In this document: in pieces, positions 1-64,000 of the stretch | How the letters are laid out: the number at the start of each line of letters is the position of its first letter | How positions within the stretch are numbered: position 1 is the stretch's first letter | Source: Firmicutes bacterium ADurb.Bin193 | GTDB taxonomy: Bacteria > Bacillota > Clostridia > Monoglobales > Firm-18 | DNA length: 64,000 nt | Reading direction: 5' to 3' | Assembly: GCA_002070105.1 (NCBI GenBank) | Contig: MWCQ01000003.1 | Location: 143,101 to 207,100 of the forward strand | Translations under genes and position numbers: made by a program | The notes under the pieces: generated by a model | Database searches by the model: none | The model's input: only the letters and a program-made list of their open reading frames with translations | Told to the model about the DNA's origin: nothing

Positions 1-1261
1 TAAGATAAATGACAATCGAGATTATTACGCCGATATAAACAGCTATATCAAGCTCAAAAATAAGCGTGGAAATCAAGGTGGCAAAAATAACAATGCTGTC
101 TGCGCCGCCGATTTTCGCCTGTCTTTTTATCTCATCATATTCAATAAGGTTATATGCAATAACCATCATGACCCCCGCAAGCGCCGGAGTCGGAATATAT
201 TGAGCATAAGACGAAAAGAAAAACAGTGTAATTGCTAAAAATACGCCGGTAAGCAGAGCCGACACCCTTGTCCTTGCGCCGCCGATATAGTTTGTCGCCG
301 TCTTCGAAAAAGAGCCTGACGATACAATCCCTTTAAAGAACGACGCGGCGATATTCGAAATTCCCTGCGCGCGAAACTCCTGATTAAAGTCAACCTTCTC
401 ACCTGTTTTAAGCGAAAGCGCCTTTGAAATACTAACCGCCTCAACAAGCCCGACAATAGCCACGGGAATACTTGCGGCCCATAAATTCCTGTTCAAAAAC
501 AGACTAAAATCAAGCAGTGTAAAGGCAGGAAGCGCGGATTCAAATTTTTGAGTAAGCGCAACCCTTCCTTCAAGCCCGAATACGACAACACCAACGCCCA
601 TAATAATTATTGCAAGAAAAGGGGCGGGAAGTTTTGGGAAAAACCTTTTCATAGCCAGTATAAACAGCACCGTTCCGCCCGATATCACAAGCGCATATAT
701 GTTTGTCCGGGGAAGGTGCCTTATTACCTCCCAAACCTTCTCAAAGGCTATCATCTCGCTAAAATCTTCAATTTTAAGGCCGAAGAACGGCGGAAGCTGA
801 CCTATTGCTATAAGTATGCCCGCGCCCGTCATAAACCCTACCATAACAGAGTGAGAAACATAGTCAAGAATCTTACCGAAGTTCAAAACGCCCATCAAAA
901 ACTGAATTAGACCGACCATAAGAGTCAGAAAAAACAGCATCATGTAAAACCGTTCACTCAAAAATTCGGTTCCTTCAGGCAGAAACTTTGCTATGCTTCC
1001 GACGATTAAAAGCCCTATTGCGTTTGTGGGACCCGTTATAAGATACTGCGAGCTGCTGAAAAGCGAGGATGCGATAATTGCAATAACCGCAGTATAAAGC
1101 CCGTATACGGGCGGTATCCCGATAATAAGCGCGCACGCCATACACTGGGGTATACTTACCACAAGCGTTGAAAGGGCCGCTGTTATATCGTATTTTATGT
1201 AGCTCTTTTTATAGGTTCTTACCGTTTCTATAATCGGAAAATAGCTTGAAATTTTAGACAT
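1..1261 (-). CDS. SulP-family anion permease, 3' end outside window
   Basis: Absent from the ORF track because it runs off the window edge. My reverse translation from ATG 1261-1259 reads MSKISSYFPIIETVRTYKKSYIKYDITAALSTLVVSIPQCMACALIIGIPPVYGLYTAVIAIIASSLFSSSQYLITGPTNA, a SulP-type N-terminus. The frame was spot-checked only at 1141-1261 and about 540-660 and appears to run off the window edge. Track ORFs 235-456(-) and 548-910(+) are off-frame artefacts inside it. Confidence 0.75.
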   Translation of the reverse strand, partial: MSKISSYFPIIETVRTYKKSYIKYDITAALSTLVVSIPQCMACALIIGIPPVYGLYTAVIAIIASSLFSSSQYLITGPTNAIGLLIVGSIAKFLPEGTEFLSERFYMMLFFLTLMVGLIQFLMGVLNFGKILDYVSHSVMVGFMTGAGILIAIGQLPPFFGLKIEDFSEMIAFEKVWEVIRHLPRTNIYALVISGGTVLFILAMKRFFPKLPAPFLAIIIMGVGVVVFGLEGRVALTQKFESALPAFTLLDFSLFLNRNLWAASIPVAIVGLVEAVSISKALSLKTGEKVDFNQEFRAQGISNIAASFFKGIVSSGSFSKTATNYIGGARTRVSALLTGVFLAITLFFFSSYAQYIPTPALAGVMMVIAYNLIEYDEIKRQAKIGGADSIVIFATLISTLIFELDIAVYIGVIISIVIYL

Positions 1262-1300
1262 TGCCGTATCTTTGCCCTCTTTACATTGGATTTTTGCGTT

Positions 1301-1729
1301 TTATTCTATATTGACAAACCCTGACATCGCAAAAACTGTCAGCAGCATTACAAACAGACTTATGCCGACAAACAGATAATTCTTTTCCTTAATAAACATT
1401 ATGATGGCGGCAATAAGCGCCCAGACGGAAACACTGCAGCCCAAGGCAATGGCGAACTGGCCCAGTCCGTCGCCTGTTAATATATTATTAAGGTAAAAAT
1501 GCCCTCCGGGGAAGCCGCCGGGCAGTCTTGCCCATATCTCTTTGGGAGTTTCTCCCGAAAAGATTGCGCCAAAAAGCAAATTTTGATTCATAAGGGTTGC
1601 CTTAGGAGCAAGAAGCATCACAACAGGCGCGAAAAGCGACAAAATGCAGGAGGCAATCGTTATCCAGTGAACAAACGCCCCGAATATAAGCTGAGATTTT
1701 GGAATTAAAGGTCTTTCATTTTCATTCAT
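1301..1729 (-). CDS. DUF1634-like small membrane protein
   Basis: 142 aa with about four hydrophobic helices. It overlaps the upstream TauE gene by 4 nt; a DUF1634/TauE pairing is a known arrangement. Confidence 0.6.
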   Translation of the reverse strand: MNENERPLIPKSQLIFGAFVHWITIASCILSLFAPVVMLLAPKATLMNQNLLFGAIFSGETPKEIWARLPGGFPGGHFYLNNILTGDGLGQFAIALGCSVSVWALIAAIIMFIKEKNYLFVGISLFVMLLTVFAMSGFVNIE

Positions 1730-2844
1730 GCCTGTATACCTCCCTTCGATTCTTTGCGTTTTGAGATGTACGCCATTGCAATAACAAAAACTATCATTAA
1801 CAAAAATACAACCAAGGATGCCTCCGGCGGCACTTTCGGTATAAGTTTAAGTTTTTCAAAGCCGTTTGTAAACAAGCCGAAGCTTGTAAAAAACATAATT
1901 CCGATTAAAATCTGTCTTACAAGGCTTGCCCTGATTTTTACAAGAAGGTATGAGCCGAAGTATCCGCCCACAACCTGTCCCGCAAGCCACGGAAGAGCGA
2001 AAAGCGGAATAATCGCACCTGTCAAAATGTAAGGCCAGACAGCAATACAATCAACCATACCCAAAATTATACCGCTGTTAGCGGCGGCAACCTTAAGCGG
2101 AATGCCAAGCACAAGATTTTGCATAGGCGTTATCGCCCATCCCGCTCCCATTCCGAAAAAGCCGCCCAGAGCGCCTATAAAAATAGCGATTCCGAGCCCC
2201 GGAAGAATGTTTTTTATTTTATACTCAACAACGCGTGATTCGGATTCCTCGAAAAACGGCTGTTCAAGCTTTAGCATTTTTGTAAATCTGTCAACCTTCT
2301 TTACTATGGGCCAGTCTATTTTTTTACCGCCCACCATATAATATATGCCGATAGCAGTCAGAACAACGCCTAAGGCAATCCTTATGTAGGGGTCACTACC
2401 CTTTATTTGTGCAAGAGCAATCGCGCCCCACGCGCCGAACAATGCGCCTATACCCTGACTTACCGTAACGGTCACGCAAAGCTTTAAATTGCCAATGCCC
2501 TGCTTTAAGAATATCCCCGTGGATATAAGACCGCTGAACATCGCAACGATAAGACCGGCCGCACGGATAACAACGCTGTCAACACCCGTAAACGCAAGCA
2601 TAATAGGTGTGAAAATAACTCCGCCGCCTATGCCGCAGATAACTGCGACAAGCGCAATCGCTGTGCTAATCAGAAAAAAAGCGAGAAGCCACAACACCAT
2701 TGTCATCGTTGGCATTCCCACAACCTCGCCCTTCTCCAAGGCCGCGATTATTGTTAGTGCTATGTAGGAAAGTATCACCGCGAAAATCATTATTACCGCT
2801 TCCAGGTAAGGAGTCTTGAACCATTTTGTCAGTAAATTGTTCAC
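1726..2844 (-). CDS. TauE/SafE (DUF81) family sulfite/anion exporter
   Basis: 372 aa polytopic membrane protein with duplicated Gly-rich helices (GIGGGVIFTP, GGFFGMGAGW) typical of TauE/SafE. Confidence 0.7.
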   Translation of the reverse strand: MNNLLTKWFKTPYLEAVIMIFAVILSYIALTIIAALEKGEVVGMPTMTMVLWLLAFFLISTAIALVAVICGIGGGVIFTPIMLAFTGVDSVVIRAAGLIVAMFSGLISTGIFLKQGIGNLKLCVTVTVSQGIGALFGAWGAIALAQIKGSDPYIRIALGVVLTAIGIYYMVGGKKIDWPIVKKVDRFTKMLKLEQPFFEESESRVVEYKIKNILPGLGIAIFIGALGGFFGMGAGWAITPMQNLVLGIPLKVAAANSGIILGMVDCIAVWPYILTGAIIPLFALPWLAGQVVGGYFGSYLLVKIRASLVRQILIGIMFFTSFGLFTNGFEKLKLIPKVPPEASLVVFLLMIVFVIAMAYISKRKESKGGIQA

Positions 2845-2937
2845 CTTGATTTTCCTTTCTTTTTATGATTTTTCCTTTAAGCATAAAGATTGCCGAACAC
2901 TCATAGCCCGTATATCTTCTGCTTTATCATTGCTTTC

Positions 2938-2966
2938 ATTTTACTTTATTTTTAAGATTTTGTCAA
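2938..2966 (-). promoter_or_regulatory. sigmaA-type promoter of the TauE operon
   Basis: On the minus strand: TTGACA (2966-2961), 17 nt spacer, TAAAAT (2943-2938), about 95 nt upstream of the start at 2844. Confidence 0.45.
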
Positions 2967-3185
2967 GTGTTGTGGTAACAGCAATCACGACAAACCCATG
3001 AACTCTAAATAACATAATACAGATACAATTCATAAAAATTTTTTGGTGCCTGTCATCCTAAGCGAAGGAACCTAAAGATTCTTCGGCGTTGCCTCAGAAT
3101 GACAGAGTCAATTCACAGGAGAACATAAGAATTGACAAAGTACATGGCTATCCCCCTACACAGCCGGGGATTTCTTTCTAACCGC

Positions 3186-3219
3186 AAAAACCGGCGCACC
3201 CCGTATGGAGTGCGCCGAT
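3186..3219 (-). terminator. rho-independent terminator of the S-layer gene
   Basis: Minus-strand stem CGGCGCAC/GTGCGCCG (3217-3210 and 3199-3192) followed by GTTTTTGCGG, 50 nt after the stop at 3271. Confidence 0.7.
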
Positions 3220-3270
3220 AAAACTTTTAGTTTTTGTTAAAGTTCGTGTTTCCTTTTTCCCGTTTTAATC

Positions 3271-6132
3271 CTATCTCTCGTCGAACAGGAAGAATACAAC
3301 TTCTTTCAATTCTTCGTCGTACTCACGATACAGAACATATACGGGAGCAATTTCGTCGTAGGAAGCATCGTAGTATACACCATCATCTATATCGAATACA
3401 TCATAACCTAAAGCAGGTATAACCGCTTTGTTAGCCGCTCCGTTACCGGATTCGATATATGCATAGATGCTTACATCTCCCTTAATTATAAGGTCTTCAC
3501 CAATTTCGAGCTCGATTCTGCTGCCTTTCTTACCTATAACCTTGCTGAATGTATACCTGTTGTCGCCTTTCACGTAAACTCCATCATCAAAGCCCGGCGC
3601 CTCAGTAATATTTCCTGTAACTTTGCCTTCTGAATCCAAGTCTATGGAGGCTATTACTTCAAATCCATTAACTTCATTTTTGCTGTTGAATTGCGGAACT
3701 ATTATATCGCCTGTGCTAATAGAATTGAATATTGAGTTGGAGTCTCCAAGCAGCTCAACCGTCTTGTTGTTCTGAATAGCGGTAAGCTTCTGAACGGTGA
3801 CGCCGCTGTCATTCTTCTTGGAAGACTTGCTGATTACCATTGCTATGCCTGTAGCTCCGCTTGTAAGATCGACATCAGATTCAACAAGGATTAATGAAGC
3901 AACCTTGTCGGAATTAACATCATATGCCGAAACATTATCCCAAGCTGCTGCATCTTCAACAAGCGCGCTAAGCGGAATAATCTTATAGTCGTCTTCATCA
4001 TCAGTTCCGGGAGCCTGCAAAATAATTGTTAAATCATCAAAGTATACACTTGTTCCGTCGATGGTGAATTTCTTCTTATCAAGGTCGTAGGTCGCACTTG
4101 TATCCGTCTTGTACAGTGTAAGATAATCGGTATCAGCTTTGCCGGTTTCAAGTGTGTTCGGGAATACCAACTTGTTGATCTTGCCTGAGGAGTTAAGACC
4201 GAAGGTAACAAGCTGTTTGATTGTATTGTTGCTGTTATCTTTCAATGCATACGGTTTTGTATCGTCAAGAAGATCTTCATCATTTACTTGTTCGTTTTCT
4301 TCATAAGTTGTTCCGTCTGTGTAGGATACATTAACTTTTGAAGCAACCTCAAAGGTTTTAACCTCGCCCTTAAAGGTAATCATCTTGATCTGAGTAACCT
4401 TATCAAGAGTTCCGGCCTCACCTGCCGCTATGATAAATGCATAGTCGCTCTTTGCTGTTGTTATTCCGTCAAAGTATACGATTCTGCCTGCGATATCAAG
4501 ATAGAAGGTTCCTTCAGCGCCGAGTTTAATCTTTGAATCCGCATAATAAGGATTAACCTTGTAGTCTTTACCGCCTATGGTGTATATCTTTCCATTCGGA
4601 TCCGGGTTAAAATCAGTTACGCTTATATCTCTTGATTCTGTAATTTCGCCTGTAACAACATCCCTAAGCAGTGTGCAAACACTGACTGTTCTGTCGCCTC
4701 TTCTCTCTTGAATAGCGATAACATCATTTTCTTTAACCGATGACCATTCAACGGGCTTGCCGGATTTGTCAACAAGTGTTGTGCTGTATCTGTCGTCATC
4801 CTTGTCAAATATTATTGTTGTTATGTCGCCTTCTTTTCCTTTTGCTCTTCCGGTTGAAACATTAACACTGTCAACTACCATATGCTTATAGCTTGTGATA
4901 AATATTTTGTCATAATCAACTTCGTCATCATCGGTATCTTCAAGCACAAATCTGATAACGCCATAGGCTGCTTTAATCAAGGTTTTAACCGATGCATTGG
5001 AGTCATCCTTGTATCCGTTGATGTATACATTCGCATTATTCCTGATTTTAAATGTGCTTGTTTTTGTAGCATTGTTTGTTTCGTAATACTTAACCTTAAA
5101 CACGGTGTTACTACTGATAGTTGTATCGTCTGTAGTGATGTCATCTATATTGCTTCTTGCAATTGTAATTTCGTCAGTAGTTCCGGTATACTTGGTAGTA
5201 TAGAGAGCAACAGGCTTATCGTCTGAATTTTCGTCGTAAGCCATGTAGACAACAGCCTTTGTTCCCAAAAAGCTCTTAAGGTTTGTGGTTCCGACATCTA
5301 TTTCAAGACCCTTGCCGGCTGCGAGTTCCCTGTCATCATCATAGTCCTCATCAGCATACTTGTTGCCATAAGCCTTGTCAATAGTAACCTTAACGAGGTT
5401 AGCCTTCTTTGCATTGCTAAGCTCATATGATTCGTTAACCGAAACGGCAAGCTTAACTACGCCAAGCTTTTCGGTCATAAGAGTTTTTCTGTAGGTGTCG
5501 CCCGAACCGTCGTTGATTACATAATCAACAAAGGTTCCGAAACCTGTTTGTTCCATAATCGGCACATCAAGTGCATTGTATACCAACTGAGCAACCTGAC
5601 CTCTGTTCATTTTAACGCCGTTTACGCCCTTAACGCCGGTTGTGATACCGTTCTGCTGAGCTATGGTAAGGTAGCCAACAGGATAGTTTCCGCCAGCGGC
5701 AAGCTCGTAACCTAACGCAACAACAACCATTTTAACTGCCTGCTCATAGGTAACATTGTCGTTCGGTCCGAATGTTCCATCGCCGTAGCCGTTTATTATT
5801 CCGAGGCTTGATGCGATATTAATGTAGCCTGCAGCCCAATCAGTCGAAGCTACATCGGTAAACTTTGTTGCGCCCTTTGCGCCTTCAGCCTGGTCTTCCT
5901 GACCTAACATTCTTACTACAATCGCGGCAAATTCAGCCCTTGTAATGTCGCCTTCAGGCTTGAATGATCCGTCTTCATAGCCTGTGTAAAGCTTGAGAGC
6001 TACGCCCAGTTCGATTGCTTCAGCATAAGCATGCGAATCCTGAACATCTGAAAATGTGCCGGCAAAAACAACCGTACCCATTAACATTGTTAAGGAAACA
6101 ACAAGTGCTAATGCTTTTTTGAGATTTTTCAT
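3271..6132 (-). CDS. S-layer / cell-surface protein with N-terminal SLH domains
   Basis: 953 aa with a signal peptide (MKNLKKALALVVSLTMLMGTVVFA). Three SLH-like repeats follow (FSDV..HAYAEAIE, FTDV..WAAGYINIA, ITRAEFAAIVVRML), then a long Thr/Asp/Asn-rich beta region. Strong RBS (AAGGGAGGA). Confidence 0.85.
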   Translation of the reverse strand: MKNLKKALALVVSLTMLMGTVVFAGTFSDVQDSHAYAEAIELGVALKLYTGYEDGSFKPEGDITRAEFAAIVVRMLGQEDQAEGAKGATKFTDVASTDWAAGYINIASSLGIINGYGDGTFGPNDNVTYEQAVKMVVVALGYELAAGGNYPVGYLTIAQQNGITTGVKGVNGVKMNRGQVAQLVYNALDVPIMEQTGFGTFVDYVINDGSGDTYRKTLMTEKLGVVKLAVSVNESYELSNAKKANLVKVTIDKAYGNKYADEDYDDDRELAAGKGLEIDVGTTNLKSFLGTKAVVYMAYDENSDDKPVALYTTKYTGTTDEITIARSNIDDITTDDTTISSNTVFKVKYYETNNATKTSTFKIRNNANVYINGYKDDSNASVKTLIKAAYGVIRFVLEDTDDDEVDYDKIFITSYKHMVVDSVNVSTGRAKGKEGDITTIIFDKDDDRYSTTLVDKSGKPVEWSSVKENDVIAIQERRGDRTVSVCTLLRDVVTGEITESRDISVTDFNPDPNGKIYTIGGKDYKVNPYYADSKIKLGAEGTFYLDIAGRIVYFDGITTAKSDYAFIIAAGEAGTLDKVTQIKMITFKGEVKTFEVASKVNVSYTDGTTYEENEQVNDEDLLDDTKPYALKDNSNNTIKQLVTFGLNSSGKINKLVFPNTLETGKADTDYLTLYKTDTSATYDLDKKKFTIDGTSVYFDDLTIILQAPGTDDEDDYKIIPLSALVEDAAAWDNVSAYDVNSDKVASLILVESDVDLTSGATGIAMVISKSSKKNDSGVTVQKLTAIQNNKTVELLGDSNSIFNSISTGDIIVPQFNSKNEVNGFEVIASIDLDSEGKVTGNITEAPGFDDGVYVKGDNRYTFSKVIGKKGSRIELEIGEDLIIKGDVSIYAYIESGNGAANKAVIPALGYDVFDIDDGVYYDASYDEIAPVYVLYREYDEELKEVVFFLFDER

Positions 6133-6311
6133 GAAAAATCCTCCCTTATAATAATTTTAATTTTTTTCGAAGAGATTAGGTTAGTTAAGCGACACGGCCC
6201 CTTCATCCGTATACGCTTACTTGGCTGGAAAACCGGCACGGTTATCATATGTAAGTTTTTTCTTTGCTAAACAATAATAAAAATGCCGATAATCCGTCTG
6301 ATACTGTTATG

Positions 6312-6340
6312 ATTATACCACCTGTTATTTGCATCGTCAA
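6312..6340 (-). promoter_or_regulatory. sigmaA-type promoter of the S-layer gene with a long 5' UTR
   Basis: Minus strand TTGACG (6340-6335), 17 nt spacer, TATAAT (6317-6312) preceded by TGG. This leaves a leader of about 175 nt before ATG 6132. Confidence 0.5.
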
Positions 6341-6397
6341 GCATTGTAATAGAAATGTAAAACTATGAAACAATACGGTAATTTTCCAATTGGAACG

Positions 6398-8020
<1,623 letters not shown>

Positions 8021-8189
8021 TTAATGAATTTTATACCACTACATTTTAATATTTTTTAAAGTTGGTGTCAAGGCTTTTTAAAAATTCTCTGGAAATAATA
8101 TCATAAAAGCAATAAAGTTACATATCTCTTGCAAAAGAGTAGCAAAGCGCATAATTCCAACGCGCAAAACCGACATTGTTCCTTGTTTT

Positions 8190-9929
8190 TCAAGGCTTTT
8201 CTGGGGTCACATAAACTGTGTTATAATTATCGTATATTACCATCCCCGGCTTTGCCCCGCTCGGTTTCTTTACATTTTTTACCACGGTGTAGTCCACCGG
8301 CACATTTGCCGATTCCTTTGCCTTGCTGAAATATGCCGCTGCCTTTGCAACCTTGACAATGGTGTCGTCCGAAGGGGTCCTGCCGTCGGTTTTAAGAATG
8401 GTGTGACTTCCCGGAAAGTTTTTCACATGAAACCAAAGGTCAAAAGCCCGTGCCTCCTTAAGTGTAAGACGGTCATTTTGAAGGTTGTTTCTTCCGATAT
8501 ATATATCAAATCCGTCAACGATAAATTTGTGAGGCTCCGCAGGCTTTTCCTTTCCTCCCTTTGAAGTGCTTGCCTCTCCGGTTTTATAGCCCTGCGAAAA
8601 CAGCTCGTTTTGTATCTCCCTTAGGTCATGTATGCTTTCCGCCCTCTGTATGCTTTCCCTAACGCTTTCGAGGTATAAAAGCTCGTCCTCGGTCAGCTTC
8701 ATCTGTTCTTTTGACATTTTTTCCGCATTTTTCGCCTTCCGATACAGCGAGTAATACCTTTGCGCGTTTTGGGAGGGCGAAAGCTCCGGCAAAAGAGGTA
8801 TTTTTGTAATTTTCATATCGTCAAAAAAGTTTTCAACTTCCGCGCTCTGCGCCTTTTCCTCGATATTATGAAGATTTGTGACAAGCAAATCGCCGTATAT
8901 CCTGTATTTCTCTCTGTTTTCGCTGTCCTTAATCTTTTGTTGTTGAAGAGCAATCTTTTTTTGACATCTTGCTATATTGTTGTCGACAAATTTCAGTAAC
9001 CCCGACGATTTCTGACTCATTCTCTCGGAACGGTCGCGTGTTTCGTAAAATTCGTCAAGCGCAGACCAAAGCGTTTCCCTTTTTTCTACGGTTATCTTGC
9101 CTTCATACTGACTTATGTCGACGGAATTAAAATCCCAAACCTTGTTTTGACCCTTGAACAAAAGCACAGGGCAGTATTCGCCGTGAGATATTTTGGCGAA
9201 AAAGCTTTCAATATCATTCGCAAATCTGATTTTTTCTTCCTTATTAAGAGAAGATATGTCATAAGATACATCGCCAAGTGAGCAATACGCTATTTCCCTT
9301 GCGTTCAGCGGCCCCACACCCGTAAATGTATCAAGCAGGAATTTGTCGGCAGGAATGTCCGCGACGCATATAAGGGGGTAAATACTGTCCGCCGATATAC
9401 CAATGGGGCATACTTTGTTTTGTGACGGGGGCATTTCGTATGCCATGCCAGGCAAAACCTGACGGACACTCGACACCGTAAAGTCAACATGCTTTACGCT
9501 TCCCAAAACCCTGCCCTGTCCGTCGACAAGAATAATGTTGCTGTGCCGCCCCATTATTTCCACCGCAAGCTTTTTTTCCGAAAGATCGCCGAGTTCGTCA
9601 TAGCCTTCGATTTTTATTATAATTACGCGCTCAAAGTCCGGTTGTTCAAAGCCCGTTATCTTTCCGCCCAAAAGATGCTTGCGAAGAAGCATACAAAACA
9701 TCGGGGCCTTTTGGGGGCTCTCCTTTTGCACCCCTGTAAGATGTATCCTTGGGCTTGAAGAGCTTGCGCTTATTAAAAGGCGGCGGTTTTCGCCTTCGCT
9801 TCTTATTAATATATTTATTTCGTCTCTTTCGGGCTGGGTAATTTTGTCAATTCTGCCTCCCGTCAAAGCGTTTTCGAGTTCCCTTTTAACACACGACAAT
9901 ACAATCCCGTCAAAGGCCACCGTTTTCAC
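8190..9929 (-). CDS. rqcH: NFACT-family ribosome quality-control protein (FbpA/RqcH)
   Basis: 579 aa. NFACT-N start (FDGIVLSCVKRELENALTGGRIDKITQP), a coiled-coil middle region, and a C-terminal NFACT-R (DGFDIYIGRNNLQND...WFHVKNFPGSH). Confidence 0.85.
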   Translation of the reverse strand: MKTVAFDGIVLSCVKRELENALTGGRIDKITQPERDEINILIRSEGENRRLLISASSSSPRIHLTGVQKESPQKAPMFCMLLRKHLLGGKITGFEQPDFERVIIIKIEGYDELGDLSEKKLAVEIMGRHSNIILVDGQGRVLGSVKHVDFTVSSVRQVLPGMAYEMPPSQNKVCPIGISADSIYPLICVADIPADKFLLDTFTGVGPLNAREIAYCSLGDVSYDISSLNKEEKIRFANDIESFFAKISHGEYCPVLLFKGQNKVWDFNSVDISQYEGKITVEKRETLWSALDEFYETRDRSERMSQKSSGLLKFVDNNIARCQKKIALQQQKIKDSENREKYRIYGDLLVTNLHNIEEKAQSAEVENFFDDMKITKIPLLPELSPSQNAQRYYSLYRKAKNAEKMSKEQMKLTEDELLYLESVRESIQRAESIHDLREIQNELFSQGYKTGEASTSKGGKEKPAEPHKFIVDGFDIYIGRNNLQNDRLTLKEARAFDLWFHVKNFPGSHTILKTDGRTPSDDTIVKVAKAAAYFSKAKESANVPVDYTVVKNVKKPSGAKPGMVIYDNYNTVYVTPEKP

Positions 9930-10137
9930 CCCGTTTCATTGAATCTTGCACAGCCGCCATTCCTTCATCCATCCGTATTTATTGTAAACAAACCGCAAAC
10001 CATTGTCAAGAAGCAAAAAGCAAAGCCGCAATTCCCGCGCGTCCAAAAACTTACATTTTGCACAAACAAAGGCTTTTTACTATATCTTATTAAGAAAAGC
10101 CCTTAAAACCGCAGGTGTTTATTTTGCTTCGCACTAA

Positions 10138-10153
10138 TGTTCCACGTGGAACA
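10138..10153. promoter_or_regulatory. parS centromere-like site
   Basis: TGTTCCACGTGGAACA is a perfect 16-bp palindrome. It matches the Firmicute parS consensus TGTTNCACGTGAAACA at all but one symmetric position and lies 87 nt upstream of soj. Confidence 0.8.
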
Positions 10154-10239
10154 TTTTATTAAAATTTTTATGTTGTTTTTTTTCATGAATATGGTATAAT
10201 TAGCTTATACTGATAAATGCCGATAAATGAGGTGACCAA

Positions 10240-11022
10240 ATGAAAGTTATCGCAGTTGCAAATCAGAAGGGCGGTGTCGGAAAAACCACTACTGCCGTAA
10301 ACGCCTCTGCCTGTCTTGCGGAAAAGGGCAAGCGCGTTCTGATTATAGACATTGACCCGCAGGGGAACACTACAAGCGGGCTTGGGATAGACAGAAAAAC
10401 CGTCGGTTTTACCGTTTATGATGTTCTTATCAACGGAACGGATATAAAAAAGGCTGTTGTACATACAGCCTGGGATAATCTTGATATCTGCTCATCAAGT
10501 ATTCATCTTGCGGGTGCGGAAATCGAGCTTGTGTCCGTCCAGGGTCGTGAATTCAGGCTTAAAAATGCTTTGAAAGCCGTTAGGGATGATTATGATTTTG
10601 TTATAATAGACTGCCCTCCTTCGCTTGGGTTTCTTACACTTAATGCTCTTGCGGCCGCAAACACGGTTCTTATCCCCATACAATGTGAGTATTATGCGCT
10701 TGAAGGACTTTCACAGCTTACCGCAACTATTCGTTCGGTAAGAAAAAGCATAAATCCCGATTTGGATATTGAGGGTGCGCTTCTGACCATGTTTGATGCA
10801 AGAACCAACCTGTCGATTGAAGTGGTCGAAGAGGTTAAAAGAGCTTTGCCTCATAAAGTTTGCTCAACCATTATTCCGAGGAATGTGCGTCTTTCCGAAG
10901 CGCCGAGCTTCGGTGAGCCGATTATAGCGTACGATACTAACAGCCGCGGCGCAATGTGTTATCGCGCCCTGGCTGAGGAACTTATTGAAAGGATTGGAGG
11001 CGTTTGCAATGGCGTTGGGTAA
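10240..11022 (+). CDS. soj: ParA/Soj chromosome-partitioning ATPase
   Basis: 260 aa with the deviant Walker A KGGVGKTT and the sequence VLIIDIDPQGNTTSGLG. Confidence 0.95.
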   Translation: MKVIAVANQKGGVGKTTTAVNASACLAEKGKRVLIIDIDPQGNTTSGLGIDRKTVGFTVYDVLINGTDIKKAVVHTAWDNLDICSSSIHLAGAEIELVSVQGREFRLKNALKAVRDDYDFVIIDCPPSLGFLTLNALAAANTVLIPIQCEYYALEGLSQLTATIRSVRKSINPDLDIEGALLTMFDARTNLSIEVVEEVKRALPHKVCSTIIPRNVRLSEAPSFGEPIIAYDTNSRGAMCYRALAEELIERIGGVCNGVG

Positions 11023-11890
11023 AAAGGGTCTCGGTCGCGGGCTTGACACTCTTATTCCCGGATATGAAGAAAATCCGGATTCAAGCGGCGCCACGGAGCT
11101 GAACATTATTGACATCGAACCGCGCAGGGACCAGCCGAGGAAGCATTTTGACAAGACACAGCTTGCCGAGCTTGCGGATTCTATTGCGACTCACGGGGTT
11201 ATTCAACCGATTTTAGTGGTGAAAAGCGGCGAAAGATATCAAATAATAGCGGGAGAGCGTAGATGGCGCGCCGCAAAGCTTGCAGGACTTAAAGCAATTC
11301 CGGCGATTGTGCGGGATTATGACGAATTAAAGGTTTTTGAGGTTTCTCTCATCGAAAACCTTCAGCGCCAGGACTTAAACCCCATAGAAGAGGCGACCGG
11401 CTATAAGTCGTTGATGGACAAATTCGGAATGACACAAGAAAAAATAAGCGAGCGCGTCGGCAAGAGCAGAAGTTCGATAGCCAATTCGCTCAGACTTCTT
11501 TCCCTTCCCGCCGAGGTTGTGAAAATGGTTGCCGATGGGCTTTTGTCAACCGGTCATGCAAAGGTTGTTCTTTCGGTTTCGGGCGCCGAAAAGCAGCTTC
11601 GCTTATCGCAGCACATAGTTTCAAAAAAATTAAGCGTAAGAGAGGCCGAAGAATATGTAAAATCCTTTGAAAAGCAAAAAAGGAAGGATATCAAAGCCCA
11701 TTCTTCATCTTTTTCCTCCAATTTGTCCGGCTTTGATCTAAAAACATACATTTCTGTTTTGGAGGATGACCTGTCGCAATTTATCGGAACGAGGGTTAAA
11801 ATACGACATAGCAAGGGCAAGGGCAAAATCGAAATTCAGTATTTTTCCAACGAGGATTTGGACAGAATCATTGATATTATCAAAAATTAA
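11009..11890 (+). CDS. spo0J: ParB/Spo0J
   Basis: The track ORF starts at 10985. I prefer ATG 11009 (MALGKKGLGRGLDTLIP) because GGAGG lies at 10996-11000. ParB box GERRWRAA is present, plus an HTH region. Confidence 0.9.
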   Translation: MALGKKGLGRGLDTLIPGYEENPDSSGATELNIIDIEPRRDQPRKHFDKTQLAELADSIATHGVIQPILVVKSGERYQIIAGERRWRAAKLAGLKAIPAIVRDYDELKVFEVSLIENLQRQDLNPIEEATGYKSLMDKFGMTQEKISERVGKSRSSIANSLRLLSLPAEVVKMVADGLLSTGHAKVVLSVSGAEKQLRLSQHIVSKKLSVREAEEYVKSFEKQKRKDIKAHSSSFSSNLSGFDLKTYISVLEDDLSQFIGTRVKIRHSKGKGKIEIQYFSNEDLDRIIDIIKN

Positions 11891-12045
11891 GGTTTGTTGT
11901 CATTTAGGGAGTGTCGAAAATTGCTCTAAACGGGCTTTTGTGCCACGCTCAATATGCATTATCATTTGAATATATTGTGCAGCAGAGGGTAAAATATTAA
12001 ATACGGAAATGTTCCCTTAAAAGAACATTTTAACGGAGGATAACC

Positions 12046-12513
12046 ATGAAGGAAAAAACAAAGTTTATCTGGCTTTACAGTGTTCTGCTTTTTTCGGCGG
12101 CTGTTTTGCTTATCCTTATATCGTCTTTGTCACAGTCAAGGCTTTCGCCGAGCGAGACGCTTACACAGCAAAGTGAACAGCAGGCTTTTAATCAGACCGT
12201 ACAAAAAAGCATTACGGACCTTATAAAAGAAAACGAAGCCCTTAAAGAAAGTCTTGGCAAAGCCAATGACAGAATCAAGACCCTGGAGGGAGAGGCGCAG
12301 TCCGCCGAGGCCGAAAGCATAAGCGCAAAGCAGACGAGCGAGGCGACCGAGTTTCTTCTTGAGGCAGAGCTTTTATTTAACAAAGGAAGATATGCCGAGA
12401 GCAGGAATACGCTTCAAAATGTTAACGCCCTTATTTTATCGGAGCAAGGCAGGCAGCTTTATGACTGGCTTTCGGACAAACTTATCAAAAAGGGCTATAA
12501 ACTACAAGGGTAA
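12046..12513 (+). CDS. membrane-anchored coiled-coil protein, function unknown
   Basis: 155 aa with one N-terminal TM helix followed by a Glu/Gln/Ala-rich coiled coil. RBS GGAGGA is present. Sits 15 nt upstream of serS. Confidence 0.6.
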
Positions 12514-12527
12514 AAGGAGACGGGAAA

Positions 12528-13799
12528 ATGTTAGACATTAAATTAATCAGGAGTAATCCGGAGGCGGTTATGAATGCGCTTTCAAGGCGGGGCGGGAAAT
12601 ACAGCCTTGACGAATTTTTGGAGACGGACAAACGGCGGCGTGAGCTTCTGGTAGAGGCGGAAGGCCTTAAGGCACATCAGAACGCCGTGTCAAAAAGCAT
12701 TCCGGCTCTTAAAAAAGAGGGCAAGGATGTTTCTTCGGTTTTTGCCGATATGAAGGAGATTTCCGACAAGGTTAAGGTTATCGACGAAAAGTTGAGAGAA
12801 CTTGATGCGGAGCTCGAAAGAATTTTGCTTTCACTTCCGAACATTCCGAGCGAAAGGGTTAAAACGGGTGCAAGCGACGAGGACAATGAAGAAATAAGAA
12901 AATGGGGCGAGCCTACAAAGTTTTCTTTTGAGCCTAAAACCCATTGGGAACTCGGCGAAAGCCTTGGGATTTTAGATGCCGCAACCGCAGCAAAGGTTAC
13001 GGGAACACGCTTTACATTTTACAGGGGTGACGGCGCTAAATTGGAGAGGGCTGTTATAAATTTCTTTCTTGACACACACACTCAAAACGGTTATACGGAG
13101 GTTTTTCCGCCCTTTATGGTACATAGGAATTCCATGCAGGGCACTGGTCAGCTTCCCAAATTCGAGGAGGACGCGTTTAAGGTTGCCAATACGGATTATT
13201 TTCTTATTCCCACGGCTGAGGTTCCCGTTACAAACATGCACCGCGACGAGATTTTAAGTGACAGCGTACTTCCCATTAAATACTGCGCATATTCAGCTTG
13301 TTTCAGGGCGGAGGCAGGCTCGGCGGGAAGGGACACGCGCGGGATTATCCGTCAGCACCAGTTTAATAAGGTTGAGCTTGTAAAGTTTTGCCGCCCTGAG
13401 GATTCATACAGTGAGCTTGAATCCCTTACGGCGGATGCCGAAAGGGTTTTGCAGCTTTTGAAGCTTCCCTATCGTGTTGTAAGGCTTTGCAGCGGGGACA
13501 TGGGCTTTTCAAGCGCAATGACTTATGATATCGAGGTCTGGATGCCCAGCTACGGAAGGTATGTGGAAATAAGCAGCTGCAGTAACTTTGAGGATTTTCA
13601 GGCAAGACGCGCGGGAATCCGCTTCAGGCGGGAGCAGGGCGCGAAGGCGGAGCTTGTCCACACCTTAAACGGAAGCGGCGTCGCCGTGGGGCGCACGGTC
13701 GCCTGTATTATGGAAAACTTCCAAAACGAGGACGGGACAATTACAATACCCGATGTTTTGGTGCCATATATGAATAAAAAAATAATAGGGGGGAAGTAA
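12528..13799 (+). CDS. serS: seryl-tRNA synthetase
   Basis: 423 aa. [12 protein letters not shown] start, an N-terminal coiled-coil arm, and class II motifs ([33 protein letters not shown]). Confidence 0.97.
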
Positions 13800-13865
13800 T
13801 CCCCCTTTAATTAAAAATTGTATTAAACCTATCCGTTAACCTTGTGTTAGCGGATAGTACTTCTA

Positions 13866-14705
13866 TCATATAAGCGGTACAACAAAAACCGCCTCATTAT
13901 TACGCTTTATCTTGTCCGCACAGAGATGTGCGGACTTTTCATCTTCAAACAGTCCGAAAACGGCAGAGCCGCTTCCGCTCATTACCGCGCCCTTCGCCCC
14001 GTTTTTCAAAAGGTCCTTTTTTATCTCCTCTATGCGCGGATACTTTTTTGCCGTAACGCTTTCAAGAACATTTATCATATTTGCGCCAAGCTCGTTAAGG
14101 TCACCATTTCGGATTGCAGAAACCGCACGGTCTATATCGGGCCTGATTTTTACTTCGCTTTGTATAAAGTTTTGATACCCCCATTTGGTGCTTACGAAAA
14201 AGGAGGGTTTTACGATTACCGCAAAGCCTTTAAGCGCCGGAACAATAGGGGTTAAAACCTCTCCCAGCCCTTTTGCCACGCAGGTTCCGCCCGTGAAGAA
14301 AAACGGCACATCGGCGCCGAGGGTTACGCCGATTTTTTCAAGCCTCTCTTTTGAAAGCTCCGCCCCATAAAGACCATTAAGACCATTTAAAACCGCCGCC
14401 GCATCGGCGCTTCCTCCCGCAAGACCTGCCCCGACGGGTATGTTTTTATGTATTACAATTTTTGCGCCGCCCTTTATAGCGGTTGCCGTAAAAAACGCCT
14501 GCGCCGCACGGTATGCAATATTTCGCTCATCGTTCGGAACAAAGGGGGAATCCGTATAAACCTCAATTTTTTCCGCCTTTGTTATTTCTATTTCATCATA
14601 TAAGGCTATCGTCTGCATTATCATTTCCAGACTGTGATAGCCGTCGGGCCTTTTCCCGACTATGTCAAGAGCGGGATTAATCTTTGCGGGCGCTTTTATT
14701 ATCAA
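13866..14705 (-). CDS. ispE: 4-diphosphocytidyl-2-C-methyl-D-erythritol kinase
   Basis: 279 aa. APAKINPALDIVGKRPDGYH start and a GHMP kinase motif (PVGAGLAGGSADAAA). Confidence 0.93.
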   Translation of the reverse strand: MIIKAPAKINPALDIVGKRPDGYHSLEMIMQTIALYDEIEITKAEKIEVYTDSPFVPNDERNIAYRAAQAFFTATAIKGGAKIVIHKNIPVGAGLAGGSADAAAVLNGLNGLYGAELSKERLEKIGVTLGADVPFFFTGGTCVAKGLGEVLTPIVPALKGFAVIVKPSFFVSTKWGYQNFIQSEVKIRPDIDRAVSAIRNGDLNELGANMINVLESVTAKKYPRIEEIKKDLLKNGAKGAVMSGSGSAVFGLFEDEKSAHLCADKIKRNNEAVFVVPLI

Positions 14706-14729
14706 TATTTACACCTCTTAGTTTTTTAG

Positions 14730-15881
14730 TTAAATCATAAAATCCTGCGGTCTTTTGCCCATTCCGAAATGGTATAAAATGGCTTCAACCGTTCTTCTCG
14801 ATGCCTCGCCGTCGCCGTAAGGGTTTACAGCATGCGCCATTTTTGCGTATTCTTCGGAGTTTGTCAAAAGGGTGTGTGCCATATTATATATGTTGTCCTC
14901 GTCAACCCCCGCGATTTTTACAGTGCCCGCCCGAACAGCCTCCGGTCTTTCGGTTTCGTTGCGCATAACCAGTACAGGCTTGCCTAGCGAGGGGGCCTCC
15001 TCCTGAAGCCCGCCGGAATCCGTCATAACTATAAAACAGCGGTCTATCGCATTGTGCAAATCACGAACGCCGACAGGGTCAATAAGGCGTATCCCCGCCG
15101 TGTTGCCAAGTATTTCATAGGCAGTCTCCCTAACGGCAGGGTTGGGGTGAATGGGATAGACAATCTCCACATCCTCAAAATCAGCAGCAATTCGCTTTAA
15201 TGCCCTGCATATATTTTTAAGCGGCTCTCCGAGGTTCTCGCGCCTGTGCGCCGTTACGATTATAACCCTTTTTCCGCTTTTATAAGCGTCTGCCATGCTG
15301 TCGCAGAGATTATAGTCCTTTTGTACCGTGGTTTTTAGAGCATCAATAACCGTGTTTCCGGTTATAAAAATATTGTCTGGGGGAACATTCTCGTTTAAGA
15401 GATTTTTTCTGTTGTTTTCGGTCGGAGCAAAGTGAAGGTCGGCAAGCTGGCCGGTAAGTCGCCTGTTTATTTCTTCGGGATAGGGCGAATACTTATCGAA
15501 TGTGCGCAGTCCCGCCTCGACATGCCCCACCTCAATCTTATTATAAAATGCCGCAAGCGCGCCGACAAAGGTTGTGGTCGTATCGCCGTGAACAAGCACA
15601 ATATCCGGCTTCGCCTTGCTTAAAACCCTGTCAAGCCCTTCAAGCGCGCGGGTTGTTATCCCATTAAGGGTCTGCCTTGCCTTCATAATATCAAGGTCAA
15701 AATCAGGCGTAATGTTAAAAATGTCAAGAACCTGATCAAGCATTTCCCTGTGCTGCGCCGTTACACAGACCATGTCGTCTATTTCAGGGTGTTTTTTTAG
15801 CTCCAAAGCAAGCGGCGCCATTTTTATAGCCTCCGGTCTTGTACCGAAAACCGTCATAACCTTAATTCTTTTCATCGTCAA
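14730..15881 (-). CDS. wecB: UDP-N-acetylglucosamine 2-epimerase (non-hydrolysing)
   Basis: 383 aa. Contains VFGTRPEAIKMAPL, HGDTTTTF, HVEAGLRT and TDSGGLQEEAPSLGKPVLV. Confidence 0.93.
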   Translation of the reverse strand: MTMKRIKVMTVFGTRPEAIKMAPLALELKKHPEIDDMVCVTAQHREMLDQVLDIFNITPDFDLDIMKARQTLNGITTRALEGLDRVLSKAKPDIVLVHGDTTTTFVGALAAFYNKIEVGHVEAGLRTFDKYSPYPEEINRRLTGQLADLHFAPTENNRKNLLNENVPPDNIFITGNTVIDALKTTVQKDYNLCDSMADAYKSGKRVIIVTAHRRENLGEPLKNICRALKRIAADFEDVEIVYPIHPNPAVRETAYEILGNTAGIRLIDPVGVRDLHNAIDRCFIVMTDSGGLQEEAPSLGKPVLVMRNETERPEAVRAGTVKIAGVDEDNIYNMAHTLLTNSEEYAKMAHAVNPYGDGEASRRTVEAILYHFGMGKRPQDFMI

Positions 15882-16030
15882 TCTCTCCTCCGCCGCTATG
15901 CACCGGCATAGGGCTTTATAACGCCAACGGACTGATAATTTTTCTGTTTCAGAAATATTTTCTCGTCATAACGCGTTTCAACTCGGCGGGCATATACCCG
16001 CCGAGTTATATATTGTGTGCTCTGTTATAT

Positions 16031-17086
16031 CTATTCGGTATCCTTACCGACTTCTTCATTTTTTTTGTTCAAAAGCCCAACGCCTGCCCAGACAAGCAGA
16101 ACAACCGAAAAAATCAGTATAATCGCCCTTGTTGCGCCGCTTACCATAAGAACGACGGCGCTCATTGACAAAAGTCCGCTTGCTATGCAGAGAATTGTTA
16201 CCGCCTGCCTCTGGTCAAAGCCCATATCTATAAGCCGGTGATGAAGATGCCCTCTGTCCGCGGACATGGGTGACTGCTTTTTCAAAAGCCTTCTTACAAT
16301 GGCAAAAAGCGTGTCAAAAATCGGTATTCCGAGTATTAAAAACGGTACTGCAAAGGATATAACCGCATAGCCCTTGAAAAGGCCCATTATACTGACGCAC
16401 GCAAGTATATATCCCAAAAAGGTTGCACCGGTATCGCCCATTATAATCTTCGCAGGGTGAAGGTTGTAGGGCAAAAAGCCGAACGCCGCGCCCGCAACCG
16501 CCGCAGTCACAATCGAAATGTTTGTTTCTCTTGTCATAAGCGATATGGCAAAAAGGGATATACAGGATATTGACGAAACGCCGGCGGCAAGCCCGTCAAG
16601 CCCGTCTATAAGATTTACCGCATTGGTAACGATAACTATCCATAAAATCGTTGCGGGAACAGACCAAATTCCGAGCGCAATATACGGTTTTTCGCTTAGC
16701 ATATGCGGATTCGTGAAATAGGTGATTTCAATGCCGTGCAATACCGCAACCGTCGCCGCAAAAATCTGGACGATTAGCTTCGGAAACGCCTTAACGCCCA
16801 CAACATCGTCCAAAATGCCGAGCGCTACTATTATTACGCTTCCCAAAAGCATACCCCTTATGCTTCGGTTAATGTCGCAAAAGCACAGGATAGCAACAAT
16901 AAAGCCGTAAAATATGGCAAGTCCGCCTATGCGGGGCAAGGGAGTTTTGTGCATTCTTCGGTCGTCCTTCGGTATGTCCATTGCGCCTATTCGAGGTGCA
17001 AGGCTTTTTACAATCGGTGTTGAGGCGAAGGATACCAAAAACGCAACCAGAATTGTGAATAAAAGCCTGAGTAAATCATATTCCAT
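16031..17086 (-). CDS. tagO: GT4 (MraY/WecA family) undecaprenyl-phosphate GlcNAc-1-phosphate transferase
   Basis: 351 aa polytopic protein. Contains DIPKDDRRMHKTPLPRIGG, NAVNLIDGLDGLAAG and MGDTGATFLG. Confidence 0.8.
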   Translation of the reverse strand: MEYDLLRLLFTILVAFLVSFASTPIVKSLAPRIGAMDIPKDDRRMHKTPLPRIGGLAIFYGFIVAILCFCDINRSIRGMLLGSVIIVALGILDDVVGVKAFPKLIVQIFAATVAVLHGIEITYFTNPHMLSEKPYIALGIWSVPATILWIVIVTNAVNLIDGLDGLAAGVSSISCISLFAISLMTRETNISIVTAAVAGAAFGFLPYNLHPAKIIMGDTGATFLGYILACVSIMGLFKGYAVISFAVPFLILGIPIFDTLFAIVRRLLKKQSPMSADRGHLHHRLIDMGFDQRQAVTILCIASGLLSMSAVVLMVSGATRAIILIFSVVLLVWAGVGLLNKKNEEVGKDTE

Positions 17087-17117
17087 TCCCTAAAGCACTT
17101 CCCTTTTTATAATGATT

Positions 17118-18113
17118 TTATCTTTCGATAAAGCCGATTTTTTTGTAAACCTTACGCAAGGTTTTTGCCGCAAGATATTCGGCCCTTTTTGCGCCCTCTT
17201 TGTAAGTTTTTTCAACATAATCCTTGTTTTTCGAAAGCTCGTCAAACCGCTGTCTGACCGGACGCAGACAGTCAGCCACGGCTTCGCCGACCGCCGCTTT
17301 AAACTCACCGTAGCCACGGCCCGAAAACTCTTTTTCGACCTCGGGAATAGTCTTGTCCGTCACCGCGCCGTATATGGTAAGAAGATTGTTGATTCCGTCT
17401 TTGCCCTCTCTGAAAACGATTTCACCCTCACTGTCGGTCACAGCCCTTTTAATTTTTCGAATTATCGTGTCGGTGTCGTCAAGCATTGCGATATAGCTGT
17501 TGGGATTTTCATCCGACTTACTCATCTTTTTGGTAGGATCCTGAAGGCTCATAACCCTTGCGCCGACCTCTCCGATATAGGGTTCGGGAACGGTAAACAC
17601 ATCGCCGTAAATGCCGTTAAAACGAATGGCAATGTCGCGGGCAAGCTCCAGATGCTGTTTCTGATCGCTTCCCACCGGAACCAAATCGGTTTGATATAAA
17701 AGAATATCGGCCGCCATAAGTATGGGATAGGTGAAAAGCCCGCTGTTGATATTATCGGCATGCCGCGTGCTTTTATCCTTAAACTGAGTCATCCTCGAAA
17801 GCTCACCCATATATGTGTAGCAACCTAAAACCCATGCAAGCTCTGCGTGCTGGGGAACATGGCTTTGGAAAAACAAAATGTTTTTTTCGGGGTCTATTCC
17901 GCTTGCGATATAAAGCTTTAATATTTCAAGCGCACGCCTTTTAAGCTCGGCAGGGACTTGCCGAACCGTTATCGAATGAAGGTCAACCACGCTGAAAAGA
18001 CAGTTATAATCATACTGAAGCTTTGCCCAGTTTCGCAGCGCCCCTATATAATTCCCCAATGTTAAAAACCCGCTTGACTGAACACCGCTGAAAATCGTTT
18101 TTTTATCTTCCAT
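17118..18113 (-). CDS. trpS: tryptophanyl-tRNA synthetase
   Basis: 331 aa. Contains FSGVQSSGFLTLGNYIGA (HIGH-like region), a KMSKS motif, and GSDQKQHLELARD. Confidence 0.96.
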   Translation of the reverse strand: MEDKKTIFSGVQSSGFLTLGNYIGALRNWAKLQYDYNCLFSVVDLHSITVRQVPAELKRRALEILKLYIASGIDPEKNILFFQSHVPQHAELAWVLGCYTYMGELSRMTQFKDKSTRHADNINSGLFTYPILMAADILLYQTDLVPVGSDQKQHLELARDIAIRFNGIYGDVFTVPEPYIGEVGARVMSLQDPTKKMSKSDENPNSYIAMLDDTDTIIRKIKRAVTDSEGEIVFREGKDGINNLLTIYGAVTDKTIPEVEKEFSGRGYGEFKAAVGEAVADCLRPVRQRFDELSKNKDYVEKTYKEGAKRAEYLAAKTLRKVYKKIGFIER

Positions 18114-19293
18114 AGCCTTTTATAATCTCTCCTAACGCTTTAATTCCGGTTTCTATCTCCGCCTCCGATGCCATCGAAAAATTGAGGCGGAAAGCGCTTG
18201 TCTTTTGGGTCGGGTCGGGCATTGCCGAAGCACCCGGCACAATCGCAACATTCTTATCAAGGCAGGCGGCCGCAAAAGCGCTGCTGTCCGCATCGCCGCC
18301 AAGGTCACACCACAAAAACAGACCGCCTTCGGGGTGCGTCCTCGACACGCTGTCGGGGAAATACCTGTCCATACATTCGTGCATAAAGGCGCATTTTTTT
18401 CCGTTTATTGCCGCGCTTGCCTTAATGCGCTCGTCTATATCGTATTTTGAAAGGAATTCGTCTATCATCATCTGGGGAAGAACCGATGTGTGAACATCCG
18501 AAACCTGCTTGCACACAACCGCCTTTTCAACAAGGTCTTCATTGCCCAAAAGAAAGCCGACACGAAGCCCCGGCGACACCGTCTTTGAGTAGGAACCCAC
18601 ATATAAAACCCTGTTGTCCTCGTCCATGGATTTTATTGAAGGCACATTTTCACCCGCAAAGCGAAGCTCCCAATACGGGCTGTCCTCAAGTATAAACACA
18701 TCATGCTTTTTAGCAACCGCCAAAAGCCTTTTCCGCTTATCAAGCGACATCGTAATACCCGAAGGATTCTGAAATGTGGGGATTGTATATATAAATTTAA
18801 TGTTTTTGTTTTGTGAAAGGGTTTTATCCAAAGCCTCTATATCCATTCCGTCCTCCTCCACGGTAACGGAATAAAGCCTTGCGCCGTAAGAACGAAAAGC
18901 ATTTAATGCGCCTATAAAGCTTGGATTTTCACAGGCAACGCCGTCGCCCTCGTTTATCAGGGATTTTGTAACAAGCTCAATCGCCTGCTGTCCGCCGCTT
19001 GTAATAATAAGAGAGTCTTTATCGTTGCCTATACCCGCATTTTTAAGGCGCGCCCTCGTTTTTTCCAAAAGCGGAGCATACCCCTCGGTTATGCCGTACT
19101 GAAGCGCGGTTACGCCCTTTTCGGCCAGTATCCTTGCGGCAATCTCCGAAAGCTCTCGGTTTGGGTATGTTTTAGGGTCGGGCATTCCGCCCGCCAATGA
19201 TATCATGCCCGGACGGGAAAGCGCTTTAAACGCCGCCCTTATGGCAGACCCGTGGAGGTCCGAAACTCTGTTGGCAAACTCGAAATTTATCAT
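18103..19293 (-). CDS. PLP-dependent aminotransferase (class I/II, AspC/LysN-like)
   Basis: 396 aa with YVGSYSKTVSPGLRVGF (PLP-lysine motif SYSK) and QNPSG. Overlaps the trpS start by 11 nt. Confidence 0.8.
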   Translation of the reverse strand: MINFEFANRVSDLHGSAIRAAFKALSRPGMISLAGGMPDPKTYPNRELSEIAARILAEKGVTALQYGITEGYAPLLEKTRARLKNAGIGNDKDSLIITSGGQQAIELVTKSLINEGDGVACENPSFIGALNAFRSYGARLYSVTVEEDGMDIEALDKTLSQNKNIKFIYTIPTFQNPSGITMSLDKRKRLLAVAKKHDVFILEDSPYWELRFAGENVPSIKSMDEDNRVLYVGSYSKTVSPGLRVGFLLGNEDLVEKAVVCKQVSDVHTSVLPQMMIDEFLSKYDIDERIKASAAINGKKCAFMHECMDRYFPDSVSRTHPEGGLFLWCDLGGDADSSAFAAACLDKNVAIVPGASAMPDPTQKTSAFRLNFSMASEAEIETGIKALGEIIKGYGR

Positions 19294-19445
19294 ATAATAT
19301 GTTCCCTCCGCCGTTTAGTCAAAATTTTCACTCCCTACATAACATCACCATAATACCACACGAAAGCGTTATTTACAAGATTTTTTCTTGAAAAGTTATT
19401 TGCGTAATTAACGCCGGACAAATTAAAAACTCTACCAAACAAAAA

Positions 19446-19478
19446 AATCCGCAATTCACATAATGAAAATTGCGGATT
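19446..19478 (-). terminator. rho-independent terminator
   Basis: Stem AATCCGCAATT/AATTGCGGATT (11 bp). An A7 run at 19441-19447 gives a T-run on the minus strand. Lies downstream of cca and the small ORF. Confidence 0.7.
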
Positions 19479-19521
19479 CACGAATATTTTTTATGTTTAC
19501 AAAAGACCGTACGGTCAGGTT

Positions 19522-19677
19522 CTATTTTTGGTTGACAATACGGCAAAAGCACAAAAGGTCATTATATAGCTTTTCTATGTATTTCATAATTTCCTTATCC
19601 TCGCGTGGCCTATTGACATCCGTCTCCAACACCGATTCTATAATTGTTGAAGCGTTTATCAGCTTTTGGTATTCCAT
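19522..19677 (-). CDS. small hypothetical protein (51 aa), below the ORF-track cutoff
   Basis: My translation is MEYQKLINASTIIESVLETDVNRPREDKEIMKYIEKLYNDLLCFCRIVNQK. RBS AAGGAGTG lies 6 nt upstream. The ORF sits between the cca stop and the terminator. Confidence 0.4.
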   Translation of the reverse strand: MEYQKLINASTIIESVLETDVNRPREDKEIMKYIEKLYNDLLCFCRIVNQK

Positions 19678-19741
19678 AATATCACTCCTTCAAGCAACAT
19701 TATAGAATAATTGCCATTATTTTACAACAAAAACCGTTCGA

Positions 19742-21076
19742 CTAATTTTTGCATTTTTCGTATTTTGACGCTATTTCCATAAGAATTTCCTTTTTATTAA
19801 GCTCCGGATTCTTAATGACTTTGGAAAGCAACATACGGAGGGTTCTTCCTATTTCGCTGCTTCTTAAACCTATCGCCTTCATATCATTACCGTTAACGGC
19901 AAGGTCTTTAAGCCTTACAGGCTCATTTTTTCGCAATACCTCGCAATAGATATCCCAAAGCCTGTCAAGCTCTTCGATCCGTTGCTGAGCATACTTGGGA
20001 TTTTGCGCAATAATGTCGCCCCTTTGTAATGTCAAAAGGTCTTTAAAATCAACATCTTTAAGGCTTGATATAACCCTTTTTACCGCCGTTTCGGTAGGCT
20101 TAATCTTAATGCGGTGCATTCTGATAAGTCCCGTTACGGCATTTATTAATTTCCTCGGCATCTTAAGTCGGATAAGAATCTCTCGTGCCAATTCAGCAGA
20201 AACAATATCATGTTTCGGAAAGGTATGTATTCCGTGTATGTCCGTCCGCTTTGTGTCGGGCTTTCCGACATCGTGCAAAAGCGCGGCATAACGCAGTATC
20301 GGCGTTTTTGGGACATTGTAAACCGTCTCAATAGTGTGCAAGCCCACATCAAAAATATGATTAGGGGTATTTTGCCACACCGAAAAGCACCTTGAAACCT
20401 CGGGAAGAATTATTTCCCCCACGCCTGTTTCGAAAAGCATTTCAATTCTGTTGTCCGCCATAATAAGCTTTGTAAGCTCGCCCGCTATACGCTCATAGCT
20501 TATGTTGCGCAAAAGCTCTTTGTTGTTACAAATCGCTATATATGTCTTGTCCTCTATCCCGAAGTTAAGCGTTGCCGCAAAGCGAAGCGCACGGAGTATG
20601 CGAAGGGCATCCTCGCCAAAGCGCTCGTTTGCATCCCCGATGCAGCGCAAAACCCTTTTTTCAAGGTCATTTATACCATGACACAAATCAATAAAGCCGA
20701 ACCTGTGATTGTATGCAAGGGCATTTATCGTAAAATCGCGCCGGATAAGGTCGTCATACAGATTCGTGGTGAAGCTGACCGTTTCCGGCCGCCTGTAATC
20801 CTTATAATCTCCTTCCGTGCGATAGGTTGTTATCTCTATCGGCAAGCTTTTTATAAACACCGTCACCGTACCGTGTTTTATCCCCGAATCAAAATGCTTT
20901 TTGAAAATTGTTTTAACCCGATCGGGAAGAGCGTCTGTTGCGACATCCCAATCAAGGGGTTCGGCTCCCATAAGAGTATCCCTTACCGCACCGCCCACGA
21001 CAAACGCATCATATCCGTTGGCTTCAAGCATCCGCATTGCCTCTTCGACATGCTCAGGCAGTTCCATCTTTTGCAT
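19742..21076 (-). CDS. cca: CCA-adding tRNA nucleotidyltransferase with HD domain
   Basis: 444 aa. Pol-beta head motif (FVVGGAVRDTLMG..DWDVAT), then RFAATLNF, and an HD motif (LHDVGKP). Confidence 0.9.
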   Translation of the reverse strand: MQKMELPEHVEEAMRMLEANGYDAFVVGGAVRDTLMGAEPLDWDVATDALPDRVKTIFKKHFDSGIKHGTVTVFIKSLPIEITTYRTEGDYKDYRRPETVSFTTNLYDDLIRRDFTINALAYNHRFGFIDLCHGINDLEKRVLRCIGDANERFGEDALRILRALRFAATLNFGIEDKTYIAICNNKELLRNISYERIAGELTKLIMADNRIEMLFETGVGEIILPEVSRCFSVWQNTPNHIFDVGLHTIETVYNVPKTPILRYAALLHDVGKPDTKRTDIHGIHTFPKHDIVSAELAREILIRLKMPRKLINAVTGLIRMHRIKIKPTETAVKRVISSLKDVDFKDLLTLQRGDIIAQNPKYAQQRIEELDRLWDIYCEVLRKNEPVRLKDLAVNGNDMKAIGLRSSEIGRTLRMLLSKVIKNPELNKKEILMEIASKYEKCKN

Positions 21077-22199
21077 AATTGATTACAAATTCTCCTAACT
21101 TCTGGGCGGCGTGAGGCTTACCCATATACTTTACAACCTCACGGGACAGATTATACCGCCAGTTATTCATTAGCATCTGATAAAGACACACATCAACAGG
21201 ACAGGTTCTTGTCATTTTCATTGCGATTCCGTTGTTCAAAAGAAATTCTGTATTGCGCTCCTCCTGACCGGGAATAGGGTTTACCAGAATCATCGGAAGG
21301 CATTTTGCGAGCGCCTCCGAAACGGTAAGTCCGCCGGGCTTTGTAACCAGAATGTCAGCCGCGTCCATCATTATATCCACATTGTCCACATAGCCGTGGT
21401 TATATATTTTTCGGTTTGTGACAATTTTATCTATACTCCTTTTCGCACGGGCGTTTGTACCGCAAACACATATAATCTGAAAATCGACATTAAGCTTATC
21501 CATCCGCTTAATGTGCTTTGCAATGTTTCCGTAGCCCATGCTTCCGCCCATGACCAAAATAGTAGTCTTATCCTCTATTCCAAGCCTCGCTCTTGCCTCG
21601 CTTTTCGAAATCTTTTCGGCAAACTTTTTGTGAATCGGAATTCCGATAGGCAATATTTTGTCGGGCGAAATTCCCTTTTTCTCCGCCTGAAGGGTCAAAA
21701 GCTCCGACGCGGTGACATAAAAGTCAAGCTCCGTTTCCTCCCAGTAGGGATGTATCGTAAAATCTGTCACTATCCCTATTTTTAGCCCGTTATACTGCTT
21801 TATTCCGGTTATTACCTGGGCAGCGAAAACATGGGTCGAAATTACGACATCGGGCTTGTAATCCTCAAGATACTTTATAAGCTTGCGCCCCATCAGCGCA
21901 GAGGCAAGTCGGGACATAAACTTTTCCCTGTTCTTTTCGTTTTTTTCCGCAAGTGCGTAAAACCCTCCGTAGGCAAGGGGAATATGCTTCGTGGACACTA
22001 AATATCCCCTCGACACAATCTCCTTAAACGCAGGGTCAACATACTCTATTACATCAAGAATCCGGCACTCGACATTCCTGTCCGAAAAATAATCGGATAT
22101 TGCCATAGCCGTCTGATGATGGCCCTGCCCCGCAGTAACGGTTAAGACCAGAACCTTTAACTCCGACAAATCGGACTCCTCCTTTTGCATGTTTTCCAT
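21054..22199 (-). CDS. MGDG-synthase-like GT28 diacylglycerol glycosyltransferase
   Basis: 381 aa. Contains VLTVTAGQGHHQTAMAI and a C-terminal GT-B motif (KPGGLTVSEALAKCLPMI). Confidence 0.75.
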   Translation of the reverse strand: MENMQKEESDLSELKVLVLTVTAGQGHHQTAMAISDYFSDRNVECRILDVIEYVDPAFKEIVSRGYLVSTKHIPLAYGGFYALAEKNEKNREKFMSRLASALMGRKLIKYLEDYKPDVVISTHVFAAQVITGIKQYNGLKIGIVTDFTIHPYWEETELDFYVTASELLTLQAEKKGISPDKILPIGIPIHKKFAEKISKSEARARLGIEDKTTILVMGGSMGYGNIAKHIKRMDKLNVDFQIICVCGTNARAKRSIDKIVTNRKIYNHGYVDNVDIMMDAADILVTKPGGLTVSEALAKCLPMILVNPIPGQEERNTEFLLNNGIAMKMTRTCPVDVCLYQMLMNNWRYNLSREVVKYMGKPHAAQKLGEFVINYAKDGTA

Positions 22200-22370
22200 G
22201 CAGCTCTAAAGACGCGCAACTCGCATGTGCATCTAATTATATTTGTTGTTTCCGTTTTATATGGATATTTTACTACAAAACAAAAAATTTAGCAACAGTG
22301 TAACCAAAAAATGTCAAGATTCATAATATATTACTGAAGGACCCAAACATTTAAAAAGGAGTTGAAACAT

Positions 22371-22490
22371 ATGGCATTATTCGGCGGATGTAACTGCTTC
22401 GATGGTGATGACACAATTTTATGGTTTATCATTCTTTTCTTGCTGATATTCTGCAACAATTTCGGCGATGTCCGAGGATCAAACTGCTAA
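22371..22490 (+). CDS. 39-aa Cys-rich hydrophobic peptide
   Basis: My translation is MALFGGCNCFDGDDTILWFIILFLLIFCNNFGDVRGSNC. RBS AAAGGAG lies 8 nt upstream and a terminator follows about 50 nt later. It resembles the small Cys/Gly-rich sporulation peptides (YjcZ-like) of Firmicutes; this comparison is from memory only. Confidence 0.5.
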   Translation: MALFGGCNCFDGDDTILWFIILFLLIFCNNFGDVRGSNC

Positions 22491-22540
22491 GTGAAGCGGC
22501 TTTTATTACAAAGTCAAAAAGTATACAAAACTGCTTCTTG

Positions 22541-22575
22541 AAACAAACGCCCCTTTTTGAGGCGTTTGTTTCTTA
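22541..22575 (+). terminator. terminator of the small peptide gene
   Basis: Stem AAACAAACGCC/GGCGTTTGTTT (11 bp) with a T-rich tail. Confidence 0.6.
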
Positions 22576-22605
22576 ATTCAAAAACATATATTAATTGGAA
22601 AGTGT

Positions 22606-22738
22606 TTCGGCGGAAAACACAGGCGAATACCATTTTCTCAAAAAAGCAAAATTGCACAAATTTTGTGCAACTTTGCTAAAAATTAAGTTTTGGGCGCAAA
22701 GCTCGGGCGAATTCTGTTTTCACAAAAGGCGCCGAAAT
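22606..22738. repeat. 133-bp imperfect palindrome (MITE-like or structured element)
   Basis: Termini are TTTCGGCG (22606-22613) and CGCCGAAA (22731-22738). Inner matching arms are GAAAACA and AGCAAA. The centre is a perfect 19-bp palindrome, TTGCACAAATTTTGTGCAA (22653-22671). Confidence 0.4.
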
Positions 22739-22765
22739 TATGCATTTTTTTATAATTTCCTATAA

Positions 22766-22790
22766 GTTAAAACAGCGGGCATTGCCCGCT
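22766..22790 (-). terminator. terminator of the 87-aa gene
   Basis: Minus strand AGCGGGC-AAT-GCCCGCT followed by GTTTTAAC. Confidence 0.6.
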
Positions 22791-22828
22791 TATTAAGTAT
22801 TGTTATAATCTTCAAAGTCTTTAAACCT

Positions 22829-23092
22829 TTAGCTATAAATTCTTTTTCCGTCCTTTATTCCGTTTATGTAAAAATAATTCATTATATATTCACTCTCTGC
22901 ATTTTTGGTGCAGATATAATCGTCTAGAATAAGCCAGTTTTCTTTATTTACAGCACATTTTAAACATTTTAGCGCATTATAATTTTCGTCGGCAAGCTTT
23001 AAATACTCCTTGTCGCTCATAAGACTTTTTTCCAATTCGATAATCCTGTTATTTGTATCTCCATCCTTATGTATATCTTCGACAGTTAGCAT
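22829..23092 (-). CDS. hypothetical protein, divergent from the XRE/S24 repressor
   Basis: 87 aa, low GC, with its own terminator. No motif recognised. Confidence 0.55.
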   Translation of the reverse strand: MLTVEDIHKDGDTNNRIIELEKSLMSDKEYLKLADENYNALKCLKCAVNKENWLILDDYICTKNAESEYIMNYFYINGIKDGKRIYS

Positions 23093-23263
23093 TTTAACAC
23101 CCTACCTTTCGTTCACGAATTGAAAACTTATAATTAAATTATACACTCTTTTTGCGTTTTGTCAACACGTTTTTGATTATTTTGTCATATTTTCTCAAAT
23201 AATGTAATTGTAACTTGTGTTTTTCGAAAATTATATGTATAATATAGAGCGGAGGTGAAAAAA

Positions 23264-23904
23264 ATGAATTTATCGGATAAATTGAGATCACTTCGTCTTC
23301 AAAAAAAACTGTCTGCGACTTTTGTGGCTAAACAGCTTGGTATTGCTAAATCCACGCTTTCAAACTATGAAAAAGGAATTCGAGCACCCAAGGGAGAGAT
23401 GCTTAGCAAATTTGCAAGGCTATACAACACTTCTTTGGATGACTTGTTTAATATGGAGAAAACCGCCGGTTGCGAAAATTTTCACACATATCTTATTGCA
23501 AATAATCATCTTATTCCTATTTTAAGCACTATTGTTTCCAACGAGCCGTTGATTTGCGAAAAATACATTATCGGATATACGGACCTGAGCAGCGAATATA
23601 TCGGCAAGGGTGATTATTTTGGGCTTTATGTTAAGGATGACAGCATGAACAACAAAAGAATCTGCGAGGGGGATATAGTTATCGTAAGAAAACAAAATCA
23701 TGTTCAAAACGGAGAAATCGGTGTTGTTTTAATAGAGGGACAGGAAGCATCGATTAAAAAATTTTTACGACAAACAAAACCATAACCTTGATGCCAAGCA
23801 GCTCAAACCCGATACATAAAGTTCGAATTATTGATATTAACGAGGTAAATGTAAGTATACTCGGTAAGGTTGTGGAGGTGAAAATAAGCATTAACAACAA
23901 CTGA
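23264..23904 (+). pseudogene. XRE-HTH / S24 peptidase (LexA/CI-like) repressor with a 1-nt frameshift
   Basis: ATG 23264 lies 8 nt after GGAGG. An HTH_XRE region (LRLQKKLSATFVAKQLGIAKSTLSNYEKG) is followed by an S24 domain (DDSM Ser, IKKF Lys). The frame stops at 23785, but the -1 frame continues TTNKTITLMPSSSNPIHKVRIIDINEVNVSILGKVVEVKISINNN* to 23904. That continuation is the expected S24 C-terminus. The shift falls in or just after the A6T5 run at 23756-23766. Confidence 0.75.
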
Positions 23905-24009
23905 ATATTTACGCGTAGCGGGATTTTTGAAGGTAACAACAATATTATCCAAAATTTACTTGCTCCGTTTCCCCGTTAAAAGCCAATAATAATAACGGGG
24001 AGGTTTATC

Positions 24010-24795
24010 ATGAAAAATTCAACTTTGAAAATATTTTTAATTATTGCTTTTATATCATTGTTATGCGGTTGCTTTTCTACCCACGAAACCGAAGTGATTC
24101 AAGGGGCGGGCTACAAAAACAGCAAAATTCAGTGGGGTTTCAAAAAAATTGAAGGGAAGTGCCCCGAGGTTCCTTCACAGTGGAGTGAGCTTTTAAAAAA
24201 ATACGACGGTTTTTACACCGGAGATACCGCCTCGAAAAAGCTGTATCTTACCTTTGACGAAGGCTACGAAAACGGTATGACAGCGCGTATTCTTGATATT
24301 TTAAAAAAGGAAAATGTTACTGCTGCGTTTTTTATAACCGGTTCCTATTTAAAAACGCAAAAAGAGCTTGTTTTGAGAATGGTAAACGAAGGACATATTG
24401 TCGGTAATCACACACGAAATCATCCGAGCATGCCGGAGGTTTTGTCGGATAAAAAGCTAATGGAGGAAATAAGCTCGCTAAACGACGGTTTCTTTAGTCT
24501 TACAAGTCTTAATATGAAATATCTGCGCCCTCCAAAGGGCGAATTCAGCGAAAGAACACTTGCGATCTCTCAAAAAATGGGGTATAAAACGATTCTTTGG
24601 AGTAACGCCTATGTCGACTGGGTCAAAAACGGCAACACAAAGCAAAACGCGTTCAACAAAGTAACAAAATACCTGCACGGAGGATGTATCATTCTGCTCC
24701 ATGCCGTATCGGAAGAAAATACCGAAGCATTGTCTGAAATTATCAGTTTCGCAAGAGAAAAGGGTTATACATTTGTCAGCTTGGATGATTTGTAA
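24010..24795 (+). CDS. polysaccharide deacetylase family sporulation protein (PdaA/PdaB-like), lipoprotein
   Basis: 261 aa with a lipobox (LLCGC). NodB motifs are present: LTFDEGYENG, FFITG and GNHTRNHPS. Confidence 0.8.
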   Translation: MKNSTLKIFLIIAFISLLCGCFSTHETEVIQGAGYKNSKIQWGFKKIEGKCPEVPSQWSELLKKYDGFYTGDTASKKLYLTFDEGYENGMTARILDILKKENVTAAFFITGSYLKTQKELVLRMVNEGHIVGNHTRNHPSMPEVLSDKKLMEEISSLNDGFFSLTSLNMKYLRPPKGEFSERTLAISQKMGYKTILWSNAYVDWVKNGNTKQNAFNKVTKYLHGGCIILLHAVSEENTEALSEIISFAREKGYTFVSLDDL

Positions 24796-24886
24796 TAGTC
24801 AGTAATATATAGCTCTGCCTTATATTATTTAACAGAATACCGAACCCCCGAAAGGAACATTATAAGAACAAGGGGGTGCAGGTAAA

Positions 24887-26035
24887 ATGACAAAAAGAAA
24901 AAAACTTCTCTCTCTGTCGGTTTTTTTAACTATTGTTTTTATATTCAATATTTATTTTACTATACCAAAAAGTGTTACGCTTCAGGAGGGTGAGGTATAC
25001 GATTTCCCGCCGCTTGTTCAGGCATCTAAAGATACACAGGGTATTCAGCTTAAGCTTTTCGGCTTCTTGCCGCTTAAGACCGTACAGGTTAACACAGTAG
25101 AAAAAACAGAGCTTATCCCGTGCGGCAATACCGTGGGGATACGAATCAGCGTCGACGGTGTTATGGTTGTAGGGTTTTCGGATTTTCGCCTTGCGGACGG
25201 AAAGAAGATTTGCCCCGCAAAAATCGGCGGATTAAAGGAAGGCGACATAATAAAAAGCGTTAACGGCGTTAGGGTAAGCAATATTTCAGGCTTTTCCGGG
25301 GAAATAAACTCCTTAAACGGAAAAAGCGCAAAGCTTGAGGTTGTACGGGCCAATGCGGTTCACTTGCTTTCGGTAACGCCCGAATTCTCAAAAGAAGACA
25401 ATGCTTACAGAATAGGTGCATGGGTTCGCGACAGCACCTCAGGAATAGGGACGATAACATTCATAAATCCCAAAAACAATACTTTCGGCGCGCTCGGTCA
25501 CGGAATAACAGATGTTGATACAGGCAAGATTATTCCCGCCGACGGGGGCGATGTTATTCTTTCGAGGATTGTAGGAGTTAAAAAGGGTTTAAAAGGTTCG
25601 CCCGGCGAGCTTAAGGGTATCTTTTCGCTGTCAAAAACAATCGGCAATGTTTTGGAAAACCGTGAAACAGGTGTATATGGTAAAATAAGCGGCATTGAGT
25701 ACCCAAAAAAGCCGATTCCGACCGCAATGCGGTCTCAGATAAAAACAGGACACGCAACAATTTTATCCGGAATCGAAAACGAGAGGGTTGAAGAGTATGC
25801 GATAGAGATCCAAAAAATAATGAAAAACTCGGTAAACAACAAGGGTATGATTATAAAAATAACCGATGAAAAACTTCTTAAAAAAACCGGAGGCATAGTA
25901 CAGGGTATGAGCGGTAGTCCGATTCTTCAGAACGGGCTTCTTGTCGGCGCGGTAACGCATGTGTTCATCAACGACCCGACAAGAGGTTATGCGACATTCA
26001 TAGACCTTATGTTAAACGATACAATTATCGACTAA
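24887..26035 (+). CDS. spoIVB: SpoIVB signalling serine peptidase (S55)
   Basis: 382 aa with an N-terminal TM helix, a PDZ region (GLKEGDIIKSVNG), GTITFINP..FGALGHGI and a catalytic GMSGSPI. Lies immediately upstream of spo0A, as in Bacillus. Confidence 0.92.
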   Translation: MTKRKKLLSLSVFLTIVFIFNIYFTIPKSVTLQEGEVYDFPPLVQASKDTQGIQLKLFGFLPLKTVQVNTVEKTELIPCGNTVGIRISVDGVMVVGFSDFRLADGKKICPAKIGGLKEGDIIKSVNGVRVSNISGFSGEINSLNGKSAKLEVVRANAVHLLSVTPEFSKEDNAYRIGAWVRDSTSGIGTITFINPKNNTFGALGHGITDVDTGKIIPADGGDVILSRIVGVKKGLKGSPGELKGIFSLSKTIGNVLENRETGVYGKISGIEYPKKPIPTAMRSQIKTGHATILSGIENERVEEYAIEIQKIMKNSVNNKGMIIKITDEKLLKKTGGIVQGMSGSPILQNGLLVGAVTHVFINDPTRGYATFIDLMLNDTIID

Positions 26036-26080
26036 AAATTTGTGCAAATCAGACAAATGTGAATATTTTACAAAAAATAC

Positions 26081-26109
26081 TTGAAATATTTTTCGTAAAG
26101 TAGTATAAT
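26081..26109 (+). promoter_or_regulatory. sigmaA-type promoter upstream of spo0A
   Basis: TTGAAA (26081-26086), 17 nt spacer, TATAAT (26104-26109). Confidence 0.5.
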
Positions 26110-26147
26110 GCTGACAGTTGACAAATTACCAAATTTTAGGAGGATTG

Positions 26148-27035
26148 ATGATGGATAAAATAAGGTTGGCAATAGCAGACGACAGTAGGGATTTTTGCAG
26201 AATAATGAAGGATTATATCGCTACCGTTCCCGATATTGAGCTTGTAGGAATCGCTTCCGATGGGCTTGTAACTTTAGAGCTTGTCGAAAGCAAAAACCCC
26301 GATGTTTTGCTTCTTGATAATGTTATGCCGTTTTTGGACGGTCTCGGTGTTCTTTCCAAGCTTTGCGAGTCGGGTATAAAAGAAAGGGTAAAGATTATTA
26401 TGATAAGCGGAAGTCTTTCCGACGATTTTGTAATAAATGCAAGCAAGCTTGGCGCGGATTATATAATGTCCCGAAGAATGAGCGCCGAAGAAATCGTTGT
26501 TAAGGTTCGAATGGTTATGGAAACGCCGGAGCTTGATTCATACTCAGCTATGGGCACAATTCCCGTAGGGCCAGCACAGTTCGGAAGAGCCGTACAAAGC
26601 TCTTTTTCGCAGGGAATGATAAACGACAATGCGGGGCGCCCTTCCTTCAGGTCTCCGGGAATTATGAAAAGAGTATCTCCCGATATCGAAAAAACCGTTA
26701 CAACCATTATTCATGAAATAGGCGTTCCGGCACATATCAAAGGATATACTTATCTTAGGGAAGCGATTATGCTTGTTCTTAAAGATACAGACCTTATAAA
26801 CTCCATTACCAAACAGCTTTATCCCACCGTAGCAAAAAAACACAACACTTCGTCAAGCCGCGTTGAGCGCGCCATACGCCATGCAATAGAGGTCGCCTGG
26901 GACAGAGGCGATACGGAAACGCTTAACAATCTTTTCGGCTTTACCATCAACCAAAACAAAGGCAAGCCTACCAACAGCGAATTTATCGCAATGATTTCGG
27001 ATAAATTAAGACTTGAAATGAAAGGTATCGGTTAA
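26148..27035 (+). CDS. spo0A: sporulation master regulator Spo0A
   Basis: The track ORF begins at 26118. ATG 26148/26151 ([12 protein letters not shown]) follows AGGAGG at 26138-26143. Receiver domain plus the Spo0A C-terminal signature [35 protein letters not shown]. Confidence 0.97.
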
Positions 27036-27167
27036 TATAGCGTTGCAACAGACACCCTGTTTATATAAATCTTCGCTTACGCTCGTGCGGTGAGCGTAAG
27101 CGAAGACGGACTGATTCCGCAAAAAAGCGGAAATCAAATGATTTTTCGCTATTATATACTATTGATT

Positions 27168-27192
27168 AAAAAAGTGCCGACGGCACTTTTTT
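27168..27192. terminator. bidirectional terminator after spo0A
   Basis: AAAAAAGTGCC-GAC-GGCACTTTTTT. A second 14-bp hairpin, CTTCGCTTACGCTC/GAGCGTAAGCGAAG, lies at 27071-27105. Confidence 0.6.
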
Positions 27193-27309
27193 AATTTTTC
27201 CCTGCGGTCTGGCGGCTTGTGATTTTTCGCCTAAAAATTTAATATTTCAAGGTAAAAAACAGCCTCGGCCGATTTTTTTGTTAAAGGAGTAAAAAATAAC
27301 TCAAAATGC

Positions 27310-27338
27310 TTGAAAAATCGTTTGTTTTTTGGTATAAT
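27310..27338 (+). promoter_or_regulatory. near-consensus extended -10 promoter about 265 nt upstream of dnaA
   Basis: TTGAAA (27310-27315), 17 nt spacer, TGgTATAAT (27330-27338). Confidence 0.55.
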
Positions 27339-27602
27339 GGACAGGCATATAAGTGTGTATTGCTTACTCCCCGGACTTTACCTTATAATACCATTTTACA
27401 ACAGGATGAATGTCTTTCTCTGCATGCATTATCGTCCGGTATGGTAAGCACCCGAATATCCAAATCCGTAAAGCAATGGCGATTGATATATGCTCCATCG
27501 GCTTTATTGCTTTTGTTTTTTCGCCGTCAGACCTACGCTCTGATGCGTTAGCGGTTTTATTACTTTTATTACAATATGCCAGAAAGGCAGATGATTTAAA
27601 AA

Positions 27603-28925
27603 ATGAAGACAGCTTCCGAGCTTTGGGAAGACGCATTGCCTTACATTAAAAAAAATGTTTCTTCAACAGGTTTTGCAACAGCTTTTACTAAGGTGCGTCC
27701 ATCGGACATTACAAAAAATACCTTTGTGCTCTCCGTAAACCATGATATTTACAGGGACATGCTTGAGATGTACCGCGATATTATTGTTGATGCCGTTGCC
27801 ATTGCAAACGGTTCTGCTATGGAACTTGAAATCATAACCGAGGATGAAGAAGCGAAAAAAGAAAAGGAAAAGGTCTCCGCTATCAGAGGAGAGAGCGTTT
27901 TAAACCCCAAATTCACCTTTGAAAACTTTATAGTCGGAAAAAACAACGAATTTGCCTGCGCTGCCGCCTACAACATTACCGCAGGTCCGGTCAGCGATTC
28001 ATACAACCCTCTTTTGATATACGGAGGAAGCGGTCTTGGAAAGACACATCTTCTTCACGCCGTGGGGAATGCGATTTTAGAGAAAAATCCCGTTGCAAAT
28101 GTTATGTATGTAACCTCCGAAAAGTTTATGAACAGCTTTATTGAATCCATCAGGAATGAAACGAGCAAGGCTTTTCGCGAAAAATTCCGCACGATTGATG
28201 TTCTTCTACTTGATGATATTCAGTTTTTTGCGGGAAAGGACGGGACTCAGGAGGCATTTTTCCACACCTTTAACGAGCTTGTAGGCAACAACAAACAAAT
28301 TATGATGACATCCGACCGACCGCCGAAGGATATTTATCCTCTTGAAGAAAGGCTTCGCACACGGTTGTCCGGAGGGCTTATGGCCGACATCAAGCCGCCA
28401 GATTATGAGACGCGCATAGCCATACTTCAGTCAAAGGTAAAAAGCGCAAAGGTTTCCATTCCCGATGAAATTTTTGATCTTGTGGCACAGCAGGTTAAAA
28501 GCAATATTCGTGAGCTTGAGGGTGCAATACGCACTATCGTGGCCTACAGCGAAATCAGCAAGAAGGATATAGAGCTTGACACCGCAAACAGGATTTTAAA
28601 TGATTATTTTTCATCGTCACACAAGAGGAAAATTGACGCGGACTACATAATAAAGCAGGTTGAAAACTATTTCAACTTAAAAGATGACGAGATTAAAAGC
28701 AACAAGCGGGACAAGGAATATACATATCCGCGCCAGATTGCAATGTATATATGCAGAGAGCTTACCCAGCTTTCCCTGCCGGAAATCGGCAAGGAGTTCG
28801 GCGGGCGCGATCATTCCACGGTCATGCATTCAATAAAGAAAATTAAAAGCATTATGCAAAAGGATCTTGATTCAATGAGAACGATAAACGACCTTATAAA
28901 AAATATAAAGAGCAGCGAGGGCTGA
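27603..28925 (+). CDS. dnaA: chromosomal replication initiator DnaA
   Basis: 440 aa. AAA+ Walker A (GGSGLGKTHLLHA), LLLDDIQF, and a domain IV helix (RQIAMYICRELTQLSLPEIGKEFGGRDHSTVMH). Confidence 0.98.
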   Translation: MKTASELWEDALPYIKKNVSSTGFATAFTKVRPSDITKNTFVLSVNHDIYRDMLEMYRDIIVDAVAIANGSAMELEIITEDEEAKKEKEKVSAIRGESVLNPKFTFENFIVGKNNEFACAAAYNITAGPVSDSYNPLLIYGGSGLGKTHLLHAVGNAILEKNPVANVMYVTSEKFMNSFIESIRNETSKAFREKFRTIDVLLLDDIQFFAGKDGTQEAFFHTFNELVGNNKQIMMTSDRPPKDIYPLEERLRTRLSGGLMADIKPPDYETRIAILQSKVKSAKVSIPDEIFDLVAQQVKSNIRELEGAIRTIVAYSEISKKDIELDTANRILNDYFSSSHKRKIDADYIIKQVENYFNLKDDEIKSNKRDKEYTYPRQIAMYICRELTQLSLPEIGKEFGGRDHSTVMHSIKKIKSIMQKDLDSMRTINDLIKNIKSSEG

Positions 28926-28940
28926 CGGACAAACCTTTGT

Positions 28941-29175
28941 AAATCCACCGGCTTTCCACAGAATTATCACTATCAACATGATGCTTCCTGTTGAAGCTTG
29001 TGGGTAAAAAAACGGGCACTGCTTTCCCTGTGAAAACTGTTTATAACAGGGCCCGAAATCCACAGATAATAACACAACCTTAAAGCCCGGTACCATACGG
29101 ATGTCACGGCTTTTCCACAGGATGAACAACACTTATTATTGGTATTCCTAAAAAAATATATCTATTGCTATTGCT
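28941..29175. other. oriC candidate: DnaA-box cluster plus AT-rich unwinding region
   Basis: Five 9-mers resemble TTATCCACA: AAATCCACC (28941), CTTTCCACA (28952), TGTGGGTAA (28999, reverse), AAATCCACA (29056) and TTTTCCACA (29111). They are followed by the AT-rich stretch ACTTATTATTGGTATTCCTAAAAAAATATATCTATTGC. The dnaA-dnaN spacer is the usual Firmicute oriC position. Confidence 0.7.
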
Positions 29176-29197
29176 TTGCATGAAAGGGGATTATAAA

Positions 29198-30337
29198 ATG
29201 AATTTTGTATGTGACAGAGTTGCCGTAACCGATGCAGTCGGAATCGTTCAGAAGGCCGTGGCTTCACGCTCTACCCTTCCCGTTTTGGAGGGTATTCTTA
29301 TTAAAGCAAGTGAAGGCAGGGTTGTACTTACCGGCAACGATTTGGAAATCGGTATTGAATGTGTGATTGCAGCGGATGTTTCCGCACCCGGAAAGGTTGT
29401 CGTAAACTCAAATCTCTTCGGAACGGCTGTAAGAAAAATGACCGGTGACACCATTACGGTAAAAATGCTTCCGAACAACGCCGTTTCGATAAAATGCGGA
29501 AATTCCGAGATAAAACTTAACGGAATAAATGCCGAGGAGTTTCCCGAAATTCCTAAGTTTGAAACGGAATTTGACATTGTTCTGTCGCAAAGAGAATTTA
29601 AAAGCCTTATAAGACATACCATATTCGCTGTCGGTACCAACGAGGCAAAGCTTATTTTGACCGGTTGCCTTTTAGAGGCATCGGGCAATAATGTAAATAT
29701 GGTGGCTGTGGACGGATTCAGGCTTGCTCTTAAAAAGGTTGTAACGGAGGAAAGTAGCGTAAGCGGATATTTCGGTGATGTATCCCTTGTCATTCCTGCA
29801 AAGACATTAAGAGAACTTAACAACATTATTGTTGACCGTGACGATAAGATTATTATTAAGTGCTCACAAAAGAATGTAAGGTTTGAGTTTGACAATGTTG
29901 TTTTCACCTCAAGGCTTTTGGAAGGTGACTTTATTGAGTATAAAAAGATTATTCCGACAGAATTCAAAACAAAAATAACCGCTGATTTAAAGTCGCTTAT
30001 AGAGGCTGTTGACAGGGCGTCTATAATTATAACCAATGAGATTAATAAAAGTCCTTTGATTATGAAAATTTCCGGCGGAGAGATAAGAATTCTTTGCGAA
30101 ACAGGCGCAGGCGCGGTTGATGAGGTTGTTCCCGTTGAAATGACGGGAGCGGACATTGAAATAGGATTTAACAACAAATACCTTCTTGAAGCCCTGAAGG
30201 CGGCGGAGGGAGATAGGGTAAACCTTGATTTTATCGGCCCGATTAACCCCTGCCTTATCACTCCGTATGAGGGTGACGACTTTAAGTTTATCGTTCTTCC
30301 CGTAAGGCTGAGGACGGATGTATCGATGGATGTATGA
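29198..30337 (+). CDS. dnaN: DNA polymerase III beta sliding clamp
   Basis: The track ORF starts at 29165. ATG 29198 gives MNFVCDRVAVTDAVGIVQKAV..STLPVLEGILI, and the protein ends FIVLPVRL. Confidence 0.96.
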   Translation: MNFVCDRVAVTDAVGIVQKAVASRSTLPVLEGILIKASEGRVVLTGNDLEIGIECVIAADVSAPGKVVVNSNLFGTAVRKMTGDTITVKMLPNNAVSIKCGNSEIKLNGINAEEFPEIPKFETEFDIVLSQREFKSLIRHTIFAVGTNEAKLILTGCLLEASGNNVNMVAVDGFRLALKKVVTEESSVSGYFGDVSLVIPAKTLRELNNIIVDRDDKIIIKCSQKNVRFEFDNVVFTSRLLEGDFIEYKKIIPTEFKTKITADLKSLIEAVDRASIIITNEINKSPLIMKISGGEIRILCETGAGAVDEVVPVEMTGADIEIGFNNKYLLEALKAAEGDRVNLDFIGPINPCLITPYEGDDFKFIVLPVRLRTDVSMDV

Positions 30338-30549
30338 CGAATGATATACGGATTGAGATAACAGGAGAGTCTATAAAGCTTGACCAGCTTTTGAAGCTTA
30401 CAAATCTTGTCGTAAGCGGAGGCGAGGCGAAACAGCTCGTTTTGGCGGGAGAGGTTTTTGTCAACGGAGAGGTTGAGTTTCGCCGCGGGCGGAAAATAAA
30501 AAAAGGTGATACCGTCTTTTTTAGGGAGCATGAAATAAATGTGGGTTGA
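30334..30549 (+). CDS. yaaA: S4-domain RNA-binding protein YaaA
   Basis: 71 aa. KLDQLLKLTNLVVSGGEAKQLVLAGEVFVNGE. Sits in the conserved dnaN-recF position. Confidence 0.9.
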   Translation: MTNDIRIEITGESIKLDQLLKLTNLVVSGGEAKQLVLAGEVFVNGEVEFRRGRKIKKGDTVFFREHEINVG

Positions 30550-31609
30550 CGAAATTCGGCTTGTGAATTTTCGCGGCTATAAAAATGCCTCGGTTATGTT
30601 TGACAGGGGCGTAAATATTATATATGGCGCAAACGCAAGCGGAAAGACAAATATTCTCGAAGCGCTGTTCCTTATGTCCGCCGCACGCTCACACCGCTTT
30701 GTTAAGGAAAACGAAATGATAAGTTTCGGCTGTAAATGCGCAAAGGTTTTTGCGGCCTTTTACTCAAGGGGAAGGGACAACACAGGCGAAATTACGCTTT
30801 TTAAGGACAAAAAAAAGCAAATAAGGATTAACGGCGTTGCGATTGACAAGACAAGCGAGCTTATGGGTTTTTTAAATGCGGTTATGTTCTGCCCTGAGGA
30901 TTTAAGGCTTATAAAAGGCGCTCCGAGGGAGAGGCGGCGCATGATGGATGTTGGGATATGCCAGATCAGCAAAAAGTACTTTAATGCGCTGACCCAGTAT
31001 ATAAAGGTTTTGGAGCAAAAAAACAGGCTATTAAAGGACAAGCCCGATAGCAAGGCGCTTTGGGTGTGGAACGAAAAGCTTGCCGAGCTCGGAACAGAGG
31101 TTATATGGTTTAGAAAAAGCTATATTGACTCAATCGGAAAAAAAGCGGCCGAAATACATCGGGATATATGCAAAGAGGATTTTGAAATAAAATACTCCTG
31201 CGGCGCAGGCGTTGATGACTTTTCAAGCAAAGAATCAATTTTGAACCGGTTTCGCTGTGAAATTGAAAAGAATGATGAACGCGAAAAACGATTCGGCATT
31301 TCACTTGTCGGCCCTCACAGAGATGATTTTGAAATATTTATCGATAAAAACGAGGCAAGGGTTTATGCCTCCCAGGGTCAGCAAAGAACAGCAGTGCTTT
31401 CCGTTAAAATGAGCGAGGTTTCGCTTATAAGGGAAAATACCGGTGAGCCTCCCGTGCTTTTACTTGACGATGTTATGTCTGAGCTTGACGCACACAGGCA
31501 GAGCTATATTTTAAACGGAATCAAAGATTCGCAGGTTATTATAACCTGTACGGAGCCTTTTGACTGCTTTGGCGCAAAAATTATCAACATAAGGGATGTG
31601 AGGGCTTAA
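30539..31609 (+). CDS. recF: DNA replication/repair protein RecF
   Basis: 356 aa. Walker A GANASGKTNILEA, an SQGQQRT signature, and LLLDDVMSELD. Confidence 0.96.
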   Translation: MWVDEIRLVNFRGYKNASVMFDRGVNIIYGANASGKTNILEALFLMSAARSHRFVKENEMISFGCKCAKVFAAFYSRGRDNTGEITLFKDKKKQIRINGVAIDKTSELMGFLNAVMFCPEDLRLIKGAPRERRRMMDVGICQISKKYFNALTQYIKVLEQKNRLLKDKPDSKALWVWNEKLAELGTEVIWFRKSYIDSIGKKAAEIHRDICKEDFEIKYSCGAGVDDFSSKESILNRFRCEIEKNDEREKRFGISLVGPHRDDFEIFIDKNEARVYASQGQQRTAVLSVKMSEVSLIRENTGEPPVLLLDDVMSELDAHRQSYILNGIKDSQVIITCTEPFDCFGAKIINIRDVRA

Positions 31610-31861
31610 ATGTACCTTCATTTGGGCGAAAATGTTGTAATAAACTCAAAGAGAATAGTAGCCATTATAGACCTTGAAACATCCACCGTTTCAAAAAAAA
31701 CAAGGGACTTTCTGAAAAACGCCCAAAAGGGAAGCATTGTCGTAAATGTTTCGGACGAGCTTCCGAAGTCCGCCGTGATTTGCGAAAGAAACGGCGAAAA
31801 AGAGGTCTATATATCCCAGATTTCCACCGCCACATTGCAAAAACGGGCGGAAAAAATATAA
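31610..31861 (+). CDS. remB: DUF370 protein (YaaB/RemB)
   Basis: 83 aa starting MYLHLGENVVINSKRIVAIIDLE. Sits in the conserved slot between recF and gyrB. Confidence 0.85.
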   Translation: MYLHLGENVVINSKRIVAIIDLETSTVSKKTRDFLKNAQKGSIVVNVSDELPKSAVICERNGEKEVYISQISTATLQKRAEKI

Positions 31862-31894
31862 ATAAGAAACAAGGATTAGTTTAGAATTAGTTAA

Positions 31895-33853
<1,959 letters not shown>

Positions 33854-33889
33854 AATTCACATTAAAAAACATAAGAAAGGCAACAAAAG

Positions 33890-36346
33890 ATGGATAATTT
33901 CGAGAACCAAAAAATAATTCCGGTTCAGCTTGTGAAGGAAATGAAAAAATCGTATATAGATTACGCCATGAGCGTTATTGTCGGGCGCGCACTGCCCGAT
34001 GTGCGCGACGGGCTTAAGCCTGTTCACAGGCGTATTCTCTATACCATGTACGAGGCGGGCTACACTCCCGACAAGCCGTATAAAAAGTGCGCGGCAACCG
34101 TCGGTGATGTTTTGGGTAAGTACCACCCTCACGGTGACGCCGCAGTTTATGACAGCCTTGTGCGTATGGCGCAGGACTTTTCGCTTCGGTACCCTCTTAT
34201 AGACGGGCACGGTAACTTCGGTTCTGTCGACGGCGACTCCGCCGCCGCCTACCGCTATACCGAGGCGAGGATGAGCCGTCTTTCGGTCGAGATGCTTACC
34301 GATATTGAAAAAGAAACGGTTGACATGATGCCCAACTATGACGAGCAGTGGATGGAGCCCACCGTTCTGCCGTCACGCTTTCCCAACCTTCTTGTAAACG
34401 GTTCTTCGGGAATTGCCGTCGGAATGGCGACGAATATTCCGCCGCACAATCTTACCGAGGTTATAAACGGCATAATAGCAACGATTGACGACCCCGACAT
34501 TACAATTGAAGAGCTTATGACCCACATAAAAGGGCCTGATTTCCCCACCGCGGGGCTTATACTTGGGCGGGACGGAATAAGAAGCGCATATACAACGGGG
34601 CGGGGCAAGGTTATTATGCGTGCCCGTGCCGAAATCGAAGCGGTAAGCGAAACGAAAAACAGGATTATCGTTACCGAAATACCCTATCAGGTCAACAAGG
34701 CAAGGCTTATCGAGAGAATAGCCGAGCTTGTCCACGAAAAGAAGGTTGAGGGTATTTCAGACCTTCGGGACGAGTCGGACAGGGACGGAATGAGGATTGT
34801 AATCGAGATTAAGCGGGATGCTAATCCCACTATAGTTCTTAACAATCTCTACAAACATACACAGTTGCAGGAAAGCTTCGGCATTATTATGCTTGCGCTT
34901 GTAAACAACGAGCCGAAAACCCTCAACCTCCGCGAGGTTCTGGATAATTATATAGACTTCCAGAAGGAAGTTATCATAAGACGAACGAAGTTTGACAAAA
35001 AGAAAGCCGAGGACAGGGCGCACATACTCGAAGGGCTTAGGATTGCGCTTGACAACATTGACGAGGTAATAAGCACAATACGAAAAAGCTACAACACCGC
35101 AAAGACAGACCTTATGGAGAAATTCGGGCTTACCGATATCCAGGCGCAGGCGATTTTGGATATGCGTCTTGCCCGCCTTTCCGGAATCGAGCGCGAGAAA
35201 ATCGATGCCGAGTATGACGAGCTTGTGAGTAAAATACACTATTACGCCGAGGTTCTTCAAAGCGAAAAAATGGTTTTGTCCATAGTAAGAGAGGAACTTT
35301 TGGCGATAAGGGACAAATTCGGCGACGAGAGGCGTACCGAGATAACCGAGGATTACAACAATATTGACATAGAGGATTTAATCGAAGAGGAGCAAAATGT
35401 CTTTACAATGACCCATTTCGGCTATGTTAAGCGCCTGCCGTGCGATACCTATAAAGAGCAAAAGCGCGGCGGCAAGGGTATTATCGGGCTTCAGACCCGT
35501 GAGGAGGATTTTGTCGAAACCCTCTTTACCTGCTCCACACATGACCTTCTTCTGTTCTTTACGGACAGGGGAAGGATGTACAGGTTAAAGGCATATCAGG
35601 TACCCGAAGCGGGAAGAACCGCAAAAGGAACGGCGATTGTCAACCTGCTTATGCTTGAGCAGGGCGAAAAGATTACCGCCGTAATACCTGTTAAAAAGTT
35701 CGAGGAGGACAAGTTCCTCGTTATGATGACGAAAAACGGTACGATTAAGAAAACTCCTCTTATGGAATATGACACCTCCAGAAAGGGAGGAATCAGGGCA
35801 ATAGACCTTGCCGATGATGATGAGCTTATACGCGTTAAGCTTACAACCGGAAACTGTGATGTAATTATCGGAACTCACCGCGGAATGGCGATTCGCTTTA
35901 ATGAAAAGGATGTTCGCCCGATGGGGAGGGTTGCAAAGGGCGTTAGAGGAATAAGGCTAAGCCGCGACGACTATGTTATAGGAATGAGCGTATGCCGCGA
36001 GGGAGGTGATCTTCTTGTGGTTTCGGAAAACGGTTTCGGAAAGAGGACCTGCTTAGATGAGTACAAGGTTCAGAGAAGAGGCGGAAAGGGTGTCTATACC
36101 TATAATATAACCGAAAAAACCGGCGCGGTTGCGGGAATTAAGGTTGTTACTGACAAGGACGACATAATGCTTATAACCTCTGAAGGTACGATTATAAGAA
36201 TGGCGGCAAAGGGTATTAACCGATTCGGGCGGGTTACGCAGGGCGTTACAATGATGAGATTTGACGACGGCATAAAGATAGTCGGACTTGCACGGACCGA
36301 GCATGAGGATATTGACGAAGATTTTGATTGTAATACAAAGCAATAA
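33890..36346 (+). CDS. gyrA: DNA gyrase subunit A
   Basis: 818 aa. Contains [11 protein letters not shown], a QRDR-like region ([10 protein letters not shown]), and the active-site [10 protein letters not shown]. Confidence 0.98.
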
Positions 36347-36410
36347 AAATATTTGGGCAAGCCTTTAAAGCTGCTTTTTATGCGCTTAAAGGCGGACCGC
36401 GAGAGGAGAA

Positions 36411-36869
36411 ATGAAAATGAAAAAGATTTTTGCTGTGGTTTTGGTGGTTTTGGTGCTTTGCTCCGGGGCTGTAAGTTCACAAGGGGATATTCCGGTTTAT
36501 ATTAACGGGGAAAAGCTTGTGTTCGATGTTCAGCCGCAGATGATCAACGACAGGGTTATGGTTCCCATGCGTTTTATTTTTGAAAAGCTGGGTGCGACGG
36601 TACATTATGAAGAATCGACACAAACCATAACCGCAATGAGCAAAACAAAGGAAGATAAGATGATCTTCATATTCATTCAAATCGACAACACATTTGCATT
36701 CGTAAACAATCCGGAAGTAAGCGGGACTTCACAGACATATACGCTTGACAGCCCTCCTGTTCTGGTTGACGGGCGCACTCTTGTTCCCGTTCGCTTTGTA
36801 AGCGAGTCGTTTGGATGCAAGGTTGATTGGAATGATAAGGAGCAGGCGGTTTACATTACCAAAAACTAA
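36411..36869 (+). CDS. secreted protein with a copper-amine-oxidase-N-like ('stalk') domain
   Basis: 152 aa with a signal peptide. Contains INDRVMVPMRFIFEKLGATV and DGRTLVPVRFVSESFGCKVDW. Confidence 0.8.
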   Translation: MKMKKIFAVVLVVLVLCSGAVSSQGDIPVYINGEKLVFDVQPQMINDRVMVPMRFIFEKLGATVHYEESTQTITAMSKTKEDKMIFIFIQIDNTFAFVNNPEVSGTSQTYTLDSPPVLVDGRTLVPVRFVSESFGCKVDWNDKEQAVYITKN

Positions 36870-36945
36870 TAAAGCTTTCAAAAAGCGAAGAGAAAACGAG
36901 AAAGATTTTTAGAGGAGTTATCACTATGGCGGTGACTCCTCTGCC

Positions 36946-37572
36946 ATGCGTTTGGAATTTATGGCGTTAGGCATAAGGGAGCTCGCCTCTCTTATGCCTA
37001 AGCATGAGGAGGGGCGTGTATTGGCTATTGCAAATATAAAGGATTTGAGCGACGAGGATATAATACGGATTATAAACAATGCGCAGGACAAAAAGGCTGA
37101 CTACACCATGGAGGACCTTAAAGTGCTTCTTGCCGAGACTACAAACAGAAAGCTTAAAGAGCATACATACACTTTAACGCGCCTTATGGAGTCTGAAATC
37201 ACCGGCGAAAGCGAGCCTTCGAAAACCGCAACAACCGAGTCATATAACAAAAGGCCCGTTGCCGAAAAGACGCAGAAGGAAATTAGCCCGCCGCGTGAGT
37301 TTGACAACAGCTTTGCCGCCGAATATGACAAGTATCCTGTTTTAAGCTTTTTAATCGGGCTTTTCAAGTTTTTTGCATGGCTTTTCCTTTTAATCAGCGT
37401 TGTGGGGGGAGCCTTTGGGGGTTATGTCTATTTCAAGGGTGAGATCGTTTTTTTAATTGCCTCGGTTCTCAGCGGAATGACGGTGGGGATGGCTTTTTGG
37501 CTGTTTTTTTACGCCCAATCCGAAAAAATTTTGCTTCAGCTTGAAATAGAGAGGAACACCCGAAAAAAATAA
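36946..37572 (+). CDS. hypothetical membrane protein
   Basis: 208 aa with a soluble N-terminal half and two or three C-terminal TM helices. The start is uncertain (36946 or 36961). Confidence 0.55.
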   Translation: MRLEFMALGIRELASLMPKHEEGRVLAIANIKDLSDEDIIRIINNAQDKKADYTMEDLKVLLAETTNRKLKEHTYTLTRLMESEITGESEPSKTATTESYNKRPVAEKTQKEISPPREFDNSFAAEYDKYPVLSFLIGLFKFFAWLFLLISVVGGAFGGYVYFKGEIVFLIASVLSGMTVGMAFWLFFYAQSEKILLQLEIERNTRKK

Positions 37573-37610
37573 CAACAACCCAAAAGATTTGGGAAAATCT
37601 GAACAGGCAG

Positions 37611-37655
37611 AAAAAAGGCAATGTAAATTCGCTTGGGATTTACATAGCCTTTTTT
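37611..37655. terminator. bidirectional terminator between convergent genes
   Basis: 18-bp stem AAAAAAGGCAATGTAAAT/ATTTACATAGCCTTTTTT with one mismatch. A/T runs on both sides. Confidence 0.75.
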
Positions 37656-37660
37656 GGGGT

Positions 37661-38233
37661 TTACACTATAAAAGACTCGTAGCCGGTATATGGGTACAGA
37701 CCTTCATCCGTGTATATCTGCGATATCTGCCAAAAGTCATTGCTTTTAACGACAGTTATTATTGCCTTATAACTATCTGCGGGGCCGGCAGATGTTTCGG
37801 TATTGAAAACAAGATAGAATATATAACCGTCATCCTCGGTTTTCTCGGTTTTAATTATTTCATAGCCGCTGACCCACGGACTGGATATGCCTGTTACCCA
37901 GTTCGGAAATATTTTCTCCAGCTGCATAGCATACTCATCTTTCAACGCTTCGGTCATAACAGCGTATTGAAGGGCGGCGCTTCGTGTTTTCAGTCCCTCG
38001 GCCCACACCTCTATTGCTTTTTCGGGACGGCAAACACCCACTTCGCTTATTGCCGAAATAAGAAGCTGGCTTCTTATTTCATATTTATCGGCCTCTGCAA
38101 TCGACGGCAGTACGCTTACATATTTCAGATTTAAAAAATATCCGAGTATATTCAGTAGAATCACACCGGCCACAAAAAAACAGATAAAAGCAGCACATAG
38201 CTTTGTAACCCTTTTTGAAAAAATAAATTTCAT
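37661..38233 (-). CDS. hypothetical membrane-anchored protein
   Basis: 190 aa with an N-terminal TM helix. Preferred over the antisense ORF 37589-38134, which has Cys/Trp-rich nonsense composition. Confidence 0.6.
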   Translation of the reverse strand: MKFIFSKRVTKLCAAFICFFVAGVILLNILGYFLNLKYVSVLPSIAEADKYEIRSQLLISAISEVGVCRPEKAIEVWAEGLKTRSAALQYAVMTEALKDEYAMQLEKIFPNWVTGISSPWVSGYEIIKTEKTEDDGYIFYLVFNTETSAGPADSYKAIITVVKSNDFWQISQIYTDEGLYPYTGYESFIV

Positions 38234-38382
38234 ATAATCCCCCCCGATACTAATTTTAACTTGTACCTTATAAGCAAATTAGTATAACATTCTTTGTATA
38301 ATATATGATGTTTGTGAAGGCATAATGCTATTTTATAACTCAATCGAAAAACATCGTTTTGTCGGGAGCAACGACCCCAACA

Positions 38383-38423
38383 ACAGCAAAAAAACGGCAT
38401 TTAGCCGTTTTTCTGCTAACGAC
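38383..38423 (-). repeat. conserved terminator-type repeat, copy A
   Basis: ACAGCAAAAAAACGGCATTTAGCCGTTTTTCTGCTAACGAC. It forms a hairpin with a T-run on the minus strand, downstream of the DUF438 gene. Two related copies lie at 40135 and 41398. Confidence 0.65.
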
Positions 38424-38449
38424 TAGCAACTAGTAACTAGCAACTAGTA
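38422..38449. repeat. perfect 2 x 14-nt tandem repeat
   Basis: ACTAGCAACTAGTA ACTAGCAACTAGTA, giving four AACTAG cores. It directly abuts repeat copy A. Confidence 0.8.
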
Positions 38450-38475
38450 CACTCCTATTGCCTGCGCAGTCCGTA

Positions 38476-39660
38476 TCAATCGGACAACATTCTCTTTTCC
38501 CCTTTGATATTCTGTATTGGCGCGATATTCTGGGTGACTTCCAAAACGCCCAAATACTCGCCGTTTGTATCATGTACTGCAAAATACCGTATCAAAACAT
38601 ATTTATTCCCCATACGAATCCAAAAATCCTCGCTGGTCTTTACGCCGCTTTTAAAATCGTTTACCAGTTTTTCAACGACATGCACGCTTGCGGGCGGATG
38701 GCAGTTTGATATATTGCGCCCGATTACCGACGGCGTTCTCGGAAAGATACGCTCATTGTTTTGCGAAAAGTATCGTACCGTATCATCCTTTCCGACAAAG
38801 GAAATATCTACGGGCAGCGTATTGAGCACGCACTCCAGCTCTTTTAGGGTGAATATACCGGTGGGAAGATTTATTACTCCCTCTTTTGCGCCTTCGGCGG
38901 ACCGTGTTGTTTGCTCCGATGCGGGTTGGCCCGATTTCCACTGCGGAACGCGGTCAATCAGGCAGTAGCCGAATTCTATGCTTTCGTCCGCTATGTTTTT
39001 CCACTCGTCCTGGGTCAAATTCTCCAAAAGGATGGGAAGAAGAATATTTTCTTCCTTAAAAATCATATCCAAAGCCTTGGTAAATGCCTCCTCCGCCTTT
39101 TGGCGCAGATCCCCTTCGGGTGCATCTTTTAAAGCTTTCAACATTTCGCGGATTTCGTCGTCAACCCCCCACATCACTTTGGGCGGGGCGGTAATGCCGT
39201 ACTGCTCCATATAGGGAAACATAAGGTTTTCCTTCTTTTTGTAGTGAATATCCACGCCGAGATACAGCTTGTCCAGCCCTTGCACAAAGGCTGTACGGTT
39301 ATCGTCTGAAAGTAAAGTTCGAAGCTGTGTGATTAAGTCTTGAATGGCCTGGTTTTCCCGCTTAAGGATGTTTACGGGGTGGCCGGGAATTTCGGAGAGA
39401 TCGACGGGGCGGTGTATTTCCTCAATGGAACCCTTAAACACCTCCGCGTGCACATCGCAAAGCCTCTGAACCTCGGTAACAGGCAGGCCGCCTTGAATAA
39501 GAGCCTGTTCCGCCTGAGATATCTCCTCGGCGGAAACACCTTCAAAAACCTGTGCAAACTGGCCTTTAACCTCGTCAACCGTTTTGCCCTCATGCAGCTG
39601 GGTCAGAATACTTTTCAGCGTATTCTTACGATATTCGCGATTGTTGATATACTCACTCAT
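38476..39660 (-). CDS. DUF438 / hemerythrin-like / PAS domain protein
   Basis: The track ORF starts at 39702. ATG 39660 (MSEYINNREYRKNTLKSILTQLHEGKTVDEVKGQF) follows GGAGGGAGGA. A C-terminal PAS-like region is present. The gene is paired with DUF1858. Confidence 0.75.
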   Translation of the reverse strand: MSEYINNREYRKNTLKSILTQLHEGKTVDEVKGQFAQVFEGVSAEEISQAEQALIQGGLPVTEVQRLCDVHAEVFKGSIEEIHRPVDLSEIPGHPVNILKRENQAIQDLITQLRTLLSDDNRTAFVQGLDKLYLGVDIHYKKKENLMFPYMEQYGITAPPKVMWGVDDEIREMLKALKDAPEGDLRQKAEEAFTKALDMIFKEENILLPILLENLTQDEWKNIADESIEFGYCLIDRVPQWKSGQPASEQTTRSAEGAKEGVINLPTGIFTLKELECVLNTLPVDISFVGKDDTVRYFSQNNERIFPRTPSVIGRNISNCHPPASVHVVEKLVNDFKSGVKTSEDFWIRMGNKYVLIRYFAVHDTNGEYLGVLEVTQNIAPIQNIKGEKRMLSD

Positions 39661-39901
39661 GTTCGTTTCCTCCCTCCACCAATTCATATCCCCGTTCGGC
39701 AAACGCCTGCCGAATCAGCGAAATGTCAATGCGCCGCAGAGACGCACCCTTGGGAATGGTCATAAACCGCCCTGCGGTTTGAAGCATCCCCGGCTTTGTA
39801 ATGTCGGTAAACCCTAATTCCGCCAGAATGTCTACGACGGCAGGGTTTTCACTGCACAATTCATATACGGTTTTTGTAAGATCAATCTTCTTTTCCGACA
39901 T
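39653..39901 (-). CDS. DUF1858 domain protein
   Basis: 82 aa with TVYELCSENPAVVDILAELGF. It overlaps the DUF438 gene start by 8 nt; the pairing is a known one. Confidence 0.75.
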   Translation of the reverse strand: MSEKKIDLTKTVYELCSENPAVVDILAELGFTDITKPGMLQTAGRFMTIPKGASLRRIDISLIRQAFAERGYELVEGGNEHE

Positions 39902-40134
39902 TATATCCTCCTCCCTTTTTGTTTTCTATATTCCTTCAAAATATATTGACAGCTTTTTTGGCAAAAAAGCAGGATACATATAGTTTACCCCATATTACGG
40001 GGTTATTATCCCAATAAAAGGTTTTCTTACCAATGCTTAACTCAATCATACCATATTTCGCCAAGACAATCAATCGGTAAATGGACTAATTTTATATCTG
40101 CAAAAGGGAGACATGCGGGGGAATATACCCATAT

Positions 40135-40176
40135 ACAGCAAAAAAACGGCACTCGGCCGTTTTTATCGACAACTGT
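40135..40176 (-). repeat. conserved terminator-type repeat, copy B
   Basis: ACAGCAAAAAAACGGCACTCGGCCGTTTTTATCGACAACTGT, 25 nt downstream of the esterase stop. Confidence 0.65.
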
Positions 40177-40200
40177 GTATTTGTCTTAAATAGATTCGGC

Positions 40201-41247
40201 TTACTTTTGTTTCAGAAATTCAATAAAATGAAGCCAATCTTCTCTGCTGAAAAAGTGAAGCCCTGCCCTTAAATGGTATCCTATATTTCCTTTGTGAAAA
40301 ACTTCGCCTGCTTCCGGCAAATTATCATTATGTATAAGACCGTCCAAACCCATTTTTTCAAAAACCTCACTTGCGGCGACACACGATAAAAATTCGGATA
40401 CAGGGTCCGCCCACAAATCTTCCTCGGCACTTGCGACATAAACCTTTCGGGGGGCAATGGCCGCTAATAAAAAATGCTGATCAAATGGCATATCAAACTC
40501 TTTATCAATATACTTTTTATAATTATCGCAAAACCAGTACGGGAAACGATTGCAAATATTTTTTATTGTTTCTCCTTGCTTGCCTCTGGAAATTGCCGCG
40601 CCGCTGCAACCTGATTCATTTGAAATGGCACATGAAAATCTTTCGTCAGTAGCCCCTGTTAAAAGCGAGGTTTTTCCCAATCTTGAATGTCCGACTATCG
40701 TGGCTCTTGTTAAATCGAGCTCTGTTAAGGTTTGTGCATAATCCATAACGCGCGAAGCCGCCCATGACCACATCGCTATTTTCCCGCTATCGTTGTCCTT
40801 TCTTGCTTTTCCGTTATATATAATACCCGCTAATCCGTTGGAAAAATCATTATCATCGGATGTAACATCCTTATAGCAAAATGACAGCACAGCAAAACCG
40901 TTATCGCAGATTTCTTCTGACGGCATATACTTATCCGGCACATTATCTCTGAAATTAATATGTACAAAAAAAGGGTATTTCTTTTGTGCTTTCGGAATGC
41001 AAACACAAATCGGAAAAAAAAAACTACCGCTTTTAAAGTCGGCCTTCAGCAATACCTTTTTCAAAGGCGCTTTACCCGCGCAAAAGCGATTATCCTCCTC
41101 CACAACCTCCCACGACAGCTTTTCGGGCTTAGGAGGCAAAAAACCATATTCTTCGTTACAAAGAATATTAATTATTTCACTTCTTCTTTCGTTCCAATCT
41201 TTATCTTGCGGATTCCATATCGGCATTAACTTCCTGCTATCTATCAT
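40201..41247 (-). CDS. alpha/beta hydrolase, glucuronoyl-esterase (CE15)-like
   Basis: The track ORF extends to 41415 through a Cys/Arg-rich, implausible leader, so I prefer ATG 41247 (MIDSRKLMPIWNP). The nucleophile motif GHSRLGK resembles the CE15 G-x-S-R-x-G-K motif (from memory). Confidence 0.55.
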   Translation of the reverse strand: MIDSRKLMPIWNPQDKDWNERRSEIINILCNEEYGFLPPKPEKLSWEVVEEDNRFCAGKAPLKKVLLKADFKSGSFFFPICVCIPKAQKKYPFFVHINFRDNVPDKYMPSEEICDNGFAVLSFCYKDVTSDDNDFSNGLAGIIYNGKARKDNDSGKIAMWSWAASRVMDYAQTLTELDLTRATIVGHSRLGKTSLLTGATDERFSCAISNESGCSGAAISRGKQGETIKNICNRFPYWFCDNYKKYIDKEFDMPFDQHFLLAAIAPRKVYVASAEEDLWADPVSEFLSCVAASEVFEKMGLDGLIHNDNLPEAGEVFHKGNIGYHLRAGLHFFSREDWLHFIEFLKQK

Positions 41248-41397
41248 TTTATCAAGCAAAACAATCACCTCAATTTTAACATATAACCGGCAACACAATT
41301 GTAGCATAAATTGCAGATTATAACAACACAAAAAAGCTGCCGAACAAATTCGGCGGTATATAGCAAAACCGGCACGCCGGGGTCGTCGTGCCCTACA

Positions 41398-41443
41398 ACA
41401 GCAGAAAAACGGCATTAAACCGTTTTTCTATTGACAACTGCTG
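41398..41443 (-). repeat. conserved terminator-type repeat, copy C
   Basis: ACAGCAGAAAAACGGCATTAAACCGTTTTTCTATTGACAACTGCTG, at the core side of the island junction. Confidence 0.6.
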
Positions 41444-41549
41444 AATGAAAACTGTTTCGGGTCGCCACCAGGATTTGCCCGCTTGCGCGGCTCGCGCTTT
41501 TTGCTTCGCAAAAAGTCGCAGGACAAGTTCAAATCCTTGAATGTATAAA

Positions 41550-41590
41550 CCAAAAGAAAGTCCCCACCGTCGGCGAGGACTTTCTTTTGG
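41550..41590 (-). terminator. strong hairpin / terminator
   Basis: Perfect 14-bp stem CCAAAAGAAAGTCC/GGACTTTCTTTTGG with a 13-nt loop. T-rich tail on the minus strand. Confidence 0.6.
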
Positions 41591-41612
41591 CAAAGATGGT
41601 CAGCTTTAATAC

Positions 41613-41647
41613 AAATGCACCCATTACAAAGATGGGTGCATTTTTTT
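41613..41647. terminator. terminator hairpin at the island edge
   Basis: AAATGCACCCAT-TACAAAG-ATGGGTGCATTT followed by T7. The right arm is partly duplicated at 41649-41661. Confidence 0.65.
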
Positions 41648-41920
41648 GAAATGGGTGCAAGTACATTGCAAAGCGAAGACCCGACCTATACCATCATTTT
41701 ATTTATAAATAATTCATATTATTTATAATTGTCATTACTAAAATTAAAGCATTTGACATTTAGTAAACACTATTGAAAAATCAAATATGGCATGAACTTT
41801 TAGAAGCAAGGGAGATTACTCGCCAATCTTTCCATGCACATCTTTATAATAGCTTGCTACGGTAAAAGCATATTTTTACACGCTTTGTTAATAATATTGA
41901 TTTTTTTGTTTATTATAAAA

Positions 41921-44086
41921 TTACTCACTAATTGTTGCTATTCTATTTTCCTCATCCCAACTAACAGTAAAGCCAAGCTCTTCCGACAAAAAACGCAACG
42001 GCACCATTGTTTTGCTGTCGATAAGGCGAGCGGGAACATCCATCTGTTTTATCTGACCGTTAACCCTTGCATTTGTATCATTAATAGAAAACATAATGCT
42101 ATTATTTGAGCCTTTCACCAATGCTCTTTGTGTCTCTCCATCCCAATCCACTTCCGCGCCTAATGTTTCAAATATAAAGCGTAGCGGCACAAGTGTTCGG
42201 TCATTTTCAATAACCGGTGGTGTATCAAACCCGAGAATCTTATCGCCAACCCTTACATATGTCGGGTTTTCAATATTTATTGCATTTCTAATCTCATTAA
42301 TGTCAAAAGTGATATACCATCCGGATTGATTGTATATAATTTTATCACCCAAAATGTAAAACATTTTATCAGTACCGTTATACATAGTATTGGCTAAAAA
42401 AGCAAAATCACCTTGTATGGGTATTTCAACAAAATACACGCCATCGTTAGAAAATCCGAATGATAAATTTCCATTGCTGTCAACCGTTCGCTTTACATAC
42501 ATATCGCCAATAACTTGTATGTTTGGTATCGTAGTTTTAGTTTCATATGCTATTTCAGCAAAATTTAAATTGTTCACTTCATACATGACGCGGGTTACAT
42601 CGGTTTGTGATATATATGTTTGAAGTCCTGTATATTCACGCTCTGTTAATATTGTGCTCTTTCCATTGCTCTTCGGTGCTTCGATAAGATTTTTCTCTAA
42701 TGACCAATCCTTAAAGTTTCTGGAGGAATATACACCAGCAAAAGCCACTTTATTAGCGACACTTCCAAGACGCACATAATATGTCTCATTTGAAAATGCT
42801 AAATCCATTATATCTCCATCAAAGGTATGTTCATCAACAAGATTTAACAATTCATCATAAAGCCAAATTTTATTACCGCCGTATTCAGCAGTCACAAGAT
42901 AATGCTTTCCTGTCCACTGTATTTTGTAAGCGTATCTTTCCCAAAATGCTTGGTAATTCTCAGCCGTTATTCCCGAATCGTAAAAATGCACCTTGTCCGT
43001 TGTCATTTCGATAATTCCCGTTTCAAGGTTTCTTCGTATATATTCTTTACCAGTCCAGTACAAGTTTTCAACAAAAGGCTCTTGATGTATATTTTGTGCA
43101 ATGCCGTCATTTTCTAACCAGTTGCCAGTTTCTGCGTCGTACCAGCAAATAGCCCCTTTACTAAAATCAACTATTTTGTCGTTTACCAATAAAGCTACAC
43201 CTACATAGCCTTTAGAAGGCAAAGTCATACGCTCAAAATTAATGCCATCATTCGAGGCGTATGCGTTATAATTTATAAAATAGTAGAATTTACCACCCGC
43301 ATGAAGTAAAGTTGCATCCTTATCCGCACCCGATATGTCAACTATAGTTTTTGACCAGTTCCCATTTTCCAAGGAATCGATTACATAACGAACCAATGTG
43401 TTTCTTTCGTAAAAATATAGTATATATTCCCCATTGCTGTATGTAAACAGTAATCGCTTACGGGTAGTATCCTCCTCGTTGTTCAGCAGCGGCATAATAT
43501 TCCAAGTTTTCATATCCTGTGACCATAGTATGTTTTTTGTTCTCCCAAGCGCAAAATAAATATCATTCAAAACATATATTTGAGGTGCAAACGCATTGAT
43601 AAGGCTTACACCCTCGGGGTTGATTGCAATTTCCTCAAAATCATTAAAATCAGATGTTAAGCCAACAGTCACACTTACCATAGGAAGTGTGCCCTCCTCA
43701 TTCCTTACCAGATATTTACCGTTTATAAAAGCGAAATCATTCCCTGCCGAATATTTGCATGACTGCCCAGTCCAATTGTATCCGTCATATGAACGATAAA
43801 CATTGTAATTGCTGATAAAAACAAATTGACTTCCATCCCATAATATTTTATTTATGTCCGAATAACACACATTAGAAACTTCGGTCCAATTTGTCAAATC
43901 CTCAGATACGGCAATAAAACCTTTTTCCCCAACCGCTACATATATAATGCCGTTATATGCGCAGTCAAATACAGCGGAGGCAGACTCCCTCGCTATGGTA
44001 TAACTAAGATCTCCCGTAAAAGCATGCACAGAAGTGCAGGCAAAATATACCCCGATAATTAACCACGTGATTATTAACTTTTTCAT
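41921..44086 (-). CDS. P5: secreted repeat (beta-propeller-like) protein with two C-terminal copper-amine-oxidase-N-like domains
   Basis: ATG 44086 (MKKLIITWLIIGVYFACTSVHA signal peptide) lies 7 nt after GGAGGAG. The body is Trp/Tyr/Asn-rich and repetitive. The C-terminus has NDRTLVPLRFIFETLGAEVDWD and DSKTMVPLRFLSEELGFTVSWD. Confidence 0.85.
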   Translation of the reverse strand: MKKLIITWLIIGVYFACTSVHAFTGDLSYTIARESASAVFDCAYNGIIYVAVGEKGFIAVSEDLTNWTEVSNVCYSDINKILWDGSQFVFISNYNVYRSYDGYNWTGQSCKYSAGNDFAFINGKYLVRNEEGTLPMVSVTVGLTSDFNDFEEIAINPEGVSLINAFAPQIYVLNDIYFALGRTKNILWSQDMKTWNIMPLLNNEEDTTRKRLLFTYSNGEYILYFYERNTLVRYVIDSLENGNWSKTIVDISGADKDATLLHAGGKFYYFINYNAYASNDGINFERMTLPSKGYVGVALLVNDKIVDFSKGAICWYDAETGNWLENDGIAQNIHQEPFVENLYWTGKEYIRRNLETGIIEMTTDKVHFYDSGITAENYQAFWERYAYKIQWTGKHYLVTAEYGGNKIWLYDELLNLVDEHTFDGDIMDLAFSNETYYVRLGSVANKVAFAGVYSSRNFKDWSLEKNLIEAPKSNGKSTILTEREYTGLQTYISQTDVTRVMYEVNNLNFAEIAYETKTTIPNIQVIGDMYVKRTVDSNGNLSFGFSNDGVYFVEIPIQGDFAFLANTMYNGTDKMFYILGDKIIYNQSGWYITFDINEIRNAINIENPTYVRVGDKILGFDTPPVIENDRTLVPLRFIFETLGAEVDWDGETQRALVKGSNNSIMFSINDTNARVNGQIKQMDVPARLIDSKTMVPLRFLSEELGFTVSWDEENRIATISE

Positions 44087-44102
44087 ATCTATCTCCTCCA
44101 AC

Positions 44103-46088
44103 TTAATAAACTACAATGGAATTTTCCATTCCACCGGCGTTGCCTGTGGGTAGGATAATATCTACAATTATTCCTACGCCATTATATCCTCCAACTCCTT
44201 CGGCAGAAGTAAAAAAGAACGTATCCAATACCTTTGAGGAATTTTCACCCTTATACATAGCAATATAGTTTCCTTCAGGGTCACTTGGGTTTCTAAGGAC
44301 TATTACATTATTTGAACTCGTTTCTAAATTGAAATTAATAAAACGTTGGTATTCGCTATAATTATAAACCTCGTAATTGTACCTTGTGATCACCCCATAA
44401 TTAGCTAGGTTGGAAGAATCAAAGACATTACTGCTTCCGTTATAAAATCCTTGAGCTGGATTGTATATAAGATTGGGTCGCGGCAGAACAAAATTCGGGT
44501 CACTGGTTGAACTACGATAATTCGGATACCGAAATGTATCGCTATGGAATACATCAAACTTCCACGTGCCATCTTTTGCCCCGCTAAATGAATTTCCATA
44601 TGCCTCATATTTTGTAGGATCATTATACCTAAATTTTAAAATATCAGATTGCGCTCCATGATCAGCATAATACCTGTCATTTTGAGGGTTAATTTGAGTT
44701 TTCCACCAATCAACCTTCACACCACCACGTTCAAACTCGTTAAATACGATAACAGGCAATCTTGAATTATAAGAATTATCATCATTAAATGCCATAATCA
44801 GCCTTGTTTCAACCAATGGTAAAGTGTTCGCAATCCCCTTATATTGATAATCCTTATAATATGGTGCTTTGACATTCGGGTCTTCTCCCGCTCTATAATC
44901 ACTAAAACGATTGCTTAATCCGCCTCCATTATCTTTTACTGCAGCAATGTTAACCTCTATACCTTTTGAATTTACTATTTTGAATTTTAGTACCATGTAC
45001 ATAACATGTGCGTTTGGTACAGAGGTATACACTCCGCTGGTAAACACATCCCCCGCCCAAAGTGAAGCATTTTCCGAAAAGTTATGTATATATTTTGTGG
45101 TTGAGTTTTTGGTGCGCAAAACAGGTTGTGGAGTGTAGGGATTGTTTATTGTCAAATCATAAATTGTCATTTTGCTATAATTTGCATACGCTTGAATGCA
45201 AGCATAACTCATGGGTTCGCCAGAATACGGGTCCACTTTTCCTGTAGGTATATAAAATGCCGCTGATTCTATCTCGATTGTTGCTGTACCATACGGATCA
45301 TAGAATTGTACATCCACGTAAATTGGGAAACTATTATCATAGTAAATATCAGACCCATCTTGCAAATCTATTCCCATAGATGTATTGTTGTTATGAGAAA
45401 CCATCATCTCGTATTCCCCATTACCCAGGCCTTTTTCATGCATGAGCAATCTTGGACCGTAAGGGTTATTGCCATCTGCTAAATCTGCTCTTGTTATCCC
45501 CTCTCTGTTATTGCAATAAATGTACTTGCCACCACCAGCTTCTTGAAAAAACAATGGAGTCGCTTGCCCTTGATACAATCCGTCAACACGCATAGCAATT
45601 GGATTTAAGCAAACATAATCATAGTTGCTGTTTATTGCCCAATAAGCACATGCGAAGTCTGTTCCGTTTGGAGCTTTTACCTTATAATCAATAATAAGAA
45701 CATCTCCGTTCTGACCTTTTGCAGCAACGGTTACAGGATCACACCACTGGAAGTATGTAGTTTGCAATTCCCCAATACTATCATATTCTCCCCATAGAAC
45801 AAGAGGTTCAAAGGTAATGGTTGAGGAGGTTTTGTTTTTGAAGAATACCTTTACATTGTTAGTCCCGTATTTCAACACACCACCTGTGTTCTTTCCGTCG
45901 TGTGTCACCTGATAATTCATATCAATTTGATCGAGTCCGCCTAAACCCGCTGTCACAATATTCAAACCTTCTACTTCTGCTTGATATGTATCTCTTTTTT
46001 CTTGGTACGTCTCGGTGATAGATTCGTCAATATCAATTGACTCACTGTCTGATGTTACCTCAGTTGCATCATCCTTTTCTTCATCCAA
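44103..46088 (-). CDS. P4: large Asn/Tyr/Gly-rich protein of unknown function, no signal peptide seen
   Basis: 661-aa ORF. The only start upstream of residue 57 is TTG 46088, which has no RBS and overlaps the P3 stop by 8 nt. Acidic N-terminus. No motif recognised. Confidence 0.75.
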   Translation of the reverse strand: MDEEKDDATEVTSDSESIDIDESITETYQEKRDTYQAEVEGLNIVTAGLGGLDQIDMNYQVTHDGKNTGGVLKYGTNNVKVFFKNKTSSTITFEPLVLWGEYDSIGELQTTYFQWCDPVTVAAKGQNGDVLIIDYKVKAPNGTDFACAYWAINSNYDYVCLNPIAMRVDGLYQGQATPLFFQEAGGGKYIYCNNREGITRADLADGNNPYGPRLLMHEKGLGNGEYEMMVSHNNNTSMGIDLQDGSDIYYDNSFPIYVDVQFYDPYGTATIEIESAAFYIPTGKVDPYSGEPMSYACIQAYANYSKMTIYDLTINNPYTPQPVLRTKNSTTKYIHNFSENASLWAGDVFTSGVYTSVPNAHVMYMVLKFKIVNSKGIEVNIAAVKDNGGGLSNRFSDYRAGEDPNVKAPYYKDYQYKGIANTLPLVETRLIMAFNDDNSYNSRLPVIVFNEFERGGVKVDWWKTQINPQNDRYYADHGAQSDILKFRYNDPTKYEAYGNSFSGAKDGTWKFDVFHSDTFRYPNYRSSTSDPNFVLPRPNLIYNPAQGFYNGSSNVFDSSNLANYGVITRYNYEVYNYSEYQRFINFNLETSSNNVIVLRNPSDPEGNYIAMYKGENSSKVLDTFFFTSAEGVGGYNGVGIIVDIILPTGNAGGMENSIVVY

Positions 46089-47388
46089 ATCGCCGCTTGG
46101 AAATGATAAGGGTACTTATACCCGAAGTAGTAACGCTGTAAGATGTAGATAACGGAATATGACTGCTGTTGTAAACACTGGAACCCTGCCAAATAAAGAT
46201 TTTAAGCGTATGCCCGTTCACATTGGATGGTAATTGCATTTCAGTATGCTGTACCTGTTGCTGGTTTGGTGCGTATACATATCCCATCCCGCATGAACGG
46301 ACGATTTCTCCGCTCGAATTGTAAAGAATGAAATCCACAAATATTTCCTGAGAATTTGTAGAGTCGTTGTTTTTAATCGTGAAATCTGCACCAAACGTAG
46401 CGTTAGCCGCCAAATTATTACGGCTGAATGTACTTGATACAGTAGCGGCCGGTGGAATATTCTCGGCAACTGTAGCTTCGATTTTATTAATGATTGCTTC
46501 GCTTCCAAATGTACCGCAAACAGGAATTCTGCTATCTGCTTGGTTGATAACATACTGATAACCTTTATCGGAAAGTGGCAGGGTCAAGCTGTACGAGAAA
46601 GTTCCACCTGATGCCGTGTTTACCTGCCCAACATTAACTAATGTTCCTACTTGGTCATAAATGGAAATGCCTACTTTTTTACTGCTTGTCGTGCCAAGTT
46701 TTCCGGAAAAGGAAACAGAATTTGTTCCGCTTGTTGTAACTTTTACTTTCTTAATATATACGCTTGCAGTACCCGTTTGACGAGCTTTAGAGCCTATTTT
46801 TATGTAATATGTCTGTCCTGAAGTCAAGGTTTGCGCTATAGTTACATCCTTTTTATATTCTAAGTTATCCTCATAAACCAATATGTTGTTATCACTGTCA
46901 AGTATTGTTCCAAAAGGTAAAATGTTTCCGGAAAGTTCAATAAAATATGTAGCTGTTTCCGTTGGCGTAAACTTATAATAAGCATAACCTCCAACATACG
47001 CAATATTGGCAGTAGCTGATGTTGTCAAAGAAAGTGCTGTTACCGTACTGTCGTCGGTTGAAACCGCAATCATAAAACTATATACGCCTATTGTTGTGCT
47101 GGTTAACTTAAGGGTGTATACTTCATTCCTTGACAAATATGCCGAGAGTTTATTTGTAGACGACATATTATTTTTAGTTGCAAATGCGATAGTTGGATTA
47201 CTGCTATGGTAAAGGCTTCCGCTCATCCCTGTCCCAGTAGGGACAGAAATTTCATAATTACCATCTTGCGGAACAGTAAAATCGTAACTGTGCAGCTGTC
47301 CGCTCGTTTGGATCGTATTATTGTATATAGTATCAAGCATAATAATATTACTGTCATAAGGCGTGGCGAAAGGCGTCAATGTGTCCAT
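46081..47388 (-). CDS. P3: protein with PPC (pre-peptidase C-terminal)-like beta-sandwich repeats, no signal peptide
   Basis: 435 aa. Repeats of the type HSYDFTVPQDGNYEISV...SLY and YYKFTPTETATYFIELSGN...ILDSDNNILVYED...GQTYYIKI. The C-terminal module ends HTLKIFIWQ. Confidence 0.75.
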   Translation of the reverse strand: MDTLTPFATPYDSNIIMLDTIYNNTIQTSGQLHSYDFTVPQDGNYEISVPTGTGMSGSLYHSSNPTIAFATKNNMSSTNKLSAYLSRNEVYTLKLTSTTIGVYSFMIAVSTDDSTVTALSLTTSATANIAYVGGYAYYKFTPTETATYFIELSGNILPFGTILDSDNNILVYEDNLEYKKDVTIAQTLTSGQTYYIKIGSKARQTGTASVYIKKVKVTTSGTNSVSFSGKLGTTSSKKVGISIYDQVGTLVNVGQVNTASGGTFSYSLTLPLSDKGYQYVINQADSRIPVCGTFGSEAIINKIEATVAENIPPAATVSSTFSRNNLAANATFGADFTIKNNDSTNSQEIFVDFILYNSSGEIVRSCGMGYVYAPNQQQVQHTEMQLPSNVNGHTLKIFIWQGSSVYNSSHIPLSTSYSVTTSGISTLIISKRRFG

Positions 47389-47394
47389 ATCATC

Positions 47395-47898
47395 CTAAAT
47401 CATAATTTTAAGCTTGTGTCCAGTAACAACCGAATCAAACTGCATATTCAGAGTGTAAGTGGAGTCGGAATTAATACTGCCTGTCCCGCTTATTGCTTCA
47501 ACCGACATTTTAACAAGTTTACCAGTGCCATCGTAAACTGCGGCAATCATCTTTGCAGGAGTCACATCGGACACTTTTTTCGTCACGATAATTTGGTAGA
47601 GTGTTCCATTTGCCGTAATATTGTTGGTAACAATACCCGCCGCATTCTTTAGAATAACAGATTTTACTGCAAAATTCGGATTTTCTATGTATGTAACCGA
47701 ATTATATAATTCTATTTCATTTCCTTCTAACGTAATTATTTCGCTTGATTCCACAACATCTTTTGAGGCATCAGCAATTTTACTTTCATTAAGCTGAATC
47801 AAAACCTCTTCGTCACTCGCAAACACGCCAATCGGCAATATTGTAGAGAATAATGTAATTCCGATAATTAAAGCCAACATTCTGTTTATATATCTCAT
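47395..47898 (-). CDS. P2: small secreted beta-rich protein
   Basis: 167 aa with a signal peptide (MLALIIGITLFSTILPIGVFA). The C-terminus, GHKLKIMI, resembles the end of P3. Confidence 0.75.
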   Translation of the reverse strand: MRYINRMLALIIGITLFSTILPIGVFASDEEVLIQLNESKIADASKDVVESSEIITLEGNEIELYNSVTYIENPNFAVKSVILKNAAGIVTNNITANGTLYQIIVTKKVSDVTPAKMIAAVYDGTGKLVKMSVEAISGTGSINSDSTYTLNMQFDSVVTGHKLKIMI

Positions 47899-47944
47899 TT
47901 ATTCTGCCCTCCATTATATATAAACTACATTTAATTTTCAAGCA

Positions 47945-48973
47945 TCACTTTTTCAATTTATCCTTGATTTTATCCCAAACATTTTCTGGTATGTTGTTGC
48001 CATTTGGCGGTATATTTGTGCTACCCTCAATTGGTTTATAAACATCATTAAAATTGGGATGTTCGACCTTTTGAGTTTCATTCGTGCCTTTTTCAAGCTC
48101 GCTATTCGGGATTTTCAAGTATATTGCAGGAAGGAAATCCTCAGGCAGCACAATTTCACCATCCGTTTTAAGGTCATAATCATCCCTCACGCCAATGGTA
48201 GTCCAGGTTATGTAGCCGTATTTAGCCAAATCCTCAACAGTGTATCCATTTGGAAAAGATGCCATAAAACCATTTTCTGTTTTTCTCGCGGGGAAATGGA
48301 GGTATGTATGAAGCGGGTCAGATGAATCAGGGAAATCACTGTGTTCGCTTGAATTTACAGTTTTGCTTTCTCCACTAGGAGCAATTTTCCCAAGCGTAAT
48401 AATATATTGAAGTATTTTCCCGCTATCATCATATGGTTTGCCATCGATAATTTTACATTTCAAAGTTGCATCTCTAAATTTCACATCAACAAATTTATTG
48501 CTGATACCAATATAATCATTTCCGGTTTTCGTATCGATAAATGTTAGAGGAGAAATGGTTTTTATAGGACTATTTATAATTACTGATGTAATTTCGTTTG
48601 TTTCTTCATTGGTTGTAACGCTGATATTTTCAACTCTGCCAACTTCTTGAGTAGAGGTTAATGCATTAACGGCCTCATCATCAGGGTATACAATTGACAA
48701 AGCGATTTTATCATCGCCATCTTTCGGCAAATAATACGCTTCCGTTATTCGTATTCCTAAATCCTTTGGGTTTATAATATCGCCGTTTTCAGTGACTATA
48801 TTGTCTAAAGATATTGATGGTGAATTTGCCCTAAAATCATCAATGATTGGAATAATAATATTTTTGAAAAATTCCATTGCATATCCTGCAGTGAATAAAC
48901 CAAATACTATAATGCCAATGAATATAGCCACAAATTTTTCAAGCTTACTTTTTTTATTCTCCTTATTTCTCAT
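47945..48973 (-). CDS. P1: N-terminally membrane-anchored extracellular protein, unknown function
   Basis: 342 aa with a Lys-rich N-terminus and one TM helix (FVAIFIGIIVFGLFTAGYA). RBS AAAGGAGG. Confidence 0.75.
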   Translation of the reverse strand: MRNKENKKSKLEKFVAIFIGIIVFGLFTAGYAMEFFKNIIIPIIDDFRANSPSISLDNIVTENGDIINPKDLGIRITEAYYLPKDGDDKIALSIVYPDDEAVNALTSTQEVGRVENISVTTNEETNEITSVIINSPIKTISPLTFIDTKTGNDYIGISNKFVDVKFRDATLKCKIIDGKPYDDSGKILQYIITLGKIAPSGESKTVNSSEHSDFPDSSDPLHTYLHFPARKTENGFMASFPNGYTVEDLAKYGYITWTTIGVRDDYDLKTDGEIVLPEDFLPAIYLKIPNSELEKGTNETQKVEHPNFNDVYKPIEGSTNIPPNGNNIPENVWDKIKDKLKK

Positions 48974-49156
48974 TTCAGAAGCCTCCTTTTAACTTCTATA
49001 TTGCTGCTTTTCCTCGGGATACAGTAGCCTAACAAGATGTAGTGTATTAACCATTACACCTATTAACACCTCCCATCTAAATATATTACACAATTAAGCA
49101 TTGACAATTTTATGGTCATATATTATAAATGTATAAAATCCTACATTATATGGATA

Positions 49157-49185
49157 ATTATAACATGAACAAATAATTAAGTCAA
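49157..49185 (-). promoter_or_regulatory. consensus promoter of the P1-P5 operon
   Basis: Minus strand TTGACT (49185-49180), 17 nt spacer, TATAAT (49162-49157). This leaves a 5' UTR of about 175 nt. Confidence 0.55.
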
Positions 49186-49234
49186 TGTTAGTCAAATTAC
49201 TGTGGTGTGCGCAAAAAGGATACCAATACAGAAA

Positions 49235-49651
49235 TCATAAATCCTTCGTCAGATGAAATGAAAAGCTTGTTATATTCTCTTTTTCAAAATGCACATCCAC
49301 TCCGGCCTCTCTTAATTTCCGAATTGTTGTTAAAAGAAAAATAGTGTTTCTGGCAAAACGGGAAATTGACTTTGTAATAATCAAATCTATTTCGCCGTTA
49401 TATGCCTTCTTAAGCATTTCATTAAGTCCGGGGCGGCTTTCGCTCAAACCTGACACACCGGTATCCGAATATACACCGCAAAACTCATAATTTGAATTTC
49501 TTAATATGTACCGGGTGTAATATTCTATTTGATTTTCCAAAGAGTTTATTTGCAAATCGTGTTTTGTGGATACCCTGACATAGGCGCAAACCCTCTTTTT
49601 CCGCCACGGAAGTTTATTATTTGCTGTTACTTGGACATTTCTTTTTTGCAT
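49235..49651 (-). pseudogene. large serine recombinase, N-terminal catalytic fragment only
   Basis: 138 aa. Contains VCAYVRVSTKHDLQINSLENQ (catalytic Ser) and ITKSISRFARNT. It diverges and stops after FEKENITS; the recombinase and zinc-ribbon domains are missing. Confidence 0.8.
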
Positions 49652-50288
49652 GACTTTTTACCTCGCAATCTATATTCCGCATAAGCTCTGTGCCATCCCG
49701 AAATATGAACAGTACCTTATCTTCGGAAATCACCTTCACAACATTTATAACTGCCTGCCACACCATGTCATCAAATTGGTCGAGCGGGTTTTGGTGTTTT
49801 TGCAGTTCCTTTAAAAACCCTGTAATCTGCAGCCTCTTGGCCGCACATTTGTTTATTTTTGAAATTACCTGTTCCTGCTGCTGTTGCAGCTTCTCATGGC
49901 GTTTTACATATTCATTATATTTTTCATCATAATCCTTTTTATCGATTATAGTCTGTGCATTGGCTGAAATAAGCCTTTCTATGAGGACATTGATCTCTTC
50001 GCATTGTTTGTCGAGTTCTTCCAGTTGCATCACATAGGCGCTGTCATCGGTTATGGCGTCTAGTATAAGGTTGTAGTTTTCGATAATCTCGTCTTTATTG
50101 TCTACGATGCTGTTGAAGGCTTCAACAAACGCCTTTTTGATTGCGTTTTCTTTTAAGGTCGGAGTTGTGCAATATTTTCTTTTCGTAAATTTATTGTTGC
50201 AGTGCCATACAAACGTTTCATACTTGCTGCCTGCATGCCACACCTTCCTTCCGTAAAAACCACCACACCCTCTTGAAACCGCGATTTC
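49617..50288 (-). pseudogene. large serine recombinase, C-terminal fragment only
   Basis: The frame is open from 50288 (..AVSRGCGGFYGRKVWHAGSKYETFVWHCNNKF). It encodes a zinc-ribbon, a coiled coil and a DUF4368-like tail (FDDMVWQAVINVVKV). The catalytic domain is absent. It overlaps the next recombinase start, as in tandem recombinase sets. Confidence 0.75.
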
Positions 50289-50484
50289 TCACGCGAAGCC
50301 CCGCGCCCGATCTGGGGTGAAAGATGGTAGAAATTTAGCCCCCCTACCCCTAAACTTGCAAAAAATCTCTAAAACTTATCACTTCTTTGAATTTCGTGAG
50401 ATTTTTTGCATATATTTTAAGCCGTTTGCGGCATTGTTTTCAAATTGAGATATATACCCTTAGAAAAAAGGTGAACTATTAAAT

Positions 50485-51174
50485 TTATCTATCTGTCAAA
50501 CGAACAATCTGACAATTGACCATTACCCTGTCGAGTAGTGTCTGGCAAAGGTGCTTGTCCTCTACTGCATCTATCCACGCAGATATTTCACGATTGGTAA
50601 TAAAAATTATACTTCTGGTTTCATTCAGAAATGAAATCGCTCGATAAAATGATTGCAGCTCTGCTCTGGTAGGTTCAACATAGAATACATCATCGATAAT
50701 AATTAAGTCACATTCTTTCATATAAGAAAAAGTTGTCTCTGCTTTGGTGTACGTATCTTTTTCTTCTGCTACGGATATAAATGTTTCAAAGGGAACATAG
50801 TAGGTTTTATATCCATTGTTAATAGCCCTCTCTCCAAGCTGAACCGCAAGGCTTGTTTTGCCTGTCCCGCATTTACCCAGCAAGATTATGTTTTGTTCCT
50901 CGTCAACCCACGTTAATTGGTATAGCTGTTTTATCTGCCATTTCAAACCTTTGTTTAAATTGGACTCATCAAATACTTTGTTTGGAAGCTTGCTTGCCTT
51001 TCTCATCTTTATATGTTTTTGTCTGACTCGTAGCTCCAGTTCTTTTTCTAAGACCATCTTAAGATAATCGAGATTGGATAATCTCTCATCATTTAAATCT
51101 ATGTGTCCCTTCGCAACATTCCATAGATTCAGCCTTTGAGCCAGCTCTCGGATTTCTGTTATATCAGCCATCAA
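50485..51174 (-). CDS. istB: IS21-family helper ATPase IstB
   Basis: 229 aa. Walker A LLGKCGTGKTS and Walker B LIIIDDV. Confidence 0.92.
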   Translation of the reverse strand: MMADITEIRELAQRLNLWNVAKGHIDLNDERLSNLDYLKMVLEKELELRVRQKHIKMRKASKLPNKVFDESNLNKGLKWQIKQLYQLTWVDEEQNIILLGKCGTGKTSLAVQLGERAINNGYKTYYVPFETFISVAEEKDTYTKAETTFSYMKECDLIIIDDVFYVEPTRAELQSFYRAISFLNETRSIIFITNREISAWIDAVEDKHLCQTLLDRVMVNCQIVRLTDR

Positions 51175-52630
51175 TTTCCCTCCTTATTTCTTTACATCGT
51201 GTTAAGTGGTTAAAGTACTGTTGTGTCGGCAAAAACTTTCTCGCTATGTGCTCGCCATGCTTATACATAAGATAAGCCAAAAGCTCATATGCATTACAGC
51301 GATTACTTTTTATGCAGTATTGTATCCCTTCCAGCAATTGCTCCATGGTGTAAAACTTCGTCATACGATTTAAGCGAATACAATGGGTATTAAAATATTT
51401 TGGTCGTTCCTGTTCCATCCGTTGAATAAATTCCAATGCAATTTCATGTCCTGCAAAATATTGTTTTATAAGAGCAAGCGAAACTCTGTTCTCTATATTA
51501 CTTTCTTCAGCCTTAAACAATTGGCCGGTTTCTTCTGTTGCGGGATACTTTGCCAATAATTCATTGGTTTCCGTATCATAGAACAGGATAATCTCGCCAT
51601 CATCTTCAATACGAATACGTTTATGTGCATCCATAATTCCTACATCTACCTGATACCGGTTCCCTTTATACCTAATAACTCCGCTTGTATCAAAAGATGC
51701 TACAGTGCTTGATACCTCAAAGTATGGCTTAACATGAATTAAATGCTTTTGTTCTTCCATAAACATTTCTCGGGGTATTTTCTTCGTAATGGTATGTATT
51801 CTACCGTTGCCTTCTCTATCCAACCATGCAAGAGCGGCACTGTTAAGGCTGTCAATTCCGGTATAGATTCTGCCTTCCAGAAAACTTTGCTTCACATATC
51901 CGACAACTTCTTCTATCTTCCCTTTGCTTTGGGGATCCCTCGGCCTGCATAGCGAAACGCTGTAACCTACGCGCCTCACATATTCTTCAAATTCCGGCAC
52001 AAATATGATATTTCCTAAATTTTCGCTGACGATATATACCCTATCAAGATCATATAGGATTGTCTGCGGTCTCCCTCCGAAGTATTTAAAAGCATAATTG
52101 TGGGCTTTGATAGCCTTTTTTGTTGTGAATGGATCAGGCGAAAAGTATACAAATTTCATTCTGCTGTAACTTAAAACCATACAGAAGAAATATACCCGTA
52201 CAATCCGTCCATACATATCTTTAAGTTTATATTGTCCGAAGTCCGCCTGTGCCTCATATCCCGGAGGCAACACTTCTCTTGGAGAGATTGTCCTCGTACG
52301 CTGATACCCATGCTGTTCTCTTAAGGCTTTCATGTAGCGGTAGAAGGTAGCACGTTTAACTTGCAAATCCGGAAAAGCTTCCGTTAATTTTAGATAGATG
52401 TTAGTATCTCGAATTTGTGGGCATAACTTCAATTGCTCCAATATGTACTGGCGGTAATTATCCATATGATGCCTTTCCTGCTCAGCCGCTTTTGCGTAAT
52501 CTTCTTTGCTCATGCTCCAGTACTTACAAACAGAACTGTAGGTGATTCCCAACACCTTTGAAGTTTTTGTACGTGTTAAACCAAGCTCTTTATATTCCTG
52601 AATTTTTTGGTATTGCTCAATACCGATCAT
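51164..52630 (-). CDS. istA: IS21-family transposase IstA
   Basis: 488 aa with an N-terminal HTH and a DDE integrase core (QADFG..., ILYDLDRV). Confidence 0.9.
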   Translation of the reverse strand: MIGIEQYQKIQEYKELGLTRTKTSKVLGITYSSVCKYWSMSKEDYAKAAEQERHHMDNYRQYILEQLKLCPQIRDTNIYLKLTEAFPDLQVKRATFYRYMKALREQHGYQRTRTISPREVLPPGYEAQADFGQYKLKDMYGRIVRVYFFCMVLSYSRMKFVYFSPDPFTTKKAIKAHNYAFKYFGGRPQTILYDLDRVYIVSENLGNIIFVPEFEEYVRRVGYSVSLCRPRDPQSKGKIEEVVGYVKQSFLEGRIYTGIDSLNSAALAWLDREGNGRIHTITKKIPREMFMEEQKHLIHVKPYFEVSSTVASFDTSGVIRYKGNRYQVDVGIMDAHKRIRIEDDGEIILFYDTETNELLAKYPATEETGQLFKAEESNIENRVSLALIKQYFAGHEIALEFIQRMEQERPKYFNTHCIRLNRMTKFYTMEQLLEGIQYCIKSNRCNAYELLAYLMYKHGEHIARKFLPTQQYFNHLTRCKEIRREIDG

Positions 52631-52831
52631 TTTGTTTCCCCCTTTATATTATTCAATTATGATTATTTGTATCAGCAATCATAGGCATCACCTCCTTAAA
52701 ACTCAAATTAATTTTTTATATAATAACACATAAACTTGCCTAACTAGAATAGTAATGGTAATAAATTTGAGCAGCAAATGTTACATAAGTGCTGTATATC
52801 CCGAAAAACTATCAAAAGGGAGCGAATTTAA

Positions 52832-52928
52832 AAAGGCACTATTGAAAACCACCACATTGGTAGATTCAATAATGCCTTTGGGATAGTACATCTGTTTCAA
52901 AACTTATCACTTTCATCAGCGTGAGCAG
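52832..52928 (+). pseudogene. inverted, silent hsdS 3'-end remnant
   Basis: The plus strand encodes ..IENHHIGRFNN.. followed by (K)LITFHQREQ*. Compare EQKQIGDFFKYIDNLITLHQREQ in the half-hsdS. It is broken by frameshifts and truncated upstream beside the IS21. Confidence 0.5.
52903..52927. repeat. inverted repeat arm 1 (hsdS conserved region)
   Basis: CTTATCACTTTCATCAGCGTGAGCA equals the reverse complement of 53908-53932 (CTTATCACCCTTCATCAGCGTGAGCA), except that CC is replaced by T. Confidence 0.85.
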
Positions 52929-52947
52929 TGAGATAGATGTGATAAGA

Positions 52948-53880
52948 TTAAGATAAGCCTGATAAAGACCTCATAACAAGATCAACGTCTTGATTCTCAA
53001 GTTCCTGAATAATATGTATATATGTCTTTTGTGTTGTCGTAATGCTCGCGTGTCCCAAGCGTCTTGCTACACTTGCAATCGAGACACCAGCAAACAACAA
53101 AAGTGATGCATGTGTATGTCGCAAACCATGTACTGAAATAACTGGTATTTTCGCTTTCTTACAATGTCTTTCAAGGATATCGTTAACCGTTGAGTTATAA
53201 ACCTCGCGATTATTTTTTATAAAGATAGGATTATCCGCAGGAAGATTTTTTACAAGTTCTGAAAACTGAATAACCGTCTGCCAATCCATTTGGATTTTTC
53301 TTACAGATGATTTATTCTTGGTAGGCTGAAACCCTCCATTACCTTTATAATCCCAAGTTTTACTTATCGACAAAGACTGATGTGCAAAATCAAAATCCCG
53401 CGGTGTAAGTGCCAATGCTTCGGAAAACCTCATTCCGGTTTTTGCAATTAACAATATAAACCAGTCCCAATTAATCTCATCTTTTAAGTTTAACGATTTA
53501 ATTAGGGTATGAAGTTCGTACTGATTCAAGTATTTTGTCTTTTTGGGACAAGGTTGCTTTCCCTTAATGATTGCCTTTCTTGTTGGATCCCTTTCCACTA
53601 ATCCATCATCTACCGCGTCCTGAATCGCACCTTTGAGTTGATGATGAAAATCCATGGTCGTCTGTCGTTCGTGATAACGTGCGTAATCATTTAGCATTTG
53701 CTGATAAGTGATTCTGTTGAGTTCGCATAATTTCAGGTTAGGAATGAGTTTCTCGAGCCACGAATGTGTCATTAAATACTTATCCATTGTCACTTTACGA
53801 ACTGCCCCCTCCTTATACACCTTAATCCATTGAGCATAATAATCACTAAATAAATCGTCTGGTTTTGTTTTGCTTAGCAT
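52948..53880 (-). CDS. tyrosine site-specific recombinase (phage-integrase family)
   Basis: 310 aa. Contains GMRFSEALAL (Arg), HGLRHTHASLLL (HxxR) and QKTYIH (Tyr). The gene is bracketed by the hsdS inverted repeats. Confidence 0.9.
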   Translation of the reverse strand: MLSKTKPDDLFSDYYAQWIKVYKEGAVRKVTMDKYLMTHSWLEKLIPNLKLCELNRITYQQMLNDYARYHERQTTMDFHHQLKGAIQDAVDDGLVERDPTRKAIIKGKQPCPKKTKYLNQYELHTLIKSLNLKDEINWDWFILLIAKTGMRFSEALALTPRDFDFAHQSLSISKTWDYKGNGGFQPTKNKSSVRKIQMDWQTVIQFSELVKNLPADNPIFIKNNREVYNSTVNDILERHCKKAKIPVISVHGLRHTHASLLLFAGVSIASVARRLGHASITTTQKTYIHIIQELENQDVDLVMRSLSGLS

Positions 53881-54451
53881 TTTTAACCTCCTGTTTGATT
53901 ATTATTTGCTCACGCTGATGAAGGGTGATAAGATTGTCTATATATTTGAAGAAATCGCCAATTTGCTTCTGCTCCTGTGGATTACTCGGCGAGTAAACTT
54001 CAATCTGTGCTAAATCATTAGAGTTAATTGCGGGATAGCTTGTACCGGTACAATTATCCAAAACAACTTTCACGAATCCTTCGTTCTGAACAAGACAGAG
54101 TAAGAATCTTCCGTCTACGAGAGGACGCATTTGTGCGTACCCCGTTGAAAAAACATAGTGTTTATCAGGCTTTTCAAATAAATAATTGTTTTTCTGATAT
54201 GGCCTAACCGTCTGATAAAAAAGATCTCCTGTCTGAGCTAAGCGCTGCGCTCTTGATGGTGCTGTCGCTTTCGCTTCAGTTCGGTGCGAAAGCATCTCTG
54301 TGCCAACTACTGACTCCAGATCGACATACTCAAATACATCCGGCAGCTCAGCTTTTGGATTGAATAATGCCAGCTCATTTAGCTTACGCTGTTCCCAAGC
54401 AAGAGAAAAGAGCCAAGGTTTTCCTTGACTCCCTTGAAACCGATGTTTCAT
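53846..54451 (-). CDS. hsdS: half-size HsdS (single TRD)
   Basis: 201 aa. N-terminal conserved region (AWEQRKLNEL), one TRD, then EQKQIGDFFKYIDNLITLHQRE, and it ends there. The start abuts the hsdR stop and the 3' end overlaps the integrase start. Confidence 0.8.
   Translation of the reverse strand: MKHRFQGSQGKPWLFSLAWEQRKLNELALFNPKAELPDVFEYVDLESVVGTEMLSHRTEAKATAPSRAQRLAQTGDLFYQTVRPYQKNNYLFEKPDKHYVFSTGYAQMRPLVDGRFLLCLVQNEGFVKVVLDNCTGTSYPAINSNDLAQIEVYSPSNPQEQKQIGDFFKYIDNLITLHQREQIIIKQEVKNAKQNKTRRFI
53908..53932. repeat. inverted repeat arm 2 (inside the half-hsdS)
   Basis: TGCTCACGCTGATGAAGGGTGATAAG, partner of 52903-52927. Confidence 0.85.
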
Positions 54452-54452
54452 G

Positions 54453-57400
54453 TCATTGTTGATCTAGTATATCTATCTCATAACCACCATTTATTATAAA
54501 ATTTCTAAGCAACTCATCAACTTTGTTGTTAACTCTGAACATGGGAATAGAATTGCCCTCAACAGCTTCAAAATATGCTTTTGCCTTTGTCTTATCAACA
54601 GTTGCTTTCAGATTGTCAAGTCGTCCGTATTCATTGATAGTGGCATCATCCACTTTAAGGTCCATCATTTTTCTTAGCTGCTGCTCATCCAGACCAAGCG
54701 CTACAGAGAGCTTATGGATTTGATCATCCTTTGCCCGTTGCATATATTCGTTGATATAATCTCTCAATGTCTTGCCGGATTCAACACTAACATCACCCGT
54801 CTGAAGATCATGTAGGAAAATGTTTGCATATTTTTGTTCTTCCTGTGTCAATGTGGCAAAAGTTTTATGTAACTCATCTCTTGCACTTTTGACATCTTCA
54901 TCACTACCGTTTGTTAGCGCCTTTTTATACTTTTCAAAGCGGGAATTCATGTAATCGGCATCGATTTCTTCTGTGTTGATCGTGGTAAGATACCCCGCCA
55001 AGTCGTAAGGCGAATCTTCTTTCGAACCGCCCGTCCCTTCAGAAAACAGCTCTTTGTAACGCAAAGCAAGGATTTTATATTCTTTCTCATCAAGAAGCAA
55101 AACAATTTTCTTAACTTCTCCCGTTGCCTTATCAGCGAAAGAATATTCTAATTTATCCCACACAAATCCTTGGACCTTGGCAGCTTCAAGATATTCATTG
55201 AACTGCTTAAACAGCTTTGCAAACTGTTTTCGTTCCGGTATATTCTCCGGCAACTTTTCAAAGTTAAATATTCTTGACTGCTCAAACAGATTTTTTATTT
55301 GTACGAATATCGCATTCATATTTTCAAGATTTTTGTCAAGCTTTATTGCAAACATTCCAAGCGGCTTATCCCCGGAATATAGTTTTACCGCTGCATCAAT
55401 ATTACGTTCCATTGTATATGGCGCACGATAATATTTGATAGTACCAAAAGGCTTATCCGGACCAAAGAGGCGATTTGTTCTGGAAAACGCCTGAATTATA
55501 TTTTCATAGCGTATTACCTTGTCAAGATACAAAACATTAATCCATTTGGAATCATATCCGGTAAGCATTTGATCTACAACAATCAATAGGTCAATCTTTT
55601 CTTCGGGCTTATTATCAATCCTTTCATAAGGCTTTTTGTGTGCCAGTCGAGCCTGAATATCCTTTTTCATTTTTCCGTATGTAGAAATTGTAAAGGTCTG
55701 CCCATAGAGCTTATTATAATCGGAAATGATCTCAAGTAAGGCGTCTTCTTTTTCAATGCCTGTGCCATTATTATCAATGCTCGGATCAAAAAGGGCAGTT
55801 ACTTTAAGATGAGGCGCCTCTTCCTTGAACCGCTTATAATACTGCACTGCTTCTGGAATGCTGGAAGTTGCGAACAAGCCGTGGAACTTATGATTATGAC
55901 TGATAACAATCCAGTTATCAATAATATCCCGAACTACCATTTTTTGATGTTCTTCAGTGCGATACTGCCCATTATCCAGAAGAAAATCTTCAATACCTTT
56001 AACATATGTTCCGTCAGTTTGATAGTAACCGGCCATTGGCACATCATTTATGTATTTATAATAAATTTTTTTCTTTTTAGGATCTTTGAAAACTTCATCT
56101 ACCGATGAAGCCTTTGCCATACCCAAGGCAACCGCCCGTCGCATATCACTTTCCTTAAAGGTCAGAACTTTATCCGGGTCAAAACCTAATACATTCTTGT
56201 CACGAATACCGTCAGCTATGCTGTAACGGTGCAACTCGTTACCAAAAACATCTGCGGTCGTGCAACCTTTTTTCTCATTTTCAATATGAATCGGCGTTCC
56301 GGTAAAGCCAAAAAACAGCGCTTTGGGGAAGGTTTGCTTTATTACGCCCATCATCTCCCCAAAAGTAGAGCGATGGCATTCGTCAACAATAAACACAATT
56401 CGTTTTTCACAAATTAAATCAAGATCGCTTTTTTTCAATTGTCCTTCAGTATCATTTTTGATATTACTCATTTTCTGAATTGAAGTAACTATCAAAGTGT
56501 TTGCAGGATCGTTGCTTTTCAGTTTTGCAATTAAAACAGCGGTGTCTTCAGTTTCCTGAATAGAATCTGTTTCATCCGCAAAACCACGATATTCATTTGC
56601 GCTTTGTGTGCCAAGCTCTATGCGGTCAATGAGAAACACCACTTTATCGGCATCCTTTGAGTTAGCAATAAGTTGAGCGGACTTGAAGGATGTCATAGTT
56701 TTGCCTGAACCTGTTGTATGCCAGACATAGCCGCCGAGCTGATTTCCACTTTCCCACTTGTGTTTGGCAACTGTATCGGAAATCTTGTTAGCTGCGTAAT
56801 ATTGGTACGAACGCATAACTTTTAAAACACCGTCAGAATTATCTGCAACGGTATAAAAACCGATGAGCTGATGAGCCATAGGAATGGACAATAATGTATA
56901 AGCAACCATCTTCCAGTCATTTATCGGTTCATTGTTAAAATCCGCCCAATGAAAATAAAAATCTGTGTTAAATTTGCCGTCCGGTCCGGGATTGGCAAAA
57001 TATAAAGCCTCTTCAGGATTCATGGCAACAAATACTTGCACCAGTGAAAACAACCCCGTAAACACACCTTCATGAGCATACTTTTCAATCTGATTATATG
57101 CCTGCGACACAGGGATACCACTTCTTTTCAGTTCCACATGTATAAGCGGCATTCCGTTAATCAGCAGCATAAAGTCGCCTCGTCTATCAGGCAGAATACT
57201 TGACTTGGCCGTAAATTTTGGTTGCCTTGCAATCTGATAACGGCTTTGTCCAGCGGCAATTTCCTGCCGGTCATAGATTTTTAAGCTGACCTCCTTGCCA
57301 AAATGGGCTTTATCGTCCGGATTGTCACGAATAATTGATACGGTTTTGCCGTTGATAAATCCATTGAGTTTTAGCGGAGTTTTAAGTACTTCAATCTGTG

Positions 57401-57608
57401 TAAGTATCTGCCGCATTTCTCCTTCTGTCAGTGGGTAATCATTCAGACGGTCAATGCTACGGTTGTTCTCAAAAAGAATATTGGCCCAGTTTTGCAATAA
57501 CTCTTTTTCAGTTTTGTATTCCAAAACCTCAGGCTCCCATCCGCAGGAATCCGTCAGCAATTTTATGAGCGCATCTTCAAATTCGGATTCTTTTGTAAAT
57601 GCCATCAT
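54453..57608 (-). CDS. hsdR: Type I restriction enzyme R subunit
   Basis: 1051 aa. N-terminal PD-(D/E)xK region (DFMLLINGMPLIHVELK) and SF2 helicase motifs (HTTGSGKTMTSF, FIVDECHRS, TGTPI, QAFSRTNR). Confidence 0.95.
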   Translation of the reverse strand: MMAFTKESEFEDALIKLLTDSCGWEPEVLEYKTEKELLQNWANILFENNRSIDRLNDYPLTEGEMRQILTQIEVLKTPLKLNGFINGKTVSIIRDNPDDKAHFGKEVSLKIYDRQEIAAGQSRYQIARQPKFTAKSSILPDRRGDFMLLINGMPLIHVELKRSGIPVSQAYNQIEKYAHEGVFTGLFSLVQVFVAMNPEEALYFANPGPDGKFNTDFYFHWADFNNEPINDWKMVAYTLLSIPMAHQLIGFYTVADNSDGVLKVMRSYQYYAANKISDTVAKHKWESGNQLGGYVWHTTGSGKTMTSFKSAQLIANSKDADKVVFLIDRIELGTQSANEYRGFADETDSIQETEDTAVLIAKLKSNDPANTLIVTSIQKMSNIKNDTEGQLKKSDLDLICEKRIVFIVDECHRSTFGEMMGVIKQTFPKALFFGFTGTPIHIENEKKGCTTADVFGNELHRYSIADGIRDKNVLGFDPDKVLTFKESDMRRAVALGMAKASSVDEVFKDPKKKKIYYKYINDVPMAGYYQTDGTYVKGIEDFLLDNGQYRTEEHQKMVVRDIIDNWIVISHNHKFHGLFATSSIPEAVQYYKRFKEEAPHLKVTALFDPSIDNNGTGIEKEDALLEIISDYNKLYGQTFTISTYGKMKKDIQARLAHKKPYERIDNKPEEKIDLLIVVDQMLTGYDSKWINVLYLDKVIRYENIIQAFSRTNRLFGPDKPFGTIKYYRAPYTMERNIDAAVKLYSGDKPLGMFAIKLDKNLENMNAIFVQIKNLFEQSRIFNFEKLPENIPERKQFAKLFKQFNEYLEAAKVQGFVWDKLEYSFADKATGEVKKIVLLLDEKEYKILALRYKELFSEGTGGSKEDSPYDLAGYLTTINTEEIDADYMNSRFEKYKKALTNGSDEDVKSARDELHKTFATLTQEEQKYANIFLHDLQTGDVSVESGKTLRDYINEYMQRAKDDQIHKLSVALGLDEQQLRKMMDLKVDDATINEYGRLDNLKATVDKTKAKAYFEAVEGNSIPMFRVNNKVDELLRNFIINGGYEIDILDQQ

Positions 57609-57617
57609 ACCGCTCCT

Positions 57618-58235
57618 TTACTTTTCGTCTCTGATATTTTCCGTTTTATAGACATTGTATCCCTCATAATGATAGCTTGCGTCAATGCCTTTAATATAGA
57701 CCTCGCGGTCATTGATTTTATCCGTCAAGGCGGCTTTCAAAAGCACCTTGATTTCTACATCTTTAATTGGGCTGCGCTCCATTGCAAGAAGATAATCTTC
57801 CTTCTCGACCTTGCTCCAGTCAATGACCATTTTGAGTTCTTTTTTTAGAATTGCATCCAGCCAAATACGAGTACTTCTGCCGTTACCCTCACGGAAGGGA
57901 TGGGCAATATTCATTTCGACATACTTCTCGATTATTTCATCGAAAGTGGATTGCGGCATTTTTTCAATGTTATCCAGTGCCGCCTTCAGATACATCACCG
58001 GCGCAAAGCGAAAATTGCCCTTTGCAATGTTCACATCACGTATTTTCCCGGCAAAATCATAAATTTCTTCAAACAAATACCTGTGGATCATCGCAAGTCC
58101 TTCAAAGGTTCCGACCGGGAAAGTGTCCAAAAGGCCGGTTTCAAAAAGTTCCAAAGCCTTTTTTTTGCTGATTTTTTCTTCCGCACGGGCAAGTTCGGCA
58201 GGATCCGTAATACCCAGTTTATTTTCTAATGCCAT
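57618..58235 (-). CDS. fic: Fic-domain protein (class III-like, C-terminal inhibitory motif)
   Basis: 205 aa. Canonical [12 protein letters not shown] motif. The C-terminal SYHYEG fits the autoinhibitory (S/T)xxxE(G/N) motif. The gene is wedged between hsdS (17 nt gap) and hsdR (9 nt gap). Confidence 0.9.
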
Positions 58236-58252
58236 AAACTAACTCCTTTCTG

Positions 58253-59464
58253 TCAAACAAACATCTTTTCAAGACATGCTTTTTTAAAATTTTGCAACTT
58301 TTCCAACTTACGCTGATGAAGGGCGATAAGGTTGTCGAGGTTGCGGAAAAAGGTACCGATTTTAGTTTGTTCCTTCAAAGAAGGAACAAAAGTTTTTAAT
58401 TCAGAAAACTCTGTTTTATTTATTATCTGCATAGTTCCGGCTGCAGCTGAACTTTTCATTTTTTCAGACCATAATGCACTTTCTGAAAGTAAAAAATATG
58501 GAAAGTTTTCTTTTTCATTCGGTACTAATCCGTTAATCTGCTGGTTAAAACTGCCCGTAGTACCTAGCATCGTGTTCTTTCCTATACTGGCAATACTTGT
58601 TACTAAAACTGTATTTTGAGGAACAACGCGAGCAACTTTTTGCCCTTCTTCACTTAAACGTTTAGCAGTGTTAAAGGTAATATTCTCAGAAATATCCGTG
58701 GGTGTAACCCAAGGTATTCCATCGTCAGAATAGTATGCTTGAACCTGTGTTGATGGAGTTGAACCTGTAATAATTTCACCAAGTTCCCCCAACTTACGCT
58801 GTTCCCAAGCTTCAGTAAATCCCTTAAAACGAATTTTAGGGACATTGCTTCCGTTTTTTGGAAACATTTTTTCAAGACAAGATTTTTTGATGTTTTTTAA
58901 TTTGTCATACTTACGCTGATGAAGGGCGATAAGGTTGTCGAGGTTGCGGAAAAAGGTACCGATTTTAGTTTGTTCCTTCAAAGAAGGAACAAAAGTTTTT
59001 AATTCAGAAAACTCTGTTTTATTTATTATCTGCATAGTTCCGGCTGCAGCTGAACTTTTCATTTTTTCAGACCATAATGCACTTTCTGAAAGTAAAAAAT
59101 ATGGAAAGTTTTCTTTTTCATTCGGTACTAATCCGTTAATCTGCTGGTTAAAACTGCCCGTAGTACCTAGCATCGTGTTCTTTCCTATACTGGCAATACT
59201 TGTTACTAAAACTGTATTTTGAGGAACAACGCGAGCAACTTTTTGCCCTTCTTCACTTAAACGTTTAGCAGTGTTAAAGGTAATATTCTCAGAAATATCC
59301 GTGGGTGTAACCCAAGGTATTCCATCGTCAGAATAGTATGCTTGAACCTGTGTTGATGGAGTTGAACCTGTAATAATTTCACCAAGTTCCCCCAACTTAC
59401 GCTGTTCCCAAGCTTCAGTAAATCCGGCGAATCGAATAGCCGGTTTTCTCGCTGTTTCAGACAT
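58253..59464 (-). CDS. hsdS: Type I specificity subunit with two identical TRDs
   Basis: 403 aa. Residues of about 14-185 and 215-386 are identical. Conserved regions are FTEAWEQRKLGEL and NLDNLIALHQRK, each present twice. Confidence 0.93.
   Translation of the reverse strand: MSETARKPAIRFAGFTEAWEQRKLGELGEIITGSTPSTQVQAYYSDDGIPWVTPTDISENITFNTAKRLSEEGQKVARVVPQNTVLVTSIASIGKNTMLGTTGSFNQQINGLVPNEKENFPYFLLSESALWSEKMKSSAAAGTMQIINKTEFSELKTFVPSLKEQTKIGTFFRNLDNLIALHQRKYDKLKNIKKSCLEKMFPKNGSNVPKIRFKGFTEAWEQRKLGELGEIITGSTPSTQVQAYYSDDGIPWVTPTDISENITFNTAKRLSEEGQKVARVVPQNTVLVTSIASIGKNTMLGTTGSFNQQINGLVPNEKENFPYFLLSESALWSEKMKSSAAAGTMQIINKTEFSELKTFVPSLKEQTKIGTFFRNLDNLIALHQRKLEKLQNFKKACLEKMFV
58306..59425. repeat. 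517-bp perfect direct repeat, 603-bp period, inside hsdS
   Basis: On my read-through of the printed lines, 58306-58822 equals 59425-58909's interval 58909-59425 at every position. Independent support: track ORFs 58332-58619 and 58935-59222 give the same 95-aa peptide. Confidence 0.9.
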
Positions 59465-59466
59465 AC

Positions 59467-61428
59467 TTATTCACCTCCAAGAAGCTTTTTGAGCTCCGCA
59501 ATACCCTTCATGTCAAATTCATTGCCGGTTAATTCATCTAACATAGCACAAAGGGATGATTCCGTTTCGCGAATCTGTTCTTCCACCTCAAAGAATGTAG
59601 TCTCATACTTCTTTGCCAGCGCATTAAGCTTTAAAACAAATTCGTTCACAATTTTTTTAGGCAACTCAAAAAGACCTGAAAGAATAGGTGTAATCCATTT
59701 TAGTTTAAGCAACTCTTTTACCTGATTATCTGTCAGTTCTTCAATTGCCTTTTTGGTTTTCATTTGAAGCTCAGCCGCTTCTTCTTTCACCTTTTTCTTT
59801 AGAGTTTTTTCTTCTGTGTTTAAAGCATCATATTTTTTTAGTATCTCCAAAACTTCCGGCTCGACTTCATTTTCCTTGATTGCCTTTTTAACGGCAGCAG
59901 GAACAAACGCCGTTTTATCATCATTTACAAAATCCTTATCTTTTTCTTCTTCAGGCAATTCATCCAGCAGGGATTCATATTCAGAGGCAATTTCAGCAAG
60001 TCTGTTTTCGTTTGCTTTCTGCTGTGCAAGAGCATCGTGCAAGAACCTCTCCTGAACAAGTTCAAAAGGAATCACCCTGCCTACCCATCCGTCCTGCACT
60101 TCAATATCCTTGCCGTCCTTTTTCTTGACAATCATATTAGGATCGACCTTTTTGGTGGATTCAAATCCCTCCGTCTGGATTATTTCAAGATCAACGGCAA
60201 TGTTTAGCCATGCGTCATCCAGTATCTGATACGCTTCATATTTATCTACAAGGGGAATGCCATCAAGACTCTCAAAAATCTTTTCGGCAAGTTCATTTTC
60301 TTTCCTTGAAACGTTAATACTTTCCATTCCCGCAATCAATTCATTATACAGGAATTCCTCAAAGCCCTCGAAAGCAGTTTTAAATTTCTGCTCAAAGGAC
60401 TGAATGTCGGTATGCTCGATAACCGCATTTTTAATATCATCTGTATTAAAATGCCAATAAGCGGCAGAATCATCAGCAAAGAGTGCCTTTTTTAGGTTCG
60501 GAAACGCTGACCAGTATGCTGCCAGCTCATCCACTTCGCTTGCAGGAATACCACCGAACATAGAGGTATAAATATCCCAGCTTTCCGGCTTTTCGGAGGA
60601 ATCCACATAACGTGGAATATTGAGGTTATAATCATTCTTACGGATTTCATCGCGGGATACTACCCTTGAGAATTTCTCTACGGAAATGCGCTGTGTCACC
60701 ACATCCACAATCCGTTTTATATCGCAGGCTCGTAATTTGTTATTCTTACCTGCCTTTTCAAATCCTTTTGATGCGTCAATAATAAGTACATCGGTATTGC
60801 TGCGCTTCTGTTTAAGTACCATGATAATTGTAGGAATGCCCGTACCAAAAAAAATATTTGCAGGAAGGCCAATGATGGCATCAATCTTATTATTCTCAAT
60901 CAGGTTCTTGCGAATTTCACCTTCCTCACCGCCACGGAACAGAACGCCATGAGGTAATACAATCGTCATAATACCGTCAGGCTTGACATGATAGAGATCA
61001 TGAAGCAGAAATGCATAGTCTGCTTTGCCTTTTGGTGCAAGGCCATAGTCTTTATAACGAGGATCGGATTCCTTGTCGGAAGGATTCCAATGCTGAGAAT
61101 AGGGTGGATTTGAAACCACCGCATCAACATAAAGAGGGTTATATGTTCCAATAGGATCACTTTCTTCAAAGTAAGGCCAGTCATCCTCCAATGTATCTCC
61201 GTTACGGGTAACTATGTTATAATGGTTAATTCCTCGCATAATAAGATTCATACGAGTAAGGTTATAGGTGTTTTCCTTAAGCTCCTGTGCGTAGTATTTA
61301 ATTTTATCGCTGTTGCCCATATATTTTGCAACGCTTTTACCAATATTGATAAGTAATGAGCCGGAGCCGGAGGTCGGGTCTATAAAGACGCTGTCTTTGA
61401 TACAAACAGAAAAAGCCTTCTCTGGCAC
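59467..61428 (-). CDS. hsdM: Type I methyltransferase subunit, 5'-truncated (N-terminal domain and motif X missing)
   Basis: 653-aa ORF starting at GTG. Motif I (FIDPTSGSGSLL) sits at residue 15 and motif IV (NPPYSQHW) is present. A long helical C-terminal extension follows. The normal 150-200 aa N-terminal region is absent. Confidence 0.85.
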   Translation of the reverse strand: MPEKAFSVCIKDSVFIDPTSGSGSLLINIGKSVAKYMGNSDKIKYYAQELKENTYNLTRMNLIMRGINHYNIVTRNGDTLEDDWPYFEESDPIGTYNPLYVDAVVSNPPYSQHWNPSDKESDPRYKDYGLAPKGKADYAFLLHDLYHVKPDGIMTIVLPHGVLFRGGEEGEIRKNLIENNKIDAIIGLPANIFFGTGIPTIIMVLKQKRSNTDVLIIDASKGFEKAGKNNKLRACDIKRIVDVVTQRISVEKFSRVVSRDEIRKNDYNLNIPRYVDSSEKPESWDIYTSMFGGIPASEVDELAAYWSAFPNLKKALFADDSAAYWHFNTDDIKNAVIEHTDIQSFEQKFKTAFEGFEEFLYNELIAGMESINVSRKENELAEKIFESLDGIPLVDKYEAYQILDDAWLNIAVDLEIIQTEGFESTKKVDPNMIVKKKDGKDIEVQDGWVGRVIPFELVQERFLHDALAQQKANENRLAEIASEYESLLDELPEEEKDKDFVNDDKTAFVPAAVKKAIKENEVEPEVLEILKKYDALNTEEKTLKKKVKEEAAELQMKTKKAIEELTDNQVKELLKLKWITPILSGLFELPKKIVNEFVLKLNALAKKYETTFFEVEEQIRETESSLCAMLDELTGNEFDMKGIAELKKLLGGE

Positions 61429-61453
61429 ATAAGTGCTGAAAAAGGCTTGAAAT

Positions 61454-61510
61454 AAAGGGCTTTCGAGGTTCTGCTGTGTTCTACAGCAGAGCTTCGGAAG
61501 CCCTTTTTCT
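61454..61510. terminator. long hairpin terminator abutting the hsdM start
   Basis: AAAGGGCTTTCGAGGTTCTGCTGT-GTTC-TACAGCAGAGCTTCGGAAGCCCTTT followed by TTCTGTTT. T-rich on both strands. Confidence 0.7.
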
Positions 61511-61620
61511 GTTTATTCGATTGCCGCTGGCCGGTTCTGTGGTCTTCGGAACTTACCCCTCAAAACCGGCGGTCGGAGGAATAATTAAAAAGTGTGGAAT
61601 AATTAAAAGGTTCAATCAGC

Positions 61621-62463
61621 CTAAAGCAATTCCTTCAGCGTTTTTCCATTTGAATCCTTCCAGAGGGCATTACCGCTCAAAGATGCCCCGCCGACAAAAC
61701 CAGCTGCAGATGACGGACTTGAGAATAAAACGTCTGATATAAGAATGCCGTTTTTATCAATCTTGTCGGCGTACTTATTTCGATCTTTTATCGCTCTTTC
61801 AGGGCAACTCTTTGTAACAGTCGGATTAATTGCGCTTCCTTTGAAGACCACGAAACCTTCGCTGGTTCTTTTACCAGAAGCCTTTCCTTTTCCATACTCC
61901 AGATAAAGGACCGGCTCATCATTCTCTGCTTCCGGAGCAGGTGCAAAAGGCTCAAAAACTCTATGGCCAAGCGTTCCCATTACGATCTTTGCATAGTCAA
62001 TGAACTCTTCAAGTTCGCTTTCGGTTTCCTCTGTGATGTTTCCGGGATTTGGGTCATTTCCGTTTTTCACAGAATACCGTCCGGCCTGAACAGCCATATT
62101 GCAGAACCGATTTTCAAGGTAGCTTATCTCAGTCGGACCAAATGAATTATTCGTCGTTGTGAACATAATGGCTTCAGTCCAATAATCAATAGAGGTATGC
62201 GGTTCTTGGATTCGGAGCAGAAGGCCTTTTCCATTTTTACGCACTCCGGCCTGACCTATATACACAACAGCATTATCAGATTTATCGGTGCCGAACAGGA
62301 AGTAGACTCCGCTTTGTTTGAGAATATCTAAGTCCTTACATTTATCCAACGCAGTACGAGGAACCTTATATGCAATTCCGGTCCAGTTGGCAAGAGAACA
62401 CTTGATTCTTCCGCTCGGTTCGCCATCCATTAAAAAAAGCTTGATTGTTTTACTTCTCGGCAT
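61621..62463 (-). CDS. GIY-YIG nuclease domain plus DUF4357-like C-terminal domain protein
   Basis: The track ORF extends to 62532. ATG 62463 (MPRSKTIKLFLMDGEP) lies 6 nt after AGGAGG. GIY-YIG hallmarks are GVYFLFG, VVYIGQA and ISYLENRF. The C-terminal half (FVVFKGS...GASLSGNALWKD) resembles DUF4357, from memory. Confidence 0.7.
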   Translation of the reverse strand: MPRSKTIKLFLMDGEPSGRIKCSLANWTGIAYKVPRTALDKCKDLDILKQSGVYFLFGTDKSDNAVVYIGQAGVRKNGKGLLLRIQEPHTSIDYWTEAIMFTTTNNSFGPTEISYLENRFCNMAVQAGRYSVKNGNDPNPGNITEETESELEEFIDYAKIVMGTLGHRVFEPFAPAPEAENDEPVLYLEYGKGKASGKRTSEGFVVFKGSAINPTVTKSCPERAIKDRNKYADKIDKNGILISDVLFSSPSSAAGFVGGASLSGNALWKDSNGKTLKELL

Positions 62464-62510
62464 GCTATTCCTCCTACTTAATCCACAAACAAGTCCGGGA
62501 TTATTCTTAT

Positions 62511-63005
62511 TCACTTCGAGATGCGCTGCCATTTTTCTATAGAGCGCAATATTTCATCTTCATACTTGACTCGAAACACCGTTCTAAATGCACCGAGTGA
62601 ATACTGTATTTGTTGAGATAACGCATCTCGAGGGAAATCCTTTATGAGCACTTTTATGGATCGGCTGTGCTGAAGACACTCGTTTTGATCTGCGTTGTAT
62701 TCGTAATCTCCGGTAACTGTGGCAAGGACATACGTATGGCTTCCCTTTGAAGGGATTAGGACATAATCGCCAATTTGAATCTTCTGAACGAAATCGAGAA
62801 TCTGTCCAACCCAAGTTGCAACAGAAGTTCTATTATCTGTGCACTTCTCATTACCAACAGCAAGTCGGAGTTCTTCCTTTGTCTTTATGGCCTTAAAGTC
62901 ATAATGATATCCATCCCACGGAAGAAATACCCTCTGAGATTCCAGTATTGCATCGTAATATATTGAATTACGTCCAGCTCTGATTAACCACATCATATGC
63001 ATCAT
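62511..63005 (-). CDS. stand-alone domain protein resembling the N-terminal module of Mrr-type restriction proteins
   Basis: 164 aa (true start probably the 4th or 5th Met, MWLIRAGR). Pattern: MWLIRAG...GDYVLIPSKGSHTYVLATVTGDYEY...HSRSIKVL...RDALS...SLGAFRTVFRV. No nuclease motif is present and the ORF ends right after the module. Confidence 0.55.
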   Translation of the reverse strand: MMHMMWLIRAGRNSIYYDAILESQRVFLPWDGYHYDFKAIKTKEELRLAVGNEKCTDNRTSVATWVGQILDFVQKIQIGDYVLIPSKGSHTYVLATVTGDYEYNADQNECLQHSRSIKVLIKDFPRDALSQQIQYSLGAFRTVFRVKYEDEILRSIEKWQRISK

Positions 63006-63040
63006 TCCTCGCTTGAAACGAATTCCAGACCAGAATCTAA

Positions 63041-64000
63041 CTAAAACAACGTTAGCTGTGTATAGCCGTATACTTTGCCGTCATCTATAGCAAAGTCCGA
63101 AATATACTCTTTGAATTCGCCAAGTTCCATTGTCCCATACTGTTCACACATTTCGCTTGCCTTCAAATAACAATCTAAAAGCGAAAAAGTACCAGTTTCT
63201 AAAATCTTGTTCATGGATTCAACGACGGCATTTTTCAGAAGTTTCGTCTTTTTCTTGTATCCATCCTTGATGATGTACATCCCTGCCTTCTTGTCATAAT
63301 CAAAAATGGAACTAATAATAGAATCCTTATCTGCAAGCAGCCGATAATCCATATTATTTTTGAGCCATGCGATGATAAATTCTCTATCAAGTATAGTTTT
63401 GGCGATTCTTCCTTCTCGTGAATTAGCGACAAAACACAGATGTGACAGCACAGGAGATAAATCCTTTGATACTTTGACCTCCGTGTTAAGAGTGTAGACA
63501 GAATACACGTCACTAATATAGCTGGAATTGATCGACATTTGCGCCTTTGAGGAAATAACAGCAGGTATTTGATAAAAGACGCTTTCACAGACAAACCCAT
63601 TGTTTTGAAGCGCAGCAATCAGAGCCGTCCAAGCCCTCATGTCGTTGTTATTGAATGTAATAAGAAGTTTACCCGTTTCTGTCAAATGCCGAGTAAAGCA
63701 ACACATATACTCATCAAGCTTTTGGGAATAATTCTCCCATGAGGCCGATTTGTCCATTCTGTCACTTACGCTGATATCTTCATCGGAACAAGGAATATCC
63801 TTGAGAAAGCTATTCCAAATATTCGAGAACTCTGTATATGGAACGCTATCCCCATAGGGAGGATCTAAAAAGATTAGATCCGCCTTAAGATCAGAGTATT
63901 CGTTGCGATTCAATAGCTCCAATGAATTCCCGTGAATGATTTTAGCTTCAGCATTGATAGGAGTTTGCGAGAGGGCTACTAAGGCCTTTTTAAACTTCGA
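63041..64000 (-). CDS. DNA (N6-adenine/N4-cytosine) methyltransferase, 5' end outside window
   Basis: The track starts it at a TTG, but my translation keeps the frame open to position 64000 (SKFKKALVALSQTPINAEAKIIHGNSLELLNRNEYSDLKADLIFLDPPYG). Motif IV DPPY is present. No GxG motif occurs in the 270 aa after it, so motif I should lie upstream, outside the window. Confidence 0.75.
   Translation of the reverse strand, partial: SKFKKALVALSQTPINAEAKIIHGNSLELLNRNEYSDLKADLIFLDPPYGDSVPYTEFSNIWNSFLKDIPCSDEDISVSDRMDKSASWENYSQKLDEYMCCFTRHLTETGKLLITFNNNDMRAWTALIAALQNNGFVCESVFYQIPAVISSKAQMSINSSYISDVYSVYTLNTEVKVSKDLSPVLSHLCFVANSREGRIAKTILDREFIIAWLKNNMDYRLLADKDSIISSIFDYDKKAGMYIIKDGYKKKTKLLKNAVVESMNKILETGTFSLLDCYLKASEMCEQYGTMELGEFKEYISDFAIDDGKVYGYTQLTLF

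Follow-up and report, generated by a model that had tools for sequence, protein, structure and literature searches.

Locus layout and setting

Five reading frames lie consecutively on the minus strand of the stretch of Firmicutes bacterium ADurb.Bin193 DNA analysed here (64,000 nt, hereafter the window). They raise the question of whether they really form a five-gene operon of surface or secreted proteins, and why two of the products look extracellular while lacking export signals. The frames listed are P1 (47945-48973, 342 aa, identical to OQB15299.1), P2 (47395-47898), P3 (46081-47388), P4 (44103-46088) and P5 (41921-44101). Their positions and the spacings between them (46, 6, -8 and 1 nt) agreed with the original prediction, as did the genomic setting that it described. 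The dnaA gene is at 27603-28925 on the plus strand, and a replication fork moving rightward meets the minus-strand cluster head-on. A resolvase fragment and an IS21 element adjoin the cluster, which is located in a low-GC stretch rich in mobile-element and defence genes.

The reading of the products as uncharacterised exported or surface proteins was supported, and P1, P2 and P4 matched no family. None of the five ORFs was matched by the anti-phage defence models of PADLOC. There was no sign of a phage structural or receptor-binding protein: the PHROG search of the ORFs gave no match, tblastn against 50,697 phage records was empty and BFVD matches did not exceed a TM score of 0.17.

P2, P3 and P4 are one interrupted gene

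The five frames did not correspond to five genes, each with a start of its own. P2 leads into P3 without a change of frame, across one TAG codon (47395-47397, minus strand), while P3 and P4 are separated by a shift of one base, the T at 46108 (TT at 46108-46109, minus strand, against a single T in each of the other assemblies). Undoing both changes yields one ORF of 1,264 codons (44103-47898, minus strand). Four independent assemblies of the same species, L054 (LVAX01000061.1), L055, L056 and L057, are 99.9% identical; all of them have TGG and lack the extra T, giving a single open frame (1,250, 1,249, 797 and 707 aa respectively, each reaching the end of the contig). The remaining assemblies and the orthologues all have a Trp codon (TGG) in place of the stop, and the site reads KIMIWDDMD in the orthologues. 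P0001 and L001 fuse P2 with P3 and P3 with P4. Intact orthologues of 1,266 to 1,334 aa span four other lineages (P0015, 1,266 aa; L009, 1,304 aa; L058, 1,270 aa; L059, 1,334 aa).

These comparisons show that a nonsense change (TGG to TAG) and a 1-nt insertion split the large gene into P2, P3 and P4, and that the locus comprises three genes: P1, a gene for one large secreted multi-domain protein, disrupted in this assembly, and P5. P3 and P4 are unexported fragments of the disabled gene, or products of consensus errors. That two proteins of extracellular appearance seemed to lack export signals was thus an artefact of reading a disrupted gene as three. Translations inspected by eye showed no signal peptide in P3 or P4, as expected of internal fragments; the only apparent one among the three pieces is on P2 (47818-47898, minus strand), where it reads by eye as MRYINRMLALIIGITLFSTILPIGVFA followed by SDE, and it is kept in P0015 and L058. 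The description of P3 as PPC-like did not hold either. Pfam gave no PF04151 match at E ≤ 1, and the matches of P3 to FlgD_ig, GBD_T9SS_assoc, Big_13 and PA14 were weak and below threshold. A profile of P3 orthologues searched against PDB sequences reached at best E 0.07, with a beta-agarase module. The PPC-type beta-sandwich fold was found in the last ~95 residues of the C-terminal domain described below (the end of P4), not in P3.

Origin of the two lesions

Both lesions are private to the ADurb.Bin193 assembly (one of the five assemblies compared). This would also be expected if they were consensus or assembly errors of this metagenome-assembled genome (MAG), in which case the gene of the organism would be intact and nothing biological would have happened. 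MAG consensus sequences can mix strains, and the L001 orthologue, from a Logan contig, carries a frameshift of its own at another site; such breaks can arise from assembly, or the large gene can decay repeatedly. The distribution of the differences argues against this explanation. In the 5 kb common to the window and L054/L055 there were three differences, all inside the large gene and two of them disabling, whereas the leader and P1 (~1.25 kb) showed none. Relaxed selection after a first lesion fits this pattern better than random error. Moreover, the window's other long ORFs (953, 1,051 and 818 aa) are unbroken, so errors are not widespread in this assembly. Illumina consensus errors do not typically take the form of a G-to-A substitution or of an insertion in a 2-base run. 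Overall, we consider sequence error an unlikely, if still plausible, source of the lesions.

Programmed recoding (TAG read-through or pyrrolysine, +1 frameshifting) or a phase-variation switch, by which the full-length protein would still be made or toggled, is highly improbable: an in-frame stop and a single-base shift are events of the types that recoding can bypass, but neither site is conserved, the four near-identical assemblies and all orthologues having a plain TGG and an unbroken frame, and the insertion (context CCCTTATC) is outside any long homopolymer or known slippery motif.

P1, leader, promoters and terminators

P1 (47945-48973, minus strand) has an N-terminal hydrophobic anchor and is restricted to close relatives. 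Homologues were found in L058 (76% identity) and, for the C-terminal 90 aa only, in L051/L052 (48%); tblastn detected none in L001, L009 or L059, and no P1-type gene is annotated upstream in L063. The predicted sigma-70-type promoter-like site (TTGACT-17-TATAAT, 49157-49185, minus strand) was present at the claimed place, matching 11 of 12 positions and with a TG before the -10. It is identical in L055-L057 and is not conserved in L058, the nearest lineage with P1. The leader measures about 177 nt, compared to the claimed 175 nt or so, and an Rfam scan of it gave no match. The 21-codon mini-ORF proposed in the leader exists (48989-49054, minus strand, with GGAGG about 14 nt from the ATG), but neither it nor the leader was borne out as a functional element: the leader does not align with that of L058, where the mini-ORF is not conserved, and the mini-ORF is probably a product of chance.

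A second promoter-like site (TTGAAA-17-TATAAT, 47913-47941, minus strand) lies between P1 and the large gene and is conserved in L051 and L058. Its function is doubtful because its -10 abuts GGAGG. Two terminator-like hairpins follow P5 (41547-41641, minus strand), one at 41547-41587 (-23.1 kcal/mol) next to a U-rich run and the other at 41608-41641 (-17.3 kcal/mol); weak Rfam leader/ctRNA matches coincide with these hairpins.

P5 carries module X and a stalk domain

The more likely start of P5 is an ATG at 44086, with GGAGG 8 nt upstream, which revises the 1-nt spacer to 16 nt and gives a protein of 721 aa (41921-44086, minus strand). From its N-terminus, P5 consists of a putative signal peptide, Asp-box-like repeats, a segment that we call module X and a Cu_amine_oxidN1 ("stalk") domain. 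By eye, the N-terminus is signal-peptide-like (MKKLIITWLIIGVYFACTSVHA followed by FTG). In single-chain members of the family, the domain that is C-terminal in the large protein is followed by a homologue of module X (42392-43078, minus strand, in P5): the alignment of P5 with this cis tail reached an hhalign probability of 99.1% (E 9e-19), and BLASTP aligned P5 with P0004 at E 2e-27.

Residues 622-723 of P5 match Cu_amine_oxidN1 (PF07833; 129.2 bits against a cut-off of 24.2, E 7.9e-38). The copper-amine-oxidase-N-like C-terminus was thus correctly predicted, but it is one Pfam domain made of two ~45-aa repeats (41933-42238, minus strand; the internal repeat is visible) and not two domains. 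In PaSOD, a Cu_amine_oxidN1 domain mediates dimerisation (PMC10432803). A possible association of this domain with the cell wall is indicated indirectly, by a D. reducens surfaceome paper and by its alternation with SLH in the family described below.

The large protein ends in an all-beta core domain without a family match

The C-terminal 487 aa of the large protein (44106-45566, minus strand) form an all-beta domain, the "core", which matched no Pfam or NCBIfam family by sequence. Its AlphaFold model is confident (pLDDT 91.9, pTM 0.92), and no global fold match was obtained in the PDB or BFVD. Foldseek placed the last ~95 residues on 5sv5 (probability 1.00, TM 0.52 on the target, rmsd 3.8, 94 columns), 1nqd (probability 0.97) and 6ov2_B (0.93), giving the domain a PPC/collagen-binding-like sandwich at its end; the remaining ~390 residues had no match. 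The suggestion of a toxin set was not supported. Against CPE, iota-toxin Ib and Cry, Foldseek gave TM ≤ 0.15 and probabilities of 0.1-0.2, and the one good local toxin match was to the receptor-binding CPE sandwich.

Core, module X and anchor occur together

About 274 clusters (50% identity) among 1.84 billion representatives contain the core, and 43 matches were found among the GTDB species representatives; almost all carry the label Clostridia, Clostridiales or Bacillota. In 41 loci the core and module X are in one chain; where the core is C-terminal, module X is encoded by the adjacent downstream gene (six of the six assessable cases). Cu_amine_oxidN1 and SLH are alternatives, present in 36 and 12 of 58 family members respectively. 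The core is always paired with a module X of ~230 aa and with Cu_amine_oxidN1 or SLH, whether within one protein or by way of the adjacent gene.

The order seen in the window follows this rule. The large gene is directly upstream of P5 orthologues in L001, L009, L051, L058 and L059, so that the predicted co-occurrence in other genomes stands for these two genes (five other lineages) but not for P1, whose occurrence is limited to L058 and, in part, L051/L052. Monoglobus (L063) has an analogous pair, with a P5-type partner beside a different large gene: in Monoglobus pectinilyticus, the core (E 1e-54) forms the end of a 3,418-aa S8/RCC1 protein, one of the six cases above, and two proteins annotated as "stalk domain-containing protein" come next (E 1e-62 to 1e-66 with the tail profile). 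The payloads preceding the core vary, including S8 subtilases, RCC1 or Kelch propellers, M60-like domains and Ig/PPC arrays, and many family members are secreted S8 peptidases.

A putative surface complex and the role of the core

Taken together, we favour, with a probability of about 60%, a locus of three genes with a broken large gene, whose intact products would form a surface complex, the large protein being kept on the cell by P5. Both proteins would first be exported by the Sec pathway, and the core of the large protein would then associate with P5 through module X. The P5 stalk domain may fix the complex at the cell wall or oligomerise it. The N-terminal modules would thereby be displayed on the surface, here Ig-like and PPC-like sandwiches and elsewhere S8 subtilases, RCC1/Kelch propellers or M60-like domains.

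At 487 aa, the core is large for a module that only docks, and it probably has a role in its own right, since single-chain members consist of a signal peptide, core, module X and anchor, with no other payload. A related explanation, which overlaps with the surface complex and differs only on the role of the core, makes the core the working part, as a new lectin or adhesin or a glycan- or protein-degrading enzyme, with module X and the stalk or SLH domain as anchor and the N-terminal arrays as accessories. The bare architecture of the single-chain members suits this explanation, and so do the conserved polar and aromatic residues (E22, Y52, D316 and N402 invariant; D85, K243, K319, K439 and several Tyr and Trp near-invariant). 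The local fold matches are binding sandwiches (PPC/ColG collagen-binding domain, cCPE, CUB and SGBP-B), and F5_F8_type_C and fn3_5 modules co-occur with the core. Five loci adjoin GT2/GtrA/UDP-GlcNAc 2-epimerase genes, and L051 adjoins teichoic-acid-type genes. However, the core has no recognisable catalytic motif and matches no enzyme family by sequence or fold, its neighbourhood is not conserved beyond the partner gene, and the payloads that this one core follows differ widely and are enzymes themselves (S8, for example). A working core is thus a tentative alternative to the surface complex held by P5.

Significance and comparison with known systems

The main result for the window is a correction: the "operon" is reduced to three genes, of which one is inactive in this assembly. 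In addition, a small uncharacterised protein family is defined, with a large, confidently predicted domain that has no structural or sequence relative. The rule linking core, module X and wall-type domain suggests a testable way in which certain gut Clostridia, among them M. pectinilyticus, a cultured degrader of pectin, may keep very large subtilases attached to their surface. More speculatively, core, module X and stalk or SLH might constitute a surface-assembly system, so far undescribed, in Clostridia of the gut and of digesters (Monoglobus and relatives). Single chains would then form a wall-bound array or a new adhesin or enzyme, and giant subtilases and repeat proteins would dock through a paralogous C-terminal core on a dedicated partner from the neighbouring gene, carrying module X and the stalk, in a functional analogue of cohesin-dockerin or CWB2/SLH display built on a new ~480-aa fold.

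The likeness to the PPC, ColG collagen-binding and CPE C-terminal domains covers only a fifth of the core and has no counterpart in a PF04151 sequence match, but it is in keeping with the many S8 peptidases among core-family members, which are the usual hosts of PPC. The resemblance to cohesin-dockerin is one of logic: diverse payloads share one C-terminal module, and a neighbouring gene supplies the complementary module and the anchor. The core and module X have no sequence or fold relation to cohesin and dockerin, their interaction is inferred, and they are mostly fused in one chain. A dockerin has ~70 aa, and the core ~480 aa. P5 resembles exported PF07833 proteins of Firmicutes in having a full-length, high-scoring C-terminal PF07833 domain behind a putative signal peptide, while its Asp-box-like repeats, module X and obligatory pairing with the core are undescribed. 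The core family also shares the plan of the SLH-anchored surface proteins and enzymes of Clostridia, that is, large secreted beta-rich multi-domain proteins bound non-covalently at the wall, and 12 of the 58 members have SLH in the place of Cu_amine_oxidN1. The proteins of the window differ from these in lacking SLH, and their anchor is provided by a separate gene product rather than by the same chain.

Gene organisation of the locus

The five minus-strand ORFs P1-P5 (41921-48973) were found in series with gaps of 46, 6, -8 and 1 nt, as described in the original prediction. Comparison with related assemblies indicates, however, that the locus is three genes rather than five, with P2, P3 and P4 forming a single large gene. 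P2 and P3 share a reading frame whose sole break is a TAG codon at 47395-47397, and P3 and P4 are offset by one base. A MAG contig of Clostridiales bacterium Firm_18 (LVAX01000061.1; L054, also retrieved as L008) is 99.94% identical to the window at 44148-49198, differing at three positions only: a G instead of A at 47396 (TGG, Trp, in place of TAG), the absence of a T at 46108 and, with it, of the frameshift, and a T instead of G at 45168 (Ile in place of Met). In three more assemblies of the same species from unrelated sequencing runs (L055, L056 and L057), P1 was identical, position 47396 was G and the extra T at 46108 was absent; their open frames (1,249, 797 and 707 aa respectively) each reach the contig end. 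Reverting both changes in the window gave a single ORF of 1,264 codons.

Intact orthologues were present elsewhere: the database protein P0015 (1,266 aa, 73-82% identity, with 'KIMIWDDMD' at the TAG site), ORFs of 1,304 and 1,270 aa in two loci of other lineages (L009 and L058 respectively), and P0055 (1,334 aa) in a further one (L059). In P0001, the closest database relative of P4 (52% identity), one chain covers the C-terminal half of P3 followed by the whole of P4. The ORF upstream of it on its contig (L001) has a P2-like segment fused to the P3 N-terminus. The reported lack of a signal peptide in P3 and P4 was correct, but needs no special explanation, as both come from the interior of a protein that carries its signal peptide at the start of P2. 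The paradox of extracellular-looking proteins without export signals thus dissolves into the misreading of a disrupted gene.

Origin of the two lesions

The TAG and the extra T represent, with a probability of roughly 0.6-0.7, a genuine pseudogene allele. In the 5 kb common to the window and L054/L055, all three differences fall within the large gene and two of them are disabling, while P1 and the leader show none; the remaining long ORFs of the window are uninterrupted. This confinement argues for real lesions. Alternatively, they could be errors in the MAG consensus of the window, as both occur in that one consensus alone and the Logan contig L001 has a separate frameshift elsewhere in its orthologue. 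The L001 frameshift (~1230-1260, within the P3-like region of an orthologue 52% identical) lies at a different site from the window lesions and indicates either that the large gene decays repeatedly or an assembly error. It is very unlikely that the lesions reflect programmed recoding or phase variation, since no other assembly carries them, their sites are not conserved, and the extra T sits in CCCTTATC, which is neither a slippery nor a homopolymeric tract.

Promoters, leader and neighbouring genes

The predicted promoter was present as a near-consensus TTGACT-17-TATAAT site with a TG extension (49185-49157, minus strand), which sets a leader of approximately 177 nt. A 21-codon mini-ORF had been proposed in this leader; neither it nor the leader was kept in L058, and Rfam returned neither a riboswitch nor a leader RNA, so the mini-ORF is not upheld as a functional element. 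The spacer that separates P1 from the large gene holds a second promoter-like site (47941-47913), which is conserved in L058 and L051 (another lineage), but this site abuts the ribosome-binding site, which makes its function doubtful. Two strong hairpins 3' of P5, at 41547-41587 (-23.1 kcal/mol, followed by a U-rich run) and 41608-41641 (-17.3 kcal/mol), look like terminators. Upstream of the cassette, L058 (1235-1567) and L059 (1811-2155) harbour a divergently transcribed HTH_3 (XRE-type) gene, absent from the window, which is possibly a dedicated regulator.

The probable start of P5 is the ATG at 44086, with GGAGG 8 nt upstream. The protein has a signal peptide and several Asp-box-like S-x-D-G-x-x-W motifs. 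The copper-amine-oxidase-N-like domain type assigned to it was right but the count of two was not: two repeats of ~45 aa make up one Cu_amine_oxidN1 domain (PF07833), the sole match for all five ORFs in Pfam, NCBIfam, PHROGs and PADLOC. P5 alone had no match in the PDB, and exact-sequence look-up found neither P4 nor P5.

Conservation of gene order, suggested as a check, held in part. A P5 orthologue lies immediately 3' of the large gene in five lineages (L001, L009, L051, L058 and L059), with lowest identities of 26% for P5 and 33% for the large protein. P1 was not part of this conserved order: homologues were one in L058 (76% identity) and a C-terminal remnant (48%) at the contig ends of L051 and L052. 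The contigs of L054 and L055, which are independent assemblies, end at most 4 nt apart (window ~44148-44151), ~45 nt before the large-gene stop, and P5 was found alone on a Logan contig of 2,428 nt (P0161). Together these ends and the lone P5 contig suggest that the boundary between the large gene and P5 varies among strains or contains a repeat.

The reported recombinase debris was confirmed, among mobile-element and defence genes that flank the cluster. Directly upstream of the promoter lie a resolvase N-domain fragment (49235-49651, 138 aa) and a Zn-ribbon/coiled-coil recombinase fragment (49617-50243), both from serine recombinases, followed by an IS21 pair (IstB/IstA, 50485-52630), a tyrosine integrase (52948-53880) and a type I restriction-modification system (HsdS-like, 201 aa; HsdR, 1,051 aa) with a Fic/DOC protein (53846-58235). 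Just 3' of the cluster, an ORF at 40201-41415 has a glucuronoyl-esterase domain (GCE_fung, CE15-like, E 7.5e-32); its true start is probably further in, as the listed N-terminal extension is implausibly Cys/Arg-rich. L054 matches the window only to 49198, and its first 60 nt are unrelated and were not found in the window; L056 and L057, unlike L054, run on into the recombinase fragment. The L054 break exactly at the promoter edge suggests that the locus is structurally polymorphic or that this contig end is chimeric.

GC content of the cluster is 0.36-0.39, compared to 0.43-0.49 in the dnaA-gyrA block (27-37 kb). To the right of dnaA-dnaN-recF-gyrB-gyrA (27.6-36.3 kb, plus strand, positive skew), from ~38.4 kb to the window end, all ORFs of at least 200 aa read on the minus strand, with negative GC skew; GC falls to 0.36-0.39 from ~40 kb on. 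An inversion, the acquisition of an island or a mis-join in the MAG could each account for these features of the segment 37000-64000. P1 (OQB15299.1) and DnaA (OQB15282.1) are on one 220,813-bp contig of ADurb.Bin193.

A conserved core paired with module X

A conserved core makes up the C-terminal 487 residues of the large protein (window 44106-45566); it has no match in Pfam, NCBIfam, PHROGs or PADLOC. A word-indexed protein search with P4 gave 7 matches only. The family became visible with an exhaustive profile search, which among 1.84 billion representatives returned 274 proteins at E <= 1e-3 and 92 at E <= 1e-30. A scan of GTDB species representatives gave 43 loci with the core, nearly all of them from MAGs under the labels Clostridia, Clostridiales or Bacillota; Monoglobus, Ornithomonoglobus and Ructibacterium are among these, and where the source was evident it was animal or human gut. 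A core model from 8 sequences was poor (pLDDT 61) and its PDB search uninformative; this was fixed by a 58-sequence alignment, from which AlphaFold gave a confident all-beta model (pLDDT 91.9, pTM 0.92). Foldseek found no global match in the PDB or BFVD (TM <= 0.17); the final ~95 residues alone matched PPC/ColG collagen-binding/cCPE-type sandwiches (5sv5, probability 1.0). Profile searches against PDB sequences hit the amine-oxidase N-domain in the tails only, and nothing in the P3 region.

Most members are single chains comprising a signal peptide, the core, a module X of ~230 aa and then Cu_amine_oxidN1 (36/58) or SLH (12/58). Module X has a homologue in P5 at residues 337-565 (hhalign probability 99.1%, E 9e-19). 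Core and module X were in one chain in 41 cases among the loci in hand; where the core is C-terminal, module X was in the next gene downstream in all six assessable cases, with six further ones cut at contig ends. In the most distant case, the cultured species Monoglobus pectinilyticus, a 3,418-aa S8 peptidase (WP_320690384) with RCC1/fn3/Flg_new repeats ends in the core (E 1e-54). After it come two 'stalk domain-containing' proteins, one of them WP_320690385, and both match the profile of the segment after the core (E 1e-62 to 1e-66). Other C-terminal-core members carry S8 plus Kelch, RCC1 or a weak M60-like domain. Across the 43 loci no neighbourhood besides the partner gene was conserved, and GT2/GtrA/epimerase neighbours occurred at approximately five related loci only.

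Proposed function

The suggested toxin role gained no support, as Foldseek gave the core no global toxin fold. A phage role (no match to phage sequences or in BFVD) and a defence role (PADLOC empty for all five ORFs) were likewise unsupported. The lone 'plasmid' match, 'Monoglobus pectinilyticus plasmid 2' (NZ_OY725726.1, 1-30000), has rpsT, lepA, gpr, hemW, spoVT and carB and looks like a chromosomal fragment, so a plasmid origin was rejected.

Such a pattern of fusion or adjacency is classic evidence of a joint function for the core and module X, which probably touch each other. The assembly is placed at the cell surface by the signal peptides and by the way Cu_amine_oxidN1 and SLH stand in for one another. 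From this pattern and placement, P5 would tether or organise the large protein at the wall via the contact between core and module X. As single-chain members carry no other payload, the core arguably has a function of its own and might serve as a binding head, a new enzyme or a lattice subunit. The family is undescribed, and its members are modestly interesting surface proteins with a clear pairing rule. The role of Cu_amine_oxidN1 is itself unsettled, dimerisation being described in PaSOD (PMC10432803), while surfaceome data on PF07833 proteins also point to the cell surface (PMC4137172).

Follow-up and report, generated by a model that had tools for sequence, protein, structure and literature searches.

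A recombinase gene accompanied by inverted hsdS sites is the architecture of invertible Type I specificity loci. Such an arrangement occurs in a 64-kb stretch of DNA (the window) from an anaerobic-digester Firmicute, and it raises the question of whether the locus is a phase-variable switch and, if so, whether it can still operate. The original prediction was that about 100 nt of a silent inverted hsdS cassette remain beside the integrase gene, that an IS21 element cut away the rest, and that the switch is disabled. We examined the locus alongside ~100 related loci, reached through homologues of genes in the window. Exact-sequence look-ups with the integrase, the half-hsdS and P0001 returned no contigs.

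An inverted repeat encloses the integrase gene

A repeat search of the window identified an exact inverted core of 16 nt (52912-52927 and 53907-53922), and reading the sequence adds 8 exact nucleotides beyond it (52903-52910 and 53925-53932). Between the two blocks stand a T on arm 1 and CC on arm 2, a 1-nt indel that is the sole difference between the arms. BLAST of the region against the window likewise aligned 52900-52927 with 53935-53907. The downstream arm (arm 1, 52903-52927, plus strand) reads CTTATCAC-T-TTCATCAGCGTGAGCA and is 1 nt shorter than the upstream arm (arm 2, 53907-53932, minus strand). Arm 2 is an IR-A site in LITLHQRE codons, at the 3' end of a half-hsdS cassette; as predicted, it falls in the DNLITLHQRE-coding part (...IDNLITLHQREQ) of that cassette's 201-aa ORF (53846-54451).

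The arms flank a full-length, 310-aa tyrosine recombinase ORF on the minus strand (52948-53880, 933 bp), which matches Pfam Phage_integrase (PF00589, E=1.7e-22) over profile positions 2-168 of 172 and carries a SAM-like N-terminal domain. Its translation shows the motifs GMRFSE, HGLRHTH and LGHASITTTQKTYIH, which hold the Arg...His-x-x-Arg...His...Tyr catalytic residues, and its relatives in the PDB are integrases. Full-length relatives, found across several phyla, are 73-93% identical, and homologues in Enterococcus raffinosus and E. cecorum are 65-76% identical. The two arms form the only inverted pair in the window and enclose the integrase gene alone; no other inverted copy of IR-A, or of the second site described below (IR-B), was found in the 64 kb, where the remaining copies are all direct.

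The 25/26-nt repeat is far above chance. Allowing up to two mismatches, a scan of the 64-kb window places the 16-mer TTCATCAGCGTGAGCA at three positions only, the two arms and one site in the central conserved region of hsdS, against 0.03 matches expected from shuffles. In 60 of the ~100 related loci, the integrase gene has both arms no more than ~150 nt away, and in 18 an intact inverted hsdS cassette has its 3' end at the downstream arm. Nucleotides 52900-52917 can pair with 52932-52949 as a hairpin, as would suit a repeat that was a chance match or a mere piece of a terminator, unrelated to hsdS. The low expectation for an exact 16-nt match, the conservation of the repeat at the same place in the 60 loci, and its place in the 18, where it codes in frame for the LITLHQR that ends a Methylase_S cassette, contradict such an origin, to which we attach next to no probability.

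The sequence beyond arm 1 is the integrase terminator

The stretch beyond arm 1 had been read as hsdS because its plus strand encodes IENHHIGRFNN. That translation exists (KGTIENHHIGRFNNAFGIVHLFQ), but its likeness to hsdS does not hold: the best match to the QIGDFFK codons is 12/20 nt, a score equalled in 13% of shuffles. The LITFHQREQ-stop said to follow can be read as well, but only across a 1-nt frameshift. On the strand of the integrase gene, the same DNA forms an intrinsic-terminator-like hairpin (52827-52879, minus strand), with a 15-bp outer stem and a 6-bp inner stem followed by UUUUU. This G+C-containing stem-loop and its U-run (52879-52832) come right after the gene, the hairpin starting 69 nt past the integrase stop; its folding (z = -3.8) was equalled in no shuffle, and relatives such as L001 have a homologous hairpin. 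When the 18 intact cassettes were used as tblastn queries, no hsdS similarity was detected beyond arm 1. The IENHHIGRFNN stretch is the terminator hairpin of the integrase gene, not hsdS, and the hsdS-derived stub measures ~25 nt rather than the ~100 nt proposed.

The stub predates the IS21 element

The IS21-family element carries istA (rve, 51164-52630) and istB (IstB_IS21, 50485-51174) in tandem on the minus strand and spans at least 50263-52706. Its ends were placed only by the loss of homology: similarity to other copies (L094, L095) stops at 52706, and the native flank is alignable with L101 to ~52806; the end nearest the integrase lies between 52706 and ~52805. No terminal inverted repeats or 4-8 bp target duplication were found between the end regions, and the IS21 region had no match in a plasmid collection. 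IstA proteins 95% and 85% identical occur in other contexts. The far end of the element cuts a large serine recombinase gene, leaving a C-terminal fragment (49617-50270, minus strand) that is unrelated to the serine recombinase of L001. Two short matches in this area were dismissed as chance: a 14-nt match to arm 1 (AAAACTTATCACTT, 50371-50384), considered as a second stub, lies inside the right end of IS21 and is not conserved in the related L095 copy, and a 12-nt match to the hairpin loop (AAAACCACCACA, 50256-50267) lies where the truncated serine recombinase gene encodes a zinc ribbon (CGGF).

The 1-nt-short stub is common to L001-L006, L091-L093, L100 and L101, and in L001-L006, L091-L093 and L101 it comes together with the hairpin. 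Stub and hairpin thus recur in three related lineages, at 94.5% DNA identity or 92% integrase identity. The deletion is the same throughout while the neighbouring base varies (CAC-T-TTCATC in the window, CAC-C- in L101, CAC-G- in the L001 type); the outer part of the stub has diverged and the core has not. In the six L001-type contigs, IS21 is missing beside the stub. Because the deletion and the hairpin are shared with L101 and the L001 type, and these six contigs lack IS21 at that place, the stub is older than IS21, and the partner cassette had gone long before the element arrived.

These comparisons bear directly on the proposal that IS21 removed all but ~100 nt of an inverted silent cassette. 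IS21 is indeed the next recognisable feature past the arm, and IENHHIGRFNN can be translated from the plus strand. However, the 70 nt from the arm to the supposed cut are the terminator hairpin, which shows no hsdS similarity and whose match to the QIGDFFK codons is one that 13% of shuffles reach; IS21 ends at least ~100 nt from the arm instead of abutting it; what lies on its far side is the serine recombinase fragment, not hsdS; and IS21-less relatives have the same stub. We consider truncation of the cassette by IS21 very improbable. IS21 is a later, unrelated insertion farther out, which truncated the serine recombinase gene and not the hsdS stub.

The Type I gene set has a truncated hsdM

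All of the Type I genes lie on the minus strand. The half-hsdS (53846-54451; Methylase_S) contains one target recognition domain (TRD), bounded by IR-B in WEQRK codons (54383-54397) and by IR-A (arm 2), and the tail of its ORF extends into the start of the integrase gene, whose ATG is 27 nt from arm 2. A full-length, 1051-aa hsdR gene (54453-57608) is 82-83% identical at the nucleotide level, over its whole length, to the hsdR genes of L001, L007 and L008. Between hsdR and hsdS lies a gene that matches the NmFic-type adenylyltransferase model (57618-58235); it has the same position in L007 and L008, and hsdR separates it from the integrase gene. The full-length hsdS (58253-59464; Methylase_S) contains the same cassette twice: TRD1 (58909-59425) and TRD2 (58306-58822) are identical over 517 nt, and each has IR-B at one edge and IR-A at the other. 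Every one of these sites points the same way as arm 2, giving three IR-A and three IR-B copies in direct orientation in the window.

The hsdM gene (59467-61428) lacks its first 215 codons. With the 852-aa HsdM of L001 and L008 as tblastn queries, only residues 216-852 were matched anywhere in the window; the Pfam N6_Mtase match begins at profile position 47, and the HsdM_N domain is absent from the gene. Set against the published description of a Type I inverton (PMC7672463), the locus has a full hsdS, a half-hsdS, hsdR, an invertase homologue and a truncated hsdM. It has no hsdS (TRD) sequence between the inverted repeats, which hold the integrase only, and inversion would not keep two hsdS frames, the second being absent and the stub 1 nt short.

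Related loci can be ordered as a decay series

In the Efa4125I/EfaH25I systems of E. faecalis, inversions have been verified by PCR and sequencing, and the sites were mapped to ATCACTCTTCATCAGCGTAAG... and TGGGAACAGTGTAAG (PMC7672463). The window arm ATCACCCTTCATCAGCGT and the WEQRK repeat TGGGAACAGCGTAAG are identical to these published EfiA repeats at 17/18 and 14/15 nt, respectively. As for the 18 loci in which the downstream arm ends an intact inverted cassette, all eight cassettes tested matched Methylase_S. Because the sites nearly match the EfiA inversion sites and a cassette ends at the downstream arm in these 18 loci, the view of the locus as a switch remnant, and of arm 1 as what is left of an inverted hsdS cassette, is well founded.

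About 25 of the ~100 related loci have only the stub. Among the closest relatives, L001 and L008 have an inverted silent cassette upstream of hsdM, which the window lacks, and L007-L010 keep a 91% identical integrase although their sites have decayed. The loci can be ordered from two cassettes, through one cassette and a stub, to no sites. Such a series offers a simple sequence rule for telling live from dead switches in metagenome bins, within an integrase family in which the two sites at the edges of a cassette are very short and hardly vary.

Our preferred explanation, which we hold to be likely as a whole, is that the window contains a decayed switch. In intact relatives, a cassette bounded by IR-B (WEQRK codons) and IR-A (LITLHQR codons) lies inverted beside the integrase gene, upstream of hsdM, or in both places, and paired inversions at IR-B and IR-A exchange it with the one being expressed in hsdS. 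What remains in the window is the integrase gene with its two flanking IR-A sites, the downstream one being backed by the terminator and no cassette. The inverted cassette upstream of hsdM has been lost together with the 5' third of hsdM. The prediction that the switch is disabled is supported, with the loss of this cassette and of the first 215 hsdM codons as the weightier events.

The integrase presumably acts on the IR-A sites. The sole inversion left between well-matched sites would then flip the 1.0-kb integrase segment, shortening the half-hsdS tail to ...LITLHQREQ-stop and turning the integrase gene away from whatever transcribes it; the predicted junctions are ATATATAGACAATCTTATCACCCTTCATCAGCGTGAGCAGTGAGATAGATGTGATAAGATTAAGA on the hsdS side and TCTGTTTCAAAACTTATCACTTTCATCAGCGTGAGCAAATAATAATCAAACAGGAGGTTAAAAATG on the terminator side. 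A search of JGI metagenome contigs with the predicted flipped junction, and with the stub in either state, gave two unrelated high-G+C matches, and unflipped copies were equally absent. Specificity switching by inversion would be impossible at this locus, and the restriction system is probably dead. Two caveats apply here: DNA beyond the 64 kb could harbour an inverted cassette, which would count against a decayed switch, and another part of the genome might make up for the missing N-terminus of HsdM, which would count against a dead system.

Could the integrase and its sites be a live module?

The arms co-vary within loci. Their inner 8 nt match their own partner at 5.29/8 positions, compared to 3.85/8 for arms of other loci, and 0/10000 permutations reached the observed own-partner match. 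This co-variation is separate from the sites on the expressed hsdS: the inner flank is TGAGCA on both arms of the window and TGAGTAA on both arms of L001, versus TAAGT or TAAGCT at the hsdS sites of the same loci. It provides a testable idea of how site pairs stay apart within one locus.

These data raise the possibility that the integrase and two inverted sites are a working module under selection, which flips its own gene as an on/off control of expression and may still recombine with other IR-A copies, the stub being a functional site and not a relic. Arm cores and inner flanks co-vary in dozens of lineages, stub-only loci included; the stub has kept its core while its outer part diverged; the integrase ORF is intact; and the gap between arm 2 and the ATG is too small for a promoter of its own. 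In addition, L100, a 99.4%-identical relative with the same IS21 junction, has a different hsdS flank on its upstream arm, as expected of site-bounded exchange with IS21 already present. The site may therefore have gone on recombining once decay had set in, an outcome that fits the word disabled less well. Against a live module, orientation is the same in all nine L001-type and all three window-type contigs, the 1-nt deletion puts the stub's outer binding element out of register, and the integrase can persist without sites, because L007-L010 retain it beside decayed ones. On balance, we regard a working module as possible but unlikely. Short integrase contigs of ~1.0-1.3 kb start with the upstream arm, as they would if the flanks were variable or repeated; this is no proof of inversion.

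More speculatively, the integrase and its two inverted core sites could form a self-maintaining invertible module that outlives the hsdS cassettes it once served, an idea that we find doubtful. It would entail a site pair evolving in concert in dozens of lineages, two site classes per locus (one around the integrase gene, one on the expressed hsdS), and, as L100 suggests, possible activity in the window's own lineage after the arrival of IS21. If true, the module may control recombinase expression through its orientation, or it may act as an on/off switch by truncating hsdS and inverting hsdR.

The direct repeats allow another route, in which cassettes are shuffled by excision and reintegration, as in the tvr locus of S. 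pneumoniae, which would leave the direct half-cassette a way into the expressed hsdS. The three direct copies each of IR-A and IR-B would permit it, the identical 517-nt cassettes of TRD1 and TRD2 are bounded exactly by these sites, L100 may have arisen by deletion between two direct IR-A copies, and the mechanism is documented for tvr (PMC6265443). However, the sites match the EfiA class and not tvr, no phd-doc pair adjoins the recombinase, and gene conversion could also yield identical TRDs. Moreover, excision would remove hsdR, because it lies between the direct repeats. Excision thus seems improbable to us, and a decayed inversion switch remains our preferred account of the locus.

Comparison with known systems

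The closest counterpart is the EfiA system of E. faecalis. Both are Type I loci with a tyrosine recombinase gene of ~930 bp beside hsdS (efiA is 930 bp, and the EfiA invertase belongs to clade 4 of Huang et al. 2020; PMC7672463). The sites are almost identical too, both systems having ATCAC(T/C)CTTCATCAGCGT in LHQR codons and TGGGAACAG(T/C)GTAAG in WEQ(C/R)K codons. In E. faecalis, however, efiA lies between two full, opposed hsdS genes with mid-gene repeats, and each inversion swaps a TRD, whereas in the window a 25-nt stub takes the place of the downstream partner, the sites directly adjoin the integrase gene, no TRD lies between inverted sites, and hsdR and the Fic gene separate the expressed hsdS from the integrase gene. 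From the identity of its sites, the length of its gene and its relatives in Listeria, Enterococcus and Mycoplasma, the window integrase probably belongs to an EfiA-like clade.

In Listeria (L. monocytogenes and L. innocua), the same IR-A and IR-B motifs occur as inverted pairs. L. innocua NZ_CP095725 has the order hsdS, integrase (61.6% identical to that of the window), inverted hsdS, hsdM and hsdR, with the integrase gene between two inverted hsdS genes. TRD shuffling has been observed for LreRMII of Lactobacillus reuteri, with lsrA (PMC6122466). Unlike the window, where a single full hsdS is accompanied by a direct silent half-cassette and the stub, the Listeria and L. reuteri loci are intact and carry two full-length hsdS genes.

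Other systems are more distant. The tvr locus (SpnIV, TvrR) undergoes excision and reintegration (PMC6265443) and resembles the window in its half-gene TRD cassettes with short midpoint-type repeats, its recombinase within the locus and its many direct repeats. It differs in recombinase clade (clade 2) and repeat sequence, and its repeats are all direct, flanking tvrATR with phd-doc beside, whereas the window has an inverted pair around its integrase gene and a Fic gene that does not belong to a phd-doc pair next to the recombinase. SpnIII (ivr/cod, PsrA/CreX) likewise joins a recombinase to one expressed hsdS and to inverted cassettes that are silent, the logic followed by the original prediction, but its repeats are of 15, 85 and 333 bp, and its recombinase falls in clade 1, which has no significant similarity (PMC7672463). 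SsuCC20p of S. suis was dropped as a comparator for its different repeats (TAAATCATCATTTA). Little is at stake for this single locus, for which "locked, probably inactive" is the fitting annotation: it is an ordinary, decayed example of an already described phase-variable Type I class.

The integrase gene lies between the arms of an inverted repeat

Every gene of the R-M locus in the window is on the minus strand: a DUF4357-like gene (61621–62532), hsdM (59467–61428), a full-length hsdS (58253–59464), a Fic-type adenylyltransferase gene (57618–58235), hsdR (54453–57608), a half-hsdS (201 aa, 53846–54451), and a tyrosine recombinase (integrase) gene (310 aa, 52948–53880). On the same strand lie an IS21-family element (istA, 51164–52630; istB, 50485–51174) and two serine recombinase fragments (49235–50270). 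The original prediction of an inverted repeat was confirmed, with an exact 16-nt pair at 52912–52927 (downstream arm 1) and 53907–53922 (upstream arm 2), and the repeat continues exactly for 8 nt (52903–52910/53925–53932) past a T-versus-CC difference. Allowing ≤2 mismatches, the 16-mer occurs in the 64 kb only at both arms and in the central conserved region of hsdS, compared to 0.03 matches expected from shuffles. As proposed, arm 2 corresponds to the end of the half-hsdS that codes for LITLHQRE, and the integrase gene sits between the arms.

Huang et al. (PMC7672463) mapped the inversion sites of the Enterococcus faecalis loci Efa4125I and EfaH25I, in which the 930-bp gene efiA encodes the invertase, as ATCACTCTTCATCAGCGTAAGTTAGAACAG and TGGGAACAGTGTAAG/GTGTAAGTTGGGGGA. 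In the window, ATCACCCTTCATCAGCGT is present at arm 2, ATCGCCCTTCATCAGCGT in both the central and the distal conserved region of hsdS (58913–58930, 58310–58327), and TGGGAACAGCGTAAG at the 5' end of all three target-recognition domain (TRD) cassettes (59396–59410, 58793–58807, 54383–54397). We named the LHQR-type and WEQRK-type sites IR-A and IR-B, respectively. Judging from its sequence, each arm may be read as an imperfect dyad (TTATCACCC/GCGTGAGCA) with a 7-nt spacer, TTCATCA.

A terminator-like hairpin of 13 pairs (54406–54435, minus strand) falls within codons 1–15 of the half-hsdS ORF, immediately past the hsdR stop codon. Given this, the start of the ORF may be spurious and the cassette silent.

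The downstream arm and the IS21 element

Beside arm 1, a residual hsdS segment had been proposed, cut by IS21. The stretch in question (52832–52879) instead forms a hairpin on the integrase strand, with a stem of 15 bp, an inner one of 6 bp and a trailing UUUUU (z = −3.8), and a homologous hairpin occupies the equivalent position in L001, a related locus. No match beside arm 1 was found by tblastn with 18 intact cassettes as queries, and the likeness to QIGDFFK codons amounts to 12/20 nt, a level met by 13% of shuffles. A cut by IS21 is contradicted by relatives, which share the hairpin and the arm 1 stub with its 1-nt deletion. Both features, in the same order, are found in all of L001–L006 and L091–L093 (biogas and other metagenomes; integrase 92–93% identical to that of the window) and in L101 (94.5% identical DNA); the stub variants, 1 nt short relative to CACCC, are CAC-G-, CAC-C- and, in the window, CAC-T-. 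In L001–L004, unrelated genes and no IS21 lie beyond the hairpin. BLAST homology between the window and L001-type loci has its limits exactly at the two arms, from 53938 (arm 2) to 52903 (arm 1). The native flank of L101 is alignable to the window until ∼52806, so the IS21 end is at least ∼100 nt away from arm 1, and an intact terminator separates the two.

Homology of the IS21 element to two other copies stops at 52706 (arm side) and 50263 (far side), and neither terminal inverted repeats nor a target duplication is detectable for the element (50263–52805). In L094, a 90%-identical IS21 copy, homology is lost just 76 nt upstream of istA. At its opposite end, the element adjoins codons for the zinc ribbon of a large, truncated serine recombinase. 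The two recombinase fragments lie in tandem, the C-terminal part (zinc ribbon and coiled coil) being cut by the IS21 end and followed by a separate 138-aa N-terminal resolvase-domain ORF; they are remains of an integrative element adjoining the R-M locus.

Arms and cassettes across the integrase family

Homologues of the integrase number >8000 at ∼80% identity or better, and a scan of species-representative genomes yielded 80 loci in many phyla with integrases 72–83% identical, which points to broad horizontal spread. The hosts of L011–L090 are Firmicutes, Actinobacteria, one betaproteobacterium, Saccharibacteria, a Melainabacteria bin and Victivallaceae. Numerous contigs in this set stop at the integrase gene, pointing to assembly breaks at repeated hsdS sites. 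A 57%-identical integrase on Ligilactobacillus salivarius pLMP1046 (NZ_CP007649, 5609–8506) has as neighbors, instead of hsdS, adhesin genes with GbpC/Spa domains and a YoeB/Phd pair.

We searched for the arm motif in the species-representative and metagenome-contig loci. In 60 loci, neither arm is more than ∼150 nt from the integrase gene. Eighteen loci have an inverted cassette, open over 150–240 codons from WEQRK onward, whose in-frame LITLHQR end coincides with the downstream arm; all eight of these cassettes tested match Pfam Methylase_S. The stub alone is present in ∼25 loci, the window among them, and the remainder lack a downstream arm. Because the downstream arm ends intact Methylase_S cassettes in relatives, the reading of arm 1 as a remnant of an inverted silent cassette is sound at the family level.

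In the 8 nt on the integrase side of TTCATCAGCG, the two arms agree at 5.29/8 positions within a locus versus 3.85/8 between loci, a difference reached by 0/10000 permutations. The flank common to both arms is TGAGCA in the window and TGAGTAA in L001; TAAGCC, TCAGCC and TGAGCCGTGG, among others, occur elsewhere. In L001, a flank unlike that of the arms, TAAGCT, is common to the expressed hsdS and the inverted cassette that precedes hsdM, and the hsdS sites of the window have TAAGT. Since arm flanks differ from hsdS-site flanks, each locus seems to hold two separate site pairs.

Traces of site use

Two observations from sequence comparison point to earlier or recent use of the sites in this lineage. 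First, TRD1 and TRD2 of the expressed hsdS consist of an identical 517-nt block (58306–58822, 58909–59425, minus strand) with limits exactly at IR-B and IR-A, whereas the conserved regions outside it are ∼60–70% alike. This identity implies that the target is palindromic and that a copy event bounded by the sites took place recently. The block begins just before the WEQRK site and stops at the LHQRK site. Second, L100 (Logan SRR22315504), 99.4% identical to the window and sharing the IS21 junction, has, on its upstream arm, an outer flank from an ...LDNLIALHQR cassette, versus ...IDNLITLHQR in the window. The switch point falls within CCTTCATCAGCGT, the 13-nt core (L100 1–61 versus window 53880–53945), and reflects either replacement of the cassette or loss of 4.4 kb by deletion between direct sites.

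In L007–L010, related loci with a 91%-identical integrase, the integrase gene directly follows hsdR, the cassette and downstream arm are absent, and the upstream site is degenerate, with the short form CAC-T-TTCAT of the window's downstream stub. These loci represent either a later decay stage or a recombinant.

With no TRD between inverted sites, inversion could not change specificity in the window. Recombination between the well-matched arms would invert the 1.0-kb segment that holds the integrase gene; the half-hsdS ORF would end 20 residues earlier (...LITLHQREQ-stop), and the integrase gene would face away from upstream transcription, as arm 2 is just 27 nt from its ATG. Recombination of arm 1 with an hsdS site, where the cores mismatch at two positions, would truncate hsdS and invert hsdR. 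Orientation is identical in 12/12 contigs of the window and L001 types. Scans of JGI metagenome contigs recovered neither the flipped junction nor unflipped copies.

Losses at the hsdM end

It is at this end that the locus has suffered its more serious losses. In L001 and L008, another related locus, an inverted cassette with IR-B and IR-A at its ends (946–1566 and 88–621, respectively) lies upstream of an HTH gene, the DUF4357 gene and hsdM; the window has no inverted cassette upstream of hsdM. In these closest IS-free relatives, the silent cassette is 8.7–9.5 kb from the integrase gene, upstream of the whole hsdM operon, and its site flank is of the expressed-hsdS rather than the integrase-arm type. 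The window hsdM comprises only residues 216–852 of the 852-aa protein of L001 and L008, and the first 215 codons are absent throughout the 64 kb. The comparison is with 85–88%-identical relatives. The DUF4357-like neighbor of hsdM is only ∼30% identical to its counterpart there, indicating that the left end of the locus was replaced.

Nearby, a 293-aa ORF (63041–63922, minus strand) has a DPPY methyltransferase motif; neither it nor its 164-aa neighbor (62511–63005) matched NCBIfam at E ≤ 1e-5. Together they may constitute a second modification system adjoining the Type I locus.

Comparison with known systems

The original prediction stands as an observation, and its interpretation, although wrong in three details, identified the right kind of system. 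The locus belongs to a known class and is an unremarkable, decayed example of it. Only the co-variation of the site pairs and the series of decay stages in relatives may merit further work. The canonical order (hsdS, integrase, inverted hsdS, hsdM, hsdR) is seen in a closed Listeria innocua record, where the integrase is 61.6% identical to that of the window and the IR-A and IR-B motifs are both there as inverted pairs. In Lactobacillus reuteri LreRMII, which has the same layout, TRD shuffling has been observed (PMC6122466).

Follow-up and report, generated by a model that had tools for sequence, protein, structure and literature searches.

PrrC, the toxin of the EcoprrI hsdMSR operon, is found almost exclusively embedded within Type I restriction-modification (R-M) loci (Payne et al., bioRxiv 10.1101/2024.01.29.577857). 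The same study used 'guilt by embedding' in Type I R-M, BREX and DISARM loci to define the PDC families of PADLOC ('phage defence candidates'). For one of these families, PDC-S04, a member gene has since been assayed in its native host, E. coli NILS69, where it gave no defence (10.1101/2024.12.20.629700).

In NmFic, a class III Fic AMP-transferase of Neisseria meningitidis, replacement of Glu186 by Gly relieves inhibition of the enzyme (PMC3667792). Tyr183 and Tyr188 are the auto-AMPylation sites of NmFic, and its activity depends on concentration (review PMC12894286). In the toxins FicT and VbhT, toxic activity consists of the AMPylation of a tyrosine in GyrB and ParE (review PMC12894286).

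Here we describe a Fic gene that lies between hsdS and hsdR in a 64,000-nucleotide stretch (the window) from Firmicutes bacterium ADurb.Bin193, and compare its protein, its operon and its relatives with these systems.

The fic gene and its product

The coordinates of the locus are collected in Table 1. On the minus strand, hsdM, hsdS, fic, hsdR, a half-size hsdS' and a tyrosine recombinase gene follow one another in this order, the first five separated by gaps of 2, 17, 9 and 1 nt. The order hsdM-hsdS-fic-hsdR and the gaps of 17 and 9 nt around fic had been given in a first-pass annotation made from the sequence, and both gaps are exact. The longer of these two spacers carries a ribosome-binding site, GAAAGGAG, while in the shorter the fusion of AGGAG to the fic stop codon suggests that translation of fic and hsdR may be coupled.

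Table 1. Features of the fic locus and its surroundings, numbered from the first nucleotide of the window
Feature	Coordinates	Strand	Size	Description
Four consecutive ORFs	44103..48973	-	661, 435, 167 and 342 aa	no Pfam or PADLOC match
ORF	49617..50243		208 aa	adjoins the four-ORF block; no Pfam or PADLOC match
IS21-family element	50485..52630	-		istA rve integrase and istB ATPase
Tyrosine recombinase	52948..53880	-		overlaps the end of hsdS'; module of phase-variable Type I loci
hsdS', half-size	53846..54451	-	201 aa	one target-recognition domain (TRD); directly after hsdR, orientation as hsdS
hsdR	54453..57608	-	1051 aa	full length; HSDR_N, SWI2_SNF2/ResIII, T1R_D3, EcoR124_C
fic-hsdR spacer	57609..57617	-	9 nt	fic TAA to hsdR ATG; AGGAG abuts TAA
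fic	57618..58235	-	205 aa	class III Fic AMP-transferase; ATG start; PADLOC PDC-S04
Inhibitory-helix motif S-Y-H-Y-E-G	57660..57677	-	residues 187-192	C-terminal; aligned to NmFic and EfFic
Catalytic motif HPFxEGNGRxxR	57867..57902	-	residues 112-123	intact
hsdS-fic spacer	58236..58252	-	17 nt	separates the hsdS stop from the fic ATG; ribosome-binding site
hsdS	58253..59464	-	403 aa	full length; two near-identical target-recognition halves
hsdM remnant	59467..61428	-	653 aa	lacks ~214 N-terminal residues (HsdM_N domain and region before motif I)
Hairpin	61457..61503		20-bp stem	T-rich tails on both strands; between PDC-S14 gene and hsdM
PDC-S14/DUF4357 gene	61621..62532			complete; upstream of operon
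PDC-S02 gene	62511..63005			N-terminal half only; upstream of operon
Type II DNA methyltransferase	63041..63922			C-terminal part only; upstream of operon

The protein matches the Pfam Fic family (PF02661) with an E-value of 1.3e-13 (52 bits, cutoff 24). Among solved structures it matches EfFic of Enterococcus faecalis (5NV5; E 2e-89, residues 3-199) and NmFic (2G03/3S6A; E ~1e-67), to which it is 67% and 61% identical, respectively, over essentially its full length. The open reading frame, the Pfam match and the structure matches agree in placing a class III Fic gene between hsdS and hsdR, as first proposed.

The two motifs that were also proposed at that stage, an intact active site and the autoinhibitory sequence SYHYEG, are present and align with those of NmFic and EfFic. 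Both are very well conserved. The catalytic H, N and G and both R residues show no variation across 87 aligned family members, and the same is true of the S, both Y, the E and the G of S-Y-x-Y-E-G. In the alignment SYHYEG pairs with S-Y-Y-Y-E-G of NmFic, the site of the inhibitory Glu186, so that Glu191, Tyr188 and Tyr193 of the fic product are the counterparts of Glu186, Tyr183 and Tyr188 in NmFic. Conservation extends to the flap region (18 residues, aligned with IREDNISKGGFRFANAMY in NmFic). Glu107 and Glu161 are the equivalents of Glu102 and Glu156, reported by Stanger and colleagues in 2016 to lie at the NmFic tetramer interface.

A second [ST]xxxE[GN] motif was found nowhere in the 205-aa protein, and neither the 17-nt nor the 9-nt gap leaves room for an antitoxin reading frame beside fic. 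The protein thus shows every sequence feature of class III: a single domain within the ~190-210 aa typical of the class, a C-terminal helix motif, no class II N-terminal motif and no class I antitoxin gene. Among embedded fic copies dN/dS is 0.03-0.10, with synonymous sites near saturation, and these copies are under strong purifying selection.

The family is not new. The PADLOC profile PDLC04842 (PDC-S04) matches the fic product over positions 1-201 of 202 with an E-value of 4.8e-106, while the validated SoFic model matches the core motif only (E 1.3e-4). As a defence-candidate gene, the embedded Fic is therefore already catalogued. Literature pairing Fic with hsdS or hsdR was mostly unrelated, the relevant prior work being the PADLOC guilt-by-embedding preprint. 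The suggestion in the first-pass annotation that a Fic protein in a Type I slot could act in defence was, in its general form, already published as PDC-S04; the only native-host assay reported for this family, in E. coli NILS69, showed no defence.

State of the host Type I operon

The hsdM gene covers positions 215-857 only of the 857-position PADLOC MTase_I profile, and a full-length HsdM relative of 871 aa likewise aligns to it from residue 215 only. When this relative was used as the query in a tblastn search, the lost 5' part was absent from the whole window. The remaining frame begins with a GTG that has no Shine-Dalgarno sequence and lies 25-30 nt past the hairpin, which is probably a terminator. 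The truncation could be an artefact of assembly of the metagenome-assembled genome (MAG); four other metagenome contigs encode an identical Fic protein with the same neighbours, and none of the four covers this junction.

The hsdS gene consists of a 603-nt tandem duplication (58259-59464) whose halves are 93.5% identical. The units are identical over offsets 47-563 (517 nt), and every mismatch lies at the unit ends. Since both target-recognition domains are alike, a symmetric recognition site is implied. One of the sibling contigs with an identical Fic (L002) carries a single-unit hsdS of 202 aa in place of the two-unit gene, which could reflect either real copy-number variation or a collapse in assembly.

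Downstream of hsdR, the tyrosine recombinase is 72-90% identical in relatives, and the IS21 element stands where relatives have, past the recombinase, a copy of hsdS in inverted orientation. A phase-variable (shufflon) locus was considered here and rejected: the recombinase and hsdS' are present, but hsdS' points the same way as hsdS, an inverted partner is missing, and a search of 49000-62000 gave no inverted repeats of at least 25 nt that could serve an hsdS shufflon.

Of the three full-length subunits that define a functional Type I system (HsdM, HsdS and HsdR), HsdM is incomplete. With hsdM truncated behind the hairpin and devoid of a Shine-Dalgarno sequence, this locus probably does not produce a functional restriction complex. 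Unless the assembly is at fault, decay has affected the Type I system at its two ends but has spared fic and hsdR. Given the truncated hsdM, the loss of the inverted hsdS partner and the adjacent IS21 element, cooperation between Fic and restriction would not be operating in this genome.

The hsdS-hsdR junction in related loci

A reciprocal survey of metagenomes with HsdR as bait yielded 31 loci at 49-88% identity, and with the exception of the weakest match every one reaches at least 65%. Sequence upstream of hsdR is available for ~24 of the 31, and several of these are near-duplicate contigs, so the counts that follow are indicative only. In ~13 loci the slot is empty, with a gap of 14-45 nt between hsdS and hsdR. 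Five loci (L086, L087, L088, L092 and L101) carry the same class III Fic at 86-89% identity, and one carries a Fic of another PDC-S04 subfamily (PDLC04838, 29% identical; L107:6381-6998). In L101 the order is M-S-Fic-R and every gene of the operon has its full length. The remaining occupants are a DUF3990-unknown-NADAR trio (PADLOC PDC-M42A/B/C; L100:301-1856), a NADAR gene alone (L098:26-514) and a non-coding gap of 380 nt (L104). Two loci (L090 and L103) have a different layout without hsdS upstream; in L090 a ZacC-like helicase (884-3859) lies just upstream of hsdR. Sporolactobacillus and a plasmid of Cetobacterium show yet other arrangements.

The arrangement is thus not unique to this genome. 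The slot is occupied by this Fic in 5 of the ~24 HsdR-relative loci and in three species genomes from other phyla.

The borders of the slot are well conserved. Between hsdS and fic the spacer has almost the same sequence as that between hsdS and hsdR in a Fic-less relative (L085), and fic and hsdR share the same start, ATGGCATT (58228-58235 and 57606-57613). The 3' end of hsdS (…CTTGAGAAGATGTTTGTATAA) is present twice in the genome L006, the additional copy being located between fic and hsdR (10616-10738). Together, the spacer, the shared start and this repeat suggest cassette exchange at the slot by recombination in the conserved flanks. The gene content of these loci identifies the junction of hsdS and hsdR in this Type I lineage as a swap-in slot for toxin-like cassettes.

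Homologues in genomes, plasmids and phages

A species-level scan, with one genome per species, gave at least 553 relatives, of which the best 80 were taken for analysis of context. These are 74-86% identical to the fic product and derive from Bacillota, Spirochaetes, Cyanobacteria/Melainabacteria, Bacteroidales, Desulfovibrionaceae and Eggerthellaceae. In ~69 of the 80 (~85%) there is no Type I gene within 10 kb. Type I-like genes occur within that distance in ~11 of the 80, and in ~8 of these Fic is embedded in or abuts the Type I genes. Three of the latter (L006, L041 and L076, species genomes from other phyla) have the order M-S-Fic-R with homologous Hsd proteins (63-71% identity). The layout in L042 is R-S-M-Fic-S'-Int, and in L030, L034, L061 and L081 Fic lies within or abuts more distant Type I loci. 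In ~3 further relatives Type I-like genes are found within 10 kb.

Among the 110 immediate neighbours 158 Pfam families are represented, the commonest being HsdR domains with only 5-6 hits. The number of PADLOC 'mad3' matches among the neighbours equals that of Pfam ResIII matches, which suggests that the former are HsdR-like helicases. Type I genes are the commonest single neighbour class, at ~10-14% of loci; as a rough estimate, well under 1% would be expected for a random gene. Given this frequency, there may be some functional synergy of Fic with R-M systems.

In PLSDB, 994 plasmids carry class III Fic relatives at 57-70% identity, most of them from Enterococcus (797), Lactococcus (100) and Bacillus (57); examples are NZ_LR135347.1 (L117), NZ_CP068250.1 (L119), NZ_MG813924.1 (L118) and CP064282.1. 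In the three non-R-M plasmid records that were inspected, Fic lies beside a resolvase gene or closes a mobilisation operon. On Enterococcus plasmids, a serine recombinase/resolvase gene follows ~15 nt after the Fic gene, and on a Lactococcus plasmid Fic is the final gene of a mobC-relaxase-mob operon. One Fic-bearing plasmid, from Enterococcus faecium, measures only 2,217 bp. A plasmid of Cetobacterium somerae (L116, NZ_CP092521.1) carries, over positions 6449-15725, hsdM-Fic-hsdS with 1-nt gaps, a small ORF, a gene for an AAA-family ATPase and hsdR; its embedded Fic is already annotated in RefSeq.

In a neighbour-joining tree the embedded fic copies are polyphyletic and scattered among solo copies. 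A column-wise comparison of embedded with solo copies found enrichment in one of 205 alignment columns, and hence no residue signature specific to embedding and no hint of a surface that would bind Hsd. These two results speak against a specialised subfamily of embedded Fic proteins.

Proposed function and alternatives

Based on these observations, it seems rather likely that the product of fic is an AMP-transferase of the NmFic/EfFic family that works autonomously and inhibits itself, and that its gene is carried as optional cargo in a polymorphic slot of a Type I R-M lineage of the phase-variable type. The fold family, both motifs, purifying selection, the operon-style embedding, the presence or absence of the cassette and membership of PDC-S04 come from the analysis itself; the steps of mechanism that go beyond a class III Fic with intact motifs are modelled on NmFic, at 61% identity.

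By analogy with NmFic, Glu191 of the C-terminal helix would prevent productive binding of ATP in the resting state, and oligomers would conceal the target site. The trigger would be a state in which monomers predominate, for example after a drop in concentration caused by shut-off of the operon or loss of the element. Auto-AMPylation of Tyr188 in cis would then loosen the inhibitory helix, and the released Fic may AMPylate a tyrosine of a GyrB/ParE-type target, leading to arrest of DNA replication and growth. Under physiological conditions the reaction may run in either direction, since EfFic, the closer relative, was reported by Veyron and colleagues in 2019 to be a metal-switched AMPylase/deAMPylase. 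As such control would be intrinsic to the Fic protein, the Hsd proteins would not be needed, and all that the R-M operon would contribute is transcription, coupled translation and a means of horizontal transfer. The pay-off would be related to conflict, as abortive-infection-type defence, as stabilisation of the mobile locus, or as both. The fragmentary defence island upstream of the operon fits a conflict role of fic.

Stabilisation might also be the entire function. As a single-protein addiction module, Fic would be diluted on loss of the element and would arrest the cell, thereby stabilising a plasmid or R-M island with no direct role against phage. The 994 plasmid records, which include a plasmid of 2.2 kb and backbone positions beside a resolvase gene or a mob operon, are consistent with this, as are the lack of a separate antitoxin, the concentration-dependent activity of NmFic (PMC12894286) and the lack of phage defence by the PDC-S04 gene assayed in E. 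coli NILS69 (10.1101/2024.12.20.629700). However, many chromosomal homologues stand in ordinary-looking contexts, next to genes for ABC transporters, sigma factors or UvrA, and an R-M system is already self-stabilising. Moreover, killing triggered by dilution is not known from class III Fic enzymes. An addiction module of this kind seems unlikely.

The diversity of genomic contexts could instead indicate that Fic modulates a housekeeping target mildly and reversibly, by AMPylation and deAMPylation as in EfFic, that it has no function in conflict and that its gene simply ended up in an intergenic slot prone to recombination. Very high conservation across phyla together with strong purifying selection would agree with such a regulator, and the conserved slot borders (3' end of hsdS, 5' end of hsdR) favour cassette exchange. 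However, the other occupants of the slot are toxin-like genes or defence candidates (the other Fic subfamily and the PDC-M42 DUF3990/NADAR genes), and the places where Fic is enriched (beside Type I genes, on plasmids, within a broken-up defence island) point to conflict systems. We consider a passively carried regulator to be improbable, to about the same degree as an addiction module.

The first-pass annotation had suggested that Fic could work in the manner of PrrC, a toxin that the Type I enzyme keeps latent. The HsdMSR complex would then bind Fic and keep it inactive until an anti-restriction protein of a phage inactivated the complex, upon which Fic would drive abortive infection as a second line of defence. 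The locus does resemble such a guard in its prrC-type slot, its operon-style spacing and the possible translational coupling to hsdR; the embedding is repeated in several Type I lineages and phyla, with Type I genes as the commonest single neighbour class. However, the near-obligate co-occurrence with Type I genes that characterises PrrC is not seen in the Fic family, in which most close homologues have no Hsd partner. The fic product also bears its own inhibitory helix, and the position of Fic within the operon varies (S-Fic-R, M-Fic-S, M-Fic-S'-Int, or Fic first). In addition, hsdM is truncated here while fic is intact, a combination that would be lethal or counter-selected were masking by Hsd required. 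With ~69 of 80 relatives free of Type I genes, relatives in non-R-M contexts on 994 plasmids, polyphyletic embedded copies that have no surface positions of their own, and this truncated hsdM, PrrC-style gating is poorly supported and seems very unlikely. For lineages with an intact operon, it is similarly unlikely that release of an embedded Fic is tied to the state of the Hsd complex or to anti-restriction proteins of phages, for example through co-translational assembly with HsdR; a Fic coupled in this way would be a counterpart of PrrC that acts by AMPylation.

An anti-defence role by way of phage-borne relatives was also considered and set aside, as the matches (six phage records, two of them close) are too sparse.

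Taken by itself, this locus is one more decayed example of a catalogued candidate family. Its main value lies in the comparative evidence for the hsdS-hsdR junction as a swap-in slot. Should embedded class III Fic proteins prove to protect against phage or to stabilise R-M islands, this would supply a function for a very widespread family, with close relatives in more than 550 species genomes and on ~1,000 plasmids, and AMPylation of gyrase-type targets would join the back-up effectors of immunity.

Comparison with known systems

The fic product matches PDC-S04 over its full length, and nothing sets it apart from that family. With NmFic and EfFic it shares a single FIC domain of ~200 aa, the motifs HPFxEGNGRxxR and S-Y-x-Y-E-G and the tyrosines that are auto-AMPylated; it differs in the embedding of its gene in a Type I R-M operon.

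SoFic, a class II enzyme, is also a Fic-domain AMPylase, for which phage defence of the abortive-infection type has been reported; Fic enzymes can therefore be effectors of defence. However, SoFic has ~360 aa, an N-terminal inhibitory helix and extra domains, compared with the 205 aa of the fic product. The class I toxins FicT and VbhT have the same catalytic core (VbhT matches the fic product with an E-value of 1e-16). These are paired with separate small antitoxins, FicA and VbhA, whereas in fic the inhibitory motif is present in cis and the gaps on either side fit no ORF.

The likeness to PrrC of EcoprrI lies in the nesting of a toxin-type gene within a Type I operon (hsdMSR) and in the idea of a back-up to restriction. 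In their proteins the two differ: PrrC is an anticodon nuclease of the ABC-ATPase type, with an ABC-ATPase N-domain and a nuclease C-domain, that is masked by Hsd, whereas the fic product is a single FIC domain that carries its own inhibitory motif and belongs to a family found mostly in solo contexts.

What the first reader, a model, noticed from the sequence alone, without database searches (positions are those of the whole stretch)
61621..64000. Methyltransferase + stand-alone Mrr-N-like domain protein + GIY-YIG/DUF4357 nuclease: a compact cassette that looks like an undescribed restriction-type defence module
Three co-directional minus-strand genes are separated by gaps of 35 and 47 nt. 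The GIY-YIG gene has a clear RBS (AGGAGG 6 nt upstream of ATG 62463), and a strong private terminator follows the cassette (61454-61510). They sit directly upstream of a Type I R-M operon in a low-GC island.

Gene 1 has the DPPY motif IV of an amino-MTase. Gene 2 is 164 aa and carries only the module that I remember as the N-terminal part of Mrr-type restriction proteins. In those proteins the module is normally fused to a PD-(D/E)xK nuclease; here the ORF ends right after it. Gene 3 supplies a different nuclease fold, GIY-YIG (GVYFLFG, VVYIGQA, YLENRF), fused to a DUF4357-like domain.

So a normally fused sensor-nuclease appears split, with the nuclease exchanged and a cognate MTase attached. 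I know of no named system with this composition.
Basis: partly seen in the sequence, partly recalled or inferred. Interest (0 to 1): 0.75.

Follow-up and report, generated by a model that had tools for sequence, protein, structure and literature searches.

The report
Two adjacent defence modules, not one
The three genes are real, but they are the tail of a restriction-modification operon (a DNA methylase plus a small modified-base "reader" protein that regularly accompanies such methylases) followed by an unrelated, self-contained nuclease gene swapped into a cassette slot, so this is an ordinary defence-island junction and not a new three-gene system.

Summary
All three minus-strand ORFs, their spacing, the RBS and the hairpin are present as described. 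The domain calls are largely right. The system-level reading is not.

Gene 1 is the C-terminal half of a ~625-aa Type II amino-methyltransferase. In relatives 92-97% identical it is the last methylase of a four-gene Type IIS-like operon.

Gene 2 is an intact member of a conserved stand-alone family, DUF8426 (~160 aa). It has a YTH/EVE-like modified-base-reader fold. In 41 non-redundant loci it lies directly beside a (D/N)PPY methyltransferase of a Type III, Type IIS, BREX-1 or DUF499/Hma-type system. It is never directly followed by a GIY-YIG gene.

Gene 3 is a complete PADLOC PDC-S14 protein: a putative GIY-YIG domain plus DUF4357. A 91%-identical copy sits alone among housekeeping genes in hundreds of contigs. 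In the window it is bracketed by a conserved 5' leader and a 233-bp terminator element that elsewhere bracket GmrSD + SEC-C.

Of 41 loci with a gene 3 relative, one also has DUF8426 and none has the gene 1 methylase. The neighbouring hsdM lacks its first ~214 residues.

The lead worth keeping is the recurrent methylase-reader pairing. Interest is moderate to low.

The parts
63041..64000 (-). C-terminal 319 aa of a ~625-aa Type II amino-methyltransferase (the 'M2' of a Type IIS-like operon). DPPY motif IV is at residue 46 of the fragment. The N-terminal half lies beyond the window.
   Evidence: PADLOC PDLC03367 positions 308-584 of 633, E 2e-74. 97% aa identity to the 625-aa methylase of L001/L014 and 93% to that of L015. 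The full-length relative scores E 1e-184 and carries PF01555. DPPY confirmed.
62511..63005 (-). Stand-alone DUF8426 (PF28530) protein of 161-164 aa with a YTH/EVE-like modified-base-reader fold. It is a conserved operon partner of (D/N)PPY DNA methyltransferases.
   Evidence: 52 homologous clusters, nearly all 152-181 aa and carrying PF28530; three shorter entries (97-115 aa) cover only about half the query. 11 invariant columns. AF2 pLDDT 90.6. Foldseek against the PDB: YTHDF2 YTH domain, E 1.7e-4, prob 1.0, TM about 0.5, then EVE proteins and THYN1. Neighbourhood survey.
62471..62501 (-). Conserved 31-nt 5' leader/RBS element immediately upstream of gene 3. The same element precedes GmrSD in L001-type loci and precedes the solitary GIY-YIG/DUF4357 gene in L027-L034.
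   Evidence: No chance matches in shuffles.
61621..62463 (-). Complete PDC-S14-type protein of 280 aa. Residues ~50-140 are a putative GIY-YIG nuclease domain. The C-terminal region carries a DUF4357 (RAMA-like) module. It is a candidate single-protein, Type IV-like restriction nuclease.
   Evidence: PADLOC PDLC04925 positions 13-294 of 301, E 7e-106. Pfam DUF4357 at 234-276. 5913 homologues, NCBI name 'GIY-YIG nuclease family protein'. Solitary 91%-identical copy in a housekeeping context. Invariant G52, Y54, Y68, R75, R84, E87, E117, N118, N134, N136.
61379..61620 (-). Conserved 3' element: a tandem TTTTAATTATTCC repeat, then hairpins including the 20-bp-stem terminator at 61457-61503 and a second hairpin followed by a U-tract. 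It is shared at 95% identity with the stretch after GmrSD + SEC-C in L001/L037 and at ~80% with the stretch after the solitary GIY-YIG gene in L027.
   Evidence: No Rfam family reaches its gathering score.
59467..61378 (-). Context: a 5'-truncated hsdM. Homology starts at D|PTSGSG (motif I). The first ~17 codons of the annotated ORF (GTG 61428) come from the shared 3' element.
   Evidence: PDLC03022 positions 215-857 of 857 and TIGR00497 positions 227-498 of 515. Breakpoint read from the alignment with L001.

Best explanation
The interval is a junction between two independent defence modules in a rearranged, mobile-element-rich island.

Module A (genes 1 and 2) is the 3' end of a Type IIS-like restriction-modification operon. 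In close relatives this operon reads: nicking-endonuclease-type large subunit (622 aa), a 203-aa protein, methylase M1 (419 aa), methylase M2 (625 aa), DUF8426. Gene 1 is M2. Its DPPY motif points to an N6-adenine (or N4-cytosine) methylase, which is inference. Gene 2 is a small YTH/EVE-like reader. I infer that it binds a flipped modified base, most likely m6A. I further infer that it acts in trans as an accessory of the methylase/restriction complex, either reporting the methylation state of a site or directing the system to modified foreign DNA. This is the role Bell et al. 2020 (PMC7641849) proposed for stand-alone EVE proteins in R-M loci.

Module B (gene 3) is an autonomous single-gene unit with its own leader/RBS and tandem terminators. 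It joins a putative GIY-YIG nuclease to a DUF4357 binding module. Elsewhere DUF4357 is fused to GmrSD, McrB and T5orf172. By analogy gene 3 is a Type IV-like, modification-dependent nuclease. It occupies a cargo slot defined by conserved flanks and probably arrived by homologous exchange at those flanks. In relatives the slot holds GmrSD + SEC-C.

Shown here: gene identities, the fold of gene 2, the neighbourhood statistics, the shared flanks and the hsdM truncation.
For: Gene 1/gene 2 pairing:
- The gene 1 fragment is 93-97% identical to the M2 methylase of nickase-203aa-M1-M2-DUF8426 operons.
- In 41 non-redundant stand-alone DUF8426 clusters, 29 of the 39 with a visible upstream gene have a DNA methylase directly upstream. 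Three more have one directly downstream. Gaps run from -4 to +59 nt, with one exception of 137 nt (L053).
- The systems are Type III with SNF2 and DUF4391, Type IIS-like, BREX-1 (PglZ and BrxL confirmed) and DUF499/Hma-type.
- 42 of the 47 long Mod-, M2- and Eco57I/PglX-type methylase ORFs in these loci carry DPPY or NPPY; the seven M1-type methylases, which never directly flank DUF8426, do not.
- Fold of gene 2: pLDDT 90.6, YTH/EVE top hits.

Autonomy of gene 3:
- Full-length PDC-S14 match.
- P0063, 91% identical and seen on 287 contigs, lies between carD/rpmH/rnpA/yidC and a LysR gene with no methylase or DUF8426 nearby.
- Of 41 loci with a gene 3 relative, one also has DUF8426 and none has a gene 1-type methylase.

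Cassette flanks.

Partners of DUF4357 in the literature: PMC4619093 and PMC11090510. GmrSD-DUF4357 fusions were seen here in L054 and L058.
Against: - The upstream part of module A (M1, the 203-aa protein, the endonuclease) is outside the window, so its presence and integrity in this genome are unknown.
- The same gene 2/gene 3 junction recurs in two other assemblies: P0001, 99% identical, where the next gene overlaps by 22 nt; and L035, 92% identical, where the 5' element follows directly. The adjacency is therefore stably inherited in this lineage, and co-transcription is possible across a 47-nt gap with no terminator between the genes.
- L047 has a 59%-identical GIY-YIG/DUF4357 gene two genes downstream of a DUF8426.
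- The GIY-YIG assignment is not confirmed by any profile or structure search.
- No experiment exists for DUF8426, PDC-S02 or PDC-S14 in the literature searched.
Confidence: 0.75

Rival explanations
1. One reading: methylase + DUF8426 sensor + GIY-YIG/DUF4357 nuclease form one three-gene restriction-type system. The sensor, normally fused to Mrr_cat, works in trans with an exchanged nuclease, and the methylase protects self DNA.
For: The genes are co-directional with gaps of 35 and 47 nt and no terminator between them. DUF8426 is the N-terminal module of DUF8426-Mrr_cat proteins. The junction is conserved in 92-99% relatives. One distant locus (L047) has both families.
Against: The trio is absent from 40 of the 41 gene 3 loci and from all 41 non-redundant DUF8426 clusters as a direct neighbour. 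Gene 3 already has its own binding module (DUF4357) and occurs alone in a housekeeping context at 91% identity. The methylase belongs to a different operon with its own endonuclease in relatives. Gene 3 sits between flanks that carry other cargo elsewhere.
Confidence: 0.07
2. Decayed remnant. Genes 1 and 2 are what is left of a broken R-M operon (an orphan methylase plus a reader), stranded next to an inserted cassette and a truncated hsdM. Only gene 3 would still act in defence.
For: hsdM is truncated exactly at the cassette's 3' flank. IS21, recombinase fragments and a half hsdS lie nearby. Some relatives show fragmented nickase/M1/M2 genes (L083) or a truncated DUF8426 (L072).
Against: Within the window, gene 1 is open for 320 codons and 97% identical to intact relatives. 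Gene 2 is full length with all invariant residues. Nothing in the window shows decay of module A.
Confidence: 0.18

Closest known systems
Stand-alone EVE-domain proteins associated with R-M systems (Bell, Wolf & Koonin 2020, PMC7641849)
   Same: A small single-domain PUA-superfamily (EVE/YTH-like) reader encoded inside methylase-containing restriction operons. That paper reports stand-alone EVE with Type I R-M and with SNF2-nuclease + COG1743 methylase + DUF499 systems. One DUF8426 locus here (L054) is of that DUF499 type.
   Different: DUF8426 is a separate Pfam family. Its top fold hits are YTH (m6A readers) rather than EVE. The contexts found here were not found described in the papers searched: Type III with SNF2/DUF4391, nickase-type Type IIS, and BREX-1 between PglX and PglZ.
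PADLOC PDC-S02 (DUF8426-Mrr_cat single-gene candidate; Type IV-like Mrr family)
   Same: Gene 2 matches the N-terminal half of five PDC-S02 models, with the best hit at E 2e-35. It shares the reader domain.
   Different: There is no Mrr_cat PD-(D/E)xK domain. The ORF belongs to a conserved ~160-aa stand-alone family. It is not the Pfam Mrr_N winged helix of E. coli Mrr.
PADLOC PDC-S14 (GIY-YIG-like + DUF4357 single-gene candidate)
   Same: Gene 3 matches over its full length with E 7e-106. It has the same size and architecture and occurs as a solitary gene.
   Different: None found; it is a member. The family itself is uncharacterised and appears only in survey papers.
Heterodimeric Type IIS / nicking-endonuclease R-M systems with two methylases
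   Same: In relatives, the gene 1 orthologue follows a 622-aa protein matching PADLOC 'Type II nicking endonuclease' (E 2e-167), a 203-aa protein and a second methylase.
   Different: No solved-structure relative was found by sequence for the 622-aa or the 203-aa protein. The extra DUF8426 gene is not part of the textbook system. The endonuclease genes are not visible in this window.
GmrSD-DUF4357 and McrB-DUF4357 Type IV enzymes
   Same: The same C-terminal DUF4357 module is attached to a nuclease or NTPase effector (PMC4619093, PMC11090510).
   Different: The effector here is a putative GIY-YIG domain rather than DUF262/DUF1524 or the McrB GTPase.

Membership tests
Pfam Mrr_N (PF14338, winged helix of E. 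coli Mrr) | Match to the Mrr_N profile | tested here: not met
   No Pfam hit at E <= 0.1 for gene 2. The fold is YTH/EVE-like, not winged helix.
Mrr-type Type IV nuclease (PDC-S02) | Reader domain fused to a Mrr_cat PD-(D/E)xK nuclease in one polypeptide | tested here: not met
   Gene 2 covers only model positions 2-147 of 346. Nearly all 52 close clusters are 152-181 aa; three shorter entries cover only half the query. Fusions exist as separate genes of 333 aa.
DUF8426 (PF28530) | Match to the family profile over the whole domain | tested here: met
   50 of the 52 homologues, including the 99%-identical P0001, carry a precomputed PF28530 hit. The local Pfam copy lacks this model.
YTH/EVE (PUA-like) modified-base readers | Beta-barrel PUA-like fold similar to YTH/EVE structures | tested here: met
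   Model pLDDT 90.6. YTHDF2 YTH domain at E 1.7e-4, prob 1.0, TM 0.49-0.56. EVE proteins 2ar1, 1zce and 2gbs and THYN1 also hit.
YTH/EVE (PUA-like) modified-base readers | Aromatic pocket that holds the flipped modified base, and binding of modified nucleic acid | not tested
   W30, F72 and Y101 are invariant and W6 and W65 nearly invariant, but their positions in the model could not be inspected. Binding needs experiment.
GIY-YIG nuclease superfamily | GIY...YIG strands plus the catalytic Arg, Glu and Asn in register on a proper alignment | tested here: inconclusive
   The motifs GVYFLFG, VVYIGQA, R84, E87/H89, E117-N118 and N134/N136 are invariant. The strand/helix order in the model fits, but at pLDDT < 70. 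hhalign against nine phage I-TevI-type domains puts GVY/YIG in register but gives probability 1.7%. Pfam, NCBIfam and PDB searches are negative. NCBI names relatives GIY-YIG.
DUF4357 (PF14267) | Profile match above Pfam's gathering score | tested here: met
   46.8 bits against a cut-off of 38.4, residues 234-276. All 24 aligned relatives match.
PADLOC PDC-S14 | Full-length match, and occurrence as a single-gene unit | tested here: met
   E 7e-106 over positions 13-294 of 301. Solitary in a housekeeping neighbourhood.
Type II amino-methyltransferase (PF01555 / PDLC03367) | Motif IV (D/N/S)PP(Y/F) and AdoMet-binding motif I | tested here: inconclusive
   DPPY is present and the model match is E 2e-74. 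The N-terminal half with the PF01555 core (residues 20-77 in L001) lies outside the window.
Type IIS-like nickase/M1/M2 operon | Endonuclease subunit genes and a second methylase upstream in the same operon | not testable with these tools
   The sequence beyond 64000 is not available and exact-protein look-ups found no longer contig. These genes are present in relatives whose M2 is 92-97% identical.
Type I R-M (neighbouring operon) | Complete HsdM, HsdS and HsdR | tested here: not met
   HsdM lacks about 214 N-terminal residues. HsdR and HsdS are full length.

The most novel reading that the evidence does not exclude
Stand-alone DUF8426 is a shared, exchangeable methyl-adenine-sensing subunit. 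Four otherwise unrelated methylation-based immune systems (Type III with SNF2/DUF4391, nickase-type Type IIS, BREX-1, DUF499/Hma) would have recruited it independently next to their N6-adenine methylase. It would take part in telling self from non-self, for example by reading the methylase's own mark or a phage hypermodification and gating the effector. In this window it might also hand targets to the adjacent GIY-YIG/DUF4357 nuclease.
Probability: 0.22. Interest if true: 0.65.

Novelty: new member of a known kind. Interest (0 to 1): 0.3.

Why it matters
As posed, the finding would have added a new three-gene restriction system. The evidence says it is not one, which spares cloning effort on a trio that is a neighbourhood accident.

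What remains useful is a clear genomic rule: a ~160-aa YTH/EVE-like protein sits directly beside the (D/N)PPY methylase in several major methylation-based defence systems, including BREX, whose mechanism for telling self from non-self is still unresolved. A trans-acting methyl-mark reader would be a concrete, testable component.

The shared leader and terminator flanks around different Type IV-like cargo also illustrate how single-gene defence cassettes may be exchanged within islands.

Tried and rejected
1. Exact-sequence look-ups of gene 2 (164 aa) and gene 3 (280 and 303 aa), meant to extend beyond the window, found nothing on record. The 99% relative P0001 is on a 724-bp contig with no DNA returned.
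2. PDB sequence searches with profiles of gene 2, gene 3 and the gene 3 N-domain gave only noise. The 622-aa and 203-aa proteins of L001 have no PDB relative, so I do not name a specific prototype enzyme or recognition site.
4. hhalign of the gene 3 family against T5orf172 single sequences and against nine phage GIY-YIG homing-endonuclease domains was not significant.
5. Rfam on 61000-64000 gave only sub-threshold hairpin matches.
6. I considered that gene 2 is a truncated PDC-S02 pseudogene. I rejected this because the stand-alone form is a conserved family with its own invariant residues and contexts.
7. I considered that the whole cassette had inserted into hsdM. I rejected this because the shared 3' element ends exactly at the hsdM breakpoint while upstream homology continues into an R-M operon, with no hsdM 5' part in view.
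Full report
**Observation.** The gaps are 35 and 47 nt. AGGAGG lies 6 nt before ATG 62463, and DPPYG is in gene 1. A hairpin with a 20-bp stem is at 61457-61503, inside a 242-nt stretch that folds far better than shuffles (z = -7.0). The family consensus and the 99%-identical P0001 begin at MMW, so gene 2 probably starts at 62996. GC is only mildly lower over 40-64 kb.

**Gene 1.** The 319 residues in the window match positions 308-584 of the 633-position PADLOC Type II methylase model PDLC03367 (E 2e-74). Only the C-terminal half is in the window. That half is 97% identical to a 625-aa PF01555 methylase in L001-L003 and L014 (Parabacteroides MAG), 93% to L015 (Clostridiales MAG) and 95% to L035. 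In those loci the gene is the fourth of a co-directional operon:
- a 622-aa protein matching PADLOC 'Type II nicking endonuclease' (E 2e-167);
- a 203-aa protein with no family;
- a 419-aa methylase;
- the 625-aa methylase, followed by a 159-aa DUF8426 gene.

The same order recurs in L036, L037, L053, L072, L082 and L083. Whether the upstream genes exist in this genome cannot be seen.

**Gene 2.**
- It has no hit in the local Pfam or NCBIfam copies. It matches only the N-terminal halves of PADLOC PDC-S02 models (for example positions 2-147 of 346, E 2e-35). Full PDC-S02 proteins are DUF8426+Mrr_cat fusions.
- It is not a truncation. 52 clusters down to 38% identity are nearly all 152-181 aa and carry PF28530 = DUF8426 (three shorter entries cover only half the query), and 11 columns are invariant.
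- An exhaustive profile search finds 4991 representatives. The best ~25 are stand-alone. Longer forms of ~330-350 aa follow.
- The AF2 model is confident (pLDDT 90.6). Its best PDB matches are YTH domains of YTHDF2, the m6A readers (E 1.7e-4, prob 1.0, TM about 0.5). EVE proteins (2ar1, 1zce, 2gbs) and THYN1 bound to 5mC DNA come next.
- So 'N-terminal module of Mrr-type proteins' is right. It is a PUA-superfamily reader, however, and not the Pfam Mrr_N winged helix.

**Context of stand-alone DUF8426.** I collected loci from exact-protein look-ups, GTDB genomes, JGI metagenomes and IMG/VR and classified the neighbours.
- Among 41 clusters non-redundant at 90% identity, 29 of the 39 with a visible upstream gene have a DNA methylase directly upstream: Type III Mod 16, Eco57I/PglX-type 10, M2 3. 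Three more have the methylase directly downstream.
- Gaps to the methylase run from -4 to +59 nt, with one exception of 137 nt (L053). The next gene is most often the Type III Res subunit, overlapping by 4 or 22 nt.
- The systems are:
  - SNF2-DUF4391-(variable gene)-Mod-DUF8426-Res, often followed by a DUF8426-Mrr_cat gene;
  - the nickase-type operon above;
  - BREX-1, ordered BrxC-PglX-DUF8426-PglZ-BrxL;
  - a DUF499/Hma-type system (L054);
  - an Eco57I-type methylase plus a T5orf172-helicase (L020).
- 42 of the 47 long Mod-, M2- and Eco57I/PglX-type methylase ORFs in these loci carry DPPY or NPPY; the seven M1-type methylases, which never directly flank DUF8426, do not. By established motif knowledge this is typical of N6-adenine enzymes.
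- Bell, Wolf & Koonin 2020 already reported stand-alone EVE proteins with Type I R-M and with SNF2-nuclease/COG1743/DUF499 systems. They proposed that such proteins direct restriction to modified DNA. The 2026 BREX survey mentions reader modules but, in the passages found, not this gene.

**Gene 3.**
- It matches PADLOC PDC-S14 over its full length (E 7e-106) and Pfam DUF4357 above threshold. It belongs to a family of more than 5900 proteins that NCBI names 'GIY-YIG nuclease family protein'.
- The 91%-identical P0063, seen on 287 contigs, lies by itself between carD/rpmH/rnpA/yidC/jag/mnmE and a LysR gene. The gene therefore functions, or at least persists, without a methylase or DUF8426.
- 32 further relatives are on IMG/VR contigs.
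- DUF4357 is known as an add-on to GmrSD, T5orf172 and McrB proteins. I saw GmrSD-DUF4357 fusions in L054 and L058, and a 104-aa stand-alone DUF4357-like ORF in L047. Two relatives give a weak RAMA hit, and the C-terminal region matches the tail of PADLOC's DUF3780 model.
- The GIY-YIG call rests on invariant motifs (G52, Y54, Y68, R75, R84, E87, E117, N118, N134, N136) and a compatible secondary-structure order in a low-confidence model. Every profile or fold test was negative or non-significant.

**Do the three genes belong together?**
- Of 41 loci with a gene 3 relative, only L047 also has DUF8426, two genes away after Res. None has a gene 1-type methylase. Of 75 loci with a gene 2 relative, only L047 has gene 3.
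- The exact junction recurs only in near-identical relatives: P0001 (99%), where the next gene overlaps by 22 nt as the 303-aa ORF does here; and L035 (92%), where the leader element follows directly.

**The junctions explain the adjacency**.
- Window 62548-64000 aligns with L001 across M2 and DUF8426.
- Window 62471-62501 is a 31-nt leader/RBS element. In L001, L014 and L037 it precedes GmrSD. In L027-L034 it precedes the solitary GIY-YIG gene.
- Window 61379-61611 is 95% identical to the stretch that follows GmrSD + SEC-C in L001 and L037, and ~80% identical to the stretch after the solitary gene.
- So a slot with conserved flanks carries different Type IV-like cargo in different genomes.
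- Identity with L001 ends at ...GTCTTTATAGA. The next base is hsdM at D|PTSGSG, so hsdM has lost about 214 N-terminal residues and its annotated start is borrowed.
- IS21, a recombinase fragment and a tyrosine recombinase with a half hsdS lie just beyond.

**Verdict.**
- The best reading (confidence 0.75) is two independent modules side by side. One is the tail of a Type IIS-like R-M operon with its conserved YTH/EVE-like accessory. The other is an autonomous PDC-S14 cassette.
- The one-system reading keeps about 0.07. The reading that module A is a stranded remnant keeps about 0.18.
- The components are catalogued (Pfam DUF8426, PADLOC PDC-S02/S14/MTase_II), and the theme of stand-alone readers in R-M loci is published. 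I therefore rate this a new member of a known kind, interest 0.3.
- The part worth following up is the methylase-reader rule across Type III, Type IIS, BREX-1 and DUF499 systems.

Noticed in passing
window 62471-62501 and 61379-61620; L001 7167-7197 and 9640-9872; L027 5963-5993 and 6872-6982: The same short leader/RBS element and the same structured terminator element bracket different cargo in different genomes: GIY-YIG/DUF4357 here and in L027, GmrSD + SEC-C in L001 and L037. This looks like a swappable single-cargo defence slot. The 3' element starts with a tandem TTTTAATTATTCC repeat and contains two terminator-like hairpins.
   Followed up: partly
window 59467-61428: hsdM of the adjacent Type I operon lacks about 214 N-terminal residues. 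Its annotated GTG start and first ~17 codons come from the cassette's 3' element, so the Type I system is probably inactive.
   Followed up: yes
window 58253-59464: hsdS consists of two exactly repeated halves. The two target-recognition domains are identical, and the 95-aa antisense ORFs at 58332-58619 and 58935-59222 are also identical. This implies a palindromic bipartite recognition site or a recent internal duplication.
   Followed up: no
window 52948-54451 and 57618-58235: A tyrosine recombinase gene overlaps a half-length hsdS (201 aa) just downstream of hsdR, the layout of phase-variable Type I specificity shufflons. A Fic-domain gene sits between hsdR and hsdS.
   Followed up: no
window 49617-52630: An IS21-type pair (istA 51164-52630, istB 50485-51174) lies next to a 208-aa fragment carrying only the zinc-ribbon of a serine recombinase. 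These mark the island as rearranged.
   Followed up: no
L001 6511-7116; L015 6929-7534; L058 (204-aa ORF after Res): A Tag-like adenine DNA glycosylase gene (PF03352) directly follows DUF8426 in the closest relatives and follows Type III Res in L058. A glycosylase next to an adenine methylase and a YTH-like reader could be a restriction glycosylase. It is absent from the window.
   Followed up: no
L006 6001-6486 and 9579-10580 (also L007-L012, L038, L039): The same Type III operons carry two DUF8426 paralogues. One is the stand-alone copy between Mod and Res. The other is a DUF8426-Mrr_cat fusion right after Res, ~37% identical over 101 aa. This raises the question of whether the free reader competes with or complements the fused one.
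   Followed up: no
window 62511-64000 compared with L001 4997-6480: The methylase half is 97% identical in protein to L001, but the adjacent DUF8426 is only 78% identical. In L035 the figures are 95% and 92%.
   Followed up: partly
L047 7748-8062; L039 7151-8230: The variable slot between DUF4391 and Mod in the SNF2/Type III operons can hold a 104-aa stand-alone DUF4357-like ORF (L047) or a Schlafen AlbA_2 protein (L039). These are further small reader or effector modules inside these operons.
   Followed up: no
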